A DNA stretch of 64,000 nucleotides from Candidatus Geohabitans tengchongensis (GTDB lineage Bacteria; Sysuimicrobiota; Sysuimicrobiia; Sysuimicrobiales; Humicultoraceae). A program made the translations under genes and the position numbers. The DNA is taken from contig JAVKIH010000011.1 of the NCBI GenBank assembly GCA_031459625.1, forward strand, positions 3,010 through 67,009. Direction: 5' to 3'. Positions 1 through 64,000 of the stretch are shown here, piece by piece; within the stretch, counting starts at the first letter, position 1, and each line of letters opens with the position of its first letter. The notes beneath the pieces are model-generated. The model made no database searches and was not told where the DNA came from. It saw nothing but the letters and a program-made list of their open reading frames with translations.

Positions 1-481
1 CGGTGCGCCGGGCGCGGGTCTGCAGCGCGCCGGGGTCGGAGCCTGCGGTGGGCTCGGTGAGGCCGAAGCAGCCGATCAGCTCGCCGCGCGCCAGTGGGGG
101 CAGCCAGCGGCGGCGCTGGGCCTCCGTGCCGAAGGTGTAGATGGGGTACATCACCAGGGCCCCCTGCACCGAGGCAAAGGAGCGGATCCCCGAATCGCCC
201 CGCTCCAGCTCCTGGAGGATCAGGCCGTAGGTGATGCTGTCCACACCGGCGGCGCCGTACTCCGCCGGGAGGTTCGCCCCCAGCAGCCCGAGCTCGGCGA
301 GGCGCGGGATAAGGTGGCGGGGGAACTCGCCCCGCAGCCACCACTGCCCCACGTGGGGGAGGACCTCCCGGTCGACGAAGCGGCGGACGGTGTCGCGGGT
401 CAGGCGTTGCTCGTCGGTCAGGAGCTCGTCCAGGAGCAGGAAGTTGTCGACGCGGACGGTCAGCTGCGCGGTCGGCTGCAT
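1..481 (-). CDS. Acyl-CoA dehydrogenase, glutaryl-CoA dehydrogenase-like (N-terminal part, runs off window)
   Basis: Manual translation from ATG 481: [27 protein letters not shown]...[34 protein letters not shown]...[16 protein letters not shown], typical of the GcdH N-terminus. Not in the ORF track because it is truncated. Confidence 0.88.
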
Positions 482-490
482 GGCGTCCCG

Positions 491-499
491 ATTGTACCA
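491..499 (-). promoter_or_regulatory. Extended -10 promoter (TG-G-TACAAT) for the acyl-CoA dehydrogenase, probably near-leaderless
   Basis: Minus strand reads TGGTACAAT, then 9 nt, then the ATG; no SD. Flanked by inverted repeat CGTCCCG (484-490)/CGGGACG (502-508). Confidence 0.6.
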
Positions 500-679
500 T
501 CCGGGACGGGCGGACCGGCCCGGGCCGGCGGCCGGAGCGCTGTTCAAGGGACGCTTCCCGGGCACGGCGAACTCCTGCTCCAGGACCCCGTCAGGTGCGA
601 CGTCCTTGAGGAGCCCGGCCGGGACCGGCAGGCGAGCGGCCGCCGAGGGTCGGTGTGCGGGGATGGCAGGGGGGCGCGG

Positions 680-1849
680 ATGAAGGGCCTGGTCGTGGAA
701 GCGCGCTGGGAGCCCCGCGAGGGCTACGTCCCCAGCGCCTGGGAGGTGGAGACGCGCACGGCCATCACCGGCAGCAGCGTCTGGCGCCACCCGCGGGCGG
801 TGCTGCGGGAGGTGCACGATCCCGTCCCCGGACCGAAGGACGTGGTCATCCGCCCGCGGGCCTGCGGCGTCTGCGGCTCCGACGTGCACTTCATCGAGAC
901 GGACGCTCAGGGTTACATGCTCTACCCCGGGCTGACCCGCTTCCCCGTGGTCATCGGCCACGAGTTCTCCGGGGAGGTCGTCGAGGTGGGCAGCGAGGTG
1001 CGCGACCTCGCCCCCGGCGACCTGGTGACCTGCGAGGAGATGATCTGGTGCGGGGAGTGCACCTCCTGCCGCAACTCCTCCCCCAACCAGTGCGAGCGGC
1101 TGGAGGAGATCGGCTTCACCATCCCCGGCGCGCAGGCCGAGTACGTGACCGTGGGGGCCAAGTACTGCTGGAAGATCAACGCGCTGGCCGAGGCCTACGG
1201 CGACCGGGAGCGGGCCTTCGAGGCCGGGGCGCTGTGCGAGCCCGCCAGCGTGGCCTACAACGCCATGTTCACCCGCGCGGGGGGCTTCCGGCCGGGCGGG
1301 TACGTGGCCGTCTTCGGCACCGGCCCCATCGGCTTCGCCGCCATCGCCCTGGCCCGCGCGGCGGGGGCGGGGCGCATCGTGGCCTTCGAGGTCTCGCCGC
1401 TGCGCCAGGAGCTGGCGCGGCGGGTGGGCGCGGACGAGGTCTACGACCCGGTGGCGCTGGAGCGGGCGGGTCTGCGGCCGCGCGACGTCCTCCGCGAGGC
1501 CACGCGCGGGGAGGGAGCCGACATGCTGGTGGAGGCCGCCGGCGCCATGGCCCGCACCGTCCCGGAGATGGAGGCGTCGCTGGCCATCGGCGGCAAGGTG
1601 GTGATCATCGGCCGGGCGGCGGAGCGGGCGCCGATTTACCTGGAACACTTCCAGACGCGCGCCGCCCAGGTCTTCGGGGCGCAGGGGCACTCGGGGTACG
1701 GGAACTTCCCCTACGTCATCCGGCTGATGGCGGCGCGCCGCATCGACCTCACGCCCATCATCACGAGCCGCTTCCCCCTGGCGCAGGCGGAGGCGGCGCT
1801 GGCCCGGGCGATGCGGCGCGAGGACGGCAAGGTGATGATCCGCGCCTGA
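680..1849 (+). CDS. iolM: scyllo-inosose 3-dehydrogenase (Zn-dependent MDR)
   Basis: CGVCGSD, GHEFSG, CGECTSC..C zinc motifs, GTGPIG. Resembles Thermotoga IolM and lies in the same locus as iolN/iolO. Start taken at ATG 680 within ORF 314..1849. Confidence 0.85.
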   Translation: MKGLVVEARWEPREGYVPSAWEVETRTAITGSSVWRHPRAVLREVHDPVPGPKDVVIRPRACGVCGSDVHFIETDAQGYMLYPGLTRFPVVIGHEFSGEVVEVGSEVRDLAPGDLVTCEEMIWCGECTSCRNSSPNQCERLEEIGFTIPGAQAEYVTVGAKYCWKINALAEAYGDRERAFEAGALCEPASVAYNAMFTRAGGFRPGGYVAVFGTGPIGFAAIALARAAGAGRIVAFEVSPLRQELARRVGADEVYDPVALERAGLRPRDVLREATRGEGADMLVEAAGAMARTVPEMEASLAIGGKVVIIGRAAERAPIYLEHFQTRAAQVFGAQGHSGYGNFPYVIRLMAARRIDLTPIITSRFPLAQAEAALARAMRREDGKVMIRA

Positions 1850-1928
1850 AGGCCTCAGCGACGAGGAGGGAGGTGAGAGCGTCATCGAGACCTGAGGCAG
1901 CGATTCCCCCAGGAGGGAGGCGAGCTCG

Positions 1929-2900
1929 ATGAGGCGTTGGGGGATAGTCGCGATCGTGGTCGCGGTGGTCGTGGCGGGCAGCGCCTACGGGATTCGCCTG
2001 GCCGCCGCGCCGCAACAGCTGACATTCTACGTCATCGCCCACACGGGGCCGGGCGACCCCTTCTGGGCGGTCGTCCAGCGCGGCGTGCAGGATGCCGGGA
2101 GGATGCTGGGCGTGCGCGCTATCTTCCAGGGACCACCCCAGCGGGACATCCCGGCCCAGGTGAACATGGCCCGGGCGGCGATCAGTGCCAGGGCCTCCGG
2201 GATCGCCATCTCCGTGAGCGACCCTCCCGCGATCGGCCAGGTCATCCGCGACGCGCGCCGGCGGGGGATCCCGGTGGTCGCCATCAACGTGAAGGAGCCG
2301 GCCGACTACAAGGGCGAGCCGATTCCCTACATGGCCTACATCGGCATGGACGAGTACGAGGCGGGCAAGAACGTCGCCCGGTTCGTGCTGCCCAAGATCC
2401 CCCAGGGCGCGACCGTGCTGATCGCCATGCACGAACCGGGGCACGTCGGTCTGGAGGCGCGGGCCCGCGGCATCCGCGAGGTCCTCACGGCGGAGCGCCA
2501 GGCCAAGGTGGAGGTCCTGGACACCACCCAGGACCCGACCAAGGCACTGGCGACCATGCGCGCGTTCCTCAAGGCCAACCCGAACACCAAAGCCCTGTTC
2601 ACGCTCGGCCCCCTGGGCGCCATTCCGGCGATCCGGATGATCCGGGAGGACCGCCTGGGCGGGAAGATCGTCATGGCCTCGTTTGACCTGGATGCCACTA
2701 CCATCCAGGCCATCAAGGAGGGTCTGGTCGAAGCCACCGTCGACCAGCAGCAGTACCTGCAGGGGTTCATCTCGGTGGTCCAGCTCTACCTCTACAGCAA
2801 GTACGGCCTGCAGCCGGCGGACTACAACACGGGGCGCGGCCTCGTGACGAAGGCGACGGCGGCTGCGGTGGAGTCGCTGGTCAAGCAAGGGTACAGGTGA
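1929..2900 (+). CDS. Sugar/polyol (probably inositol) ABC transporter substrate-binding protein, RbsB-like
   Basis: Signal peptide; DPFWAVVQRG, YIGMDEYEAG, SFDL, DQQQYLQG; SD upstream. Confidence 0.9.
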   Translation: MRRWGIVAIVVAVVVAGSAYGIRLAAAPQQLTFYVIAHTGPGDPFWAVVQRGVQDAGRMLGVRAIFQGPPQRDIPAQVNMARAAISARASGIAISVSDPPAIGQVIRDARRRGIPVVAINVKEPADYKGEPIPYMAYIGMDEYEAGKNVARFVLPKIPQGATVLIAMHEPGHVGLEARARGIREVLTAERQAKVEVLDTTQDPTKALATMRAFLKANPNTKALFTLGPLGAIPAIRMIREDRLGGKIVMASFDLDATTIQAIKEGLVEATVDQQQYLQGFISVVQLYLYSKYGLQPADYNTGRGLVTKATAAAVESLVKQGYR

Positions 2901-3979
2901 GCGATGCCCGGGGTGGGCCCGTCCCACCCCGGGCGGGGTCGGCCGGGGTGATGGAGAGGCGGGCGACGTCGGGAGGGTCCGAGGTGCCGGCGGTCCGGGC
3001 GATGCCCGTGCCGCGCGTCGAGTGGCGGCGGCTGTTCGCCATGCGCGAGCTGGGCGTGCTGGTCGCCCTCCTGGCGCTCGTGGCGGTCTTCAGCCTGCTC
3101 CAGCCGGCGTTCCTCACCCTCGACACCTTCGGGGACATCCTCACCCAGGCGGCGGAACTGGGCGTGGCCGCCGTCGGCGTGACCTTCCTGATGATTGCCG
3201 GGGAGTTCGACCTCTCCGTGGGGTCGAACTTCGCCTTCACCGGGGTGGTGCTGGCGCTCCTGGTGACGCGAGCGGCCCTGCCCGCGGCCTTCGCGGTCCT
3301 GCTGGCCCTCCTGGTGGCGGCCACCATCGGGCTCCTCAACGGAGTGGTGACCCTGGCGACGCGGATCCCGTCGTTCATCACCACGCTCGGGACGATGATG
3401 CTGTGGCGCGGCCTGGCGCTGGCCATCACGGGGGGATGGCCTATCAGCATCCTCACCGCCTCGACGCTCCTGGAGGTCCTGGGCGGTAAGGTCATCTGGA
3501 GCACCCTGCGTATCTCTGCGGTGTGGCTGCTCGTGGTCACGGTGGCGTTTTGGTTCCTCCTGGGCAAGACCCGCTACGGCAACTGGGTCTTTGCCACCGG
3601 CGGGAAGCGGGAAGCCGCCCGGGCCCTGGGCGTGCCGGTTCGCCGGGTGAAGCTGATCAACTTCACGCTGGCCGGGGTGCTGGCAGGCGCGGCAGGATTC
3701 CTGCAGTTCGGCCGGATGCGGTCGATGTCCCCCGTGTGGGGAGATGCGCTGGCGCTGGAGGCGATTGCGGCCGCGGTCATCGGGGGGACGTCCCTGATGG
3801 GCGGATCCGGGACGATCCTGGGGACCGTCCTCGGCGCCGTCACGATGGCGGCCATCCGGGTAGGGCTCGTCATGGTGGGTGCTCCGTCGTACTGGTATAC
3901 CGCCTTCCTGGGCGTCGTCGTCGTGCTCGCCGTCATCCTGAACGTCACGTTCGAGGAGCTGGTCAGATGGCGGCGGTAA
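2897..3979 (+). CDS. Sugar ABC transporter permease (RbsC-like)
   Basis: GEFDLSVGS, PSFITTLG, LEAIAAAVIGGTSLMGGSG. Start uncertain (2897/2951/3002). Confidence 0.92.
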   Translation: MSDARGGPVPPRAGSAGVMERRATSGGSEVPAVRAMPVPRVEWRRLFAMRELGVLVALLALVAVFSLLQPAFLTLDTFGDILTQAAELGVAAVGVTFLMIAGEFDLSVGSNFAFTGVVLALLVTRAALPAAFAVLLALLVAATIGLLNGVVTLATRIPSFITTLGTMMLWRGLALAITGGWPISILTASTLLEVLGGKVIWSTLRISAVWLLVVTVAFWFLLGKTRYGNWVFATGGKREAARALGVPVRRVKLINFTLAGVLAGAAGFLQFGRMRSMSPVWGDALALEAIAAAVIGGTSLMGGSGTILGTVLGAVTMAAIRVGLVMVGAPSYWYTAFLGVVVVLAVILNVTFEELVRWRR

Positions 3980-4746
3980 CCTCTCCCCCGCATCCCCTGC
4001 TGGAAGCCCGCGGGATTGCCAAGGCCTTTGGCCACATCCAGGCCCTGGCGGGGGTCGACTTCCACGTGGGCTACCGGGAGGTCGTGGGATTGGTCGGCGA
4101 CAACGGCGCGGGGAAGTCGACGCTGATCAAGATCCTCACCGGCGTGTACCCGCCGGATGCGGGGCAGCTGTTCTTCGAGGGGCGGCCGATCACGCTGGCG
4201 TCCCCCCAGGACGCCCGGGCACTGGGGATCGAGACCGTCTACCAGGACCTCGCCCTGGTGGAGCAGATGAGCATCGCCCGCAACTTCTTCCTCGGCCGTG
4301 AGCCCGTGCACCGGATCGGGCCCCTCACCGTGCTGGACACCGGCACGATGCACCGGGTGACCGAGCGGGTGTTGCGGGAGATCGGCATCACCACCCTGCG
4401 GTCGTCCGCGCAGGACGTGGGCGTGCTCTCGGGCGGTGAACGCCAGGCCATCGCCATCGGCCGAACGATGCACTTTGGGGCCAGGCTCATCATCCTGGAC
4501 GAGCCCACCTCCGCGCTGTCCGTGAAGGAGACCCAGAAGGTGCTGGACTACATCGAGGAGGCCCGGCGGCGCGGCCTCTCGGTGATCTTCATCACCCACA
4601 ACCTCTACCACGTCTATCCGGTGTCCGACCGGATCGTGGTGCTGGACCACGGGCGCAAGGTGGGAGATTTCCGACGCCAGGAGGTCTCCATCGAGGACCT
4701 GGTCGCGTTGATTACCCTCCCAGGCGCGGCGTCCGCCCGTGCGTGA
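3967..4746 (+). CDS. Sugar ABC transporter ATP-binding protein (single domain)
   Basis: GDNGAGKS, LSGGERQ, ILDEPT. Start ATG 3967 in ORF 3523..4746. Confidence 0.92.
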   Translation: MAAVTSPPHPLLEARGIAKAFGHIQALAGVDFHVGYREVVGLVGDNGAGKSTLIKILTGVYPPDAGQLFFEGRPITLASPQDARALGIETVYQDLALVEQMSIARNFFLGREPVHRIGPLTVLDTGTMHRVTERVLREIGITTLRSSAQDVGVLSGGERQAIAIGRTMHFGARLIILDEPTSALSVKETQKVLDYIEEARRRGLSVIFITHNLYHVYPVSDRIVVLDHGRKVGDFRRQEVSIEDLVALITLPGAASARA

Positions 4747-5551
4747 CCGCCCCGCGGGGGCGCTCTGCCCGTGCCTGGACGCCCTGTGTGCCGGCCTGCC
4801 CGCCGAGTCGGCGCTGGCCTTTCTGGCGGAGGAGGGGTTCCGCGCCGTGGAGTTCTGGGACTGGCGCGGGCGGGACATCGACCGGCTGGCCCGCCAGGCC
4901 GGTGCGCTCGGGCTGGAGGTGGTGGCCATCAGCGGCACGACCTTCGAGGAGCCCCTGCTCGACCCCGCCGGCCACGAGGCGGCCCTGGCCCACCTGCGCC
5001 GGTCGCTGGAGGTGGCGGAGCGCCTGGGGACGCGGCTGCTGGTGGTGCACGTGGGGTACGCTCAGTCCCACCGGTCTCGCGCCTCCCAGTGGGAGGCGGC
5101 GGTGACGGGCTTGCGGCGGGCCGCCGAGCTGGCCCGGGCGGCCGGGGTCACGCTCCTCGTGGAGCCGCTGAACTCCCTCGTGGACCATCCGGCCTACTTC
5201 CTGGACACGCTCCCCGATGCCCTGGCGATGCTGGAGGCCGTCGACCACCCGGCGGTCGGGCTGCTGCTCGATGTCTACCACATGTGGATCATGCACGACG
5301 ACCTGCTGCACCGGCTGGAGGGGGTAGTTCGTCGGACGGCACACGTGCACGTCGCCGATGTGCCCGGGCGGGGCGAGCCGGGCAGCGGGGTGATCCCCTG
5401 GCGCGAGATGCTCCGGCGTCTGGAGGACGGCGGCTACCGCGGGGCCCTGGGCCTGGAGTGCTGGCCCACGGGCTCGCTGGTCGCGGCGCTGCGCCGGGCC
5501 CGTCAGGTGCTCGAACCGCGCGACGGCCGGGCCATGGGGGCGTGGCGGTGA
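4739..5551 (+). CDS. Hydroxypyruvate isomerase-like TIM-barrel sugar isomerase/epimerase
   Basis: AVEFWDW, LLVEPLNSLVDHP, LLDVYHM, HVADVPGRGEPGSG, GLEC. Confidence 0.85.
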   Translation: MRDRPAGALCPCLDALCAGLPAESALAFLAEEGFRAVEFWDWRGRDIDRLARQAGALGLEVVAISGTTFEEPLLDPAGHEAALAHLRRSLEVAERLGTRLLVVHVGYAQSHRSRASQWEAAVTGLRRAAELARAAGVTLLVEPLNSLVDHPAYFLDTLPDALAMLEAVDHPAVGLLLDVYHMWIMHDDLLHRLEGVVRRTAHVHVADVPGRGEPGSGVIPWREMLRRLEDGGYRGALGLECWPTGSLVAALRRARQVLEPRDGRAMGAWR

Positions 5552-6420
5552 ACCGCTTCGCCCTGAACAGCGCCACCACCGGGCCCGCCGACCTCCTCAC
5601 CGACCTGCGCGTGGCGGCCGCGGCCGGCTTTGGTGCGCTGGAGCTGCGCGACACCAAGCTCGAGGCCTACCTGGCCGGAGGCGGCACCCTGGACGCCCTG
5701 GCGGAGGCCTTCCGCGCGGCCGGCGTGCGGCCGCTCAGCGTGAACGCGCTCGAGCGGGCCACCCTCGTCACCGGGGCGGCCCGTCGCGCCGTGCTGGGGC
5801 GGTGCGCCACGCTGTGCGCCTGGGCCGCCGCGCTGGGAGCGCCCTACGTCGTGGCCGTGCCCGGCCCGCGGGCCGAGGCGGCCGGGGTGGGCGAGGTGGC
5901 CCCGCTGACCGTGGAGATGCTGCGGGCGCTCGCGGCCGTGGCCGCCGAGCACGGCGTGCAGCTGGCCTTCGAGTTCCTCGGCCCGGCCACGAGCTCGGTG
6001 CGCACGCTGGCGGAGGCGCGGACGGTGGTGGAGGCGGTGGGCGACCCGCCGGTGGGGCTGGTGCTGGACGCCTTCCACTTCCACGTCGGCGGCTCCACCC
6101 TGGAGATGCTGGACGGCCTCGACCCGGGGCGCCTGGCCATCGTCCACCTGGACGACGCCGAGGATCGGCCGCGCGAGCGGCTGGAGGACGCGCACCGGCT
6201 CCTGCCGGGAGAGGGGGTGATCCCCCTGCGGCCGCTGGTGGCGCGCCTGGAGGCGCTGGGCTACCGCGGCGCCTACTCGGTCGAACTCTTCCGGCCGGCA
6301 TACTGGACCTGGGACCCGCTGCGCCTGGCGCGCGCGGCGCGCGCCTCGCTGGAGGCGCTCTTCGCCGGACGGGAGCCCGGCGTGGCGGGGCATCCGCAGA
6401 GAGGTGCGCCGTCGCCGTGA
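5548..6420 (+). CDS. iolI: Inosose isomerase (2-keto-myo-inositol isomerase)
   Basis: LNSATT, LSVNAL, YVVAVP, AFEFLG, GLVLDAFHFH, HLDDAED, SVELFRPAYW, collinear with recalled B. subtilis IolI. Start GTG 5548. Confidence 0.78.
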   Translation: MNRFALNSATTGPADLLTDLRVAAAAGFGALELRDTKLEAYLAGGGTLDALAEAFRAAGVRPLSVNALERATLVTGAARRAVLGRCATLCAWAAALGAPYVVAVPGPRAEAAGVGEVAPLTVEMLRALAAVAAEHGVQLAFEFLGPATSSVRTLAEARTVVEAVGDPPVGLVLDAFHFHVGGSTLEMLDGLDPGRLAIVHLDDAEDRPRERLEDAHRLLPGEGVIPLRPLVARLEALGYRGAYSVELFRPAYWTWDPLRLARAARASLEALFAGREPGVAGHPQRGAPSP

Positions 6421-6448
6421 ACCGACGGCAGGGAGGTGGGGCGTCGAC

Positions 6449-7495
6449 GTGAGCGTGCGGGTGGGCATCCTGGGTGCGGGGTTCATCGGGCGCATCCACG
6501 CCCTCGACCTCAGGCGCGATCCGCGCGTCACGCTGGTGGGGGTGGCGGACGTCGTCCCGCAGGCCGCCACCCGGCTGGCCGCGGAGGTGGAGACCGCCGC
6601 CTGCGCCTCGCTGGCCGAGCTGCTGGACCGCGGCGCCGAGGCGGTCTACGTCTGCACGCCCAACGTCCAGCACGTCGAGCCCGTGGTGACGGCCCTTCGC
6701 GCCGGGGTGCACGTCTTCAGCGAGAAGCCCATGGCCACGTCCCTGGCCGACGCCTGGACGATCCGCGAGGCGGCGCGCCGCTCCCGGGCGGTCTACCAGC
6801 TCGGCTTCAACCGCCGCTTCGCCCGCGTCTACCGCTTCGTGCGCCGCCTCATCGACGAGGGGCGCCTCCACCCGGTGCTGGGACAGCTCAAGCACAACCG
6901 CGGGGAGCTGCAGCAGCCGCCCTGGACGGGCGACCCGGCGGTGACCGGCGGCTACCTGTACGAGACGCCGGTGCACCTCTTCGACATGGCCCGCTTCCTC
7001 CTGGGCGACGTCGCCGACGTCCAGGGGGTGGCCCGCCAGACCGTCTACCGGGAGCTGGACGGCTTCGTCCTGCTCTTCCGCTTCCGCAACGGGGCCGCCG
7101 CCAGCGTGACCTCGGTGGCGCACACCTCCTGGTTCTTCCCCTACGAGCGGGTGGAGCTGTACGGTCCGCACCAGACGGCGGTCACGGAGGAGCTGGAGCG
7201 CGCCTGGTTCAGCCCGGGGGTCCGCGAACAGGTCGAGGGCATCGACTGCTTCCAGATGCCCTTCGAGGAGAAGTGGGGCTACGTGGAGGAAGACCGCTGC
7301 TTCATCGACGCGGTGCTGGGCGAGGCTCCGCCGCCCGTCACCGCGGAGGACGGCTACCGGGCCACCGAGCTGGTGGAGGCCGTCTACCGGGCGGTGCGCA
7401 CGGGACAGCCCGTCACGCTGCCGCTCCCCGAGCCCGGTGGCTCCCCTGCACCGGCAGAACCCGGCGAGACGGGCTCGGGCCGCCGACCGGTGTGA
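6449..7495 (+). CDS. Gfo/Idh/MocA oxidoreductase, probable inositol dehydrogenase
   Basis: GAGFIG, SEKPMA, GFNRRF. SD GGAGGTG upstream of GTG 6449; inositol context. Confidence 0.85.
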   Translation: MSVRVGILGAGFIGRIHALDLRRDPRVTLVGVADVVPQAATRLAAEVETAACASLAELLDRGAEAVYVCTPNVQHVEPVVTALRAGVHVFSEKPMATSLADAWTIREAARRSRAVYQLGFNRRFARVYRFVRRLIDEGRLHPVLGQLKHNRGELQQPPWTGDPAVTGGYLYETPVHLFDMARFLLGDVADVQGVARQTVYRELDGFVLLFRFRNGAAASVTSVAHTSWFFPYERVELYGPHQTAVTEELERAWFSPGVREQVEGIDCFQMPFEEKWGYVEEDRCFIDAVLGEAPPPVTAEDGYRATELVEAVYRAVRTGQPVTLPLPEPGGSPAPAEPGETGSGRRPV

Positions 7496-7505
7496 CCGCG
7501 CGCCC

Positions 7506-8330
7506 ATGACCACCCCCGGCCCGATCCGCCTCATTGTCACCGACATCGACGGGACGCTCACGACGACGGCGCAGGAGATCACGCCCCGCGTGCGGCAGGC
7601 GGTGGCGGCGGCACGGGCGCGCGGCGTGCCCACCTGTGTGGCCACCGGCCGGGCCTGGCGCTCCGGTCGCCGCTACATCGAGGCCCTCCCTGCCGACCCC
7701 CCGGCCATCCTCTTCAACGGCGGGATGGTCTACGACTTCAGCCGGGACCGCGTGCTCTTCCGGCAGGGGATGGACCCCGAGCTGGCGCTGGTGGTGGTCG
7801 AGGCCCTCGACGCCCACCCCGACCTGGCCGCCCACCTCTACGTGGGCGACCGGATCTACGTGCGTCGGTGGACGCCGCTCGTGGCCGCCACCGCCCTCCA
7901 CGACCACCTCGACCCCGAAGCGGTGGGCGACCTGCGCACCGTCCTCCCCCGCGACCGCGCCGCGCCGATCATGAAGTTCCGCATCCTGGGCCCGCGGGAG
8001 GAGCTGGAGGCCCTGGCCGAGGCGCTCGGACGGACAGACCCCGTGAACTACGTCTTCTCCGAGACCACGTCCCTGGAAGTGCTCCCGCCGGGCGTCTCCA
8101 AGGGGACGGCGCTGCGGGTGGTGGCGGAGCACCTGGGGGTGGACCTGGAGGCGGTGATGGCGGTGGGGGACGAATGGAACGACCTGACGATGCTCCAGGC
8201 GGCCGGATGGGGCGTGGCCATGGCGGACGCGCCCGAGCCGGTGCGCCGGGCTGCCCGCGTGGTGGCGCCGACGAGCGACGCCGACGGACTGGCAGTGGTG
8301 ATCGAGCGGTACGTCCTGGACGGCCGCTGA
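7506..8330 (+). CDS. Cof-type HAD phosphatase
   Basis: DIDGTL, ATGR, SKG, GDEWNDLTML. Confidence 0.92.
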   Translation: MTTPGPIRLIVTDIDGTLTTTAQEITPRVRQAVAAARARGVPTCVATGRAWRSGRRYIEALPADPPAILFNGGMVYDFSRDRVLFRQGMDPELALVVVEALDAHPDLAAHLYVGDRIYVRRWTPLVAATALHDHLDPEAVGDLRTVLPRDRAAPIMKFRILGPREELEALAEALGRTDPVNYVFSETTSLEVLPPGVSKGTALRVVAEHLGVDLEAVMAVGDEWNDLTMLQAAGWGVAMADAPEPVRRAARVVAPTSDADGLAVVIERYVLDGR

Positions 8331-8367
8331 GCGGGACAGACGTGTGCACACCAGGGAGGGGAGAGGG

Positions 8368-9396
8368 ATGGGCAGGACGGCTGTGATCGGCCTGATCGTG
8401 ATGCTGGCGGCGCTCGCGCTCCCGGGACTCCCCGGCGCGAGCGCCCAGGGCGGGCGCATCGTGGTCTACTCGGCGCTGCCGGACCTGGAGACCTCGCTGA
8501 TCAACCGGGAGTTCACCCGCCGCACCGGGATCCAGGTGGAGGCGCTCAGCGTCGCCGCGGCGGGGACCCTCCAGGCGCGCATCCGGGCGGAGAAGGACCG
8601 GCCGCGCGCCGACATCTTCGTGGGCGGGTCGGCCGACTTCCACGCCCCGCTGGCGCGGGAGGGGCTCCTGCTGGCCTACCGGTCGCCGGTCTTCACCGAG
8701 GCGCGCATCAGCCCCACCTACCGCGACCCCAACGGGTACTGGCACGGCTGGTACCTGGGGGCGCTGGCCATCATCATCAACACCGACCGCTGGGAGCGGG
8801 AGATGGCCCCGCGGCGCATCCCCAAGCCGGCCACCTGGGACGACCTGGCCCGGCCGGAGTTCCGGGGTCAGTTCATCATGCCGAGCCCCATCACCACCGG
8901 GGGCGGCTACATCTTCGTGGCGGCGCAGATCTTCCGCCTGGGGGAGGAGCGGGCCTGGGCCTTCCTGCGCACCCTCAACGGCAACGTGGCCCAGTACACG
9001 CCCACGGCCCCCGGGACGATCACCCTGCTGGAGCGCGGTGAGGCCGTCGTGGGGATGATGTGGGCGCACGAGGGAATCGGCGCGCGCATCCTGCGCAGCG
9101 CCCCGCTGGAGGTGACGGTGCCGCCGGACACCGCCTTCGAGATCGGTGCCGTCTCCATCCTGCGCGGCGGGCCCAACCCGGCCGGCGCCCGCGCGTACGT
9201 GGACTTCCTGCTGACGCGCCTGCCGCAGGACATCAACGCCAAGTTCGGCTTCCGCTACCCCGTGCGCGGCGACGTGCCGGTGCCGCTGGGCGCCACGCCC
9301 TTCGAGCAGCTGAAGTTCGTCCGCTACGACCGCGACTGGGCGGTGGAGCACCAGGCGCGCATCCGCGAGCGGTGGACCCGCGAGATCGGTCGCTGA
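8368..9396 (+). CDS. ABC substrate-binding protein, FbpA/AfuA family
   Basis: Signal peptide; RIRAEKDRPRADIFVGG, PATWDDL, MPSPITTGGGY. Confidence 0.88.
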   Translation: MGRTAVIGLIVMLAALALPGLPGASAQGGRIVVYSALPDLETSLINREFTRRTGIQVEALSVAAAGTLQARIRAEKDRPRADIFVGGSADFHAPLAREGLLLAYRSPVFTEARISPTYRDPNGYWHGWYLGALAIIINTDRWEREMAPRRIPKPATWDDLARPEFRGQFIMPSPITTGGGYIFVAAQIFRLGEERAWAFLRTLNGNVAQYTPTAPGTITLLERGEAVVGMMWAHEGIGARILRSAPLEVTVPPDTAFEIGAVSILRGGPNPAGARAYVDFLLTRLPQDINAKFGFRYPVRGDVPVPLGATPFEQLKFVRYDRDWAVEHQARIRERWTREIGR

Positions 9397-9406
9397 GCAG
9401 GAACCG

Positions 9407-11044
9407 GTGAGGGCCGGGGCGGTCGCGCTGGAGTGGCGGAGGCTCCGCCGGCACGCCGACCCCGGCCTGCTGGCCGTCTACACGGGGGCGCTGCTCCTCC
9501 TGGCCCTGGCCGTCCTCTACCCGGCCTACCGGGTGCTGGTCTACCCGTCGTGGGCGGACTACCTGGCCATCCCCCGCAGCCTGCGCTGGCTGCAGGCCGC
9601 CCGCAACAGCCTGGTGATGATGGTCCTCTCCACGGCCAGCGCCACGCTGGTGGGGGTGCTCTTCGCCTTCGCCACCACCCGCCATGACCTGCCGGGCCGG
9701 CGCCTCTTCCGGGCCGCGGCGATGCTGCCGCTCTTCGCGCCGCCCTTCATGGTGGCGTTCGCCTACATCCTCATGTTCGGCCGGCAGGGGCTGGTCACGC
9801 GCACGCTGCTCGGGCTCGACGCCAACATTTTCGGCTGGCACGGCCTGTGGCTGGTGCAGACGGTGGCCTTCTTCCCGCTGGCGATGCTCATCATCGCCGG
9901 CGTGCTCGAGGCCATCAACCCGAGCCTGGAGCACGCGGCGCGGAACCTGGGCGCCCCCGAAGGGGCGGTCCTGCGCACGGTCACCCTGGCCCTGGCCCGC
10001 CCGGGGATCGCCGGGGCGATGCTGGTGGTGGCCATCTCGGTGCTGGCCGACTTCGGCAACGCGGTGATCATCGCCGGCAACTTCCCCCTGCTGGCCACCG
10101 AGGCGTGGTTCCGCATGGAGGGGATGGGGGACCTGACCGGGGCGGCGCTGGTCGTGGGGATGCTGCTCGTGCCCACCGTCCTCCTCTTCCTCCTGGAGCG
10201 CTTCTGGGTGAGCCGCCGCGTCTACGTGACGGTCACGGGCCGGGGCTCGCGCATCGAGCGGCCGCCCACCCCGCCGGCCGTCCGCTGGGCGGTCCTCCTG
10301 GCCTGCCTGCTGGTGACGGTGCTCGTGGCGCTCGTCTACCTGGGGGTGCTGGCCGGCGCCTTCACGGCGGTGTGGGGGCGCGACTGGTCCCTCACCCTGG
10401 AGCACTGGCACCTGGCCCGCGACCGGGCGGGGACGCTGTGGGCCAGCGTACGCGTGGGGACGCTCGCCGGCGTCGTCACCGCCGTGACCGGGGTGCTGGT
10501 GGCCTTCCTGGCCACGCGCCCGCTGCCGCTGCGCGGGGTCCTCGACTTCCTGGCGGTCCTGCCCGGGGCGCTCCCCGGCGTCTTCGTCGGCGTGGGCTAC
10601 GTCCTGGCCTTCAACCCCACGCCGCTCGGCGGCACGGTCTGGGCGGTGGCGCTGGCGCTGGGGATGTGGCACCTGCCCATGGGCTACCAGGCCGCCGCAG
10701 CGCGGCTGCGCCAGGTGGAGCGGGCCATCGAGGAGGCGGCGGTGAACCTGGGGGCCACGGGGCTGCGCGTGCTGCGGGACATCTACCTGCCCATGCTCCT
10801 GCGCGCGCTGGCGGAGGCGTTCGCCGTCTCCTTCGTGCGGGGGGTGACCAACGTGAGCATCGTGGTCTTCCTCATCGCCCCGGGGCAGGTTGTGGCCACC
10901 TTCGCCATCCTCAACATGATCCAGAACAACATCTGGGGCGCGGCGGCGGCGCTCACCACCATGCTCCTCCTCCTCACCGTCGTGGCCGTGGGGGCGAGTT
11001 GGCTCCTGCTGGGGCGGGCCGTGCGCACCGCGCCGGTGGGATGA
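9407..11044 (+). CDS. ABC permease, FbpB family (two TM domains)
   Basis: Two EAA motifs (LEHAARNLGA, IEEAAVNLGA), LADFGN. Confidence 0.9.
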   Translation: MRAGAVALEWRRLRRHADPGLLAVYTGALLLLALAVLYPAYRVLVYPSWADYLAIPRSLRWLQAARNSLVMMVLSTASATLVGVLFAFATTRHDLPGRRLFRAAAMLPLFAPPFMVAFAYILMFGRQGLVTRTLLGLDANIFGWHGLWLVQTVAFFPLAMLIIAGVLEAINPSLEHAARNLGAPEGAVLRTVTLALARPGIAGAMLVVAISVLADFGNAVIIAGNFPLLATEAWFRMEGMGDLTGAALVVGMLLVPTVLLFLLERFWVSRRVYVTVTGRGSRIERPPTPPAVRWAVLLACLLVTVLVALVYLGVLAGAFTAVWGRDWSLTLEHWHLARDRAGTLWASVRVGTLAGVVTAVTGVLVAFLATRPLPLRGVLDFLAVLPGALPGVFVGVGYVLAFNPTPLGGTVWAVALALGMWHLPMGYQAAAARLRQVERAIEEAAVNLGATGLRVLRDIYLPMLLRALAEAFAVSFVRGVTNVSIVVFLIAPGQVVATFAILNMIQNNIWGAAAALTTMLLLLTVVAVGASWLLLGRAVRTAPVG

Positions 11045-12240
11045 GGGTGCCCGAGCCGACCGTGACCGGGCGCACGCCGGCGACCGACCCGGGCTCGTTG
11101 ACCGACCGGACCGCGGGGCCCCCGCACCTCCGGCTGGTGGAGGTGACGAAGCGCTTCGGGGCGCACGTGGCGGTGGACCGGGTCTCCCTGGCGCTGCCCG
11201 AGGGCGCCTTCACCACGCTCCTGGGCCCGTCCGGCTGCGGCAAGACCACCGTCCTGCGCCTGGTGGCGGGGTTCTACCGACCGGACAGCGGGGAGATCCT
11301 GCTGCGTGAGCGCCCCATCACCGACGTGCCGCCGCACCGCCGCCACATGGCGATGGTCTTCCAGGAGTACGCCCTCTTCCCCCACCTGACGGTCGGGGAG
11401 AACGTCGCCTACGGCCTGCGTATGCGCCGGGTGCCGCCGCGGGAGACGGCGCGGCGGGTGGCGGAGGCGCTGCGCCTGGTGGGGCTGGAGGGGCAGGAGC
11501 GGCGCTTCCCCCACCAGCTCTCGGGCGGGCAGCAGCAGCGGGTGGCGCTGGCGCGCGCGCTGGTCGTGGAGCCGGAGGTGCTGCTGCTGGACGAGCCGCT
11601 CAGCAACCTGGACGCCAAGCTGCGCGTGCGGGTGCGCACGGAGATCCGCCAGCTGCAGGAGCGGCTGGGCAAGACCACGCTGTACGTCACCCACGACCAG
11701 GAGGAGGCGCTGGCCATCTCCGACCAGATCGCCGTGATGCACGCGGGGCGGATCCTGCAGGTGGGCACCCCCACGGAGATTTACTTCCGGCCGCAGAACC
11801 GCATCGTGGCCGACTTCGTGGGACTGGCCACCTTCGTGGAGGCCGAGGTCGCGGGGTCGGGACGGGTGCGCGTGCACGGCGTCGTCGTCCCTGTGACCGG
11901 CCCGCTGCCGCCGACGGGACGGGTGACCCTGGTGGTCCGGCCCGAGGCGGTCCGGCTGACGCCCGCTCGTAGCGGGGGCGAAGACGGCGGCGGGCTGCGG
12001 GGCCGCGTCGTGGCCCGGGCCTTCCTCGGCGGAGTGGTGCGCTGCTGGGTGGACGTGCACGGCGCGGAGTGGGTGGTGGACGTGCCGGTGGACCAGGAGG
12101 TGCCCGTCGATGGGGTGGTGGCGCTGCGGTTGGGGGAGCGCGTCCACGCCCTCCCGGAGGGGCCGGCGGGGAGCGCCGCGGAAGGTCCGGCGGGGAGCGG
12201 CGAGGGGCCGGCGCGGGACCGTGCAGGCCCCACAATGTAA
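11041..12240 (+). CDS. ABC ATP-binding protein, FbpC/PotA family
   Basis: GPSGCGKT, LSGGQQQR, LLDEPLSNLD, C-terminal TOBE-like region. Start ATG 11041. Confidence 0.92.
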   Translation: MRVPEPTVTGRTPATDPGSLTDRTAGPPHLRLVEVTKRFGAHVAVDRVSLALPEGAFTTLLGPSGCGKTTVLRLVAGFYRPDSGEILLRERPITDVPPHRRHMAMVFQEYALFPHLTVGENVAYGLRMRRVPPRETARRVAEALRLVGLEGQERRFPHQLSGGQQQRVALARALVVEPEVLLLDEPLSNLDAKLRVRVRTEIRQLQERLGKTTLYVTHDQEEALAISDQIAVMHAGRILQVGTPTEIYFRPQNRIVADFVGLATFVEAEVAGSGRVRVHGVVVPVTGPLPPTGRVTLVVRPEAVRLTPARSGGEDGGGLRGRVVARAFLGGVVRCWVDVHGAEWVVDVPVDQEVPVDGVVALRLGERVHALPEGPAGSAAEGPAGSGEGPARDRAGPTM

Positions 12241-12332
12241 GCCGCGAGACGGCGTCTACACCGTCAGCCGCAAGACGCCGTCAGCCGCAAGGCGCCGTCG
12301 GTCGCGAGACGGCGTCAGCCGCGCGACGGCGT
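12239..12332. repeat. 17-bp degenerate tandem repeat (4 contiguous copies plus 1 offset copy)
   Basis: CAGCCGCAAGACGCCGT (12265), CAGCCGCAAGGCGCCGT (12282), CGGTCGCGAGACGGCGT (12299), CAGCCGCGCGACGGCGT (12316); AAGCCGCGAGACGGCGT at 12239. Confidence 0.85.
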
Positions 12333-12368
12333 ACTCGGGCAATCGGACGGGCGAGAAGGAGGAGGCAC

Positions 12369-13334
12369 ATGGGCAAGTGGGACCTGCCGCCCCGAGGCGG
12401 CCACATGGACAAGCGCACCGGGATCTACCTGCAGACCATGACCCAGCGCGACATCGAGGAGCGCCTGGCCACCAACGACGTCCTCATCGTGCCGCTGGGC
12501 GCCACCGAGGCGCACGGCCCCAACGCGCCCATCGGCGAGGACATCTTCCTCGTCTGCCGCATGGCCGAGGTGGTGGCGGAGCGCACCGGGTGCACCGTCT
12601 CCGAGCCGCTGTGGTTCGGTTCTCACCCCTACCACCACCTGGGCATGCCCGGGACCGTGCCCATCCCCGAGGACGTCTTCACCGCCTTCGTGCGGGCGAT
12701 GATCGCCGGCTTCTGGAACATGGGCTTCCGCAAGCAGATCCTGCTCAACGGCCACGGGCAGGAGTACGTCATCCCCACGGCGATCCACCAGTTTGGCAAG
12801 CGCTACCGGGTCCCGGCGCTGATCGTGAACGTGAACTGGTACCATGCCATCCCGGACCACTTTCGCCTCAAGCAGGACGGAGGGCCCTACGAGACCCCCT
12901 TCATCCACGCCGACGAGGTGGAGACCTCCTGGTGCCTGGCGCTCTTCCCCGAGCTGATGAAGCAGGAGTGGGTCGTGGACAACGAACCCTTCGGCTTCCT
13001 CCCGGAAGGCCACGTGGACAAGGCCGGGAACCTCCTGCGCCGGCCGATCAACTGGTACGGGCACGTGGGGGCGGGCCCCATCGAGGTGAAGGCCTACATC
13101 GAGGGCGTCGTGGGGAAGCCCTCCCTGGCGGCGGCGGAGAAGGCGCTGCCGGGCGTGGAGGCGCTGCTCGACTACCTGGAACGCCTCGTCACCGACATCC
13201 TGGCCCGCTTCCCGCCCGGGGAGCTGCCCCCCATCGACCTGGTGACCGAGCGCGACCGGGAGGAACTGGAGGCGGTGCTGCGCGGGCCGGCCCGCGGGGG
13301 CAAGTCCATTTACGCGCTGGGCTGGCCGCCGTGA
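12369..13334 (+). CDS. iolN: 3-dehydro-scyllo-inosose hydrolase (creatininase family)
   Basis: GIYLQTMT, GATEAHGPNAPIGED, HPYHHLGMPGT, LNGHGQE, PFIHADEVETS, very close to recalled Thermotoga IolN. SD GGAGG before ATG 12369. Confidence 0.92.
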   Translation: MGKWDLPPRGGHMDKRTGIYLQTMTQRDIEERLATNDVLIVPLGATEAHGPNAPIGEDIFLVCRMAEVVAERTGCTVSEPLWFGSHPYHHLGMPGTVPIPEDVFTAFVRAMIAGFWNMGFRKQILLNGHGQEYVIPTAIHQFGKRYRVPALIVNVNWYHAIPDHFRLKQDGGPYETPFIHADEVETSWCLALFPELMKQEWVVDNEPFGFLPEGHVDKAGNLLRRPINWYGHVGAGPIEVKAYIEGVVGKPSLAAAEKALPGVEALLDYLERLVTDILARFPPGELPPIDLVTERDREELEAVLRGPARGGKSIYALGWPP

Positions 13335-13347
13335 CGCCCCGGCCGCC

Positions 13348-14181
13348 GTGCGCGTGAGCCTGGTCGTCTCCCTGGAGGCCACCGCGTTCGATGCGGTGGC
13401 GATGCGCCAGGGGCTGGGGGCCCTGGAGGCGGTGGCGGCGCTGGGCTACGACGGGGCGGAGCTGGCCGTGCGCGACCCGCAGGCGGTCGACGGCGGGTGG
13501 CTGCGCGACCGCTGCGCGCAGTTGGGGCTGGCCGTCCCCGCACTCGGCACCGGGCAGGCCTACCTGCGCGACGGCCTGGCGCTGGCCCACCCGGAGGCAG
13601 GCATCCGCCGGGCGGCCATCGAACGCATGCGGCACCACGTCGCCCTGGCCCGGCAGCTGAGCGCGCTCCCGGGGACGCCGGCCGCGGGCGTCCAGGTGAT
13701 CGTCGGGCTGATCCGAGGCCCGGCGGGCCAGGACCGGCCAGGGGCCGAGCGGCGCCTCACCGAGGCGCTCCGGCCCTGCCTGGACGCGGCGGCCGAGGCC
13801 GGGGTGGGGCTGGTGATCGAGGCGATCAACCGCTACGAGAGCGACTGGCTGCACACCCTGGAGGAGGTGGCGGCGCTGGTGGAGCGCGTCGGCCACCCGC
13901 GGCTGGGCGTGCTGGCCGACACCTTCCACATGAACATCGAGGAGCGGTCGATGGACGAGGCCCTGCGCGCCGCCGCGCCCCATCTGCGCCACGTGCACGT
14001 GGCCGACAGCAACCGCCGCGCGCCGGGGCAGGGGCACCTCGACTTCGCGCGGCTGGTGGGCGTCCTGCGCGAGGCCGGCTACGACGGGTTCCTCTCGGCG
14101 GAGATCCTGCCGTGGCCCGACCCGGATGAAGCCGGGCGGCTGGCCATCACCCACCTGCGCGCGGTGCTGGGGCGGCCCTGA
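13348..14181 (+). CDS. iolO: 5-keto-L-gluconate epimerase
   Basis: SLVVS..AFDAVA, ELAVRDP, GTGQAYL.DGL.L, VIVGLIRG, INRYE, LADTFHMNIEE, DSNRRAPGQGH, matching recalled Thermotoga IolO. Confidence 0.88.
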   Translation: MRVSLVVSLEATAFDAVAMRQGLGALEAVAALGYDGAELAVRDPQAVDGGWLRDRCAQLGLAVPALGTGQAYLRDGLALAHPEAGIRRAAIERMRHHVALARQLSALPGTPAAGVQVIVGLIRGPAGQDRPGAERRLTEALRPCLDAAAEAGVGLVIEAINRYESDWLHTLEEVAALVERVGHPRLGVLADTFHMNIEERSMDEALRAAAPHLRHVHVADSNRRAPGQGHLDFARLVGVLREAGYDGFLSAEILPWPDPDEAGRLAITHLRAVLGRP

Positions 14182-14229
14182 GGCGCGGGGCGCGGGCGGC
14201 GACGCACGACATCGTCAGGGAGGGAGAGG

Positions 14230-15264
14230 ATGCCCATGGGAATGCGGAGCGCTCTGCTGGTCCTGCTGGCCGTGCTGGTGCTGGCTCCGCTCGGAGCGGT
14301 GCGCGCCGCGCCGGGCGGACAGGTGAACGTGCTGTGCAGCCCCAACCCGGCCTGGTGCGACGCCATCAAGGTGGAGTTCCCCAAGGCCACGGGGATCGCG
14401 CTCAACTACGTCCGCCTGAGCTCCGGCGAGGCGCTGGCCCGCCTGCGCGCCGAGGGGGAGAACCCCTCCTTCGACGTCTGGTTCGGCGGGACGGGCGACC
14501 CGCACATCGTGGCCAACGAGACGGGGTTGACGGAGTTCTACCGCCCCAAGGCCTGGGCCGATCTGCGGCCCGAGCTGCGCGAGGCCGTGGCGAACAAGTA
14601 CATCCCCCTCTACGCCGGCATCCTGGGGTGGGCGATCAACGGCGGCCTGCTGCGTGAGAAGGGCATCCCGGTGCCGCGCACCTGGCAGGACCTCGGGCAC
14701 CCGCGCCTGCGCGGGCTCGTGGCCATGCCCAACCCCAACACCAGCGGCACCGGCTACACCATGCTGGCCACCGTCGTCCAGATCTACGGTGAGCGCGAGG
14801 CCTTCGAGCTGCTCAAGCGCATCCACCGCAACGTCGCCCAGTACACCCGCGGCGGAGCCGACCCCGGCGTGCTCACCGGGCGCGGTGAGGTGGCCGTGGG
14901 GGTCACCTTCATCCACGACGCCGTGGACAACGTCCTCAAGGGCTTCCCCATCACCTACGGGGCGCCGTCGGACGGCACCGGGTACGAGATCGGCGGTCTC
15001 AGCCTGGTGCGACGGACGCGTAACCGCGAGGCGGCCATCACCTTCATCGACTGGGCCCTGACGCCGGAGGCGCAGATGATCGCGGCCACCCAAGGACAGT
15101 CCTACCAGATCCCGTCCAACAGCAAGACGCCCGTCCCCCGGGTGGCGCCGCGCTTCCAGGACTTCAAGGTGATCAAGTACGACTTCCTCAAGTACGGGTC
15201 CGCCGCCGTCCGGGACGCCCTCGTGCGCCGGTGGACGACGGAGGTCTTCCCGCTGCCGAAGTAG
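14230..15264 (+). CDS. ABC substrate-binding protein, AfuA-like (sugar-phosphate binding)
   Basis: LCSPNPAWC, FDVWFGGTGDPH, PNPNTSGTGYT, QYTRGG, FIHD, GTGYEIGG resemble AfuA. Confidence 0.88.
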   Translation: MPMGMRSALLVLLAVLVLAPLGAVRAAPGGQVNVLCSPNPAWCDAIKVEFPKATGIALNYVRLSSGEALARLRAEGENPSFDVWFGGTGDPHIVANETGLTEFYRPKAWADLRPELREAVANKYIPLYAGILGWAINGGLLREKGIPVPRTWQDLGHPRLRGLVAMPNPNTSGTGYTMLATVVQIYGEREAFELLKRIHRNVAQYTRGGADPGVLTGRGEVAVGVTFIHDAVDNVLKGFPITYGAPSDGTGYEIGGLSLVRRTRNREAAITFIDWALTPEAQMIAATQGQSYQIPSNSKTPVPRVAPRFQDFKVIKYDFLKYGSAAVRDALVRRWTTEVFPLPK

Positions 15265-15267
15265 CGC

Positions 15268-17504
15268 TTGGCCAGGCCCCTCCTCCCCTCGGGCGCGCCG
15301 CCGCTCGCCCTGCGGACCGTCCCCGTGCAGTGGACGGCCATGGGGTGGGGGGCGGCCGCGCTCGTCGTGGGGTTGCTCCTCCCCTGGACCCGGGAGGAGC
15401 GGGCGGTGTGGGCGTATGCCGCCGACGCCACGGGTGCGGCGCTGCTCCGCACCACGCCCGGGGTGGGGCTGGCCCTGCTGGCCGCGGCGCTGGCGGTGCT
15501 GGTCGGCGTGGCGCCGCTGCCGCCGGTGCGCCGGGGGCAGTGGCTGTGGCCGCTCGGGCTGGCCGGAGCGGTCACCATCCTGGTCACCGCGCTGGTGCTG
15601 GGGCGGCCCGTGGGCCTGGGCGCCATCCTCCTCTTCCTCGCCCACCTCACGCTGGCGGGGACGGGGCTCGCGCTCAGCGGCGCGCTGCGCACCGACCCCT
15701 TCACGGCCGCCGCGGTGCTGTGGGCGGCCGTCTTCGTGCTGCTCTTCATCCTCCTGCCGCTGGCGGAGGTGCTGGCGGCGGCGGTCGTGGTCTCGGGCCG
15801 GTTCACCCTGGACGCGGTGCGGGAGACGATCCGCTCACCGGCCTTCTTCCTCCTCGACCGGCCGGCCACGCCGCTGGACGAGGGGCGGGCGGTGCTGGCC
15901 GTGGGCGCGGGTGGAGCGGCGGTGGGGGCCGCCTGGAGCCTCCTGGCCCGCCACCCCCTGCGGGCGGTGGTCGTCCGGACCCTCGCCGCGGGCCTTGGCG
16001 CCGGCGGGCTGGCGGCACTGGTGCTCGGCTTCGGTGCCGTGCGCAACAGCGTGCTGCTGGCGCTGGCCGTGGGCGGGCTCTCCACGGGAGTCGGATTCCT
16101 CTTCGCCCTGCTGGGGGAGCGGTCGCGCCTCCCCACGCGGCGCCTGCTCGGGCCCCTCTCCATCCTGCCCATCATCACCCCGCCCTTCGTCCTGGGGCTG
16201 GCGATGATCTTCATGTTCGGCCGGCGCGGGTTCATCACGCACCAGCTCCTGGGACAGTCGACCACCCTCTTCTTCGGGCCGCTCGGGGTGGGCGCGGCGC
16301 AGGTGCTGGCCTTCACCCCCATCGCCTACCTGGTGCTGGTGGGTGTGGTGCGTGCCCTCGACGTGGCCATGGAGGAGGCGGCCGAGACGCTGGGCGCGTC
16401 ACGCTGGCAGGTGCTGCGGACCGTCATCTGGCCGCTGGCGCGGCCGGGGCTGGCCAACGCCTTCCTGCTGGTGGCCATCGAGAGCCTGGCCGACTTCGGC
16501 AACCCCTTCGTCGTCGGCGGCGGCGCGCCGTTTCTGGCCACGCAGGTCTTCGACGCCATCAGTGGCCGCTTCAACCCGCACGAGGCCGCGGTCTACGGGG
16601 TGACGCTGCTGGGGATGACCCTCACCGTCTTCCTGGTGCAGCGGCTGTGGCTGGGGCGGCGGGGCTACGTCACCGTCACCGGCCGCCCCGGCGCGGGGCT
16701 GGCCCGCCCCCTCCCGCGCTGGCTCGACCTGGGTGGCACCGCCCTCTTCCTGGGGTGGGTGGCCCTCACCGTGCTGCTCTACGGCTCCGTCTTCGTGGGG
16801 GCGGTGACGCGGCTGTGGGGGTTCGACGACACCGTCACCCTCGCCCACCTCCAGGGGCTCACCCCGCAGGGGTGGGCGGTGCTGTGGAATTCCGTGCGCC
16901 TCTCCGCGCTGGCGGCGGTGCCCTCGACGTTGCTCGGTTTCCTCATCGCCTACCTGGTGACGCGCGTGGCCTTCCCGGGCCGGTCGGCGCTGGAGTTCAG
17001 CGCCATGCTCTCCTTCGCCGTCCCCGGCACGGTGATGGGGATCGGCTACATCCTGGCCTTCAACCAGGGGGTGCTGCTCCTCACCGGCACGGAGGTCATC
17101 CTCGTCCTGGCGTTCGTCTTCCGCAATATGCCGGTGGGGATCCGCGCCGGGGTCGCCGCCCTGCACCAGCTCGACCGCGCCATCGAGGAGGCCTCCACGC
17201 TGCTGGGCGCGGGGACCGCCTCCACGCTGCGGCGCATCGTCATGCCGCTCGTGCGGCCGGCGCTGCTCTCGGGGCTGGTCTTCGCCTTCGTGCGCGCCGT
17301 CACGGCGGTGAGCCAGGTGATCTTCCTCATCTCGCCGCAGCACAACCTGGCCACGACGCAGATCCTCTCCTACGTCCAGTACGGGACGCTGGGGCGCGGG
17401 GCGGCGCTGGCCTCGGTGGTGATCGTGCTGCTGGCCGCGGTGGTGCTGGCCCTCTACCTGGTGACGAACCGCCTCGACCCGCGCCTGGTCCGGGAGGTGG
17501 GCGC

Positions 17505-17508
<4 letters not shown>
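15268..17508 (+). CDS. ABC permease, long AfuB-like with N-terminal membrane extension
   Basis: LPIITPPFV, MEEAAETLGA, IESLADFGNP, FAVPGTVMG, IEEASTLLGA. Start uncertain. Confidence 0.9.
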
Positions 17509-18608
<1,100 letters not shown>

Positions 18609-18614
18609 CCGATC

Positions 18615-20078
18615 ATGGCCCCATCGCCCACGATCCTGACCCTCGACCTGGGGACGACCGCGCTCAAGGCCGCCCTCTTCGACCTCGATGGCGACGTGCT
18701 GGCGGCGGCGCAGTCCACCTTTCCCACGCGCCGGCCCCGCCCTGGGTGGGCGGAGCAGGACGCGCAGGCGTGGTGGCAGGCGACGGTGACCGCCACCCGC
18801 CAGGTGGTGCGAGACGCCGAAGCCTCTATCCGTGCCCTGGCAGGGGTCGGGCTCACCTCCCAGCGCGAGGGCGTGGTGCCGGTCGACGACCGGGGCGAGC
18901 CGGTGGCAGCGTGCATCACCTGGATGGACCGGCGCGCCCAGCCCGAGGCGGAAGCGCTCGGGCGCGAGTTCCCCGACCTCCACCGGCGCACCGGGATGCG
19001 GCCGGAGGCCACCTTCACCGCCGCCAAGGTGCGCTGGCTGGCCCGCCACAAGCCCGAGACGCTCCGCCGCGCCCGCTGGCTCCTCCAGCCGCGGGACTTC
19101 CTCTATTACCGGCTGACCGGCGTGGTCCTGACCGACCCCTCGCTGGCCTCGCGCACGATGCTCTTCGACCTGCGTACCCGCGCCTGGGCCCCCGACCTGG
19201 TGGCCGCGGCGGGAGCCTCACCAGACCAGCTCCCTCCCGTGCTGCCCTCCCTGTGGGCACCCGGGCGGCTGACCGCCGAGGCGGCGCGCGCGCTGGGCCT
19301 GACCGAGAGGACACCGGTCCTCGTCGGCGGCGGAGACCGGGCCTGCGAGGCGCTGGGTACCGGGGCCCGCCCGGGCCGGGCGATGGAGTCCACCGGCACC
19401 ACCACCAACCTCTCCCTGCCTGCCGAGGGCCTGCCTGAGGTCCCCGACGGAATCCTCGTCTCCCTGCACGTCGTGCCGGGGCAGGTTCTGCTGGAGCAGG
19501 GGCTCAGCGCCTCCGGGGCGGTCCTGGCGTGGGTGCGGGCGCTCACGGGGCTGACCGACGCGGACCTGGACGAGGTGGTAGCGCACAGTCCTGCCGGCGC
19601 CCGCGGGTTGCGACTGCTCCCCCACTTCCACGGGGCGCGGGCCCCCTGGTGGGATCCTGCGGCGCGCGCGGTGTGGTCGGGCTTCACGCTGGCGCACGAC
19701 CGCCCCGACCTGGTGCGCAGCGTGCTGGAGGCGGTGGCCTGCGAGGTGCGCGGCTGCCTCGAGGTGCTGCGCGCGAGCGGCCAGCGGGTGGAGGAGGTCG
19801 TGCTGGCGGGGGGTGGCGCCCGCAGCCGGGTCTGGGCGGCGATCAAGGCGCACACCTGGCGCCTCCCGGTGCTCCTGCCCCGGGTGACGGAGGCGGCCTC
19901 GCTGGGGGCCATGGTCCTGGCCGCGGCGGGGTTGGGGCTGCGCCCGCTGGAGGAAGCTACCACCCTCAACCCGCCGGTGGGGCGGATCGACCCGGATCCG
20001 GCGCTGGCGGCGCAGTACGACCGCGTCTACGCCGAGCACCGTGCCCTCTACCAGCGGATGCGTGACGTGCGGGCGTGA
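18615..20078 (+). CDS. FGGY-family carbohydrate kinase
   Basis: LDLGTTALK, WAEQD, TSQREG, WMDRRA, GGGD, STGTT, GARAPWWD, GGGARS. Confidence 0.92.
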   Translation: MAPSPTILTLDLGTTALKAALFDLDGDVLAAAQSTFPTRRPRPGWAEQDAQAWWQATVTATRQVVRDAEASIRALAGVGLTSQREGVVPVDDRGEPVAACITWMDRRAQPEAEALGREFPDLHRRTGMRPEATFTAAKVRWLARHKPETLRRARWLLQPRDFLYYRLTGVVLTDPSLASRTMLFDLRTRAWAPDLVAAAGASPDQLPPVLPSLWAPGRLTAEAARALGLTERTPVLVGGGDRACEALGTGARPGRAMESTGTTTNLSLPAEGLPEVPDGILVSLHVVPGQVLLEQGLSASGAVLAWVRALTGLTDADLDEVVAHSPAGARGLRLLPHFHGARAPWWDPAARAVWSGFTLAHDRPDLVRSVLEAVACEVRGCLEVLRASGQRVEEVVLAGGGARSRVWAAIKAHTWRLPVLLPRVTEAASLGAMVLAAAGLGLRPLEEATTLNPPVGRIDPDPALAAQYDRVYAEHRALYQRMRDVRA

Positions 20079-21064
20079 CACCTGACCCCATGGCCCAGCA
20101 CGCCCTGAGCCTCCCACCCGACGTCGTCGCCCGCCTGGTGGACCTGCGCGTCCACCAACCCCAGCGGGTCCTGGACGCCGCCCGCACCCGCCAGCGTCGG
20201 AGCCGCCTGGCCGGGCCGAACGGCCGGCTGGTCCTGCTGGCGGCCGACCACCCCGCCCGCATGGTCACCGCCGCCGGCGGCGACCCCCTGGCCCTGGCCG
20301 ACCGGTGGGGCCTGCTCGCCCGCATCGCCGCCGTGCTGGAAGAGCCGGGGGTGGACGGCGTGATGGGCACCGCGGACCTCCTCGATGACCTCCTGTTGCT
20401 CGACGAGGTGCGCATGGAGCGGGGGGAAGCGCCGCTGCTGCGGGAGCGCGTGCTCGTGGGCTCGATGAACCGCGGTGGCCTGGCCGGCAGCCGCTTCGAG
20501 CTGGACGACCGCTTCACCGGGTACACGGCCCGGGGCATCGCGGCGATGGGGCTGGACGGGGGCAAACTGCTCGTGCGCGTCGACCCCGACGACCCCGGCA
20601 CCGTGGCCACGCTCGAGGCCGCCGCCCGGGCCGTGGACGCCCTGGCCGACCTGGGCCTGGCCGCCTTCGTCGAAGTTCTCCCGGTGCGGAAGGTGGAGGG
20701 ACGGCTCGCGGTGACGGTCGAGGCGGAAGCCCTTGCCGCAGTGGTCGGGGTGGCGACCGGGCTGGGGAGCTCCTCGCGCCATGTCTGGCTGAAGCTGCCC
20801 GCCTGCCCAGGCTACGACCGGGTGGCCCGGGCCACCACCTGCCCCATCCTGTTGCTGGGAGGGGATGTGGCGCCGGCGGAAGCGGTCCTGCGGGAGACGG
20901 CCGAGGCCCTGGCCGCCGGGCCAACGGTGCGCGGGGTGCTGATGGGCCGCAACGTGCTGTTTCCCTCGGCGGGCACCCCGCGAACGATGGCCCGGGCCGT
21001 CGCCGCCCTGGTCCACGAGGGGGTCGGCTTCACCGAAGCCCGGCGACTCCTGGAGGTGGGATGA
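20075..21064 (+). CDS. Class I aldolase-like (beta/alpha)8 protein, Cgl0159-like
   Basis: LAADHPAR, GVDGVMGT, GSMNRGGLAG..FELDDRFTGY, WLKLP (candidate Schiff-base Lys), LLLGG, MGRNVLFP. Confidence 0.8.
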   Translation: MTPDPMAQHALSLPPDVVARLVDLRVHQPQRVLDAARTRQRRSRLAGPNGRLVLLAADHPARMVTAAGGDPLALADRWGLLARIAAVLEEPGVDGVMGTADLLDDLLLLDEVRMERGEAPLLRERVLVGSMNRGGLAGSRFELDDRFTGYTARGIAAMGLDGGKLLVRVDPDDPGTVATLEAAARAVDALADLGLAAFVEVLPVRKVEGRLAVTVEAEALAAVVGVATGLGSSSRHVWLKLPACPGYDRVARATTCPILLLGGDVAPAEAVLRETAEALAAGPTVRGVLMGRNVLFPSAGTPRTMARAVAALVHEGVGFTEARRLLEVG

Positions 21065-21867
21065 TGCCCCGCTTCTCCGCGAGCCTGAGCTTCCTCTTCA
21101 CCGAGGTGCCGTTCATGGAGCGGTTCCAGGCGGCCTACACGGCCGGCTTTGCGGCGGTGGAGTACATGTTCCCCTACGAGCACAACCTGGAGGCCATCGC
21201 CGCCGAGCTGTCGCGGCTCCAGCTCCGGCAGGTCCTCTTCAACCTGCCGGCGGGCGACTGGAGCCGTGGGGAGCGCGGGATTGCCGCCCTCCCCGACCGC
21301 CGGGAGGAGTTCCGCCGGGGCGTGGTCCAGGCCCTGGAGGCGGCGCGGCGCCTGGACTGCCCTCGCCTGAACTGCCTCGTGGGGTTGCGGGACGAGCGTT
21401 ACACTCTGGCGCAGCAATGGGCGACTCTGGTGGAGAACCTGCGGTGGGCGGCGGAGGAGCTGGGCCGGGAGGGACGCACCCTTCTGGTGGAGGCGGTCAA
21501 CACGTACGACGTCCCCGGGTTCCTCCTGTCGCGCACGGGAGAGGTCCTGCGCCTCCTGGACGATGTGGGCGCTCCCAACACCGCCCTCCAGGTGGACATC
21601 TACCACCTCCAGCGCATGGAGGGGAACATCGTGCCCACCCTGCGGGCGCTGCTGCCACGCATCGGGCACATCCAGATCGCCGACCCCCCGGAGCGCCACC
21701 AGCCCGGGACGGGGGAGCTGCGCTTCGAGTACATCCTGAGGCAGCTCGACGCCATGGGGTATGAGGGCTACGTGGGGCTCGAATATGCTCCCCTGGGGAC
21801 GACGGCGGACTCGCTGGGGTGGATCGAGGCCATGGGGTACAGCCTGACCCAGCCGGCGGGGCGCTGA
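21061..21867 (+). CDS. hyi: Hydroxypyruvate isomerase
   Basis: MPRFSASLSFLFTE, AVEYMFPY, LFNLPAGDWSRGERGIA, DIYHLQRMEG, HQPGTGE. Confidence 0.9.
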   Translation: MMPRFSASLSFLFTEVPFMERFQAAYTAGFAAVEYMFPYEHNLEAIAAELSRLQLRQVLFNLPAGDWSRGERGIAALPDRREEFRRGVVQALEAARRLDCPRLNCLVGLRDERYTLAQQWATLVENLRWAAEELGREGRTLLVEAVNTYDVPGFLLSRTGEVLRLLDDVGAPNTALQVDIYHLQRMEGNIVPTLRALLPRIGHIQIADPPERHQPGTGELRFEYILRQLDAMGYEGYVGLEYAPLGTTADSLGWIEAMGYSLTQPAGR

Positions 21868-21994
21868 GGCCGCGGCCGCGAACCTCTCGACCGCGAACCC
21901 TGTAGTCCGGGCTCGCTGTGCTCCGGAGTCAGCGGCCGGGCCATCCCGGCGCTTCCCGGGCTAAGGCACTTCCCGGGCCAAGGAGGAGGCACAA

Positions 21995-22900
21995 ATGCCA
22001 CAGACCGTCGGGTTCATCGGGTTGGGGATCATGGGGAGGCCCATGGCCCGCAACCTCCTCCGGGCGGGCTTCCGGCTCGTGGTGCACAACCGCAGCCGGG
22101 GACCGGTCGAGGAGCTGGTGACCCAGGGAGCGCTGGACGGCCGGTCGGCCTGCGGGGTGGCCGAGGCGGCCGAGGTCGTGATCACCATGCTGCCGGACAC
22201 CCCTGACGTCCGGGCCGTGGTCCTGGGGCCCGACGGGGTGCTGGAGGGGTTGCGCCGCGGGGCCATCTACGTCGATATGAGTACCATCTCGCCTGTGGCC
22301 ACCCGGGAGCTGGCCGAAGCGGTGCGGGCCCAGGGGGCTGTCATGCTGGACGCCCCCGTGAGCGGCGGTGAGAAGGGGGCGATCGAGGGGACGCTTTCCA
22401 TTATGGTCGGAGGTCCCGAGGAGGCCTTCAGGGAGGTCCTGCCGGTCTTCCAGGCCATGGGCAAGAATATTGTGCGCATCGGGGAGGTGGGGGCCGGCCA
22501 GGTGGCCAAGGCCTGCAACCAGATCGTCGTGGCCGTGACCATCCAGGCGGTCAGCGAGGCGCTGACCCTGGCCCGCAAGGCGGGGGTGGACCCGGGCAGG
22601 GTGCGCGAGGCGCTGCTGGGGGGCTTCGCCCAGAGCCGCATCCTCGACCTGCACGGGCAGCGCATCCTGGAGCGCAACTTCCAGCCCGGCTTCCGAGCCC
22701 GGCTCCACCACAAGGACCTGGGGATCGCCCTGGAGACGGGGAAGGCCACAGGGACGCCGCTGTGGGCCACCGCGCTCGTCCACGAGATCTTCGGCGCGCT
22801 CCGGACCCGCGGCATGGGCGATTTGGACCACTCTGCCGTCGCCCGGCTCGTGGAAGAGCTGGCGGGGCTGGGGGACGCGGGGCCGCAGGGCGTCCACTGA
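21995..22900 (+). CDS. garR: 2-hydroxy-3-oxopropionate (tartronate semialdehyde) reductase
   Basis: GFIGLGIMG, MLPDTPDV, LDAPVSGGEKGA, KACNQIVVA, ALLGGFAQSRIL, GFRARLHHKDL. Strong SD. Confidence 0.9.
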   Translation: MPQTVGFIGLGIMGRPMARNLLRAGFRLVVHNRSRGPVEELVTQGALDGRSACGVAEAAEVVITMLPDTPDVRAVVLGPDGVLEGLRRGAIYVDMSTISPVATRELAEAVRAQGAVMLDAPVSGGEKGAIEGTLSIMVGGPEEAFREVLPVFQAMGKNIVRIGEVGAGQVAKACNQIVVAVTIQAVSEALTLARKAGVDPGRVREALLGGFAQSRILDLHGQRILERNFQPGFRARLHHKDLGIALETGKATGTPLWATALVHEIFGALRTRGMGDLDHSAVARLVEELAGLGDAGPQGVH

Positions 22901-22998
22901 ACAGGGCCTCTGACGTCGTTGTGGCCCGGTGTTGTGGCCCGGTGAAGAGGCTTCCAGGAGGATCGAAGGGCCGTCGGCGCAACGGACGGTCTGTGGGC

Positions 22999-23014
22999 AA
23001 CTTTGAGTAAAGTT
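22999..23014. promoter_or_regulatory. AT-rich palindrome AACTTT-N4-AAAGTT upstream of the tRNA promoter
   Basis: Perfect 6-bp inverted repeat ending 20 bp before the -35 box. Confidence 0.4.
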
Positions 23015-23034
23015 CGGGGTGGCGCAATGCCGGT

Positions 23035-23064
23035 TTGACCCCCGCTCGATGGCGCCCCTATAAT
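23035..23064 (+). promoter_or_regulatory. Sigma70-type promoter for tRNA-Asp
   Basis: TTGACC (23035-23040), N18, TATAAT (23059-23064). Confidence 0.85.
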
Positions 23065-23118
23065 GCCCTCGGCGGGAGTGGCTCCGAGGGCGTCAGCCGA
23101 GCCTGAGCCCTGCTGCTC

Positions 23119-23197
23119 GGGGGCGTGGTGTAGCCTGGACGAACACACCTCCCTGTCACGGAGGAGATCGCGGGTTCAAATCCCGTCGCTCCCGCCA
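23119..23197 (+). tRNA. tRNA-Asp (GTC)
   Basis: Acceptor GGGGGCG/CGCTCCC, anticodon arm CCTCC-CTGTCAC-GGAGG, T-loop GGTTCAAATCC, discriminator G, encoded CCA. Confidence 0.97.
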
Positions 23198-23504
23198 ATC
23201 GGCGTAGGTCGGTGTTCTCGCCATCGGCGTAGGCGGGGATGAGCTCCGGCCCTCTGTCGATCAAGGAATCTCCCCTCCGTCTATCGAAGTAAGAATCCCT
23301 CCGTCGCTCGGCAGAGGAACGGGCCTAGTCCTCGCTCGATTTGGGCACAGGATAGGCGGCGTGCCAGCGCAGGGAGGCGTGCCGGAGGCGCCTAACAGAG
23401 AAAGCAGTGCTGGGACGCGGGCCCGTCCTGGATGGCCGTGGTGACGGCGGTCCGGCGGCGGCAACATCCCCTCCCCAATCGGGAAGAGCAGGAGCGAGTC
23501 GGAC

Positions 23505-24164
23505 GTGGATCTCTCTCCCGTGCGTGTCCTCATCGTGGACGACCTCACCCTGGTGCGCCAGGGGATCCGTGCGCTGCTCAGCAGCGCCGAGGGCGTGGAG
23601 ATCGTCGGCGAGGGTGGTGACGCTTCCGAGGCGCTGGAGCTGGCGCTCGCCACCTCGCCGGACGTCGTCCTGATGGACCAGGACATGCCCGGTAACCCTC
23701 TCGAGGTCACCCGCACGCTCAAGGAGCGGCTGCCGGGTGTGGAGATCATCGTCATGACCGACCGGCTCGACGAAACCAAGGCCCTGGAGGCCATCGAAGC
23801 CGGTGCCACGGGGTACATCCTCAAAGACATCCCGCTGACGAACCTGCTGGCCGCGCTCCGGTCGGTGTGCAACGGTCGGGCCTTCTTCCACCCCGAGATC
23901 ACCCGCAAGCTGATGCAGCGGCTGGCCCACCTGGCCAAGGACCAGCGCTCCCGGATGCGCTGGGAGTCAGAGGGGCTCACCGCCCGGGAACTGGACATCC
24001 TCATCGAGCTGGCCAAGGGCAGCACTGACCGGGAGATTGCCGCCAAGCTGGTGGTGGCCGAAGGGACGGTGAAGACCCACATTCGCCACATCCTGCACAA
24101 GCTGGGGGTCCGCAACCGCACCCAGGCCGTCGCCTACGTCCTCCGCAAAGGCCTGATCCGCTAG
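23505..24164 (+). CDS. NarL/LuxR-family response regulator
   Basis: VLIVDD, VVLMD, GYILKD receiver domain; LTARELDIL...TVKTHIRHILHKLGVRNRTQAV HTH. Confidence 0.95.
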   Translation: MDLSPVRVLIVDDLTLVRQGIRALLSSAEGVEIVGEGGDASEALELALATSPDVVLMDQDMPGNPLEVTRTLKERLPGVEIIVMTDRLDETKALEAIEAGATGYILKDIPLTNLLAALRSVCNGRAFFHPEITRKLMQRLAHLAKDQRSRMRWESEGLTARELDILIELAKGSTDREIAAKLVVAEGTVKTHIRHILHKLGVRNRTQAVAYVLRKGLIR

Positions 24165-24345
24165 CCCCGCCGCAAGGGAGCCTGGACCGCTCTCTCGGGA
24201 GGGCGGTCACCCCGAAACCCCGCCCCGGGTGGCTCGTCCGGCCCCCGGCGCGTCTCGGTCCACCGCCTCCTCGGAGCCCCGGCACCCTCCAGGAGATTTC
24301 AGGCGAATCTATCGTCCAGTCGGTCAATTTCGGTCTCTTGAGATA

Positions 24346-24375
24346 TCGACACCGTCCACGCCCTCGGCCTAGACT
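24346..24375 (+). promoter_or_regulatory. Possible promoter of the EPS locus
   Basis: TCGACA-N18-TAGACT in a locally AT-richer intergenic stretch. Confidence 0.35.
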
Positions 24376-24444
24376 GCGGTCGATCCAGGGGACCAACCGG
24401 GCGGATCGACTCCACGCGCGCCAGGCGCTGATCCGAGGGATGGT

Positions 24445-24678
24445 ATGCCTGAGCCCGTGTACCTCAATGCGCGCGCCGAGCAGTGCTCCATTGCCGGGAT
24501 CGAGCAGGGCCGCCGGCTGATCAGGTACGCAGGGGCGCACTACCTCCTCGTCGGGCTGTACTTCGCGCGCTCCCAGGACGGGCAGCGCGACCTCTTCTAC
24601 ATCTTGCGGGCGCTCTCGACCAATGGGGCTGGAACGCGCGCCCCGGTCTCGATGGGTGGACCTCCCGGAGGTCGGTGA
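24445..24678 (+). CDS. Small hypothetical protein (77 aa)
   Basis: ATG after GAGGGA; protein-like composition (YLLVGLYF, LFYILRAL); sits in an otherwise empty gap. Confidence 0.5.
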   Translation: MPEPVYLNARAEQCSIAGIEQGRRLIRYAGAHYLLVGLYFARSQDGQRDLFYILRALSTNGAGTRAPVSMGGPPGGR

Positions 24679-24729
24679 GACCACCGGAGGGCACGGCGAT
24701 GGAGAACGGCAGCCGGAGGTGACGGGATC

Positions 24730-25662
24730 GTGAAGGGACCGCTGTGGAAGGTGGCCGTGATGGCTGTCGTCATCGCCCTCCCGCTGGCGCAGGCCCTGCC
24801 GGTGCTGGGCCAGCAACCGGCCGTGCCGTCGGACTACCGCCTCCGCCCCGGTGATGTGATCGAGATCCTGGTGATGGGCGAGGCGGACCTCACCCGCACG
24901 GTGACCATCCGGCCGGACGGGAAGATCAGTTACCCGCTGCTGGGCGACGTCCCCGTGGCGGGGATGACCGCCGCGGAAGTGGCCGACTCTCTGGCCGCGC
25001 TCCTGCGCAAGTACCTCCGGAACCCGGTCGTCACCGTTACGGTGACGCAGATCCGACAGGATCGCGCCTTCGTCTACCTCCTGGGTCCGGGGGTGGCCCG
25101 TCCGGGATCCTACGAGATCCAGCCCGGCTGGACGGTCATGGAGGCCATCGCCAGCGCCGGGGGGCTGGCCCCCCGTGCCAACCTGCGCCGCGCCGTCCTC
25201 ATCCGGCGAGGGAAGGCCGACCCCGTGCCGCTCGACCTGGAGCGCCTGGTCCTGCGCGGCGACCAGAGCGCGAACATGGCGGTCGAGCCCGGCGACATCA
25301 TCCTCGTCCCCAGCCAGCAGAACCGGGTGCTGGTCCTGGGCGCGGTGCGCTCCCCGGGTGCCTATGACGTCGACGACGGCGCCCGCCTGGTGGACGCCAT
25401 CTCGCTGGCCGGCGGGCCGGCCGACCGGGCCGGCATTCGGCAGATCGGGATCATCCGGCAAGGTGCCGACGGGAAGATGGCCGTGACGACGGTGAACTTC
25501 GAGCGCGTCCTGCGCCAGGGTGATGCCACCCAGAACCCGCTCCTGCAGCACGGGGACATCGTCTACATCCCGCCGGACACGCGGGTGAACTGGCTCGACG
25601 TACTCTCCTGGCTGACCGGCCTCCGGCTCATCCAGGCGGTCTTCGGGATCCCCGGCCCCTGA
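24730..25662 (+). CDS. Polysaccharide export protein (Wza/OPX; Poly_export + SLBB domains)
   Basis: YRLRPGDVI, IRPDGKISYPLLG, two SLBB repeats (AIASAGG, AISLAGG), amphipathic C-terminus. Confidence 0.92.
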   Translation: MKGPLWKVAVMAVVIALPLAQALPVLGQQPAVPSDYRLRPGDVIEILVMGEADLTRTVTIRPDGKISYPLLGDVPVAGMTAAEVADSLAALLRKYLRNPVVTVTVTQIRQDRAFVYLLGPGVARPGSYEIQPGWTVMEAIASAGGLAPRANLRRAVLIRRGKADPVPLDLERLVLRGDQSANMAVEPGDIILVPSQQNRVLVLGAVRSPGAYDVDDGARLVDAISLAGGPADRAGIRQIGIIRQGADGKMAVTTVNFERVLRQGDATQNPLLQHGDIVYIPPDTRVNWLDVLSWLTGLRLIQAVFGIPGP

Positions 25663-25708
25663 GGGCGGGGTGAGCAGGGCATCGCATCCGCCGTGGGGGA
25701 GAGGCGAC

Positions 25709-27331
25709 ATGGGTGAGCAGAGCGCAACGGGACAGTACCTGAAGGCGATCAAGCGCCGGTGGTGGATCCCCGTGTTGCTGGCGGCCGTCGCCGTCGTGGG
25801 CGTCTACTACCGGATGGGGGCGGTGCCTCCAGTTTATCAGGCCAGCACGGTCCTCCTCGTGACGGCGCCACCCCTGATGCCGCCGGAGGTGCCCGGCGCG
25901 GAAGCGGGAGCGGCGGCGGGCGCGTTCCGGGCGACCCGCATCGACGCGGTGGAGGCGGACGTTCGGGAGCTCCTCCGTACCCGCGTCCTGGCCGAGCGCG
26001 TGGGACGCCGGGCTGGTCGGGCGGACATCGCCGAGGTGCAGCGCAGCCTCACCGTGACGAACCCGCGGGATACCAACCTGATTCGCATTCAGGCACGGGC
26101 CAGTACGCCGGCAGCGGCCGCCGGGTTGGCCAACGCGGCCGCCCGTGAACTGATCGGGTACTTCCGCCAGGCCAACTCCCATGATGCCCGGGAGGCCCGA
26201 CGGTTCATCGAGACCCAGCGGGGTGAGGTGCTGGAGCGCCTCCAGGCGGTGGAGCGGCGCCTGTTGCGGCTGCAGGGCCTGGCGACGATCGAGGGCGCCC
26301 CAGGGGCGATTGTGGGACGCTACTACGAGGCGCTGGGTGAGCTCGACAACACGCGGCGGACGATTCGGGAGCTGGATGCCCGCCTGGCCGCGGCGAGCCG
26401 CCGTCTGGGTCGGGAGAGCTCGACCCGAGTCTCGGAGACGGCGCGGCTGGACAACCCGGTCTTCCGTCAGATCCAGTCGCGGCTGGTCGAGTTGGAGATG
26501 CAGCGCATCGAGCTGTCGCAGCAGTACACCGACGCTCACCCGCGAATGCAGCAGCTGGCGGCCCAGATCGATGAGATGCGTCGTCGGCTGGCTACGGAGA
26601 CGGAGACGCTGGTCGGTCGCCAGGTCCTCGCTCCCAACCCCATCCACGAGCGGCTGGTTGGTGATCTGGTCAACCTGCAGGTGGAGCGGGCGGGGGCGGT
26701 GGCGCGCGCCCAGGCCCTCGAGGCGGACGTCCAGCGGCGCCGGGCAGCGGTGCAGGCTCTCCCCGGCATCCAGGCCCGGCTGGGGGCGCTCATGCGCGAG
26801 CACGAGATCCTGCAGAACAACTACCGGCTCCTCTCGGAGCGCCTCCAGGAGGCGGTGCTGCGCGAGAACGTGGCGGCGTACTTCCCCACGGGCCTGCAGG
26901 TGGTCGACCCGGCGGTGGCGCCGCGGCGGCCGCAGCCGACCTCACTGCCCCGAACGGCCGCCGCTGGCGCGCTGGCGGGCGTCCTGCTCGGGTTGCTCGC
27001 CGCCCTCACCCTGGAGACGGGCGACGACAAGATCCGCACCCGCGACGACGCCGAGCGGGCGCTGGGAGTGCCGGTGCTCGCCGAGATTCCCCACGCGGCG
27101 CCCCCGCGGCTCAGTCCGGCAGTCTGGGGCCTGGCCGTCCTGCTGGTCGTCGGTCTGCTCGGCGGCGGGCTGGGCCTGAGCGCCTATGCCGATGCCCGCC
27201 TCGGCCCCGGCCACCCGGCCGGAGCGCTCGCCCGGCTGCCGCTGGTCCGTCCGGCGGCCGATCGGGTGGCCCAGGCCGCGGGGTGGTTTGACGTCCAGCC
27301 GGTCCGCACGACCGTCGAGACCGGCCGGTGA
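25709..27331 (+). CDS. Polysaccharide co-polymerase (Wzc/GumC N-terminal module)
   Basis: TM1, PVYQAST, coiled coil with YTDAHP, QVVDPAVAP, TM2, DDKIRT...LGVPVLAEIP. Confidence 0.9.
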   Translation: MGEQSATGQYLKAIKRRWWIPVLLAAVAVVGVYYRMGAVPPVYQASTVLLVTAPPLMPPEVPGAEAGAAAGAFRATRIDAVEADVRELLRTRVLAERVGRRAGRADIAEVQRSLTVTNPRDTNLIRIQARASTPAAAAGLANAAARELIGYFRQANSHDAREARRFIETQRGEVLERLQAVERRLLRLQGLATIEGAPGAIVGRYYEALGELDNTRRTIRELDARLAAASRRLGRESSTRVSETARLDNPVFRQIQSRLVELEMQRIELSQQYTDAHPRMQQLAAQIDEMRRRLATETETLVGRQVLAPNPIHERLVGDLVNLQVERAGAVARAQALEADVQRRRAAVQALPGIQARLGALMREHEILQNNYRLLSERLQEAVLRENVAAYFPTGLQVVDPAVAPRRPQPTSLPRTAAAGALAGVLLGLLAALTLETGDDKIRTRDDAERALGVPVLAEIPHAAPPRLSPAVWGLAVLLVVGLLGGGLGLSAYADARLGPGHPAGALARLPLVRPAADRVAQAAGWFDVQPVRTTVETGR

Positions 27332-27341
27332 GGAGGCACGG

Positions 27342-28004
27342 ATGAGCAGGAACGGGTTCTACACCGTTACGGGGATGAAGCAGGGGTCCTCGTTCGTCGA
27401 AGCCTACGGCTTGCTGGTGGTCAACCTGATCCTGGGGCACAACGGCACCCCGGTTCACTGCCTGGCCGTCACGGCGGCACGTGAGGGAGACGGGGCCACC
27501 ACCACGGCGGTGAACATCGGGCTCACCCTGGCGCAGATCGGCCGTGCCACACTCCTGGTGGAGGCCAACCTGCGCACGCCAGCCTTTGAGAAAGTCTTCA
27601 AGCTGAAGGACGGTCCGGGCCTGGTTGACGTGCTGACCGGGGCGAAGCCGGTGAAGGAGGCCGTCCGGCCGACCGGAACCGCCAACCTGTCCGTGCTGAC
27701 GGCCGGCAAGCCCAAGGGCTCTCCGCACGCACTGCTCGACCCCCGGCGGATCGAGACCCTGGTGCAGCAGCTGCGACAGGGATACGACTTCGTGGTCTTC
27801 GATACCGCGGCACTGTTGAAGTACCCGGACACCCTCAACCTGGTGAGGGCGGTGGATGGCATTCTCCTGGTGGTCCCGGTGCATGACGCCTCGGGACGGA
27901 CTCAGCAGGAGATGCGCCGGCGGCTGGAGCGGGTTGAAGCCAAGGTGCTCGGGGCGGTGCTGAACCGCGTGCCACCGGCTCAGGTGGCGGCGGTCATGGG
28001 CTGA
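27342..28004 (+). CDS. CpsD/CapB-family BY-kinase homolog with degenerate catalytic motifs
   Basis: FVEAY, TAAREGDGATTTAVN, LLVEANLR, GLVDVL, VVFDTAAL, VLGAVLN. SD AGGAGG. Confidence 0.88.
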   Translation: MSRNGFYTVTGMKQGSSFVEAYGLLVVNLILGHNGTPVHCLAVTAAREGDGATTTAVNIGLTLAQIGRATLLVEANLRTPAFEKVFKLKDGPGLVDVLTGAKPVKEAVRPTGTANLSVLTAGKPKGSPHALLDPRRIETLVQQLRQGYDFVVFDTAALLKYPDTLNLVRAVDGILLVVPVHDASGRTQQEMRRRLERVEAKVLGAVLNRVPPAQVAAVMG

Positions 28005-28032
28005 GACGGGACTGGAGGCCAGCGTCGCGACC

Positions 28033-28539
28033 GTGAGCTGCGCCTGGTATGCCGTTCAGACCAAGCCCCGGGCCGAGGAGCGCGTCTCGCGCTGGCTGCG
28101 CGAGCGTCACCACATTCGGGTCTTCCTGCCCAAGCTCGCCGTGCCCAAGTGGCGGCGCCAGCGACGCGTCACGGTCATCGAGACGCTCTTCCCGTCGTAC
28201 CTGTTCGTGTGGATGTCGCTGGATCCGGGACCCTGGTACGCCGTGAAGTGGACGCCGGGGGTCCGGGCCATCGTCACCACCGGTGAGGTGCCGGTGCCTG
28301 TCCCCGACGAAGCCATCCATTTCCTGATGGATCGGTCGGTGGACGGCGGCGTGATCCCCTGGCAGCCGCGGTACCCGGCCGGGTCCACTGTGCGCGTGCT
28401 GCGCGGACCGTTTGCCGGCCTGGTGGGCATCCTGGAACGCCCCACCACCAGGCAGGAACGCGTCCGGGTGCTGCTGAGCCTCCTGGGCCGGCCGACGCCG
28501 GTGGAGGTGGACATCCTGGATCTCGAGGAGGTCTCCTGA
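28033..28539 (+). CDS. NusG paralog antiterminator (RfaH/LoaP/UpxY-like)
   Basis: WYAVQTKPRAE, LFPSYLFV, TPGV, KOW motif VRVLRGPFAGLVG. Confidence 0.92.
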   Translation: MSCAWYAVQTKPRAEERVSRWLRERHHIRVFLPKLAVPKWRRQRRVTVIETLFPSYLFVWMSLDPGPWYAVKWTPGVRAIVTTGEVPVPVPDEAIHFLMDRSVDGGVIPWQPRYPAGSTVRVLRGPFAGLVGILERPTTRQERVRVLLSLLGRPTPVEVDILDLEEVS

Positions 28540-28651
28540 CCGCTCCCGCCTCGGGAGTGTGGTCGGCACCGCGTAGACCACAACCTCCTCGCCACGTCGG
28601 GTGGAGAGTCCGACCACCCAACGGCGGAGCCATGCCCCTGACACCATCGCC

Positions 28652-29986
28652 ATGGCCACGCTGACCCGCGCGACCCACCGACCGATCCGCTCCTTCGACG
28701 AGCGGGTACGGGCCCGCCAGGCCACGGTGGCGGTGGTCGGACTCGGGTATGTCGGCCTGCCGCTGGCCGTGGCGTATGCCGAGGCCGGCTTCCCCGTGGT
28801 AGGCGTCGACATCGACCCCGACAAGGTGGCCACGGTGAATGCCGGGCGCTCGCCCATCGGTGAAGTCTCCGACGCCACCATGGCTCAGGTCGTGGCCCAC
28901 GGTCGCCTGCGAGCCACCGGCACCGCTGAAGCCCTGGCCGGGGCGGACGTGATCTTCATCTGCGTGCCCACGCCCTGCACGCGCAACAAGGAGCCGGACA
29001 CGACCTTCATCCGCCAGGCGGCCGAGGGAATCGCTGCGCATGCTCGTCCCGACCAGCTCGTCATCCTCCGCAGTACGAGCTACCCCGGGACGACCGAGGA
29101 GCTGGTGCGGCCGGCACTGGAGCAGCGGGGGTGGCGGGTGGGTCGCGACCTCTTCCTGGCCTTCGCCCCCGAACGAGTGGACCCGGGACGTCGCGACTAC
29201 GGGATCCGCAACACGCCCGTGCTCGTGGGCGGGTGCGACCCCGAGAGCACCCGGCGGGCCAGGCTGGTGCTCAGCCAGGTGACGGACCGCGTCGTCTCGA
29301 TGTCCTCGCCGGCGGCGGCCGAGATGGCCAAGCTGCTGGAGAACGTCTTCCGCAATGTGAACATCGCGCTGGTGAACCAGCTGGCCGTGCTCTGCGACCG
29401 GATGGGGCTGAACATCTGGGAGATCGTCGACGCCGCGGCCACCAAGCCCTACGGCTTCCTGGCCTTCCGCCCCGGGCCGGGCGTGGGGGGGCACTGCATT
29501 CCGGTCGACCCGTACTACCTGGCCTGGAAGGCCCGGGAGTACGACTTCCACATGGACTTCATCGAGCTGGCGGCCCGCATCAACGACGACATGCCCTATT
29601 ACGTCGCCAACAAACTCATCCTCGCCCTCAATGGTGCACGCCCAGGTCGCCGGCGCCGGGTGCTGGTGCTGGGGGTGACGTTCAAGCGGGACGTCGACGA
29701 CTACCGGGACTCCCCGGCGCTGAAGGTCATCGAGCTGCTCACGAAAGCGGGCGTGCAGGTGGACTACTACGACCCCTATGTGGCCGTCCTGCCGCTGAAC
29801 GGGAGGACGCTGCGGCGGCGGCCACTCACCCCGCAGCTCCTGCGGGCGGTGGACTGCGTGGCCATCCTCACGGACCACTCCACCGTCGACTACGCTCGGG
29901 TCGTCCGCCACGCCCGCAGGGTCTTTGACGCCCGGAATGCCACTGCCCACGTCCGCCGGGAGCGCGACAAGATCATCACCCTCTGA
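28652..29986 (+). CDS. Nucleotide-sugar 6-dehydrogenase (UDP-GlcNAc dehydrogenase, WbpA-like)
   Basis: GLGYVGLP, ICVPTP, STSYPGTT, PERVDPG, KLLEN, GGHCIPVDP. Start uncertain (28601/28632/28652). Confidence 0.93.
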   Translation: MATLTRATHRPIRSFDERVRARQATVAVVGLGYVGLPLAVAYAEAGFPVVGVDIDPDKVATVNAGRSPIGEVSDATMAQVVAHGRLRATGTAEALAGADVIFICVPTPCTRNKEPDTTFIRQAAEGIAAHARPDQLVILRSTSYPGTTEELVRPALEQRGWRVGRDLFLAFAPERVDPGRRDYGIRNTPVLVGGCDPESTRRARLVLSQVTDRVVSMSSPAAAEMAKLLENVFRNVNIALVNQLAVLCDRMGLNIWEIVDAAATKPYGFLAFRPGPGVGGHCIPVDPYYLAWKAREYDFHMDFIELAARINDDMPYYVANKLILALNGARPGRRRRVLVLGVTFKRDVDDYRDSPALKVIELLTKAGVQVDYYDPYVAVLPLNGRTLRRRPLTPQLLRAVDCVAILTDHSTVDYARVVRHARRVFDARNATAHVRRERDKIITL

Positions 29987-31184
29987 CCCCCGCCAGGCCC
30001 CGGCGCCGCTCGGGGCCGGGCCGGCCGTCCTGCAGGTCATCCAGGAGGGGACGCTGCGCGGGGCTGAGGTCTTCGCCCTGGACCTGTCGGCCGCGCTGCG
30101 CCGGGCGGGCTGGTCGGTGGTGCTGCTGAGTCTCTTCCGGGTCGAGGCGAGTTTCGCCGAGGCGGCTGCCGCGGCAGAGGTGCCGCTCGTGACGGTGGCG
30201 GCGGGAGGCCGGGCGGCCGGCTTCGACCCTCGGGTGCTGGTCGGAGTGCGCAGGCACATCGTGCGCGGGCGGTTCGGCGTGGTCCAGGCCAACGGTGCGG
30301 CGACCCTGAAATACCTGGCTGCGGCCCGGCTGACGGGCCGCGAGCCCTGGACGCTCGTCTACCGGGCCATCGGGATAGGCTCGTTCTGGCGCCGGGGGTG
30401 GCGCGGCCGCCTCTACCGTCCGTTGCTGCAGCGGCCCCACCGGATCGTCGCGGTCTCCGGGGCGGTGCGGGACGACCTGACGGCCTCGGGGGTTTCGCCG
30501 CAGCGGGTCGTGGTGATTCCGAACGCGGTGGACCCCGCCCGCCTGGCCGGCCACCCGCTAGAGCGGGCTGCCGTCCGCTCCCGCCTGGGCATCGGGGAGG
30601 AGGAGCGCGTCCTGGTCTACGCAGGGAGCTTTTCGCCCGAAAAACAGGTCCCCGCTGTCCTCGAAGTGGTTCGGCGGTGCCGTGCCAGCGGCCTCCCGGT
30701 GCGTGCGATCCTCGTCGGGGACGGCCCCGAGCGCGGTGTCCTGGCAGAGGCGCTGGGCCACGACGGTCTGCGGCAGGCTGTCGCGCTCCTGCCACCCCAC
30801 CCGCGCGTGGCGCCGTTCCTGCGCGCAGCCGACCTCTGCCTGCTGCCCAGCCGGACAGAGGGCATGCCCGCGCTGCTCATCGAGGCCGGCCTCCTCGGCG
30901 TCCCCGCCGTCGCCTACCGCGTGGGCGGGGTGGGGGAGGTGGTCGAGAACGGCGTCACCGGCACCCTGGTCCCGCCGGGAGACCTCTCCGGGCTGGCGGC
31001 CGCCGTCATGGCCCTCCTGCGCGATGACGCCCGCCGTCAGGCCATGGGGCGGGCCGCGGTCGCCCGCTGCCGGCGGTTTACGATCGACGCGGTGGCCAGC
31101 ACCTATGCGGCGCTCTACCAGGGCCTGATGCCCCATGGGGTCGGGCGCCCATCTACAGGCGATGGAGCGGGGCGATGGGCGTGA
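29937..31184 (+). CDS. Glycosyltransferase family 4
   Basis: GAE, VIPNAVD, EK, PSRTEGMPALLIEA. Start uncertain; overlaps upstream gene. Confidence 0.85.
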   Translation: MPLPTSAGSATRSSPSDPRQAPAPLGAGPAVLQVIQEGTLRGAEVFALDLSAALRRAGWSVVLLSLFRVEASFAEAAAAAEVPLVTVAAGGRAAGFDPRVLVGVRRHIVRGRFGVVQANGAATLKYLAAARLTGREPWTLVYRAIGIGSFWRRGWRGRLYRPLLQRPHRIVAVSGAVRDDLTASGVSPQRVVVIPNAVDPARLAGHPLERAAVRSRLGIGEEERVLVYAGSFSPEKQVPAVLEVVRRCRASGLPVRAILVGDGPERGVLAEALGHDGLRQAVALLPPHPRVAPFLRAADLCLLPSRTEGMPALLIEAGLLGVPAVAYRVGGVGEVVENGVTGTLVPPGDLSGLAAAVMALLRDDARRQAMGRAAVARCRRFTIDAVASTYAALYQGLMPHGVGRPSTGDGAGRWA

Positions 31185-32302
31185 CACCGCACCGCCTGCG
31201 GGTGCTGCTGGTGATCAAAGGGCTGGGCGTGGGAGGTGCGGAGCGGCTCCTCGAGCGGGCCATCCCCTACCTGGACCGGGAAACCTTCGAGTACCAGGTG
31301 GCCTATCTGCTGCCCTGGAAGGATGCCCTCGTCCCGCCGTTCCGGGCCGCCGGCATCCCGGTGCACTGCCTGGAGTACCGCGCTCCGCTGGACCTGCGCG
31401 TGATCCGTCGGTTCCGTGCCCTCGTTCGGCGTGAGCGGTTCGCCCTGGTCCACGCTCACCTCCCTGTGGCCGGGCTGCTGGCACGGCTGGGCCGGCGCCT
31501 GGGAGATGTCCCGCGGGTGATCTACACCGAGCACGGCCTGCCGTCCCACTATCGCTGGCCCACCCGGTGGGCCAACGTCCTCACCTACCGGTGGGCTGAC
31601 GCCGTGATCGCGGTCTCCGAGGCGGTGGCCGCGGGCGTGCGTCCCTACATCAAGGGGGACCGTCCGCGCCTGGTGACGATCGTGAACGCGGTCGACGCCG
31701 ACGGGATGACGACCACCCCGGAAAGCCGTGAGGCGGTACGCAGGGAATTCGGGATCCCGGCGGACGCACCGCTCGTCGTAACGGTCGGCAATCTCCGTCC
31801 GGTCAAGGGCCACGCCGTGCTGCTGACGGCGGCGCGGCGGGTGCTGGCGGCCGAGCCCCGGGCGCGTTTCCTCATCGTGGGGGTGGGCCCATTGGCTGAG
31901 CACCTGCCGCGGGAGGCCCGGCGCCTCGGGCTGGATGGCCAGGTGATCTTCACGGGCTTCCGCGCCGATGCGACCTCGATTATCGCGGCGTCGGACGTCT
32001 ACGTCCTGCCATCGCTCGACGAGGGGCTCCCCGTCAGCCTGCTAGAGGCGATGGCCCTGGGGCGGGCGGTCGTGGCTACGCGCGTCGGCGGGATTCCCGA
32101 GGTCGTCCTCCCGGACCGCACCGGGATTCTGGTGGAGCCCAACGACCCGGAGCGCCTGGCCTGGGAAGTGCTGGGACTGCTGCAGACCCCCGAGCGTCGT
32201 CGGCAACTGGGCGAGGCCGCACAGGCGGCGGCCCGACAGCGGTACGGTATGGGGCCCATGGTGACGGCCATCGAGCAGCTCTACCGGGAGGTGGTCGCGT
32301 AA
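31175..32302 (+). CDS. Glycosyltransferase family 4
   Basis: GGAER, GNLRPVKG, PSLDEGLPVSLLEAMA. Confidence 0.92.
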   Translation: MGVTPHRLRVLLVIKGLGVGGAERLLERAIPYLDRETFEYQVAYLLPWKDALVPPFRAAGIPVHCLEYRAPLDLRVIRRFRALVRRERFALVHAHLPVAGLLARLGRRLGDVPRVIYTEHGLPSHYRWPTRWANVLTYRWADAVIAVSEAVAAGVRPYIKGDRPRLVTIVNAVDADGMTTTPESREAVRREFGIPADAPLVVTVGNLRPVKGHAVLLTAARRVLAAEPRARFLIVGVGPLAEHLPREARRLGLDGQVIFTGFRADATSIIAASDVYVLPSLDEGLPVSLLEAMALGRAVVATRVGGIPEVVLPDRTGILVEPNDPERLAWEVLGLLQTPERRRQLGEAAQAAARQRYGMGPMVTAIEQLYREVVA

Positions 32303-33300
32303 TGCCGCGGCCGGCCTTCCTGGTCACGATCGACACCGAGGCCGACGACCTCTGGGCCCGGCCGCGGCACCTCACGACGCGCAACACGGCGGCGCTGCCG
32401 CGCTTCCAGGCGCTCTGTGAGCGCTACGGGATCCGCCCGACCTACCTGGCGACCTACGAGGTGGCTGTGGACCCGGTCTTCCGCGACTTCGGGCTCGACC
32501 TGCTGCGCCGCGGGGCAGGGGAGATCGGCATGCACCTCCACGCCTGGACCACTCCGCCGATCGTCCCGCTGACGGACGACGACCTGACCGCGCAGCCGTA
32601 CTTGATCGAGCACGACACCGAGGTCATGCGGCTGAAGATCGGCACGCTGACCCGGCTGCTCGAAGAGACATTCGGCCGCCGCCCCGTGAGCCACCGCGCC
32701 GGCCGCTGGGCTCTGGACGCCCGCTATGCCCGTCTCCTGGTGGAGTTCGGCTACCGGGTCGACGCCACGGTCACGCCCCACGTCTCCTGGCAGGACCACC
32801 GGGGGGCTCACGGGGGCGGGCCAGATTACCGGGGCTTCCTCTCGACGCCGTACTTCGTCGACCTCGAGGACATCCGCCGGCCCGGGGCCTCGCCGCTCCT
32901 CGAAGTCCCGGTGACCGTGCTCCCGCGCTCACGCCCGCGCCCGGCGGCCCTGGAGCGGCTTTTCGCCCGCAGCCGTACGGGCCGCCGCCTGCTGGACCGG
33001 TACCTGCCTGCGGTCTGGTGGCTGCGCCCCAACGGACGGAACGGGGGGCGGCTGCTCGAGATCGTCCAGCGGGGCATCGACCGCGGCGTGGCGCACCTGA
33101 CGATGGTCCTGCACTCCTCGGAACTGGCGGTCGGCCAGAGCCGGGTGTCGCGCACCCGCAAGGCCCTGGAAGACCTCTACCGCGACCTGGAGCGCCTCTT
33201 CGCCGCAGCATCCCGGTCTTGCTGGCCGGCCACGCTGGCGGAATTCTCCGCCGCCTGGGCGGGGCGGATGGCGCCGGTCGGCGCGGCCGCAGTGGGATGA
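32302..33300 (+). CDS. Polysaccharide deacetylase (WalW-like, CE4 fold)
   Basis: VTIDTEAD, EIGMHLHAW, SHRAGRW, LHSSE. Confidence 0.85.
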   Translation: MPRPAFLVTIDTEADDLWARPRHLTTRNTAALPRFQALCERYGIRPTYLATYEVAVDPVFRDFGLDLLRRGAGEIGMHLHAWTTPPIVPLTDDDLTAQPYLIEHDTEVMRLKIGTLTRLLEETFGRRPVSHRAGRWALDARYARLLVEFGYRVDATVTPHVSWQDHRGAHGGGPDYRGFLSTPYFVDLEDIRRPGASPLLEVPVTVLPRSRPRPAALERLFARSRTGRRLLDRYLPAVWWLRPNGRNGGRLLEIVQRGIDRGVAHLTMVLHSSELAVGQSRVSRTRKALEDLYRDLERLFAAASRSCWPATLAEFSAAWAGRMAPVGAAAVG

Positions 33301-34361
33301 GTACCGGGTTCGCCCTGCGTGCCTACCAGCCCGGGGATGAGGCGGCGGTCCTGGCGCTGCTCCGGCAGGTCCTGGGCGAGGGCGGCCGGGCATTCGAGCG
33401 CACGGAGGCCTTCTGGCACTGGAAGCACGAGGCCAACGTCTTCGGCCGGTCCATCCTCATGCTCGCCACACAGGACGAAGTCGTCGGGGTGCGGGCCTTC
33501 ATGCGGTGGCGCTTCCGGTCGGCCCACGGCCCGCTCGGCGCCGTGCGCGCCGTGGACACGGCCACCCACCCGCGGGCGCGCCGTCGGGGCGTCTTCTCCA
33601 CCCTGACGCGCGCCGCCGTGGCGCAGGCGGAAGCGGCGGGGGTGGACCTGATCTTCAACACTCCCAACCGCCTTAGCCTCCCCGGGTACCTGAAGCTCGG
33701 CTGGACGCGGGTAGGGCGTCCCCTCTTGCTCGTCCGGCTCGTCCGCCCCCTGCGCGTGCTCGCCGCAGTACGCGCCCGCCGGACCCCGGCCCGGCCGCAT
33801 GCCTACACCCCCGGGCACGAGGTCGTCGGCCGGAACGGCGCCACCCCGGACGCGCCCGGCGACCTGCCGCAGGTGCGCGAGTGGCTGCAGGCCTTCGACG
33901 TCGAGAGGCTGCTGGCCGAGGCAGACCGCCTGGAGGGGGAGGGGATCCGCACCGACCGGTCCGTCGCCTGGCTGCGCTGGCGCTACGCGGAGGCGCCGAC
34001 GCTTCCCTACCAGGCCGTCTGGACGACCGATCCGGGACCTGCGGTGCTCGTGGTGCGGATGGGCGCGCGGGGAGGCCTGCGGGAAGCGATGCTGAGCGAG
34101 GTCCTGGCCTCGCCGCGCGGGGTCTCCGCGCTGGGGAAGCTGGTGCGCTGGGTGGTGGCGGCGGCCGCGCCAGACTACCTGGTGGCGCACGCACCCTGGG
34201 GCTCCGTGCGCTGCCGTGCACTGCTGCGCGCCGGGTTCGTGCCGCTGCCGTGGGTCGGTCCCGTCCTCACGGTGCGGCCGCTCAGCGCCACGGCGCGGGC
34301 CGCCGGGCTCAACCGACCCGGCGCCTGGCAGCTCTCCCTGGGAGACCTGGAGATCTTTTGA
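33297..34361 (+). CDS. GNAT-family acyltransferase with C-terminal extension
   Basis: AVDTATHPRARRRGVFS, NTPNRLSLPGYLKLGW, WLRWRY. Start ATG 33297. Confidence 0.85.
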   Translation: MSTGFALRAYQPGDEAAVLALLRQVLGEGGRAFERTEAFWHWKHEANVFGRSILMLATQDEVVGVRAFMRWRFRSAHGPLGAVRAVDTATHPRARRRGVFSTLTRAAVAQAEAAGVDLIFNTPNRLSLPGYLKLGWTRVGRPLLLVRLVRPLRVLAAVRARRTPARPHAYTPGHEVVGRNGATPDAPGDLPQVREWLQAFDVERLLAEADRLEGEGIRTDRSVAWLRWRYAEAPTLPYQAVWTTDPGPAVLVVRMGARGGLREAMLSEVLASPRGVSALGKLVRWVVAAAAPDYLVAHAPWGSVRCRALLRAGFVPLPWVGPVLTVRPLSATARAAGLNRPGAWQLSLGDLEIF

Positions 34362-34389
34362 GGCCTACAGCCGGCCGAGGAGGGTGCTC

Positions 34390-35730
34390 ATGAGCTCCGT
34401 CGTCTTCTCCCGCTCCACGGTGCGCACGGTCCTGGCACTGCCGCTCTTCGCGGCCGCGGCGCTGGGGGTAGGGCTGCTGCTGGGGTCCAAGGACCTGGAG
34501 GCCACGCGCGCCGCCACCATCCTCACCGTGCTGGTGGCGACCTCCCTCGTCCTCTTCACCCGTGTGGCGTCCCGGGACCCGCTGGGACGGGCGCTCCTGG
34601 TCGTGCTGTGGCTGAGCTTCGCGCTGAAGCTGGGGGCGATGACCTACCGCTTCCTGGGCGGCCTGCTGGCCGATGCCTTCGCCTACAACAACGCCGGCCA
34701 GCGGATCGCCGAAGAGCTGGCCCGCGGAGAGTGGCCGCAGCTGGGCGAGTACGGGACGGCCTACATCCGGCTCCTGGCCGGCCTGGTCTACTACGCCTTC
34801 GGCGTGAGCTTCTCCGGCATCTCCATCCTCTGGACCTGGCTCGGCATGGTGGGGCTGCTCTTCTTCTACCTGGCGTTCCGCATGGCGTTCCCGCTCGGGC
34901 ACCACCGGCTGTACATGCTGCTGATCTTCCTCTTCCCGTCGATGCTGCTCTGGACCAGCAGCCTGGGGAAAGACGCCCTCATGGTCCTCTTCCTCGGCAT
35001 GGCGGCATACGGTGCCGCCCGCCTGCGCCACGGTCTCGGCCTCCCGGCGGTCGGATGGCTGGCGCTGGGCCTGTTGGGCATGCTGCCGATCCGCCCGCAC
35101 CTCGCGGCTGTCTTCGCGGTGGCGCTGGCGGCCTCATCCCTCATCCTGCCCATCCGGGCGGGGCTCCTCACCCCGATCCTCCGGGTGGCCGGGATCGGCG
35201 TGGTGGCGGCGGTCTCGGTGTTGATCGTGAGCACGGCCCGCGGGTACGTGGGGCTGGAGGAGCTGGGGACGGAGGAGGTCTTCGCCTTCATCGAGCGGCA
35301 GCAGGAGTTCACCGCCAGATTCGGCGAGTCGGGGTTCCAGCAGGTGAACCCCCGCTCGCCGGTGGGGGTCGCCCTGGCCATCCCCACAGTGCTCTTCCGG
35401 CCCTTCCCCTGGGAGGCGCACAACGCCAACGCCCGCCTGGCGGCCGCGGAAGGCTTCGCGCTGCTGCTCCTGACCCTCTACCGCCTGCGGAGCGTCCGGG
35501 CCGCGCTGGGGGCGGTCTTCCGCCACAGCTACGTGCTTATGGTTGTCGTCTACGCCCTGCTCTTCATCTTCTTCTTCACGGCCATCGGCAACTTCGGGAT
35601 CATCGCCCGGCAACGGGCGCAGCTCTTCCCGTTCTTCTTCATGCTCCTGGCCTACCTGCCCCCGACGCCGCGTCGCCCGGCGGCAGCCCGCCTCCAGCAC
35701 CGGCCGCCCGCGACCAGGACTGCGCCATGA
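34390..35730 (+). CDS. Polytopic membrane protein, probable Wzy polymerase
   Basis: About 10-11 hydrophobic segments; PSMLLWTSSLGKD, RPFPWE, NFGIIARQR; directly before the flippase. Confidence 0.7.
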   Translation: MSSVVFSRSTVRTVLALPLFAAAALGVGLLLGSKDLEATRAATILTVLVATSLVLFTRVASRDPLGRALLVVLWLSFALKLGAMTYRFLGGLLADAFAYNNAGQRIAEELARGEWPQLGEYGTAYIRLLAGLVYYAFGVSFSGISILWTWLGMVGLLFFYLAFRMAFPLGHHRLYMLLIFLFPSMLLWTSSLGKDALMVLFLGMAAYGAARLRHGLGLPAVGWLALGLLGMLPIRPHLAAVFAVALAASSLILPIRAGLLTPILRVAGIGVVAAVSVLIVSTARGYVGLEELGTEEVFAFIERQQEFTARFGESGFQQVNPRSPVGVALAIPTVLFRPFPWEAHNANARLAAAEGFALLLLTLYRLRSVRAALGAVFRHSYVLMVVVYALLFIFFFTAIGNFGIIARQRAQLFPFFFMLLAYLPPTPRRPAAARLQHRPPATRTAP

Positions 35731-37244
35731 GGGTTCCTGCACCTGCAGCGGGACCGCGCCGTGTGGATATCGCGGCGGTGCGGGGGGCGGGATGGCTGGC
35801 CATCGACCAGCTGGGCAGCCGCGTCGTCGACCTGGCGGCGTCCGTGGTCCTGGCCCGCCTCCTCTTCCCGGACGACTACGGGCTGCTGGCCATGGCCGCC
35901 ACCTCCACCGCCTTCTTCCGGATCTTCGCCAACCTGGGGCTGGGGGCGGCCATCGTGCAGCGTCGGGAGGTGGACGACGAGTACCTCTCCACGGCGTTCT
36001 GGGCCAACCTGGCGTCCGGGGCGCTCCTCACCGCCCTCGTGGCCCTCTCGGGGGAGCTCCTGGGGGCCCTGCTGCGCGAGCCGCGCGTGGGCCTCGTCAT
36101 CCTCTTCCTGTCGTTCCGCTTCGTGATCGCCGCGGGATCCGCGACGCAGGTGGCGATGATCACCCGCCGCATGGACTTCCGGGCGCTCAGCCTGCGGTCC
36201 ATCGCCGCCTCGGTCGTGGCCGGGCTGGCCGGTGTGTTGCTGGCGTGGCACCACCTAGGCGTGTGGGCACTGGTCGGGCGGGAGATCGCCCGGACCGTCA
36301 CCAGCACCCTCCTGCTCTACCGGGCGACGGGCTGGGCACCGCGGTTGCGCTTCTCGTGGGCCAAGTTCCTGGACCTGTGGTCGTTTGGCGGGCCGCTGCT
36401 GCTGTCGCGCCTCTTTCGCTACCTCACCGGCAACATGGACAACATCCTGATCGGCCGCTACCTGGGCTCGGCCGCGCTGGGGCTGTACGCGTTTGCCTAC
36501 ACCATGTTCGCCATCCCTCTCAACGACTTCAGCGCGGTCGCGCACCGTGTGCTCTTCGCGGCGCTCTCCCGACTCCACACCGACGGAGAGCGGTTCAAGC
36601 GCGGCTTCCTGCTGGCGACCCGCTACGTGACGATGGTGCAGGTGCCCGTCATGACCGGACTGGCCCTCGTCGCGCCGGTGGCCATCCAGGTGGTCTTCGG
36701 GCGGCGCTGGGCGCCGGCTGCACCGGTGGTCACCGTGCTGGCGCTCACCAGCATCGTGGGGATGATGACGGCCATCGCGCCGAGCGGCCTCCAGGCGGGC
36801 GGGCGGGCCGACCTGCAGCTGCGCCGGAGCTTCCTGGGGGTGCTGCTCTACCTGCCCGCATTCGCCCTGGGGTTGCGCTGGGGCATCCTGGGCGTGGCGA
36901 TCGGGTCGCTCGCGGCCGGCCTGGTCCTCCTCCCCGTGGACCTGCGCTACGTCCACGAAACCACAGGGGCCACCGCGCGCGAGCTGCTCGATGCCAGCAT
37001 GCCCGGCCTGGCGGCGTCCCTCATCATGGCCGTCATCGTGCTGGCGGGACGCTGGCTGCTGGCCGGACACGGCCTGCCGGGCGTCGTGGTCCTGGCGGTG
37101 CTGATCGGGGCCGGCGCCCTGGCCTACGGCGCCGCGCTGTGGGTCTTCCACCGGGATGCCGTGCGGAGCCTGGCCGCCGTGCTGCGGGACGCCCTGCCGC
37201 CGGTGGCCGGCCGGATCCTCGGCTCCATCGTGCCCGCATCGTGA
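35727..37244 (+). CDS. wzx: Wzx flippase (MOP family, WzxC-like)
   Basis: LARLLFPDDYGLLA, LGLGAAIVQR, DNILIGRYLG..ALGLY. Confidence 0.92.
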   Translation: MRVPAPAAGPRRVDIAAVRGAGWLAIDQLGSRVVDLAASVVLARLLFPDDYGLLAMAATSTAFFRIFANLGLGAAIVQRREVDDEYLSTAFWANLASGALLTALVALSGELLGALLREPRVGLVILFLSFRFVIAAGSATQVAMITRRMDFRALSLRSIAASVVAGLAGVLLAWHHLGVWALVGREIARTVTSTLLLYRATGWAPRLRFSWAKFLDLWSFGGPLLLSRLFRYLTGNMDNILIGRYLGSAALGLYAFAYTMFAIPLNDFSAVAHRVLFAALSRLHTDGERFKRGFLLATRYVTMVQVPVMTGLALVAPVAIQVVFGRRWAPAAPVVTVLALTSIVGMMTAIAPSGLQAGGRADLQLRRSFLGVLLYLPAFALGLRWGILGVAIGSLAAGLVLLPVDLRYVHETTGATARELLDASMPGLAASLIMAVIVLAGRWLLAGHGLPGVVVLAVLIGAGALAYGAALWVFHRDAVRSLAAVLRDALPPVAGRILGSIVPAS

Positions 37245-38080
37245 ACCTGACCCTCAGTGCCGTCAAGCTCGCCGTGTTGCCCTACGGCCTGGCGTTCGGC
37301 GAACGGCGACCGGGGATCGTCATCCTGGTCTACCACCGGGTGGGCGGGGGGACGCGACGGGAGATCGACCTCCCCGTCGAGACCTTTGCGCGTCAGGTGG
37401 CCTACCTGGCGGCCCGCTGCCGTGTGGTCAGCCTGGAGGAGGCCCTGGCACTGGGACGCAACGGCGCCACCCCGCCGGGCGACGTCCTCGTGCTGACCTT
37501 CGACGACGGCTACCGGGAGACGTACGACCACGTCTTCCCGATCCTGCACCGGTACCGCCTCCCGGCCACGGTCTACGTGGCGACGGCGTACGTCGAGCAG
37601 GGACGACCCTTCGACTTCGGCGTGCAGCGCTGGGCGGACGCGCCGGGACGCCCGCTGACCTGGTCGCAGCTCCGTGAGATGACATCCTCGGGGCTCATCA
37701 CCGTCGGCTCTCACACCCACACCCATGCCGACCTGTCGGTGGTGCCCCTGCCGGCGGTCCGCGAGGAACTGCGGCGCAGCCAGGAGCTGATCGAGGAGCG
37801 GCTGGGACAGCCGGTCAGGCATTTCGCCTATCCCTGGGGACGGTGGCGCCCCGAGGTCCGGGGGGTGGTGGGCGAGCGGTTCCAGAGCGCCGTCCGCGGG
37901 GGGTGTGGCAAGAACCCCTATGGAGCCCTGGACCCGCTGGCTCTCTGGCGCCAGCCCGTCCAACGCAGTGACGGGCTCTGGTTCTTCCGCGCGCGGCTCC
38001 GGTCGTACCTGGATGGCGAGGAGGTCTTCCGCTCCCGGTTGGCGGCCCTCCGCGCGGCCCCCCCGACCCTCGATGGCTAA
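37241..38080 (+). CDS. Polysaccharide deacetylase (NodB/CE4)
   Basis: LVYHRV, LTFDDGY, GSHTHTH, FAYPWG. Confidence 0.92.
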   Translation: MNLTLSAVKLAVLPYGLAFGERRPGIVILVYHRVGGGTRREIDLPVETFARQVAYLAARCRVVSLEEALALGRNGATPPGDVLVLTFDDGYRETYDHVFPILHRYRLPATVYVATAYVEQGRPFDFGVQRWADAPGRPLTWSQLREMTSSGLITVGSHTHTHADLSVVPLPAVREELRRSQELIEERLGQPVRHFAYPWGRWRPEVRGVVGERFQSAVRGGCGKNPYGALDPLALWRQPVQRSDGLWFFRARLRSYLDGEEVFRSRLAALRAAPPTLDG

Positions 38081-39230
38081 GCCCGTCACGGTCCTGCATC
38101 TCATCGAGGGGCTGGGCACCGGTGGGTCGGAGCAGCACCTGGCCCACCTGGTGCTCCGGTCCGACAGGAGACGCTTCCGCCACCACGTCTGCGGGCTGGG
38201 CACGGCGGGTCGGTTCGCGCAGACCCTGGAGGCGGCAGGCATCCCGGTGTACACCCTGGGGTATCCTGCGGAACGCGACTTCCTGCGTCCGCTCGTGCCG
38301 CTTCGCCGTCTGGTGCAGCGCGTCTACCCCGACGTGCTCCACGCCTGCCTGTACCGGCCCGGCGTCCTGGCCCGCCTGATCGGCCGCTGGAGTGGCCTGC
38401 CGGTGGTGACGACCCTGGTGAACACGGCCTACGAGCCGGAGTGGCGGCTGGACAACCCCCGGCTCTCGCCCCTCAAGGTCTCCCTGGCCCGGACGCTGGA
38501 TGCGGCCACCGCCCGGTGGCGCGGCGCCTGGTTCGTGGCGGTGAGCGAGACGGTGCGCGACTCGGCGGTGCGCCAGCTGGGGATTCCAGCCGGGCGGGTT
38601 CGGGTCATTCGCCGTCCGCTGCTGCTGAGCCCCAACGGCCAGCGCCCTTCCGCCCAAGCGGTGCGCGCGGCGCTGGGGCTTCCGGACGCCGACCCGCTGC
38701 TGCTCAACGTCGGCCGCCTGGTGCCCCAGAAGGGACAGCAGTACGCCGTGCGCGCCATGCCGGGCATCCTGGCGTCCCGCCCGGGAGCCCACCTGGTGAT
38801 CGTGGGCGAGGGGCCGCTGCGGCCCTCCCTGACCGCGCTGGCCGAGGCGCTGGGAGTGGCGGATCATGTCACGTTGCTGGGCGAACGGCACGACGTGCCC
38901 GACCTGCTGGCCGCCGCCGACTGCTTCCTCTTCCCCTCGCTCTTCGAGGGTGCGGCCAATGCGCTGATGGAGGCGCTGGCGGCAGGGACGCCGGTGGTGG
39001 CTTCGGACATCCCGTCGCTGCGGGAGCTCACCGACGACGGCCGCGTGGCGGCGTTGGTCCCGCTGCGCGCGCCGGAGGCGCTGGCAGAGGCGGCCCTCGG
39101 CCTGCTGGCGGACGACGCGCGGCGACGCCGGCTCTGCGACGCTGGCCAAGCCTGGGTGCGTCGCTGGGGGGACGGCGACGCCGTCCTGGCCTGGGAGGAG
39201 TTCGTTGCTCACATCGCGGCCAGGGACTGA
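38073..39230 (+). CDS. Glycosyltransferase family 4
   Basis: GGSEQ, GRLVPQKGQ, PSLFEGAANALMEA. Confidence 0.92.
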   Translation: MAKPVTVLHLIEGLGTGGSEQHLAHLVLRSDRRRFRHHVCGLGTAGRFAQTLEAAGIPVYTLGYPAERDFLRPLVPLRRLVQRVYPDVLHACLYRPGVLARLIGRWSGLPVVTTLVNTAYEPEWRLDNPRLSPLKVSLARTLDAATARWRGAWFVAVSETVRDSAVRQLGIPAGRVRVIRRPLLLSPNGQRPSAQAVRAALGLPDADPLLLNVGRLVPQKGQQYAVRAMPGILASRPGAHLVIVGEGPLRPSLTALAEALGVADHVTLLGERHDVPDLLAAADCFLFPSLFEGAANALMEALAAGTPVVASDIPSLRELTDDGRVAALVPLRAPEALAEAALGLLADDARRRRLCDAGQAWVRRWGDGDAVLAWEEFVAHIAARD

Positions 39231-40323
39231 CCGGAGTGCGAGGCGGAGCGCCCTGCCAGGGGAGCCCCTCCTGGACTTCGTCCAGTTTGGGACGTTCTCC
39301 GGCTCGGCGGTCTCCCTGCGCCGGGCGATGGCGCACCGGGTGCCGCTGGCCGTCCTGAACGTGCTCCCGCTGGCACGCGATGTCACGCTCCTGCCGGCCC
39401 GGCTCCGTGCCCTGGCCGAGGCGCGGCGGTCGGGTCGGGGAGTGTCCTGGGTGCGCACGCGGGCCTGGTCGGTGGCGGTGGAGCGCCGGTTGCGCCAGGC
39501 CGGCGTGGGGCGGGGACGCCCGGCGCTCTTCGTCCAGGCGATGACCCCGGTGATCCTCCCCGAGGGCGTCCGGTACGCCGTGTACACCGACCGGGTCGCA
39601 CGGGAAGGGGCGGCCATGGGCGGTCATCTGGCCTCCCGCTTCTCCGCGGGATGGCTCGCCCGCGAGGAGAGCTTCCTGCGTAACGCCGCGCGCGTCTACA
39701 CGATGGGGCCGACGACGGCCCAGTGGCTGCAGCGCGCCTATGGGATACCGCGCGATCGCATCCGCGTGGTGGGAGCGGGGCCCAACGCCCCCCTGACCGA
39801 CCCCATCGCCTCGCGGACCTGCCGCCGACTGCTCTTCGTGGGTCTGGAGTGGGAACGGAAGGGCGGTCCGCAGCTGCTGGAAGCCTTCGCGCAGGTCCGT
39901 CGCTGCCACCCGCACCTCGAGCTGCTGGTAGTGGGAGCGACGCCACGCGGTCCGCTGCCGCCCGGTGTGCGGGTGTGCGGTCGGACGGTCCACCGCGCCA
40001 TGGACGACTTCTACTCGCAGGCGGATGCCCTGGTGCTGCCCACGCACCGGGACGCAGTCCCGATCTGCCTGATCGAGGCGATGTGGAAGGCCCTGCCCTG
40101 CATCGTCACCACGGTGGGCAACCAGCGCTGGATCGTGCAGGAGGCGGGGCTGGTGGTGGAGCCCGGCGACGTCCCCGGCCTGGTTGCCGCCCTCGACCGG
40201 CTGGTGCGAGAGTACCCGACGTTTGCCGCCCGGGCCGCCCGCCGGAGCGAGGTCGCGCGCCAGACCTTCCGCTGGGACCGGGTCGCCGACCAGATCCTCG
40301 GCGACCTCCTCCAGCCCGACTGA
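39205..40323 (+). CDS. Glycosyltransferase family 4
   Basis: LFVGLEWERKGG, PTHRDAVPICLIEAM. Start uncertain. Confidence 0.85.
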   Translation: MLTSRPGTDRSARRSALPGEPLLDFVQFGTFSGSAVSLRRAMAHRVPLAVLNVLPLARDVTLLPARLRALAEARRSGRGVSWVRTRAWSVAVERRLRQAGVGRGRPALFVQAMTPVILPEGVRYAVYTDRVAREGAAMGGHLASRFSAGWLAREESFLRNAARVYTMGPTTAQWLQRAYGIPRDRIRVVGAGPNAPLTDPIASRTCRRLLFVGLEWERKGGPQLLEAFAQVRRCHPHLELLVVGATPRGPLPPGVRVCGRTVHRAMDDFYSQADALVLPTHRDAVPICLIEAMWKALPCIVTTVGNQRWIVQEAGLVVEPGDVPGLVAALDRLVREYPTFAARAARRSEVARQTFRWDRVADQILGDLLQPD

Positions 40324-40333
40324 TCCGGTGCCC

Positions 40334-41371
40334 ATGCTGCGACGTGCCGTCGAGAACCTGCTCGGCCGGATGCCGGTGTACCTCCTGCGGGTGGCGGACG
40401 GGCGCGACGGCGTGCTGCGCGTCGTGGTCTATCACCGCCTCCTCGCCCCGGGGCAGCCCTTCGCCGGGGACCCGCACCTGCTCTCGGCCACAGTGGCGGA
40501 GTTCGACCGCCAGATCGCCTACATGCGTCGCCACTACACCCCGGTGAGCGCCGCGCAGGTGGTGGCCGCCCTGGGGAAGGAGGCCTCCCTTCCGCGCGGC
40601 GCGGTGCTGGTCACTTTCGACGACGCCTACCGGGACGTCCTGACCCACGCCTGGCCGGTGCTGCAGCGTTACCGGGTCCCGGCGTTGCTCTTCGTCCCCA
40701 CGGCCTTCCCGGGGACGGATCGGCTCTTCTGGTGGGACGAGGTGTACGAGGCGTTGCGGCAGACCGACCGGCCGCAGGTCCGTGTGACGAACCACGCCTT
40801 CGCCCTCGACACACCAGCCGCCCGTCACCGCGCTGCGCGGGCTCTCATCCGTCTGTGGCGGCCACTGGCGCCGGCCGCACTGGAGGACCGGCGGCAGGCC
40901 CTGCTCGAACAGGTCGGGCACCCGCGGATCGACCGAGCCGCGTGCGCAGTCCTCAGCTGGGCCGAGGTGGCGGCGCTGGCCACGGCGGGGGTGGCCATCG
41001 GGCTCCACACCCGGACCCACCCGGCGCTGCCCGCCGTCGACCCGGCGACCCTGGAGGCGGAACTGGAGACGGGCGATGTCGACCTGCGCGCACACGTGCC
41101 CTCCGGACGCGTGCCGTGCTTCGCCTTCCCCTACGGGTTCGTGGACGACCGTGCCAAACCGGTGCTCCGACGCCTGGGCTATGTGGCCGCCTTCACGACC
41201 CTGGCCGGCGTGAACCGGCTCGGTCGACGCGACCCCTACCGTCTCTGCCGTCACGCCGTGGGCATCGACCACCCGCGGGGGCGTCTGCCCCTCAACCTGA
41301 CGGCGGCCTACGCCGGCCTCCGCGAACGGACCCAGACCCTGCGCCCGCGGACCCGGCCGACACTCCCGTGA
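40334..41371 (+). CDS. Polysaccharide deacetylase (NodB/CE4)
   Basis: VYHR, VTFDDAY, FWWDE, GLHTRTHP, FAFPYG. Confidence 0.9.
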   Translation: MLRRAVENLLGRMPVYLLRVADGRDGVLRVVVYHRLLAPGQPFAGDPHLLSATVAEFDRQIAYMRRHYTPVSAAQVVAALGKEASLPRGAVLVTFDDAYRDVLTHAWPVLQRYRVPALLFVPTAFPGTDRLFWWDEVYEALRQTDRPQVRVTNHAFALDTPAARHRAARALIRLWRPLAPAALEDRRQALLEQVGHPRIDRAACAVLSWAEVAALATAGVAIGLHTRTHPALPAVDPATLEAELETGDVDLRAHVPSGRVPCFAFPYGFVDDRAKPVLRRLGYVAAFTTLAGVNRLGRRDPYRLCRHAVGIDHPRGRLPLNLTAAYAGLRERTQTLRPRTRPTLP

Positions 41372-42201
41372 GCGATGCCCGGCACTTCCTGTTCACCGTG
41401 GACGCGGACTGGGTCCCGGGTTCGGGCCCCGGCTTGCTGGCGCTGCTCGACCTCTGTCATGCCCTGGGGCTGCGGGCCACGATTTTCACGACGGGGATGT
41501 TCGCCCTGCACCACCCGGAGGCCATCGGCCGGGCCCACGCCGAGGGGCACGAGATCGGCGTCCACGGCTGGGAGCACCCGATGCCGGTCTTCATGGCCGA
41601 GAACTACCGGTTCACGCCGGTGGACCGCCGCCGGACTTGGCTCCGGCAGGCCACGGATGCTGTGGCCGGAATCATCGGTGCTCTTCCGCGGGCCTTCCGG
41701 GCGCCGTACCTGTGGATCGACGGCGCCACGTTGCACCTGCTGGAGGAGATCGGGTACGTGGTGGACTCGTCGGTCCCGACGCGCCGGTTCGACGGGCTCC
41801 TGGGAATGATCAACCACCTCGACTACTTCCTCGCCCCGCTGGCGCCGTACCGGCCAGACCCGCACCGGCCCGGGCGCCGCGGCAGGGGGAGGGTGCTGGA
41901 GGTTCCTCCCTCGGCCTGGCTGCTGCCGCTCAACATGAGCACTGTCCGTTTCCTGGGATGGCGGGCAACCCTGGCCGTGGCCGACCTGATCGGGCGGGCG
42001 TCACCCGTCCTGAACTTCTACTGCCACCCCTGGGAGTTCGTGGCCTCCGACGCGCTGACGTTCCCCCCCGGCACGCCCGTGCGGCACACGCGTGCCACCG
42101 GACCTCACCTGCTGCCCGGCGTTGCGGCCTTTGCGGATGGGGTCCTACGGAGAGGATACCGACCGGCAACGGTCGCTGAGGTGGCCCGGTGCGTCTCGTG
42201 A
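41368..42201 (+). CDS. Polysaccharide deacetylase (CE4)
   Basis: FTVDAD, HEIGVHGWEH, FRAPY, DSS, YCHPWE. Confidence 0.88.
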   Translation: MSDARHFLFTVDADWVPGSGPGLLALLDLCHALGLRATIFTTGMFALHHPEAIGRAHAEGHEIGVHGWEHPMPVFMAENYRFTPVDRRRTWLRQATDAVAGIIGALPRAFRAPYLWIDGATLHLLEEIGYVVDSSVPTRRFDGLLGMINHLDYFLAPLAPYRPDPHRPGRRGRGRVLEVPPSAWLLPLNMSTVRFLGWRATLAVADLIGRASPVLNFYCHPWEFVASDALTFPPGTPVRHTRATGPHLLPGVAAFADGVLRRGYRPATVAEVARCVS

Positions 42202-42983
42202 TCGCCACTACCGCGGACGATCCGCTCGCCCCGGTGTTCTGGGAGGCCTACCGGACAGCCGGGGGGCCCTCGGCGATCGCGGTCTTCTTCCTGCGCCCAC
42301 GCCGCCGCGTGTCGGCCGTGCGGCGGGTTGCGGAGGGGCTGCTGCTCTTCGGTCCCAGCGGCGCCGTGTACTGGTGGCAGCAGAGGCGTCGCCTCCGCCG
42401 ACCCGCCGACTCGCTCCTGCCCCTCTCGGACGCCACGCGGGGACAGCACGTGGGCAGCCTCAACCGGGGAGAAGGCCACCAGGCCCTCCGCGACGCGCAG
42501 GCGGACGTCCTGGTCTCGGTGGGATCGCCGGAGATCTTCAAGCCGTCCACACTCGCGCTGGCGCGGTGGGGAGCCCTCAACGTCCACCACGGGCGGCTTC
42601 CCACCTATCGGGGGCTCTTCGGCACCTTTTGGGAGGCGCTGCACGGCGAGCCGTGGGGATACACGACGGTCCACCGGATGGACGCGGGGATCGACACGGG
42701 CGCGGTCGTGGCGGAGGCGCGGGTGCCCCTGGGACGGCGCCGCCTCCTCGACGTCCTCATCGAGAAGCGGCAGGTGGGCGGTCGGCTCCTCGCAGAGGTC
42801 CTGGCCCGCGCGGCGGTCTCCGGGGCCCTTCCGCCAGCGGCGCCCCGCCGCGACGGGGTGGTCGGCTACTACGGCTGGCCCTCGCTGGCCGACCTGCTCC
42901 GGTTCCGGCTGGGCACGCGGCGAGGTGTAATGGCCGGCCCCGTGCGCGCCGGCGATGCCTTGGGCGAGGGCGGCGGCCGATGA
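42189..42983 (+). CDS. Formyltransferase (N10-formyl-THF-dependent)
   Basis: LNVHHGRLPTYRG, TVHRMDAGIDTG. Confidence 0.88.
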   Translation: MRLVIATTADDPLAPVFWEAYRTAGGPSAIAVFFLRPRRRVSAVRRVAEGLLLFGPSGAVYWWQQRRRLRRPADSLLPLSDATRGQHVGSLNRGEGHQALRDAQADVLVSVGSPEIFKPSTLALARWGALNVHHGRLPTYRGLFGTFWEALHGEPWGYTTVHRMDAGIDTGAVVAEARVPLGRRRLLDVLIEKRQVGGRLLAEVLARAAVSGALPPAAPRRDGVVGYYGWPSLADLLRFRLGTRRGVMAGPVRAGDALGEGGGR

Positions 42984-44200
42984 CCACCCACGCCACGGTG
43001 GAGGTGTCCAGGCCTCCGGCGCAGCGGCTGGCCCTCCTGCGGCTCGCCCATATCACCACCGCCGACCTGAGCCTGCGCTTCCTGCTGCTGGACCAGTTAC
43101 GGGCCTTTCAGGATGCCGGCTTCGACGTCCTGGCGGTCAGCGCCCCGGGACCCTGGTCCGACGACCTCGCACGGGCGGGCATCCCCCACGCGGCGGTCCC
43201 GGGCCTGGAGCGTCGGTGGGCGCCCCTCGGGGACCTCAGGGCATTGTGGGGACTCGTCCGGGTGTTGGCCCGTCACCGTCCGCACATCGTCCACACCCAT
43301 ACCCCCAAGGGCCGCATGCTCGGGCGGCTGGCGGCCCGGCTGGTCGGTGTGCCGGTCGTGGTAAACACCTTTCACGGTCTGTATGGCCTGGACGGCTCAT
43401 GGCTGCGGCGTCGCGCCTTCGTCGTGCTCGAACGGGCCGGGGCGCGGCTGGGGGACTTCGACCTGTGCCAGAGCCGTGAGGACCTGGCCACCCTCCTCCG
43501 GGAGCGCATTACCACCCCGGAGCGCTCCGCCTGGCTGGGCAACGGCGTGGACCTCTCGCGCTTCGATCCCGCCCGCGTGGACCGCCGCGCGGTGCGCCGC
43601 CGCCTGGAGATCGCCGACGGGGCGCTGGTCGTGGGCACGGTTGGCCGCCTGGTCTGGGAGAAGGGGTTCAGGGAGTTCTTCGCCATGGCTGCGGCCCTCA
43701 CCGCTGAAGACGCCCGCGTCGTGCCCCTGGTCGTGGGCCCGGTCGAGGCCGGCAAGCCCGATGGGATCCCGTCCCCGGTGCTCGAGGACGTCGCCCGCCG
43801 CTGCCGGGTGCGTTTCCTCGGTCTGCGGACGGACATGCCCGACCTCTACGCGGCGATGGACGTCTTCGTCCTCCCCTCCTACCGCGAGGGGTTTCCCCGC
43901 TCGGCGGTGGAAGCGGCGGCCATGGGGCGGGCCATGGTCCTGACCGACATCCGCGGGTGCCGCGAGGTCGTCGAGGACGGCCACAACGGCTTCCTCGTGC
44001 CGCCCCGTGACTCCGGCGCCCTGACTGAGCGGGTGCGCCGGCTACTGGGCGACCCTGCGCTGCGCGAGCGATTCGGCGCGCGCAGCCGCGCGAAGGCGCT
44101 GGCCGAGTTCGACGAGCGCCGGGTGGTCGCGACCACCCTGAGGGTCTACGAGCGCCTGTGGGAGGTCCGGAGGGTCGCCGGTGCGGTTGCACCTCGCTGA
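42980..44200 (+). CDS. Glycosyltransferase family 4 (CapM-like)
   Basis: VHTHTPKG, GNGVD, GRLVWEKG, PSYREGFPRSAVEA, TDIRGCRE. Confidence 0.92.
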   Translation: MTTHATVEVSRPPAQRLALLRLAHITTADLSLRFLLLDQLRAFQDAGFDVLAVSAPGPWSDDLARAGIPHAAVPGLERRWAPLGDLRALWGLVRVLARHRPHIVHTHTPKGRMLGRLAARLVGVPVVVNTFHGLYGLDGSWLRRRAFVVLERAGARLGDFDLCQSREDLATLLRERITTPERSAWLGNGVDLSRFDPARVDRRAVRRRLEIADGALVVGTVGRLVWEKGFREFFAMAAALTAEDARVVPLVVGPVEAGKPDGIPSPVLEDVARRCRVRFLGLRTDMPDLYAAMDVFVLPSYREGFPRSAVEAAAMGRAMVLTDIRGCREVVEDGHNGFLVPPRDSGALTERVRRLLGDPALRERFGARSRAKALAEFDERRVVATTLRVYERLWEVRRVAGAVAPR

Positions 44201-44792
44201 CGCCGCCGACATCGGAGTCATCGCCGCGTTGCACCGGAGCCAGATCCCTTGGGGGCTGCTCAGTGATCTGGGCGAGGCGGCTGTGACGCGCTTCTACCGG
44301 GTGCTGATCACGTCTGGCGTCGGGTTCGTCGTGCTGGCGGAGGACGGCGAGGGGCCGGTGGGCTTCGCCAGCGCGGTGACCGACTGGCCGCGGTTCTACC
44401 GGGCTTTCGTGCGCCCCGCGCCCTGGTCGGCGGTCCCGCTGCTGGTGCGGGCGTGGTCGGGCCGTCGGTGGCGCCGCCTGCTCGAGACCCGGCGGTACGT
44501 CACCGCGAGCCAGCTCCCCCGGGCCGAGCTCGCCTCGATCGCCCTAGCGCCCTCCGCCCGCGGCCGGGGAATCGGGCGGGCGCTGGTGGCCGCCGTGCTG
44601 GCTGAGCTCGGCCGGCGCGGCGTGACCACCGTCCGCGTGACTACGGCCGCGGACAACGGGGAGGCGCGCCGCCTGTACGAGGGTGCGGGCTTCCGGCTGC
44701 ACGGAGAGCTCGAGATCCACCCGCATGAGCGCGCCGCCGTCTACGTTCGGGACGTTCCGGCCGTCGCCGCGGGGGTCCCCGGGCGCTCATGA
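44181..44792 (+). CDS. GNAT-family N-acetyltransferase
   Basis: SIALAPSARGRGIGRAL, NGEARRLYEGAGF. Confidence 0.88.
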   Translation: MRLHLADAADIGVIAALHRSQIPWGLLSDLGEAAVTRFYRVLITSGVGFVVLAEDGEGPVGFASAVTDWPRFYRAFVRPAPWSAVPLLVRAWSGRRWRRLLETRRYVTASQLPRAELASIALAPSARGRGIGRALVAAVLAELGRRGVTTVRVTTAADNGEARRLYEGAGFRLHGELEIHPHERAAVYVRDVPAVAAGVPGRS

Positions 44793-46009
44793 GGCCGCCG
44801 CGGGCACGCGACATCCCGGTGCTGATCCTCGAGCCGGGCTACGGCGGGCTGGGGGCCGCGCGCAGCCTGGGACGGCTCGGCATCCCCGTGTACGCGGTTC
44901 GCCAGACACCGAGCCCGGTGCTGCGCTCCCGGTACTGGCGTGGGTGTCTCCGCTGGCGGTGCGGTCCCGGGCTGGCCGACGACGCCGTGCTCTTCCTGCA
45001 GACGGTGCAGCGGCGTCTGGGGGCTCCGGTGGTGCTCCTGCCCACCACGGACCAGACGGCGCTGCTCCTCGCCGAGTACGCGGAGACCCTCGGTCCGGAG
45101 TTCCTCTTTCCCCGCGTTCCGGCGGACCTCGTGCGGGCCCTGGTCGACAAGCGCCGCCTCCACGCGCTAGCCCGGGCTGCGGGGGTGGCGGTGCCGCGGA
45201 CGGCGACGGTCCGCTCTCGCCGGGAGGCGGCTGCCTTCCTCGCCGAGGCCGGATTGCCCGTCATCGCCAAGGCTGCCCACCCGAGCGGACCGATGGGCAC
45301 GACGCGGCGGGTCTTCCGGCGCGCGCGGGCGCTGCTGGACTACGTCGAGCGCCTCGGACCCGCCGAGCGGAGCAACCTGCTCCTCCAGGAGTTCCTGGGT
45401 GGCGAGGGAGTCTGGATGGTGGATGCCTACCTGGGAGGCGACGGCCGGCAGGTCCGCGTCGCGGTGGGGATGAAGCTGCGGCAGCATCCCGACCCGGCCG
45501 GCGTGGCCTCCCTGGCCGTGGTGCGGCCGCAGGACCGGCTGGCCGAGGTGACGGTGACGTTCCTGCGCGGCTGCGGGTACCGCGGGCTGGTGGACGTCGA
45601 CTACGCGGTCGACCCGCGCGACGGCACTTACCGGCTGCTCGACGTGAACCCCCGGCTCGGCGCGACCTTCCGTCTCTTCACCGGGCCGGACGGTATGGAT
45701 CTCGCCCGGGCGTACTACCTGGACCTCACGGACCAGTCCGTCCCGGAGCTCCGGCCCGTCCCCGGGCGCCGCTGGTGGCTGGAGGACGATGTGGCATACC
45801 TGCTGGCGGCCCGGCGGCCGGGGGAAGTCTGGCGATGGGCGAGGGCGCTGCGGGGGGTGCGCGAGGCGGCCTGGGCCGCCCTCGACGACCCGTTCCCGCT
45901 GCTTGCCCGCGTGAGCGGCGCGCTCTGGAGGGGGATGCGCCACGGATGGCGCCGGTCCACCCCCGGCGTGCCTGCGCCGCTACGGGAGGTCCCGGTCAAG
46001 CGCACGTGA
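44789..46009 (+). CDS. ATP-grasp carboxylate-amine ligase (D-aspartate ligase-like)
   Basis: GLGAARSLGRLGI, LVDK, VPRT, PVIAK, LLQEFL, YRLLDVNPR. Confidence 0.82.
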   Translation: MRPPRARDIPVLILEPGYGGLGAARSLGRLGIPVYAVRQTPSPVLRSRYWRGCLRWRCGPGLADDAVLFLQTVQRRLGAPVVLLPTTDQTALLLAEYAETLGPEFLFPRVPADLVRALVDKRRLHALARAAGVAVPRTATVRSRREAAAFLAEAGLPVIAKAAHPSGPMGTTRRVFRRARALLDYVERLGPAERSNLLLQEFLGGEGVWMVDAYLGGDGRQVRVAVGMKLRQHPDPAGVASLAVVRPQDRLAEVTVTFLRGCGYRGLVDVDYAVDPRDGTYRLLDVNPRLGATFRLFTGPDGMDLARAYYLDLTDQSVPELRPVPGRRWWLEDDVAYLLAARRPGEVWRWARALRGVREAAWAALDDPFPLLARVSGALWRGMRHGWRRSTPGVPAPLREVPVKRT

Positions 46010-46052
46010 CTGCCGGGGTCCCCGGCGGACCCCCAGGCGTCTCTGACCCCAC

Positions 46053-46766
46053 ATGGACCGTCGCCGCCTGCTCGACACGATGCTGGCCGCCGTCCTCCTG
46101 GTGCTGGCCGCTCCGGTGATGCTCCTGCTCGCGCTGGCCAACCGCTCCCTGTCGGGGCGCGCCTTCTTCGTCCAGGAGCGGTTGGGCCAGGACCTGCGGC
46201 CGTTCCGGCTGTTCAAGTACCAGACGATGGTCGACGGCGCGGACCAAGGCTCCACGGTCACGGTGGCCCGGGACGCGCGCGTGACCCGGTTCGGCGGGGT
46301 GCTGCGGACGCTCAAGCTCGACGAGCTGCCCCAGCTCATCAACGTCCTGCGCGGGGAGATGACCTTCGTCGGCCCCCGCCCGTTGACGCCCAATGAGATC
46401 GCCGCCATTCCACGCCCGCTGGCCGCCCTGGTCTACCGCCAGCCACCGGGACTCACCGGGATCGCCAGCCTGGCCTTCCATGACGAAGAGCGCCTGCTGG
46501 CGCAGGCCGCCGACCCATTGCGGACATACTTCAACGAGATCCTGCCCCGGAAGATCGCCGTCGAGCTGGCCTACGTACAGCGCCGGACGTGGGCGACCGA
46601 CCTGCTGATCCTGGCCTTCACGCCCTTCGCGCCGTTGTGGCCGCGCCTTCGCCGCGCGCTGGTGGCGTGGCTGGTCCCCGACGCCGCCGCCTGGTGGCCG
46701 GCGAAGGGCCGTGCCGCCGACAGGACCGACGCGCAGGAACTGCCGGTCCGGGTGTCGTTCAAGTGA
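46053..46766 (+). CDS. Priming phosphoglycosyltransferase (bacterial sugar transferase)
   Basis: FFVQERLG, FKYQTM, DARVTRFG, KLDELPQLINVLRGEMTFVGPRP, PGLTG. Confidence 0.93.
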   Translation: MDRRRLLDTMLAAVLLVLAAPVMLLLALANRSLSGRAFFVQERLGQDLRPFRLFKYQTMVDGADQGSTVTVARDARVTRFGGVLRTLKLDELPQLINVLRGEMTFVGPRPLTPNEIAAIPRPLAALVYRQPPGLTGIASLAFHDEERLLAQAADPLRTYFNEILPRKIAVELAYVQRRTWATDLLILAFTPFAPLWPRLRRALVAWLVPDAAAWWPAKGRAADRTDAQELPVRVSFK

Positions 46767-47941
46767 GCGCGCCGACGGTCAGCGTGATCATCCCCGCCTA
46801 CAACGCCGAGGCCTACGTAGGCGAGGCCATCCGGAGTGTCCTTGCTCAGTCCTTCCGCGACGTGGAGCTCCTGGTGGTGGACGACGGGTCCACCGACGGC
46901 ACAGCGGCGGTGGTGCAGGGCTTCGGCCCCGGGGTGCGCTATCTGTACCAGCCCAATGCCGGACTCCCTGCGGCCCGGAATGCGGGTATCCGGCTCGCGC
47001 GTGGCGCCATCATCGCGTTCCTCGATGCCGATGACCTCTGGCTACCGGACTTCCTCGACGCGGTCGTCGGAGCGTTGCTCGCCGATTGGGGGGTCGACGG
47101 AGCTTACGCCTGGGCCCGGTACATCGAGCCGCACGGACGGGTCCTCCCCGGAGGCATGGGCCCCACTCCGGCGGGGGACACCCTGGAGCGGGTGTTCCTG
47201 ATGGGCGGGTCCCTGCAGTTCTCCATGGTGGCGTTGCGCCGCGAGGTGTTCGGGAGGGTGGGGCTCTTCGACGAGACGCTGCGCCAGGCGCAGGACTGGG
47301 ACTTCCTGCTCCGGGCAGCGGCGGTCGGCATCCGTTTCGCTTGCGTGCCACGGATCCTGGTATACCGACGAGTCCATGGGGAGAGCCTGGCCGCCGACCC
47401 GGAACGCCACCTGGCCTGGGAGCGGCGCGTCCTGGCCAAGGCGCTGGCCACGCTGCCGCTCCCCCACCGCCTCCGGGCGCTGGCACCCGTCGCCGAGTAC
47501 CGCATGGTCGTCCGGGCGGCCATGACGCACTGGCGGCAGGGCCATCACCAGGCCGCGGTCGACCGCCTGGCGGAGGCGCTGGCGTCGTGGCCGGAGGCGG
47601 CGGAGCGCCCGCAGACTTACCTGGGCCTGCTCCACCGGCTCCTGCCGGTGGGCGTGCGGTGTGCGCAGACCGTGGGGCGAGAGTTGCCCCGACTGGTGCA
47701 GGAAGGCCATCGCCTCCTCGATCTGGTCCTCGCCCATCCCCTCATTACGGCGACCGCGGCCATCCGTCCGCGACGGGCCCGGGCGGCCTTCCACACGGGG
47801 GTCGCCTATCTGGCCCTGCGCTCGCTGCGGCTGGGGCTGGCGGCCCAGGCGGGACTGCAGGTGGTGGCCGCCGATCCGACGCTGCCCCTACGTCCGACCT
47901 GGCGGCGGTGGCGGAGCGCACCGGTCGGGGAATCGAGGTGA
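46763..47941 (+). CDS. Glycosyltransferase family 2
   Basis: VSVIIPAYN, VDDGSTD, ARNAG, FLDADD, QDWDF. Confidence 0.92.
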   Translation: MSAPTVSVIIPAYNAEAYVGEAIRSVLAQSFRDVELLVVDDGSTDGTAAVVQGFGPGVRYLYQPNAGLPAARNAGIRLARGAIIAFLDADDLWLPDFLDAVVGALLADWGVDGAYAWARYIEPHGRVLPGGMGPTPAGDTLERVFLMGGSLQFSMVALRREVFGRVGLFDETLRQAQDWDFLLRAAAVGIRFACVPRILVYRRVHGESLAADPERHLAWERRVLAKALATLPLPHRLRALAPVAEYRMVVRAAMTHWRQGHHQAAVDRLAEALASWPEAAERPQTYLGLLHRLLPVGVRCAQTVGRELPRLVQEGHRLLDLVLAHPLITATAAIRPRRARAAFHTGVAYLALRSLRLGLAAQAGLQVVAADPTLPLRPTWRRWRSAPVGESR

Positions 47942-47957
47942 CATCGAGGTGACGGCG

Positions 47958-49148
47958 ATGGAGCCTTTGAGGATCCCGCTCTCTCGCCCCGACATCGGAG
48001 ACGAGGAGCGCAAAGAGGTCCTCGCGGTGCTGGACACCCCATGGCTGAGCATGGGGCCGAAAGTGGGAGCGTTCGAGCGGCAGTTTGCCGCTGCGGTGGG
48101 CAGCCGGTACGCCATCGCCGTGAGCAGTGGGACCGCAGGGCTCCACCTGGCCCTGCGCGCAGTGGGAGTGGGGAGCGGAGACGACGTCATCACCACCCCC
48201 TTTACCTTCGTCGCCACCGCCAATGTCGTCCTGATGGAGCGGGCCCGGCCGGTCTTCGTCGACGTGGACCCGCAGACGCTCAACCTCGACCCCGCCACCG
48301 TGGAGGCGCACATTGAGCGTACTTACGCGGGCCGGGGCGGGACGCTGGTCCACCGGGTCACCGGGGCGCCGTTGCGCGCGCTCCTGCCCGTGGCCGTCTT
48401 CGGCCACCCGGTGGACATGGACGGCTTCGTCCGTTTGCGTGACCGCTTCGGCCTGCCCGTCGTGCACGACGCGTGTGAGGCGCTGGGGGCGCGCTACTGG
48501 TCCGCCGCCCGCGAGGCGTGGGTCTGCGAGGCCGCCCTCGCCGATGCCGCCGTATACGCCTTCTACCCCAACAAGCAGATCACCACCGGCGAGGGCGGTA
48601 TGGTCGTGACCTCGGACGACGGGATCGCGCGGGCCTGCCGCGTCGGCCGGAACCAGGGGCGCGATCCGGACGCCGAGTGGCTGGCGCACGAGGCGCTGGG
48701 CTTCAACTACCGGCTGGACGAGCTCTCCGCGGCGCTCGGGCTGGCGCAGTTGCGACGGCTGCCCACCCTCCTGGCCCGACGGCGCCAGGTCGCCGAGTGG
48801 TACGACGTCCTGCTGGCCGACGTGCCCGAGGTCGTCCGCCCCACTGCCGCCCCCTGGGCGGACGTGAGTTGGTTCGTCTACGTCGTGCGGCTCCCTTCGC
48901 CCGAGGTGCGCGATGCCGTCCAGCGTCACCTCCTCGCCCGCGGGATCGGCGCGCGCCCCTACTTCCCTGCCGTCCACCTGTTTCGTCACCTGCGGGTCCT
49001 GGGGTACGCCCCCGGGGACTTCCCGGTGGCGGAGGCGGCCGCCCTGCGCGGGCTGGCCCTGCCCTTCTTCGCGGGCCTGACGCGGGAGGAGGTCGAGGAT
49101 GTTGTCCGCACCCTCAAGGAGGCACTGGCCATCCGTGCCCCTGCCTAG
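47958..49148 (+). CDS. DegT/DnrJ/EryC1/StrS sugar aminotransferase
   Basis: SSGTAGLHL, DACEALG, FYPNKQITTGEGG, GFNYRL. Confidence 0.94.
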   Translation: MEPLRIPLSRPDIGDEERKEVLAVLDTPWLSMGPKVGAFERQFAAAVGSRYAIAVSSGTAGLHLALRAVGVGSGDDVITTPFTFVATANVVLMERARPVFVDVDPQTLNLDPATVEAHIERTYAGRGGTLVHRVTGAPLRALLPVAVFGHPVDMDGFVRLRDRFGLPVVHDACEALGARYWSAAREAWVCEAALADAAVYAFYPNKQITTGEGGMVVTSDDGIARACRVGRNQGRDPDAEWLAHEALGFNYRLDELSAALGLAQLRRLPTLLARRRQVAEWYDVLLADVPEVVRPTAAPWADVSWFVYVVRLPSPEVRDAVQRHLLARGIGARPYFPAVHLFRHLRVLGYAPGDFPVAEAAALRGLALPFFAGLTREEVEDVVRTLKEALAIRAPA

Positions 49149-51096
49149 GCTCCACCCCACCACGACCTGGCGCGCCCTGATCTTCCTGGTCGGGGACCTG
49201 CTCATCTGGAGCCTGTCGGTCTGGGCGGCCTTCCTGATCCGCTTCGACGGGGAGATCCCGCCGAGCTACCTCCGGGACATCCCTTACCTGCTGGCCCTGG
49301 TGGTGCCGGTACGGCTGGGCTGGCACGCGGCCTACCGGCTCTACCACCTGACCTGGCGGACCGTGGGGTTGACCGACCTCCTCAACATCCTGAAGGCCAA
49401 CACCCTGGCCTCCCTCATGATCCTGGGCGCAGCCCTGATGCTGCGCACGGTCGACGCCTACGGCGACCTGCCCCGGTCGGTGCTGATCCTGGACTACGTG
49501 CTCAGCAGCGGGGGCGTGGCCCTCTTCCGCATCAGCCGGCGCGGCTGGGCCCTCCACCGCCACGCGCTGCGCATGCGGGGTCGCGGGGGCACCCGGCTGC
49601 TCATCGTCGGAGCGGGGGCGGCCGGCAACCGGATCCTCCAGACCATCGAGGAGTCCGGCCGGGAGCTCTACCAGGTGGTGGGGTTCGTCGACGACGATCC
49701 CGGGAAGCGGGGCGCCTTCATCCGGGGCGTGCGCGTCCTGGGGGGGACGGACGCGCTGGCCCGCCTGATCCGCGAGCAGGCGGTGGAGGAGGTCCTCATC
49801 GCCATGCCGTCGGTCCCCGCGCCGCGGCTCCGGGAGATCGTGGCCCAGGCCCGGGCCACGGGGATCCAGCGCATCAAGGTGCTGCCCGGCGTCGACGAGT
49901 GGCTGGCGGGGCGCGCCACCCTGAAGGACATCCGCGACGTCAACCTGCACGACCTGCTGCGACGCGCCCCGGTGCGCATCCAGTACGACGCGCTGCGGAC
50001 CTACTTCACGGGCAAGCGCGTCCTGGTCACCGGGGCCGCCGGGTCGATCGGGGCGGAGGTGGTGCGCCAGCTCACCCGCTTCCGGCCGGCTCTGGTGATC
50101 GCCGCCGACATCAACGAGAGCGCGCTCTTTGAGCTCGAGCAGGAGCTGTTGCAGGCCCGACCCGAGGCGCCGGTGCAGGTCATGCTGGCGGACATCCGGG
50201 ACGCCCGGAAGATCGACTGGGCCATGGCCACGGGCCGTCCCGAGGTCGTCGTCCACGCGGCCGCCTACAAGCACGTCCCGATGATGGAGCGCGAAGTGGA
50301 GGAGGCGGTGAAGACCAACGTCTTCGGCACCCTCACGGTGGCCGAGGCCGCTCTGCGCCACGACGTGGAGACGTTCGTCTTCATCTCCAGCGACAAGGCG
50401 GTCCACCCGGGGAACGTCCTGGGAGCGACGAAGCGGGTGGGCGAGCTGATCGTCCAGGCCTTTGGCGCCCGGCAGCGCACCCGTTTCCTGGCCGTGCGCT
50501 TCGGCAACGTGCTGGGCAGCCGGGGTAGCCTGATCCCCCTCATGCTGGAGCAGATCCGGAACGGGGGTCCGGTGACCATCACCCACCCGGACATGACGCG
50601 CTACTTCATGACGATCTCCGAGGCGGTGCTGCTCGTCCTGCAGACGCCGCTGATGACCGCCCCGGGCAGCGTCTTCATGCTCGAGATGGGCAGCCCCATC
50701 CGCATCGTCGACCTGGTGCGGGACCTCATCCGGCTGGCGGGGCTGGAGGACGATCGGGACATCCCCATCGTCTTCAGCGGCATCCGTGCCGGCGAGAAAC
50801 TCCAGGAGCAGCTCGTGGGGACGGACGAGGAGTTCGTCCCCACCGCCTTCGATGGGATCGGCGAGGTGCGGTCGTCTCGGACCGTAGACGAGGTCACCCT
50901 GCGCCTGGCGCTGCGTGAGCTGCAGGCGCGGGTGGAGGCCATGGACGCCGACGGGGTGCGCTCGCTGCTCCGCCGTATCTGCGAGGCCACATCTGTCCCA
51001 GCGACCCTCGAATGGGCGGGAGCTGGCGCCGGTCTGGCACAGGGGTCGTGGACAGGCGGGCAGGACGTCAGCGCGTTGGGGGGGACGCCATCATGA
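49135..51096 (+). CDS. Membrane-bound UDP-GlcNAc 4,6-dehydratase (CapD/PglF/WbpM family)
   Basis: 4 N-terminal TMs, GAGAAG, TGAAGSIG, HAAAYKHVP, SSDKAV, GATK, RFGNVLGSRGS, MTRYFMT. Confidence 0.94.
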   Translation: MPLPRLHPTTTWRALIFLVGDLLIWSLSVWAAFLIRFDGEIPPSYLRDIPYLLALVVPVRLGWHAAYRLYHLTWRTVGLTDLLNILKANTLASLMILGAALMLRTVDAYGDLPRSVLILDYVLSSGGVALFRISRRGWALHRHALRMRGRGGTRLLIVGAGAAGNRILQTIEESGRELYQVVGFVDDDPGKRGAFIRGVRVLGGTDALARLIREQAVEEVLIAMPSVPAPRLREIVAQARATGIQRIKVLPGVDEWLAGRATLKDIRDVNLHDLLRRAPVRIQYDALRTYFTGKRVLVTGAAGSIGAEVVRQLTRFRPALVIAADINESALFELEQELLQARPEAPVQVMLADIRDARKIDWAMATGRPEVVVHAAAYKHVPMMEREVEEAVKTNVFGTLTVAEAALRHDVETFVFISSDKAVHPGNVLGATKRVGELIVQAFGARQRTRFLAVRFGNVLGSRGSLIPLMLEQIRNGGPVTITHPDMTRYFMTISEAVLLVLQTPLMTAPGSVFMLEMGSPIRIVDLVRDLIRLAGLEDDRDIPIVFSGIRAGEKLQEQLVGTDEEFVPTAFDGIGEVRSSRTVDEVTLRLALRELQARVEAMDADGVRSLLRRICEATSVPATLEWAGAGAGLAQGSWTGGQDVSALGGTPS

Positions 51097-51629
51097 CGCT
51101 CGTACACCGAGGCCATCACCCGGACATCCGGGGGCTGCACCGGGGGCTGCGGGAGCTGGAGACCCGGTTCCTGGACCTGCAGGAAGTGATGGGCGCGACC
51201 GGCCTGACGGACGAGAACGCCCTGGAGGCGGTGGACATCATCGTCCGCATCCAGCAGGTCCACCGGGCCGTAGAGGAGGAGCGGGGCCGACGCGACCTGG
51301 CCTTTGCCACCGAGCGGCGCCTGCTGCACCTCAGCGCGTGGGGCCGGTGGCTGCTCCGCAAGGTGGTGGACGAGTACGTTCTCCACGCCCGCGTGGCGTT
51401 GGAGCAGCGGATCCGCAGCGCCCTGCCGGAGCATGCCGCGGAGTACTACCGGCGGGTGGCCGACCTGGTCGACCTGGCCAAGGAGATCGCCGGCATGCCG
51501 GACGAGGTGCTCTCGGAACAACTCTGGCAGGGCGACCTGGCGCAGATGGTCGTCGAGCAGATCCACGTGCTCCCCCGCGACATCAGCCCGCGGGGGGAGG
51601 CCATCTCGACAGAGGCGGTGAGGAGCTGA
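51093..51629 (+). CDS. Hypothetical alpha-helical protein
   Basis: ATG overlaps the upstream stop (ATGA); ends 1 nt before the next gene; no family recognised. Confidence 0.75.
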   Translation: MTLVHRGHHPDIRGLHRGLRELETRFLDLQEVMGATGLTDENALEAVDIIVRIQQVHRAVEEERGRRDLAFATERRLLHLSAWGRWLLRKVVDEYVLHARVALEQRIRSALPEHAAEYYRRVADLVDLAKEIAGMPDEVLSEQLWQGDLAQMVVEQIHVLPRDISPRGEAISTEAVRS

Positions 51630-51630
51630 C

Positions 51631-53289
51631 GTGACCATTGCAGACCTCATGAGCACCCCGCGGCTGCTGCGCAGCCTGGGCGAGTTCTTCGCCACTCCCC
51701 TGACCCCGGCGCGGGCGGCGGCTCTCGTCCGTCAGCGCCTGGAGCAGCGCGAGGAGCGCTTCCTGGCCCACGTGGACCGGGTCATCTTCGGTGTGCCCCA
51801 CAGTCCGTACCGCGCGCTGCTGCAGTCTGTCGGGTGCGACCGGCCGGCCCTGGCACAGGCCGTCCGCGCCCACGGTCTCGAGGGAGCGCTGGCCCAGCTG
51901 CGTGACGCCGGCGTCTACCTCTCCTACGAGGAGTTCAACGGGCGTCGCGAGGTCGTGCGCGGCGGGCGGACCTTCCGGTTCACCCGGGCCGATTTCGACA
52001 ACCCCCTCCGCGACGTGGATCTGGAGGTCCGCAGCGGGGGGACCCGCAGCCGCGGCACGCCGGTGGTGGTCGCCCTCAGGACCATCGCCGAGAACCGGGC
52101 CGTGGCCTTCCAGCTGATGTTCCAGGCCGCCGGGGTGGACGCCCCGCCTGTGGTCTGGCTGCCGGGCTTCCCCTCCGGATCGGGGGTCTTCTTCTGGCTC
52201 GCCCTGGCCCACATCGGCCGACCGGCGGTCCGATGGTTCACCGTCACCGATCCGCGCGGCCCCTCCGTCGCGCCGCGCCACCGCTGGCTGATCACGCTGG
52301 CCCGCCTGGTGGCCCGCCGGCGGGGGTGGCAACTGCCCGTCCCGGAGCACGCGCCCCTGTCGGCCCCGGAGCCTGTCCTGGAGGCGGTCCTCCGTACGCG
52401 CGACCGTTTCGGCCGATGCGCCGTGATCTCCACGCCCAGCGGAGCGGTGCGGGTGGCCACGCTGGCGCGGCGCCGCGGGGAGCGGCTGGAGGGGGTGGAC
52501 TTCTTCGTGGGGTCCGAGCCGCTCACAGAGGGCAAGGCGGAGGAGATTCGCCGCAGCGGCGCCCGGGTCTGGCCGCGCTATGTCTTCACCGAGGGGGGCG
52601 CGGTAGGAGTCGGGTGTGGCCGTCCTGGGAGCGTCGACGACATGCACCTGATGGCCGACAGCTTTGCGCTCATCCTCAACCGCCGGCCCATGCCGGGGAT
52701 CGGGGAACGCGATGCGTACATGTTCACCTCGCTGCTGCAGTTTGCGCCCAAGGTCATGCTGAACGTCGAGAGCGACGACTTCGGCACGGTAACGTCGCGC
52801 CGCTGCGGGTGTCCGCTGGACAGCCTCGGGCTCGACCGGCACCTGGCCCAGGTGCGCTCCTTCACCAAGCTCACCGGCGAGGGGGCGACGGTGCTGGGGA
52901 CGGAAGCCGTGCGCATCGTCGAGGAGGTCCTCCCGCGGACATTCGGGGGGAGCAGTCTGGACTACCAGCTCCTCGAGACGGAGGATGAAGACCACCTCAC
53001 CCGCCTCTTCCTGGTGGTCAGCCCGGAAGTCGGGGCGCTGGACGAAGAGGCGGTGCGACGCACCTTCATCGACGAGTTGTGGCGCGCCGGCGTCGGGCTC
53101 TCCGAGGTCTGGTTCCCCGGCCAGGGGGAGACGGTCCGCGTTCTGCGGCGGGAGCCCGTCCAGACGCCGGGGGGGAAACTGCTGCCGTTCTACTCGACCA
53201 TCCGTCGCGACGGGGACGCCTCTGCAGCCAGCGTCTCCGCCCCCGCTGCGGGCAGCCGGTCGGCGGTGGGAAGAGGGGTGACCCGATGA
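51631..53289 (+). CDS. Divergent adenylate-forming protein, PaaK/CapK/GH3-like
   Basis: SPYRALL, RSGGTRSRG (P-loop-like), GSEPLT, YVFTEGG, LNVESDD, CGCPL, TPGGKL. Confidence 0.6.
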   Translation: MTIADLMSTPRLLRSLGEFFATPLTPARAAALVRQRLEQREERFLAHVDRVIFGVPHSPYRALLQSVGCDRPALAQAVRAHGLEGALAQLRDAGVYLSYEEFNGRREVVRGGRTFRFTRADFDNPLRDVDLEVRSGGTRSRGTPVVVALRTIAENRAVAFQLMFQAAGVDAPPVVWLPGFPSGSGVFFWLALAHIGRPAVRWFTVTDPRGPSVAPRHRWLITLARLVARRRGWQLPVPEHAPLSAPEPVLEAVLRTRDRFGRCAVISTPSGAVRVATLARRRGERLEGVDFFVGSEPLTEGKAEEIRRSGARVWPRYVFTEGGAVGVGCGRPGSVDDMHLMADSFALILNRRPMPGIGERDAYMFTSLLQFAPKVMLNVESDDFGTVTSRRCGCPLDSLGLDRHLAQVRSFTKLTGEGATVLGTEAVRIVEEVLPRTFGGSSLDYQLLETEDEDHLTRLFLVVSPEVGALDEEAVRRTFIDELWRAGVGLSEVWFPGQGETVRVLRREPVQTPGGKLLPFYSTIRRDGDASAASVSAPAAGSRSAVGRGVTR

Positions 53290-53729
53290 CCGGTCTGAGC
53301 CTGGCTCAGGCCTTGGCTGCCGTGGAGGCCGCGCGGGCGGAAGCGGTGCGGCTCGGGGTGGCCCTGGGGATCGCCGTGGTCGACGCGGCGGGCCATCCCG
53401 TCGTCGTCGTCCGCATGGACGGGGCCATCTTCCTGGCCCCCGAGCTGGCCCTGAAGAAGGCCTTCACCGCGGCCGCCTTCCGCCGCCCCACCAGCGCCAT
53501 CGCGCCGCGCCTGACCACCAGTGACTTCTGGATGCAGGCCCCCGCCGTGGCGCAGGGGCGCATCCTGGCCAGCGGCGGGGGTGTGCCGCTCCTCGTCGAC
53601 GGGACCCTCGTCGGGGCGGTGGGGACGAGCGGGGGCACCAGTGAGCAGGACGACCTCTGCGCGCAGGCGGCCGCCGCCGCGGTGGCCGGGGGGGACGGGC
53701 GAGCGGCGGCCGGGGGGGACGGGCGATGA
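53286..53729 (+). CDS. GlcG/HbpS-family heme-binding protein
   Basis: IAVVDAAG, RMDGA, KAFTA, GGVPL, GAVGTSGGTSEQD. Confidence 0.9.
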   Translation: MTGLSLAQALAAVEAARAEAVRLGVALGIAVVDAAGHPVVVVRMDGAIFLAPELALKKAFTAAAFRRPTSAIAPRLTTSDFWMQAPAVAQGRILASGGGVPLLVDGTLVGAVGTSGGTSEQDDLCAQAAAAAVAGGDGRAAAGGDGR

Positions 53730-54955
53730 GCACCGACCGACCGGAGCGCCCACCGGCGGCGGGGCCGCTCGCCGGGGTGCGCGTCGTGGAGCTCGGCCAC
53801 ATGATCGCCGGGCCCTTCGCCACCCTGCTGCTGAGCTACTTCGGCGCCGAGGTCATCAAGGTGGAGTCCCGGCACCGCATGGACGGCTTTCGGCGGCGCG
53901 AGGCGGCGACGAACTACCTGACCCGGGCCTTCGGCGACTTCAACCGCAACAAGCGCTCCCTCACCCTGAACCTGCAGCAGCCGCGGGGGCGCGAGCTGCT
54001 GGGGCGGCTGTTGGCCCGCAGCGACGCGCTCCTGGAGAACTTCAGCGCCCGCGTCCTGCCCCAGTGGGGGCTCGACTGGCCGACGCTGCACCGCCGCTAC
54101 CCGCGGCTCGTCGTCGTGCGCATGCAGGGGCTCGGAGCCACGGGCCCGCACCGCGACTTCGTCACCTTCGGCCCGTCCATCCTGGCGCTCACCGGCTTCA
54201 CCTACCTGTGGAACGCGCCGGGCGCCGACGAGGTGGTCGGCTCCCAGACCGCCCACGCCGACTACATCGCCGGCGTCCACGCTGCGGTGGCGGTCATGGC
54301 GGGCCTGCACCACCGCGCCCGCACCGGCGAGGGCCTCTACGTCGACGTCTCCCAGGCCGAGGCCACGGCCGCCCTGCTCGGCCCGGCGTACCTGGAATGG
54401 CTGCTGCTGGGCCGCGAGGCCCGACCGGTAGGCAACACCCGCCGGGAGTACGCCCCGGGCGGGTGCTACCGCTGCGCCGGCGAGGACGAGTGGTGCGTCA
54501 TCACCGTCCGCACCGAGGCGGAGTGGGAGGCGCTGGTGCGGGCCACCGGGTGCACCGAATGGGCGCTCGATCCGCGCTTCCGCGACCGCACCCAGCGCAC
54601 GCTCCACCGCCAGGCCCTCGACGCCGCGCTGGAGACCTGGACGCGCCGGCGCCCGGCCGCCGAGGTCGTCCGGTTGCTGCGGGCCGCGGGCGTGCCGGCA
54701 GGGCAGGTCAAGAAGGGCAGCGACCTGCTGGCCGACCCGCACCTGCGGGCGCGCGGCTTCATCCACCACGTCGACCACCCCGCCTTCCGGCCGATCAGCT
54801 ACCCGGGGGCTCCCGTGCGCCTGGTCGGCCACGAAGCCGCGACGCGCCGTCCGGCACCGACGCTGGGCCAGGACACCGAGGCGGTGCTGCGCGAGGTCCT
54901 GGAGTTGAACGCCGAGGAGATCGAGCGCTACCGGGCCGAGGAGGTGCTGGTGTGA
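53726..54955 (+). CDS. Class III CoA-transferase (CaiB/BaiF)
   Basis: PLAGVRVVEL, AGP, GAEVIKVE, NRNKRS, ENF, ADYIAG, APTLGQDT. Confidence 0.93.
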   Translation: MSTDRPERPPAAGPLAGVRVVELGHMIAGPFATLLLSYFGAEVIKVESRHRMDGFRRREAATNYLTRAFGDFNRNKRSLTLNLQQPRGRELLGRLLARSDALLENFSARVLPQWGLDWPTLHRRYPRLVVVRMQGLGATGPHRDFVTFGPSILALTGFTYLWNAPGADEVVGSQTAHADYIAGVHAAVAVMAGLHHRARTGEGLYVDVSQAEATAALLGPAYLEWLLLGREARPVGNTRREYAPGGCYRCAGEDEWCVITVRTEAEWEALVRATGCTEWALDPRFRDRTQRTLHRQALDAALETWTRRRPAAEVVRLLRAAGVPAGQVKKGSDLLADPHLRARGFIHHVDHPAFRPISYPGAPVRLVGHEAATRRPAPTLGQDTEAVLREVLELNAEEIERYRAEEVLV

Positions 54956-54983
54956 GCGTGCGGGGCGTCGGGGAGGGACCGGG

Positions 54984-56198
54984 ATGAGTGTGCGGCGGCC
55001 GGAGACCGCGGCCCTCCCCGAGGCGGTCCCACGCCTGCCGCTACCGCAGCCGCTCCGCGGGGTGCGGGTGCTGGAGGTGGCGGACCGGCGCGTGGCCTAT
55101 GCCGGACGCCTGCTGGCCGGGCTGGGAGCCGAGGTGATCCTCATCGAACCGCCGGAGCGGCGCCGCGACGCGCCCACGCCCGCGGACCTCTACTTCCGGA
55201 CCGGGAAGAAGGCGGTCACGCTGGACCTCGCCGTCGCCGCCGGGCGCCACACCCTGTTCCGCCTGGCCGCGTATGCCGACGTCCTGCTGGTGGCCGGCCC
55301 GCCGGGGGAGCGGCGGCGGCTGGGGCTGACCTTCGAGGACCTCCACCCGGCGTTTCCCCGCCTGGTGGTGGGGAGCATCGCCGACTTCGGCCTGAGCGGC
55401 CCGGACGCCGACCGCCCGGCCAACGAGCTCGTGGCCTTCGCCGAGAGCGGGCTGATGTACATCAGTGGCAGGCCGGGCGAGCCGCCGGTGGCCGCCCCGC
55501 CCCACCACGCCGCCGACCTGGCCGGCGCCTACCTGGCCTTCGGAGTGCTGGTGGCCCTGTGGGAGCGCGCGCACACGCGGCGCGGCCGGGAGGTGGAGGT
55601 GTCCGTCCAGGAGGCCCTGGCCGTCGAGGAGCACACCATCTCCACTGCCTCGGACGAGGGGCGCGACCTGGTGCGCGTGGGCAGCCAGCACATGGTGGCG
55701 GTCCCGGGGTCGGTCTTCCGGGTGAAGGACGGCTACGTCCACGCCTACGTGGCCGACACCATGCCGGGGTCGTGGGAGCGGCTGCTGGAGTGGATGGGCC
55801 ACCCGCCGGAGCTGGCCGACGAGCGCTACCGCCAGGGCCTCTACCGCCGCGCCCACGTCGAGGAGATCACTCCGGTGGTGGCCCGCTTCTTCGCCCGCTT
55901 CACCCGCCAGGAGCTTTACCTGGAAGGGCAGCGCCGGCGGTTGTGCATCACCCCGGTGAACACGCCGCGCGAGTACCTGGAGGACGTCCAGACCCGCGCG
56001 CGCGGGTTCGTCGTGCAGGCGCACGTACCGGGGCACGGATGGGTCGGCGTGCCGGGCGGCCCCTTCCTGCTGAACGGGCACCGCGTGCCCTTGCCCCCGG
56101 TGCCGCGCGTGGGCGAGCACAACCGTGAGGTCTACCTGGGCCTGGTGGGCTACGGCGAAGAGGAGCTGGCGGTCCTGACCCAGGGCGGCGTCATCTGA
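54984..56198 (+). CDS. Class III CoA-transferase, divergent second subunit (BbsE-like)
   Basis: LRGVRVLEVA, GAEVILIEPP, GKKAVTLDL, FGLSGP, PRVGEHN. Confidence 0.9.
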   Translation: MSVRRPETAALPEAVPRLPLPQPLRGVRVLEVADRRVAYAGRLLAGLGAEVILIEPPERRRDAPTPADLYFRTGKKAVTLDLAVAAGRHTLFRLAAYADVLLVAGPPGERRRLGLTFEDLHPAFPRLVVGSIADFGLSGPDADRPANELVAFAESGLMYISGRPGEPPVAAPPHHAADLAGAYLAFGVLVALWERAHTRRGREVEVSVQEALAVEEHTISTASDEGRDLVRVGSQHMVAVPGSVFRVKDGYVHAYVADTMPGSWERLLEWMGHPPELADERYRQGLYRRAHVEEITPVVARFFARFTRQELYLEGQRRRLCITPVNTPREYLEDVQTRARGFVVQAHVPGHGWVGVPGGPFLLNGHRVPLPPVPRVGEHNREVYLGLVGYGEEELAVLTQGGVI

Positions 56199-56256
56199 CC
56201 CGATCCAGCGCGGCGTCCGACCCGACCCAGCGCGGCGTCCGACCCGACCCAGCGCG
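56197..56256. repeat. 22-bp tandem repeat, about 2.7 copies
   Basis: GACCCGATCCAGCGCGGCGTCC (56197), GACCCGACCCAGCGCGGCGTCC (56219), GACCCGACCCAGCGCG (56241). Confidence 0.88.
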
Positions 56257-56303
56257 CGCACGACCGCGACGCTGCGCGACACGAACACGCAGGAGGCACA
56301 GCC

Positions 56304-57473
56304 GTGGAGTTCACCGTCCCCGAGGAGTACCAGGCGCTGCGGCGGCGTGTCCGCGCCTTCGTGGAGCGGGAGCTGCTGCCCCTCGAGCGCACCCTGCCGG
56401 AGGCGCCCGACCTCCCCGACGACCTGCGCCGCCAGCTGCAGGAGAAGGCCAAGGCAGAAGGGCTGTGGGCGCTCGACGTGCGCCGGGAGTTCGGCGGGCA
56501 GGGACTCCCCAACCTCGGCATGGTGATGGTGTGGGAGGAACTCGGCCGCTCCACCGTGCCGCCGCTGCGGGCCCCGTCGGTGCTCACGCCCCGCATCGGC
56601 GCGCTCTACCACTGCACCCCCGAGCAGCGCGAGCGCTTCCTCGACCCCATCGTGCGGGGGGAGAAGCGCACCGCCTTCGCGCTCACCGAACCCTGGGGCG
56701 GCTCGGACGCCGCCGGCAACATGCGCACCCGTGCCGTGCGCGACGGGGATCACTGGGTGCTCACCGGCCGCAAGGTCTTCGTCGGTGGAGCGGACAAGGC
56801 CGACGTCGTCCAGGTCTTCGCCCTCACCGACCCGGAGAAGCGGGCGCGCGGCGGGATCACCTGCTTCCTGGTCGAGCGCGGCACCCCGGGCTTCCGCCTG
56901 GGGCGGCAGTTCCAGCTGATGGTGGCGGACAGCCCCTGGGAGCTGATCTTCGAGGAGTGCCGCGTGCCGCACGCCAACGTGCTGGGGCCGGTGGGCGAAG
57001 GCTTCCGCCTGGCGCAGCAGCACCTGACCCGTGACCGCATCTTCCACGGGGCGAAGGCGGTGGGGATGGCGGAGCGGGCCCTGGAGCTGGCCATCGACTA
57101 CGCCCGCGACCGCGTCACCTTCGGGGCGCCCATTGCGGAGCGGCAGGCCGTCCAGTGGATGTTCGCCGAGTCGGCGATGGAGATCCACGCCACACGCCTC
57201 ATGACCTACCACGCCGCCTGGAAGCTCGACCAGGGCCTGGACGTCCGCCAGGAGGCCTCCATCGTCAAGGCCTTCGGGACGGAGATGCTGGGCCGCGTCA
57301 CCGACCGGGCCCTGCAGGTCTTCGGGGCCATCGGGCTCTCCAAGGACCTGCCCATCGAGCGCATGTTCCGTGACGCCCGCAGCCGGCGCATTGGGGAGGG
57401 CACCTCGGAGATCCAGCGCATGGTCATCGCCCGGACGCTCTTGCGCGATCCGCGCCGGGTGCGGCTGGTGTGA
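56304..57473 (+). CDS. Acyl-CoA dehydrogenase
   Basis: FALTEPWGGSDA, GRKVF, RVTFGAPI, QVFGAIG, RIGEGTSEIQR. Confidence 0.95.
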   Translation: MEFTVPEEYQALRRRVRAFVERELLPLERTLPEAPDLPDDLRRQLQEKAKAEGLWALDVRREFGGQGLPNLGMVMVWEELGRSTVPPLRAPSVLTPRIGALYHCTPEQRERFLDPIVRGEKRTAFALTEPWGGSDAAGNMRTRAVRDGDHWVLTGRKVFVGGADKADVVQVFALTDPEKRARGGITCFLVERGTPGFRLGRQFQLMVADSPWELIFEECRVPHANVLGPVGEGFRLAQQHLTRDRIFHGAKAVGMAERALELAIDYARDRVTFGAPIAERQAVQWMFAESAMEIHATRLMTYHAAWKLDQGLDVRQEASIVKAFGTEMLGRVTDRALQVFGAIGLSKDLPIERMFRDARSRRIGEGTSEIQRMVIARTLLRDPRRVRLV

Positions 57474-57531
57474 CCGGAAAGCCCCATCCCCCCTGCGGGA
57501 TGCACCCGACACCGTGAGGAGCGTGAGTCCC

Positions 57532-58518
57532 ATGACCCTGATCCGCCTGACCCTCCTGGCCGCCGTGCTGGTCCTCCTGGCTGGCCTCCTCGGAGGCTCC
57601 GCTCTCGCGAAGCAGTCGCGGCTGCCCGTGGGCTTCTCGGGCGTGCGGCAGCTCACCTACGCCGCCACCCTCATCGCCCTGGAGCGGATGCGCGACCGGG
57701 GCTACGAGGCCCCGCCCGTCTTCTTCCCCCGCCCCGAGCTGGCGCTGCAGGCCTTGCTGCGCGGCGAGGTGGACCTGGTGCGGGCCGAGCCCACCACCCC
57801 GGCCAACGCGGTCGCCCGCGGGGCGCGGGTGGCCATGGTGGCCGCTCCCGGGCTGAACCAGTGGGTGCTGGTGACGCCCCGGACCATCACCGCCCCCCGC
57901 CAGCTCGACCGCAAGCGCATCGCCGTGCACAGCCTTTCGTCCATGTCCAACACCGTGGTGCAGTTTGCCGTCCGCCGGCACCGCATCGCCGCCCCCCAGA
58001 TCCTGGTCATCCCGGGCTCCCCGGCGCGGGCGCAGGCCCTGCTGCGGGGCGAGGTGGACGCCACGAGCCTCTTCCTCACCGACGCCATCCGCCTCGACCT
58101 GACCGCCCCGGGCCGCTTCCACGTCCTGCTCGACTTCAAGGACCTGCCGGTGCTGGACTCGGTGCTGGTGGCCCGCCGCGAGTGGCTGGCCGCCCGGCCG
58201 CAGGAGATCCGGGACGTCCTGCGGGTGCTGCTGGACACCCACCGGCGCATCGCCGCCGGGCCGGAGTGGGCGGTGGTGCGGACGCTGCAGCTCTTCCCCG
58301 ACGAGGACCGCGCGTTTGCCGAGGCGACCGTGCGCGCCTTCGTCGCCCGCGGCATCTGGGACGTGAACGGGGGGATCCCTGGATACGACGTCGTGCGGGA
58401 GATGATCGCCTTCCTGAAGAGCATCGAGGCGCTGCCGCCGGGTGCCCCTGACGACCCCGAGGCGTACGCCGACCTGAGCCCGCTCCAGGATGTCCTCCGC
58501 GTCTTGGGGCGTCGGTGA
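57532..58518 (+). CDS. ABC substrate-binding protein, NMT1/SsuA/TauA-like
   Basis: Signal peptide; LQALLRGEVD twice, KRIAV; followed by TauBC-like genes. Confidence 0.85.
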   Translation: MTLIRLTLLAAVLVLLAGLLGGSALAKQSRLPVGFSGVRQLTYAATLIALERMRDRGYEAPPVFFPRPELALQALLRGEVDLVRAEPTTPANAVARGARVAMVAAPGLNQWVLVTPRTITAPRQLDRKRIAVHSLSSMSNTVVQFAVRRHRIAAPQILVIPGSPARAQALLRGEVDATSLFLTDAIRLDLTAPGRFHVLLDFKDLPVLDSVLVARREWLAARPQEIRDVLRVLLDTHRRIAAGPEWAVVRTLQLFPDEDRAFAEATVRAFVARGIWDVNGGIPGYDVVREMIAFLKSIEALPPGAPDDPEAYADLSPLQDVLRVLGRR

Positions 58519-58572
58519 GGACGTCGGGCGAGACTGAGCGGCCGTCGTGCGAGTGGAGTGCACGCTGAGGAC

Positions 58573-59382
58573 ATGAGCGTGTTCGTGGCTTCACGGGAGT
58601 GGGCGGCGCGGATGCGGATGCGCCTGCCGGCCGGGATACGCCCGGACCGCTACCGCCTGGCCCGGTGGGGCTCGCTGCTGCTCTGCCTGGTCGGGTGGGA
58701 GGCGCTGGGACGGCGCGCCGCCGGGACGCTGACCCTCCCGCCGGCCTCGGCGGTGCTGCAGGCCCTGGCCCGGCAACTGACGGACGCGCGGTTCTGGGCG
58801 GCGTGCGCCACGACGCTGGAGGCGCTGGCGGTGGGGCTGGTCCTGCTGGTCGCCCTCGGCATCCCGCTGGGCCTCGCCTGCGGCCGCTACCCGCTGGCGG
58901 GGCGGATCGCCGAGCCGTACCTGGGCTTCCTGCTGGCGGTGCCGGCTTCGCCCATGGTTCCGGTCTTCGTCATCGCCTTCGGCATCGGGCTGGCCGCGCG
59001 CGTGGCCACCATCGTCGCCTTCGCCCTGCCGCTGCTCATCCTGAACACCGCCGCCGGGGTGCGGCTGGCGCCGGTCCGGCTGGTGGAGATGGCCCGGTCC
59101 TTCGGCGCCGGGGAGGGGATGGTCTTCCGGCGGGTGATTCTGCCGGCGGCGATGCCGGCCATCGGCGCCGGGCTGCGGCTGGCCTCCGCCCGGGCGGTGG
59201 TGGGGATGGTCGTCTCGGAGCTGATCATCATCGCGGTGGGGCTGGGGCGGCTCATCAGCACCTACAGCGCCACCTTCGACAACGCCAACCTCTTCGCCGT
59301 GGTCCTGGCCGTCCTGGGCATCGGGCTGGGCGTGGCGCGGCTGATGACGTGGGTGGAACGGAGGCTGGCCCCGTGGAGCTGA
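58573..59382 (+). CDS. ABC permease, SsuC/TauC-like
   Basis: LPPASAV, LVEMARSFGA, VILPAAMP, GLRLA. Confidence 0.9.
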   Translation: MSVFVASREWAARMRMRLPAGIRPDRYRLARWGSLLLCLVGWEALGRRAAGTLTLPPASAVLQALARQLTDARFWAACATTLEALAVGLVLLVALGIPLGLACGRYPLAGRIAEPYLGFLLAVPASPMVPVFVIAFGIGLAARVATIVAFALPLLILNTAAGVRLAPVRLVEMARSFGAGEGMVFRRVILPAAMPAIGAGLRLASARAVVGMVVSELIIIAVGLGRLISTYSATFDNANLFAVVLAVLGIGLGVARLMTWVERRLAPWS

Positions 59383-60152
59383 TCGTCCCCGCCATCGAGG
59401 TGCGAGAGGTGGTGAAGGCCTTCCGCGGCCCGGAGGGCGAGCCGCTGCCGGTGCTGGAGCGCCTGAGCTTCGTCGTCCCGCCGCGGCAGTTCGTCGCCGT
59501 CATCGGCCCGAGCGGCTGCGGGAAGACGACGCTGCTGCGCGTGCTGGACGGGCTGACCCCGGCCGACGGCGGCGAGGTGCGGGTCTTCGGCCGCCGCGTC
59601 ACCGGTCCGGGCCCGGATCGGGCGGTGGTCTTCCAGGACTTCGCCCTGCTGCCCTGGGCCACCGTGCTGGAGAACGTCGCCTTCCCGCTGGAGATCCGGC
59701 GCATCCCCTCGCCGGAGCGCGAGCGCCGCGCGCGCGCCGCCATCGCGCTGGTGGGGCTGGACGGTTTCGAGGGCTACTACCCCCAGGCGCTGTCGGGCGG
59801 GATGCAGCAGCGGGTGGGACTGGCCCGGGCCCTGGTGGTGGACCCGCAGGTGCTCCTGCTGGACGAGCCCTTCGGGGCGCTGGACGCGCAGACCCGGATG
59901 CTGCTGCAAGACGAGCTGCTGGCCCTGTGGCAGCGGCGCCCGACCACCGTCGTGCTCGTCACCCATGACATGGCCGAGGCGGTCTACCTGGCCGACCGGG
60001 TGCTGGTGATGAGTCCGCGCCCGGGGCGGATCATCGAGGAGGTGCCGATTCCCCTGCCGCGGCCGCGGGACCAGAGCGTGCGCCGTTCGGCGCGCTTCGC
60101 CGAGCTCGTGGAGGAGGTGTGGGCGTGCCTGCGGGGCTTCGTGCGCCTGTGA
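59373..60152 (+). CDS. ABC ATP-binding protein, SsuB/TauB-like
   Basis: GPSGCGKT, LLPWATV, LSGGMQQR, DEPFGALDAQTR, SPRPGRI. Confidence 0.93.
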   Translation: MELIVPAIEVREVVKAFRGPEGEPLPVLERLSFVVPPRQFVAVIGPSGCGKTTLLRVLDGLTPADGGEVRVFGRRVTGPGPDRAVVFQDFALLPWATVLENVAFPLEIRRIPSPERERRARAAIALVGLDGFEGYYPQALSGGMQQRVGLARALVVDPQVLLLDEPFGALDAQTRMLLQDELLALWQRRPTTVVLVTHDMAEAVYLADRVLVMSPRPGRIIEEVPIPLPRPRDQSVRRSARFAELVEEVWACLRGFVRL

Positions 60153-60919
60153 GGCGCCCCTGGCCGGACCGGCAGCGTCGGGCGGCCGAACGCACCCCCT
60201 GGGTCCTGACGCTGGTCCCGCTCGCCGCGGGCTGGGAGGTGGTGGGCCGCTCGGGGCGCTTCCCCTTCGTCCCACCGCTCTCCCGGGTGGCGGACGCGGC
60301 CGTGCTGCTGGCCGCGCGCGGGGAGCTGTGGCGGCACGGCCTGCGCACCCTGGCCGCGGTGCTGGCGGGGTTCGCCCTGGCCGCCCTGGTGGGGACGGTG
60401 CTGGGCGTCCTCATGGGGCGCTCCCGCTGGGTGGACGCCGTGGCGGGCCTGTACGTCGACCTCTTCCAGGTCACCCCCGCCGCCGCCAAGGTGCCGGTGC
60501 TCATCCTCCTCTTCGGCCTGGGGCCGGAGAGCATCCTGGCCACGGTGGTGCTCTTCAGCGTCTTCGTGGTAACGGTGAACGTCCGCGCCGGCGTGCGGGC
60601 CGTGCCGCCGGGGCTGGTGGAGATGGCGCGTGCCTTCGGCGCCGGGGAGGCGGTGCTGCTGCGGCGGGTCGTCCTCCCCGCTGCGCTGCCGCTCGTCCTG
60701 ACCGGGTTGCGCGCGGGGATCGGCCGGGCCGTGAACGGCGCGGTCCTCGGCGAGATGCTCATCTCCATCGTGGGGATCGGCGGGCTGCTCATGTACTACG
60801 GGGGCGCCTTCCGCATGGACGTGCTCTGTGCGTTGATCCTGGGGATCGCCCTGCTGGCCACCGCCCTCATGGGGGCGGTGCGGGCGGTGGAGCGGCGGGT
60901 CCTGCGCTGGACCCTCTGA
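60149..60919 (+). CDS. Second ABC permease, SsuC/TauC-like
   Basis: LVEMARAFGA, VVLPAALP, GIGG. Confidence 0.9.
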   Translation: MRRPWPDRQRRAAERTPWVLTLVPLAAGWEVVGRSGRFPFVPPLSRVADAAVLLAARGELWRHGLRTLAAVLAGFALAALVGTVLGVLMGRSRWVDAVAGLYVDLFQVTPAAAKVPVLILLFGLGPESILATVVLFSVFVVTVNVRAGVRAVPPGLVEMARAFGAGEAVLLRRVVLPAALPLVLTGLRAGIGRAVNGAVLGEMLISIVGIGGLLMYYGGAFRMDVLCALILGIALLATALMGAVRAVERRVLRWTL

Positions 60920-60947
60920 GCGGCGCCCCGTCGAGGAGGCAGACCTG

Positions 60948-61844
60948 ATGGAGGGGCGGTACGAGACCATCCTGGTGAGGGACGACGACGGGATCGTGAC
61001 GGTCACCTTCAACCGGCCCGAGAAGAAGAACGCCATGAACCCCACGCTGCACCGGGAGATGCACGCGGCGCTCACGGCCCTGGCCGCGGACGACCGGGTG
61101 CGCGTGCTGGTCATCACCGGAGCGGGGGACGCCTTCAGCGCCGGAATGGACCTGAAGGAGTACTTCTACGACCTCAAGGACCGGCCCCGGGAGGTGGACC
61201 GCAACCGCGTCATCTCCCAGGAGTGGCGCGACCGCAAGCTGCGGCTCTTCCCCGCGCCCACCATCGCCATGGTGAACGGGTACTGCTTCGGCGGGGCGCT
61301 GCCGGTGGTGGCGGCCTGCGACCTGGCCCTGGCCGCCGAGGAGGCGCTCTTCGGCCTCTCCGAGGTGAACTTCAAGGGCATCCCGGCCGGGCCGGTGGCC
61401 ATGGCCATGGGGCGCGTCCTCCACCCGCGCGACGCCCTGTGGCACATGCTGCTGGGCGAGCCGTTCGACGGCCGCCGGGCGGCGGAGCTGAAGCTGGTGA
61501 ACCGGGCGGTGCCGCGGGCGCAGCTGGCCGCGGAGACCTACGCCGTGGCCGCCGCCCTGCGGGCGAAAGACCCCCACGCGCTGCGCCTGACCAAGGAGCT
61601 CTTCCGCCACAGCCTGGGGATGGACCCCGACGCCGCGCTGGCCTTCGCCAACGCCAAGGTGCGGGAGCTGACCTACCTGCAGCAGGGGGGCTGGATCGAG
61701 GAAGGCATCGGGGCGTTCCTGGCGGGGCGGTCGCGGCCGGGGTTGGGGGCGGAGGGCGTCGCGTCCGATCCGGACGCAATACCCTCCTCCACGACCGACC
61801 GCCCTGGTCGCCACGACGTGCCGCCGCCTCCAGGGGGGCGCTGA
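60948..61844 (+). CDS. p-hydroxycinnamoyl-CoA hydratase/lyase-like crotonase (HCHL/Ech)
   Basis: NRPEKKNAMNPTL, AGMDLKEYF, PTIAMVNGYCFGG, FGLSEVN, C-terminal FL..RSRPGL, matching the recalled HCHL pattern. Confidence 0.85.
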   Translation: MEGRYETILVRDDDGIVTVTFNRPEKKNAMNPTLHREMHAALTALAADDRVRVLVITGAGDAFSAGMDLKEYFYDLKDRPREVDRNRVISQEWRDRKLRLFPAPTIAMVNGYCFGGALPVVAACDLALAAEEALFGLSEVNFKGIPAGPVAMAMGRVLHPRDALWHMLLGEPFDGRRAAELKLVNRAVPRAQLAAETYAVAAALRAKDPHALRLTKELFRHSLGMDPDAALAFANAKVRELTYLQQGGWIEEGIGAFLAGRSRPGLGAEGVASDPDAIPSSTTDRPGRHDVPPPPGGR

Positions 61845-61871
61845 ACGCCCGTCGGCGGCGGGGAGGGATCC

Positions 61872-63446
61872 GTGACCACCGCAGCTCCCGTACCCTCTGC
61901 GCTGTCCTCGGGCTCCGTGCCGATCGAAGAGGAGCCCTACGTGCACCTGCGCCTGGAGGACGGTGGGGTGACGGTGCGGGGGAACCCGGCGGTGACGTTG
62001 GGTCACCGGGTTCCCCGGGGAGCGGGGGAGAAGCCGGACGGCGTCTTCGCAGCCTGGTCCTGGGACGGCCGTGTCCTGCGCGTGGAGAACGACCGCTACG
62101 GGTGCTATCCGCTGTACTATGCCGCCGCTCCGGGCGAGCTCCGCCTCTCTCCCTCCATCCCGCGGCTTCTGCGCGCCGGGGTGTCGCGGGAAGTGGACGA
62201 GACGGCCCTCGGCGTCTTCCTGCGGCTGGGCTACTTTCTGGACGATGAAACACCGTTCCGGGCCATCCGGGCCGTGCCGCCCGACGCGACGTTCATCTGG
62301 CGCGACGGGCAGCTCGAGGTCAGCGGGCGCTACGCCGGCAGCCCGGAGCAGACCATCACCCGGAGGGCCGCCATCGACGCCTACGTCGAGCTGTTCCGGC
62401 AGGCGATCCGCCGCCGTCCCCCGACGGAGGAGGCGGTGGTGACCCTGAGCGGCGGGCGGGATTCCCGGCACATCCTCCTGGAACTGTGCGCACAGGGCAC
62501 CCCACCCCGGCGGTGCGTCACCACCTACCGGTCCTTTCCGTCCATGCTGGGCCGTCACGCGCCCAGCGAGGACGTGGAGCTCGCCCGGGCCCTGGCCGAA
62601 GCCGTCAGGGTGGAGCACGTGCTGGTCCCGCAGTCCCCTTCGGCGCTGCGCGCCGAGCGCCGCAAGAACCTGCTGACCGGCTTCTGCACAGACGAGCATG
62701 GGTGGTACGTCGCGGTGGCCGACTACCTGAAGGGCCACGCCACGGCCGTGTACGACGGGATCGCCGGCGACGGGCTCTCCGAGGACCCGCTGCTCGACGC
62801 GGAGGGGCTGCGCCTCTACCGGGAGGGGCGGCTGGGCGAGCTGGCAGACCGCTGGCTCGACGAGCGGGAGGAGGCTCTCCTCCGCACGCTCATCCCGCCG
62901 ATGTGGGCGGGGGCGGCCGACCGCGACCGGGTCCACGCGCGCCTGGTGGCGGAGCTGCGCGCCTTCGCGGGCGCGCCCAATCCGGTGGGGACCTTCCTCT
63001 TCTGGAGCCTCACCCGCCGCGAGACCGCCCTGGCCCCCTACGGCCTGCTGCGCGGGGTCGACCTCGTCTACAGTCCCTACCTGGACCACGATCTCTACGA
63101 CTTCCTGACGTCGCTGCCTGGGGAGATGCTGCTGGGCCACCGGTTCCACACGGAGACGATCGCGCGGGGGCATCCCCGCTACGCCGCCTTTCCCTACCCC
63201 TCGAAGGATGCGGCGGCCCTGCGGCGGCCGGTGCGTCATCGGTCCTTCACCCTGGAGGTGCTCCGCGAGGTGCTCGCCCGGCCCACGGCGTTCCGGGCGA
63301 CGCTGGTCCCCACACTCCTCGCCGCGCTGGCCCGGGGAGCCCCCCGCTGGGTGTTGCCGGTCGTCGTCTACCTCATGCAGCTCGAGGAGGTCTGCCGCGA
63401 CCTGCCGGCGTGGTGGCGGGCCGGTGAGCCCGGCGAGGGGGCCTGA
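61872..63446 (+). CDS. Asparagine synthetase-like protein lacking the N-terminal Cys
   Basis: DGVFA, DRYGCYPLYY, TPFRAI..VPP, LSGGRDSR, DGIAGD, SPYLD. Confidence 0.82.
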   Translation: MTTAAPVPSALSSGSVPIEEEPYVHLRLEDGGVTVRGNPAVTLGHRVPRGAGEKPDGVFAAWSWDGRVLRVENDRYGCYPLYYAAAPGELRLSPSIPRLLRAGVSREVDETALGVFLRLGYFLDDETPFRAIRAVPPDATFIWRDGQLEVSGRYAGSPEQTITRRAAIDAYVELFRQAIRRRPPTEEAVVTLSGGRDSRHILLELCAQGTPPRRCVTTYRSFPSMLGRHAPSEDVELARALAEAVRVEHVLVPQSPSALRAERRKNLLTGFCTDEHGWYVAVADYLKGHATAVYDGIAGDGLSEDPLLDAEGLRLYREGRLGELADRWLDEREEALLRTLIPPMWAGAADRDRVHARLVAELRAFAGAPNPVGTFLFWSLTRRETALAPYGLLRGVDLVYSPYLDHDLYDFLTSLPGEMLLGHRFHTETIARGHPRYAAFPYPSKDAAALRRPVRHRSFTLEVLREVLARPTAFRATLVPTLLAALARGAPRWVLPVVVYLMQLEEVCRDLPAWWRAGEPGEGA

Positions 63447-63451
63447 CGTCC

Positions 63452-64000
63452 GTGTACCACGTTACCCTCGACGGCTTCCGCGGGTACCGTTCGCGCTTCG
63501 ACGACATTCGGCTCGTCCAGGAAGTCCTGGAGGGACTGCCCGTGATCCTCGAGTTGCAGCCGACGATGCCGGCGTTCCTGCTCCCCTACTACAACGGCGT
63601 GGTCCCCGAGGACTGCGGCATCAGCGCGTTCGTGTTCCTGGAAGGCGGCCACTGCACCATCCACACCTTCTCCTTCCGTGAGACGTATTTTGCTGACGTC
63701 GTCTCGCCGCGGGCGTTCGATGCCGAGCGGCTGTATCGGCACTTGCAGGCCGCCTTCCCGTGCGCCATCACCGCTGTCAGTGCCCTGTCCCGTGACGGGA
63801 CTCCGGTCGAGGCGCCCGAGGCGGACCCGGAGGCCGACTTCGGCCCGCACTACTTCCTGGACCTCATGGACTACGCCGGCCCGGCCCACCTGGACGAGGT
63901 GTTCGACCTGTTCGACCGGCTGCCGGGGGTGATCGGGATGACACCGATCATGCGTCCGTACGTCCTGCGGGGCCGGACGGCGGACGGCCGGCAGCACGTT
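63452..64000 (+). CDS. Tandem-domain S-adenosylmethionine decarboxylase (SpeD)-like protein, partial
   Basis: Manual translation from GTG 63452: MYHVTLDGF...EDCGISAFVFLEGGHCTIHTFSFRETYFADVVSPRAFD, then a second domain FGPHYFLDL...LFDRLPGVIGMTPIMRPY; open to the window edge. Confidence 0.8.
   Translation, partial: MYHVTLDGFRGYRSRFDDIRLVQEVLEGLPVILELQPTMPAFLLPYYNGVVPEDCGISAFVFLEGGHCTIHTFSFRETYFADVVSPRAFDAERLYRHLQAAFPCAITAVSALSRDGTPVEAPEADPEADFGPHYFLDLMDYAGPAHLDEVFDLFDRLPGVIGMTPIMRPYVLRGRTADGRQHV

What the first reader, a model, noticed from the sequence alone, without database searches (positions are those of the whole stretch)
18615..22900. Candidate new lower inositol pathway: kinase + aldolase cleavage of a 5-keto-hexonate to DHAP + tartronate semialdehyde
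Seen: the iolM/iolN/iolO locus ends with an FGGY kinase, a Cgl0159-like class I aldolase and hyi (overlapping stop/starts), then garR. No uxaE/uxuAB/kdgK or iolE/iolD/iolB/iolC/iolJ/iolA is in the window. Known: in Thermotoga, IolG/M/N/O produce 5-keto-L-gluconate and then D-tagaturonate, which exits through hexuronate metabolism. In Bacillus, the 2-deoxy analogue is phosphorylated (IolC) and cleaved (IolJ) to DHAP + malonate semialdehyde. Some FGGY kinases (rhamnulo-/fuculokinase) phosphorylate the ketose terminal CH2OH. Inference: the same chemistry on the non-deoxy IolN/IolO product gives DHAP + tartronate semialdehyde, which is the substrate of GarR and Hyi. That accounts for all four genes as one route I do not know to be described.
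Basis: partly seen in the sequence, partly recalled or inferred. Interest (0 to 1): 0.88.

Follow-up and report, generated by a model that had tools for sequence, protein, structure and literature searches.

The report
Kinase–aldolase exit for inositol breakdown
This bacterium's inositol-degradation gene cluster ends in a kinase, an aldolase and two three-carbon-acid enzymes that likely split the six-carbon keto-acid intermediate into two halves for glycolysis, a predicted route that relatives appear to build with a different kinase.

Summary
The genes are real and coupled as described. The 94%-complete genome has iolM, iolN and an IolO orthologue but no uxaE, uxuA, uxaA, gcl, iolE, iolD or iolC. 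In 92 genomes of the phylum, 66 carry iolN. Of these, 18 have this FGGY kinase clade and 31 have a dedicated PfkA-family kinase in the same slot; none has both. Eight of the other 17 have uxaE, and only 1 of 9 uxaE genomes has either kinase. The aldolase family lies beside iolC in 26 of 26 actinobacterial loci and keeps the same charged residues here. Best reading (about 0.6, no assay): D-tagaturonate is phosphorylated at C6 and cleaved to DHAP plus tartronate semialdehyde, which GarR reduces to glycerate. This is a carboxylate analogue of IolC/IolJ and sulfo-EMP chemistry. Against: hyi and garR are common without iolN; 11 kinase-bearing genomes lack the aldolase; the exact four-gene block is rare; one family pairs the kinase with other enzymes. 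I did not find the route in the literature searched. The scan's earlier notes held no such pathway on other DNA.

The parts
680..1849 (+). iolM, scyllo-inosose 3-dehydrogenase
   Evidence: NF041097 552 bits, cut-off 450; ATG at 680
1929..4746 (+). sugar ABC transporter (binding protein, permease, ATPase); likely inositol uptake
   Evidence: best binding-protein model: rhizopine SBP, below cut-off
4739..5551 (+). unassigned xylose-isomerase-like TIM barrel
   Evidence: PF01261; no NCBIfam model reaches cut-off
5548..6420 (+). IolI-like inosose isomerase
   Evidence: PDB 1I60 IolI, E 5e-38
6446..7495 (+). Gfo/Idh/MocA dehydrogenase, likely the inositol dehydrogenase
   Evidence: IolG model 167 bits, below cut-off 355
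7506..8330 (+). Cof-type HAD phosphatase
   Evidence: TIGR00099 178 bits, cut-off 137
8368..12240 (+). PhnS2/U2/T2-like ABC transporter 1
   Evidence: all below equivalog cut-offs
12369..13334 (+). iolN, 3-dehydro-scyllo-inosose hydrolase
   Evidence: NF041098 524 bits, cut-off 245
13348..14181 (+). IolO orthologue, 5-keto-L-gluconate epimerase
   Evidence: NF041099 292 bits, cut-off 300; TM0416 best PDB hit
14230..18608 (+). PhnS2/U2/T2-like ABC transporter 2
18615..20078 (+). FGGY kinase of a distinct clade (motifs QPRD, ASRT, GDRxCE); predicted 5-keto-hexonate 6-kinase
20075..21064 (+). Cgl0159-family class I-type aldolase (invariant D58, K164, E200, K240, G262-G263, G291-R292); predicted to give DHAP + tartronate semialdehyde
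21061..21867 (+). Hyi-family isomerase
   Evidence: Hyi 348/353, OtnI 328.7/325
21995..22900 (+). garR, tartronate semialdehyde reductase
   Evidence: TIGR01505 380 bits, cut-off 341

Best explanation
The four genes likely form the lower half of a Thermotoga-type inositol pathway: the kinase would phosphorylate C6 of a 5-keto-hexonate (most likely D-tagaturonate from IolO), the aldolase would cleave it to DHAP plus tartronate semialdehyde, and GarR would reduce the latter to D-glycerate. Hyi would recover the semialdehyde that isomerises to hydroxypyruvate, and the unlinked MOFRL-type glycerate kinase would feed glycerate into lower glycolysis. Shown: gene identity, coupling, linkage, phylogenetic pattern and conserved residues. 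Inferred: every substrate and product. Which epimer is used (tagaturonate, 5-keto-L-gluconate or fructuronate) is the least certain step.
For: (1) Pathway hole: no UxaE, UxuA, UxaA in a 94% complete genome. (2) Of 57 iolN-positive genomes without a strong uxaE, 48 have one of two kinases; 4 more have a weak-uxaE + transaldolase-like pair; the last 5 are under 90% complete. Of 9 with strong uxaE, 1 has a kinase (113, from 26, 27, 34, 35, 74). (3) The FGGY clade (18 iolN genomes, 12 genera overall) and a dedicated PfkA-family clade (31 genomes, 10 genera, all iolN-positive) never share a genome or genus and occupy the same slot beside aldolase/hyi/garR. (4) Aldolase in 42 of 66 iolN-positive and 3 of 26 iolN-negative genomes; within 13 kb of iolN in 17 genomes of 8 genera. 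(5) The same aldolase family lies next to iolC in 26 of 26 actinobacterial loci (also 58, 94-97), where a 2-deoxy-5-keto-gluconate 6-phosphate aldolase is needed; D58, H59, R62, N132, R133, E142, R146, K164, R168, E200, K240, R292 are shared by both groups. (6) The kinase keeps glycerol-kinase-like R84 and D241 but has R242 for Q, T133 for Y and N265 for F, suggesting a larger, anionic substrate. (7) No glyoxylate carboligase over cut-off in 94 genomes; glycerate kinase in 89 of 94; two true xylulokinases, an ATP-PFK and a LacD-type aldolase elsewhere in G000, so these housekeeping roles are filled. (8) A divergent metagenome contig (IolN 61% identical, 53% GC) also has aldolase-PFK-iolM-gfo-iolN in a row (L161).
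Against: No assay. garR matches 80 of 94 and hyi 65 of 94 genomes, including iolN-negative ones, and hyi-garR stay beside ABC transporter 2 in iolN-negative genera g2 and g9, so their position is weak evidence. 11 of 49 kinase-bearing iolN genomes (8 at least 90% complete) lack the aldolase. In family f4 the kinase sits with another TIM barrel, a 2-hydroxyacid dehydrogenase and PdxA or HpcH, and the aldolase lies elsewhere beside an SDR and an LLM oxidoreductase. The Hyi protein passes the 2-oxo-tetronate isomerase cut-off but not the Hyi cut-off. By recalled stereochemistry the actinobacterial substrate has the D-fructose configuration, so the aldolase must accept the opposite carbinol centre of tagaturonate. 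Only 2 of the 80 metagenome iolN loci showed the aldolase, though most are short. Genomes are related, so counts overstate independence.
Confidence: 0.6

Rival explanations
1. Four-carbon (tetronate) route: the GarR-like and Hyi-like enzymes make 3-oxo-tetronate, the kinase phosphorylates it, and the Schiff-base enzyme decarboxylates it to DHAP + CO2, by analogy with LtnD/OtnI/OtnK/OtnC (pathway recalled, not read).
For: Hyi protein scores over the OtnI cut-off. PdxA-family genes follow the kinase orthologue in genera g23 and g24.
Against: GarR scores 380 on TIGR01505 but 187 (cut-off 350) on L-threonate dehydrogenase. It leaves the IolN/IolO product without an exit and does not explain exclusion by uxaE or the PfkA replacement.
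Confidence: 0.12
2. Cleavage first: the aldolase splits the unphosphorylated keto acid, and the FGGY enzyme phosphorylates a three-carbon product (dihydroxyacetone or glycerate).
For: The kinase has glycerol-kinase-like QRE and ASRT motifs and always lies near glycerate-forming genes.
Against: Glycerate kinase is already present in 89 of 94 genomes. The replacement is a PfkA-family ketose kinase. The aldolase keeps the GG and GR motifs that bind the DHAP phosphate in class I aldolases (role recalled) and follows the kinase IolC in actinobacteria.
Confidence: 0.1
3. Patchwork locus: hyi-garR are inherited neighbours with their own role, and kinase plus aldolase act on a deoxy acid or a hexose phosphate, not on the IolO product.
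For: hyi-garR persist without iolN. The window's aldolase shares some residues with actinobacterial forms and branches near them. A lone iolB-family gene exists. A kdgK-like/eda pair offers a possible other exit.
Against: No iolE or iolD to make the deoxy acid. No UxaA or UxuA, and no sugar-acid dehydratase over cut-off among 42 scanned candidates (not a whole-genome scan). Kinases and aldolase are almost confined to iolN genomes.
Confidence: 0.12
4. Sulfoglycolysis (sulfo-EMP): kinase, aldolase and GarR-family reductase act on sulfofructose.
For: Same three-step design is described for sulfofructose (PMC12890257).
Against: GarR scores 195 (cut-off 348) on sulfolactaldehyde reductase. No sulfoquinovose isomerase or glycosidase family was called among the 22 cluster proteins scanned. 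Distribution follows iolN.
Confidence: 0.03

Closest known systems
Thermotoga maritima inositol pathway (IolG/M/N/O, exit through UxaE-type hexuronate enzymes; Rodionova 2013, not held, seen only as cited in PMC5931981 and PMC12632266)
   Same: [quoted passage not shown]
   Different: No UxaE, UxuA or UxaA here; kinase and aldolase stand in their place.
Canonical IolC/IolJ (or IolC-DUF2090) step of Bacillus-type inositol catabolism (PMC9007349 passages)
   Same: Phosphorylation of C6 of a 5-keto acid and aldol cleavage to DHAP plus a C3 semialdehyde; the Cgl0159 family fills the aldolase slot in actinobacterial clusters.
   Different: Non-deoxy substrate predicted; FGGY or PfkA kinase instead of PfkB-type IolC; no IolE/IolD; reductase GarR instead of IolA.
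Sulfo-EMP and sulfo-EMP2 (YihV/YihT/YihU; SqiK/SqiA) (PMC12890257 passages)
   Same: 6-anionic ketohexose, kinase, aldolase, DHAP plus an anionic lactaldehyde, reduction by a GarR-family enzyme; non-orthologous enzyme sets for one route.
   Different: Carboxylate instead of sulfonate; the C3 product would be assimilated through glycerate kinase; other enzyme families.
Luteolibacter LG18 and Paracoccus 43P L-gluconate pathways (PMC12632266 passages)
   Same: Pass through 5-keto-L-gluconate (and tagaturonate in LG18).
   Different: Both reduce and dehydrate to a 2-keto-3-deoxy acid before phosphorylation; no direct phosphorylation of the 5-keto acid.

Membership tests
Thermotoga-type inositol pathway, upper part | IolM and IolN over model cut-offs | tested here: met
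   552/450 and 524/245 bits
Thermotoga-type inositol pathway, upper part | IolO epimerase | tested here: inconclusive
   292 bits against cut-off 300 (5); best PDB hit TM0416 E 2.5e-57 and position directly after iolN
Thermotoga-type inositol pathway, lower part | UxaE with UxuA or UxaA exit | tested here: not met
   no match in G000, 94% complete
Bacillus-type iol pathway | IolE, IolD, IolC present | tested here: not met
   IolE 42 bits against 290; IolD and IolC only distant paralogues; lone iolB present
Cgl0159 (PF22649) aldolase family | Profile match and conserved catalytic-type residues | tested here: met
   270.8 bits; 3FOK alignment; shared residues
Cgl0159 (PF22649) aldolase family | Demonstrated aldolase activity and substrate | not testable with these tools
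   no paper found for Cgl0159; cg0198 called a conserved hypothetical protein in PMC4609165; identity of cg0198 with Cgl0159 is recalled
Xylulokinase (XylB) | TIGR01312 cut-off and GQMHG / GDxA motifs | tested here: not met
   333/380 bits; motifs differ; two true XylB elsewhere in G000 (121)
Tartronate semialdehyde reductase (GarR/GlxR) | TIGR01505 cut-off | tested here: met
   380/341 bits
Glyoxylate route (gcl-hyi-glxR) | Glyoxylate carboligase | tested here: not met
   0 of 94 genomes over cut-off
Sulfo-EMP | Sulfolactaldehyde reductase and SQ isomerase/glycosidase in the cluster | tested here: not met
   195/348 bits; none called among 22 cluster proteins
Oxo-tetronate pathway | OtnI-type isomerase | tested here: met
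   328.7/325 bits, but Hyi scores higher in absolute bits
Oxo-tetronate pathway | L-threonate dehydrogenase LtnD | tested here: not met
   187/350 bits

The most novel reading that the evidence does not exclude
An undescribed 'uronate glycolysis': 5-keto-hexonates (tagaturonate, fructuronate) are split into DHAP-level carbon plus tartronate semialdehyde without any dehydratase, and this phylum has solved it three ways: an FGGY kinase or a mostly PPi-type PfkA kinase with a Cgl0159 aldolase, and a UxaE-like epimerase with a large transaldolase-like protein. It would mirror sulfo-EMP, sulfo-EMP2 and sulfo-TAL, and IolB-family genes beside the kinases would feed aldo-uronates into it.
Probability: 0.35. 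Interest if true: 0.8.

Novelty: new variant of a known kind. Interest (0 to 1): 0.62.

Why it matters
If correct, it adds a new exit for inositol and possibly hexuronate carbon, with two new kinase activities (FGGY and PfkA families) on a 5-keto-hexonate and a first substrate class for the uncharacterised Cgl0159 aldolases. All published exits that I saw for tagaturonate or 5-keto-L-gluconate go through reduction and dehydration to a 2-keto-3-deoxy acid. The prediction needs only four enzymes and a NADH-coupled assay, and would correct the 'xylulokinase', 'phosphofructokinase' and 'DhnA aldolase' labels that databases give these proteins.

Tried and rejected
A single-protein scan of the species genome collection with the aldolase returned one locus only. 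An AlphaFold job for the kinase never returned, so no structural model was used. Housekeeping roles were rejected: xylulokinase, phosphofructokinase and bisphosphate aldolase genes exist elsewhere in G000. PfkA hits of similar Pfam score in families f4 and f5 (8 regions fetched) gave no tblastn hit above 70 bits to the iol-linked PfkA and were not counted. The glyoxylate source of tartronate semialdehyde was rejected. A class II bisphosphate aldolase does not explain the genomes that lack Cgl0159: it is found in 9 of 94 genomes. The ESM Atlas gave only a family-level name for the f4 TIM barrel. Paper searches with no pathway found. The scan's own notes gave nothing by words or by place.
Full report
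Observation. Kinase and aldolase overlap by GTGA, aldolase and hyi by ATGA, and garR follows after 127 nt. Family scans of 22 proteins from the first 24 kb give iolM (552 bits, cut-off 450), iolN (524/245), an IolO-like protein (292/300), an FGGY kinase (best XylB 333/380), PF22649 Cgl0159-like (E 1.3e-80), a Hyi-family protein (Hyi 348/353; OtnI 328.7/325) and GarR (380/341). The IolO-like protein's best solved relative is Thermotoga TM0416; the aldolase's is Cgl0159, PDB 3FOK. The one promoter-like site found precedes the tRNA-Asp behind garR.

Own genome (94.24% complete). No UxaE, UxuA or UxaA/GarD domain; Gcl and IolE only far below cut-off; no IolC or IolD orthologue. Present elsewhere: a lone iolB-family gene, a MOFRL-type glycerate kinase, a kdgK-like gene with eda, two xylulokinases over cut-off, an ATP-PFK and a LacD-type bisphosphate aldolase and an FBP aldolase/phosphatase. 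So the published exits for tagaturonate are missing and the housekeeping jobs of the kinase and aldolase are already filled. iolA and uxaC were not searched, and the dehydratase check covered 42 chosen proteins, not the whole genome.

Distribution. The phylum holds 94 genomes; two are unpublished and are left out of my counts (92). NCBI labels a relative's protein 'Armatimonadota bacterium', MAG. iolN is in 66. The aldolase is in 42 of 66 iolN-positive and 3 of 26 iolN-negative genomes, two of the three under 70% complete, and lies within 13 kb of iolN in 17 genomes of 8 genera. Kinase orthologues (45% identity or more) are in 20 genomes, 18 with iolN, and within 13 kb of iolN in 12. They form one clade apart from the genome's other FGGY kinases (FastTree support 0.98).

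The main new result. Where this kinase is absent, a PfkA-family gene (PF00365; NF010675 502/273) usually stands next to the aldolase and hyi. It is a dedicated clade, extra to the housekeeping PFK, in 31 genomes, all iolN-positive (27 aligned in full, 3 partial or stop-bearing copies matched at 70-75% identity, 1 counted by position only). No genome and no genus has both kinases. Most copies carry GGND and PKT, recalled as the PPi-type signature; 6 aligned copies have G in place of that D. Of the 17 iolN genomes with neither kinase, 8 have a strong uxaE (followed by a D-mannonate oxidoreductase-type SDR in the one locus so scanned), 4 have a weaker UxaE-family gene paired with a 740-770 aa protein that resembles transaldolases, and 5 are under 90% complete. 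Only 1 of 9 strong-uxaE genomes has a kinase. In genus g21, G058 is the only one of 6 with kinase and aldolase and the only one without uxaE; it is 81% complete. The genomes are kin, so no p-value is claimed.

The aldolase. In a sample of 121 actinomycete genomes, 30 carry PF22649; all 30 fetched loci (26 of 26 without unpublished genomes) have iolC directly adjacent, mostly followed by iolB and iolD; four annotated plasmid records and one named genome show the same. The family therefore sits where the 2-deoxy-5-keto-gluconate 6-phosphate aldolase is needed; passages of PMC9007349 describe that step and propose another LacD-related domain, DUF2090, for it in other bacteria. Charged residues D58, H59, R62, N132, R133, E142, D145, R146, K164, R168, E200, K240 and R292 are shared by iolC-linked and iolN-linked proteins. 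That K240 forms the Schiff base and that the GG and GR motifs bind the DHAP phosphate is recalled from class I aldolases, not tested.

The kinase. Against a solved glycerol kinase it keeps R84 and D241 but changes the Tyr, Gln and Phe that enclose glycerol to T133, R242 and N265. R242 is invariant in the clade and absent from paralogues. An arginine beside the catalytic aspartate and an opened pocket fit a larger carboxylate substrate; this is inference from alignment, as the structure job did not return.

Mechanism. Inositol to scyllo-inosose to diketo-inositol to 5-keto-L-gluconate to D-tagaturonate is the Thermotoga route as cited in PMC5931981 and PMC12632266 (passages; the original paper was not held). 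Phosphorylation at C6 and retro-aldol cleavage between C3 and C4 would give DHAP (C4-C6) and tartronate semialdehyde (C1-C3) with the configuration of D-glycerate. IolO would be kept because it sets C4 to the configuration that DHAP aldolases accept (recalled). Net yield would equal the uxaE route: two pyruvate, two NADH, one ATP. The design matches sulfo-EMP, where sulfofructose is phosphorylated, cleaved to DHAP and sulfolactaldehyde and reduced, with non-orthologous enzyme sets and a transaldolase variant (PMC12890257 passages).

Results against. garR matches 80 of 94 and hyi 65 of 94 genomes (raw tallies), and in iolN-negative genera the pair stays beside ABC transporter 2 or stands alone; its source of substrate there is unexplained. 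11 of 49 kinase-bearing iolN genomes lack the aldolase, 8 of them at least 90% complete; a LacD-type enzyme might stand in, untested. The contiguous four-gene block was seen only in G000, G018 (short contig) and G093 (kinase in two frames, iolN not found). In family f4 the kinase follows iolO with a different TIM barrel and a 2-hydroxyacid dehydrogenase, then PdxA or HpcH; close hyi orthologues are missing there, which would fit a swap of hyi/garR for an isomerase plus hydroxypyruvate reductase, but f4 genomes with uxaE keep these two genes without the kinase. The f4 aldolase is unlinked, though it co-occurs with the kinase in 10 of 13 kinase genomes and 2 of 10 others. Among the best 80 of 568 metagenome iolN loci, the aldolase appears in 2: one close relative and one divergent contig, L161, with aldolase-PFK-iolM-gfo-iolN; most loci are too short to judge.

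Novelty. Searches for tagaturonate + kinase + aldolase + tartronate semialdehyde (1 review hit, listing only), Cgl0159, IolM/N/O, tagaturonate or fructuronate kinase, and the pathway's metabolite names found no description of this route. A hexuronate review lists only reductive-dehydrative and oxidative routes in the passages seen (PMC6353982). The library lacks most subscription papers, and I read no supplements, so a prediction in a database or supplement could exist. Passages of PMC5931981 note that the Thermotoga operon kinase TM0415 may act on an intermediate such as tagaturonate, so a kinase on these acids has been mooted. PMC3750489 and PMC4609165 were seen as passages only.

Verdict. 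Real, conserved in function more than in gene identity, and best read as a new lower branch that reuses known chemistry on a new substrate. Confidence 0.6; interest 0.62.

Noticed in passing
L091:6533-10005 (G030), also L089, L090, L094: A 740-770 aa transaldolase/FSA-like protein is paired with a divergent UxaE-family gene in 9 genomes; possibly a transaldolase route for fructuronate analogous to sulfo-TAL. A relative (39%) lies near iolN on metagenome contig L170.
   Followed up: partly
L039, L041, L044, L046, L048, L050, L051 (family f4 iol loci): iolO is followed by an unassigned 300-320 aa TIM barrel, a 2-hydroxyacid dehydrogenase, the kinase and PdxA or HpcH; hyi orthologues are missing in this family.
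   Followed up: partly
G000:C24:509-1240 (L001); L038, L053, L077: IolB/KduI-family genes without iolD/iolE, in three relatives next to the kinase or PfkA gene and their own ABC transporter; may be uronate isomerases feeding the same keto-acid pool.
   Followed up: partly
window 7506-18608: Two PhnS2-like ABC transporters and a HAD phosphatase inside the cluster, with glycerophosphodiester phosphodiesterases in relatives, suggest uptake of inositol phosphates or glycerophosphoinositol.
   Followed up: no
window 4739-5551: Unassigned TIM-barrel isomerase/epimerase conserved in the cluster; could supply an extra epimerisation.
   Followed up: no
L044, L046, L048, L095: A second IolN subfamily (about 40% identical to the window's) replaces or accompanies the main one.
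   Followed up: no
window 23035-23197: Near-consensus sigma-70 promoter and tRNA-Asp(GTC) directly after garR, followed by a polysaccharide-synthesis region.
   Followed up: no
window 12240-12330: Short GC-rich repeated motifs in the gap before iolN.
   Followed up: no
L158, L159, L173: iolM/N/O genes on contigs with archaeal-looking neighbours; L159 has garR and a TIM barrel beside them.
   Followed up: no
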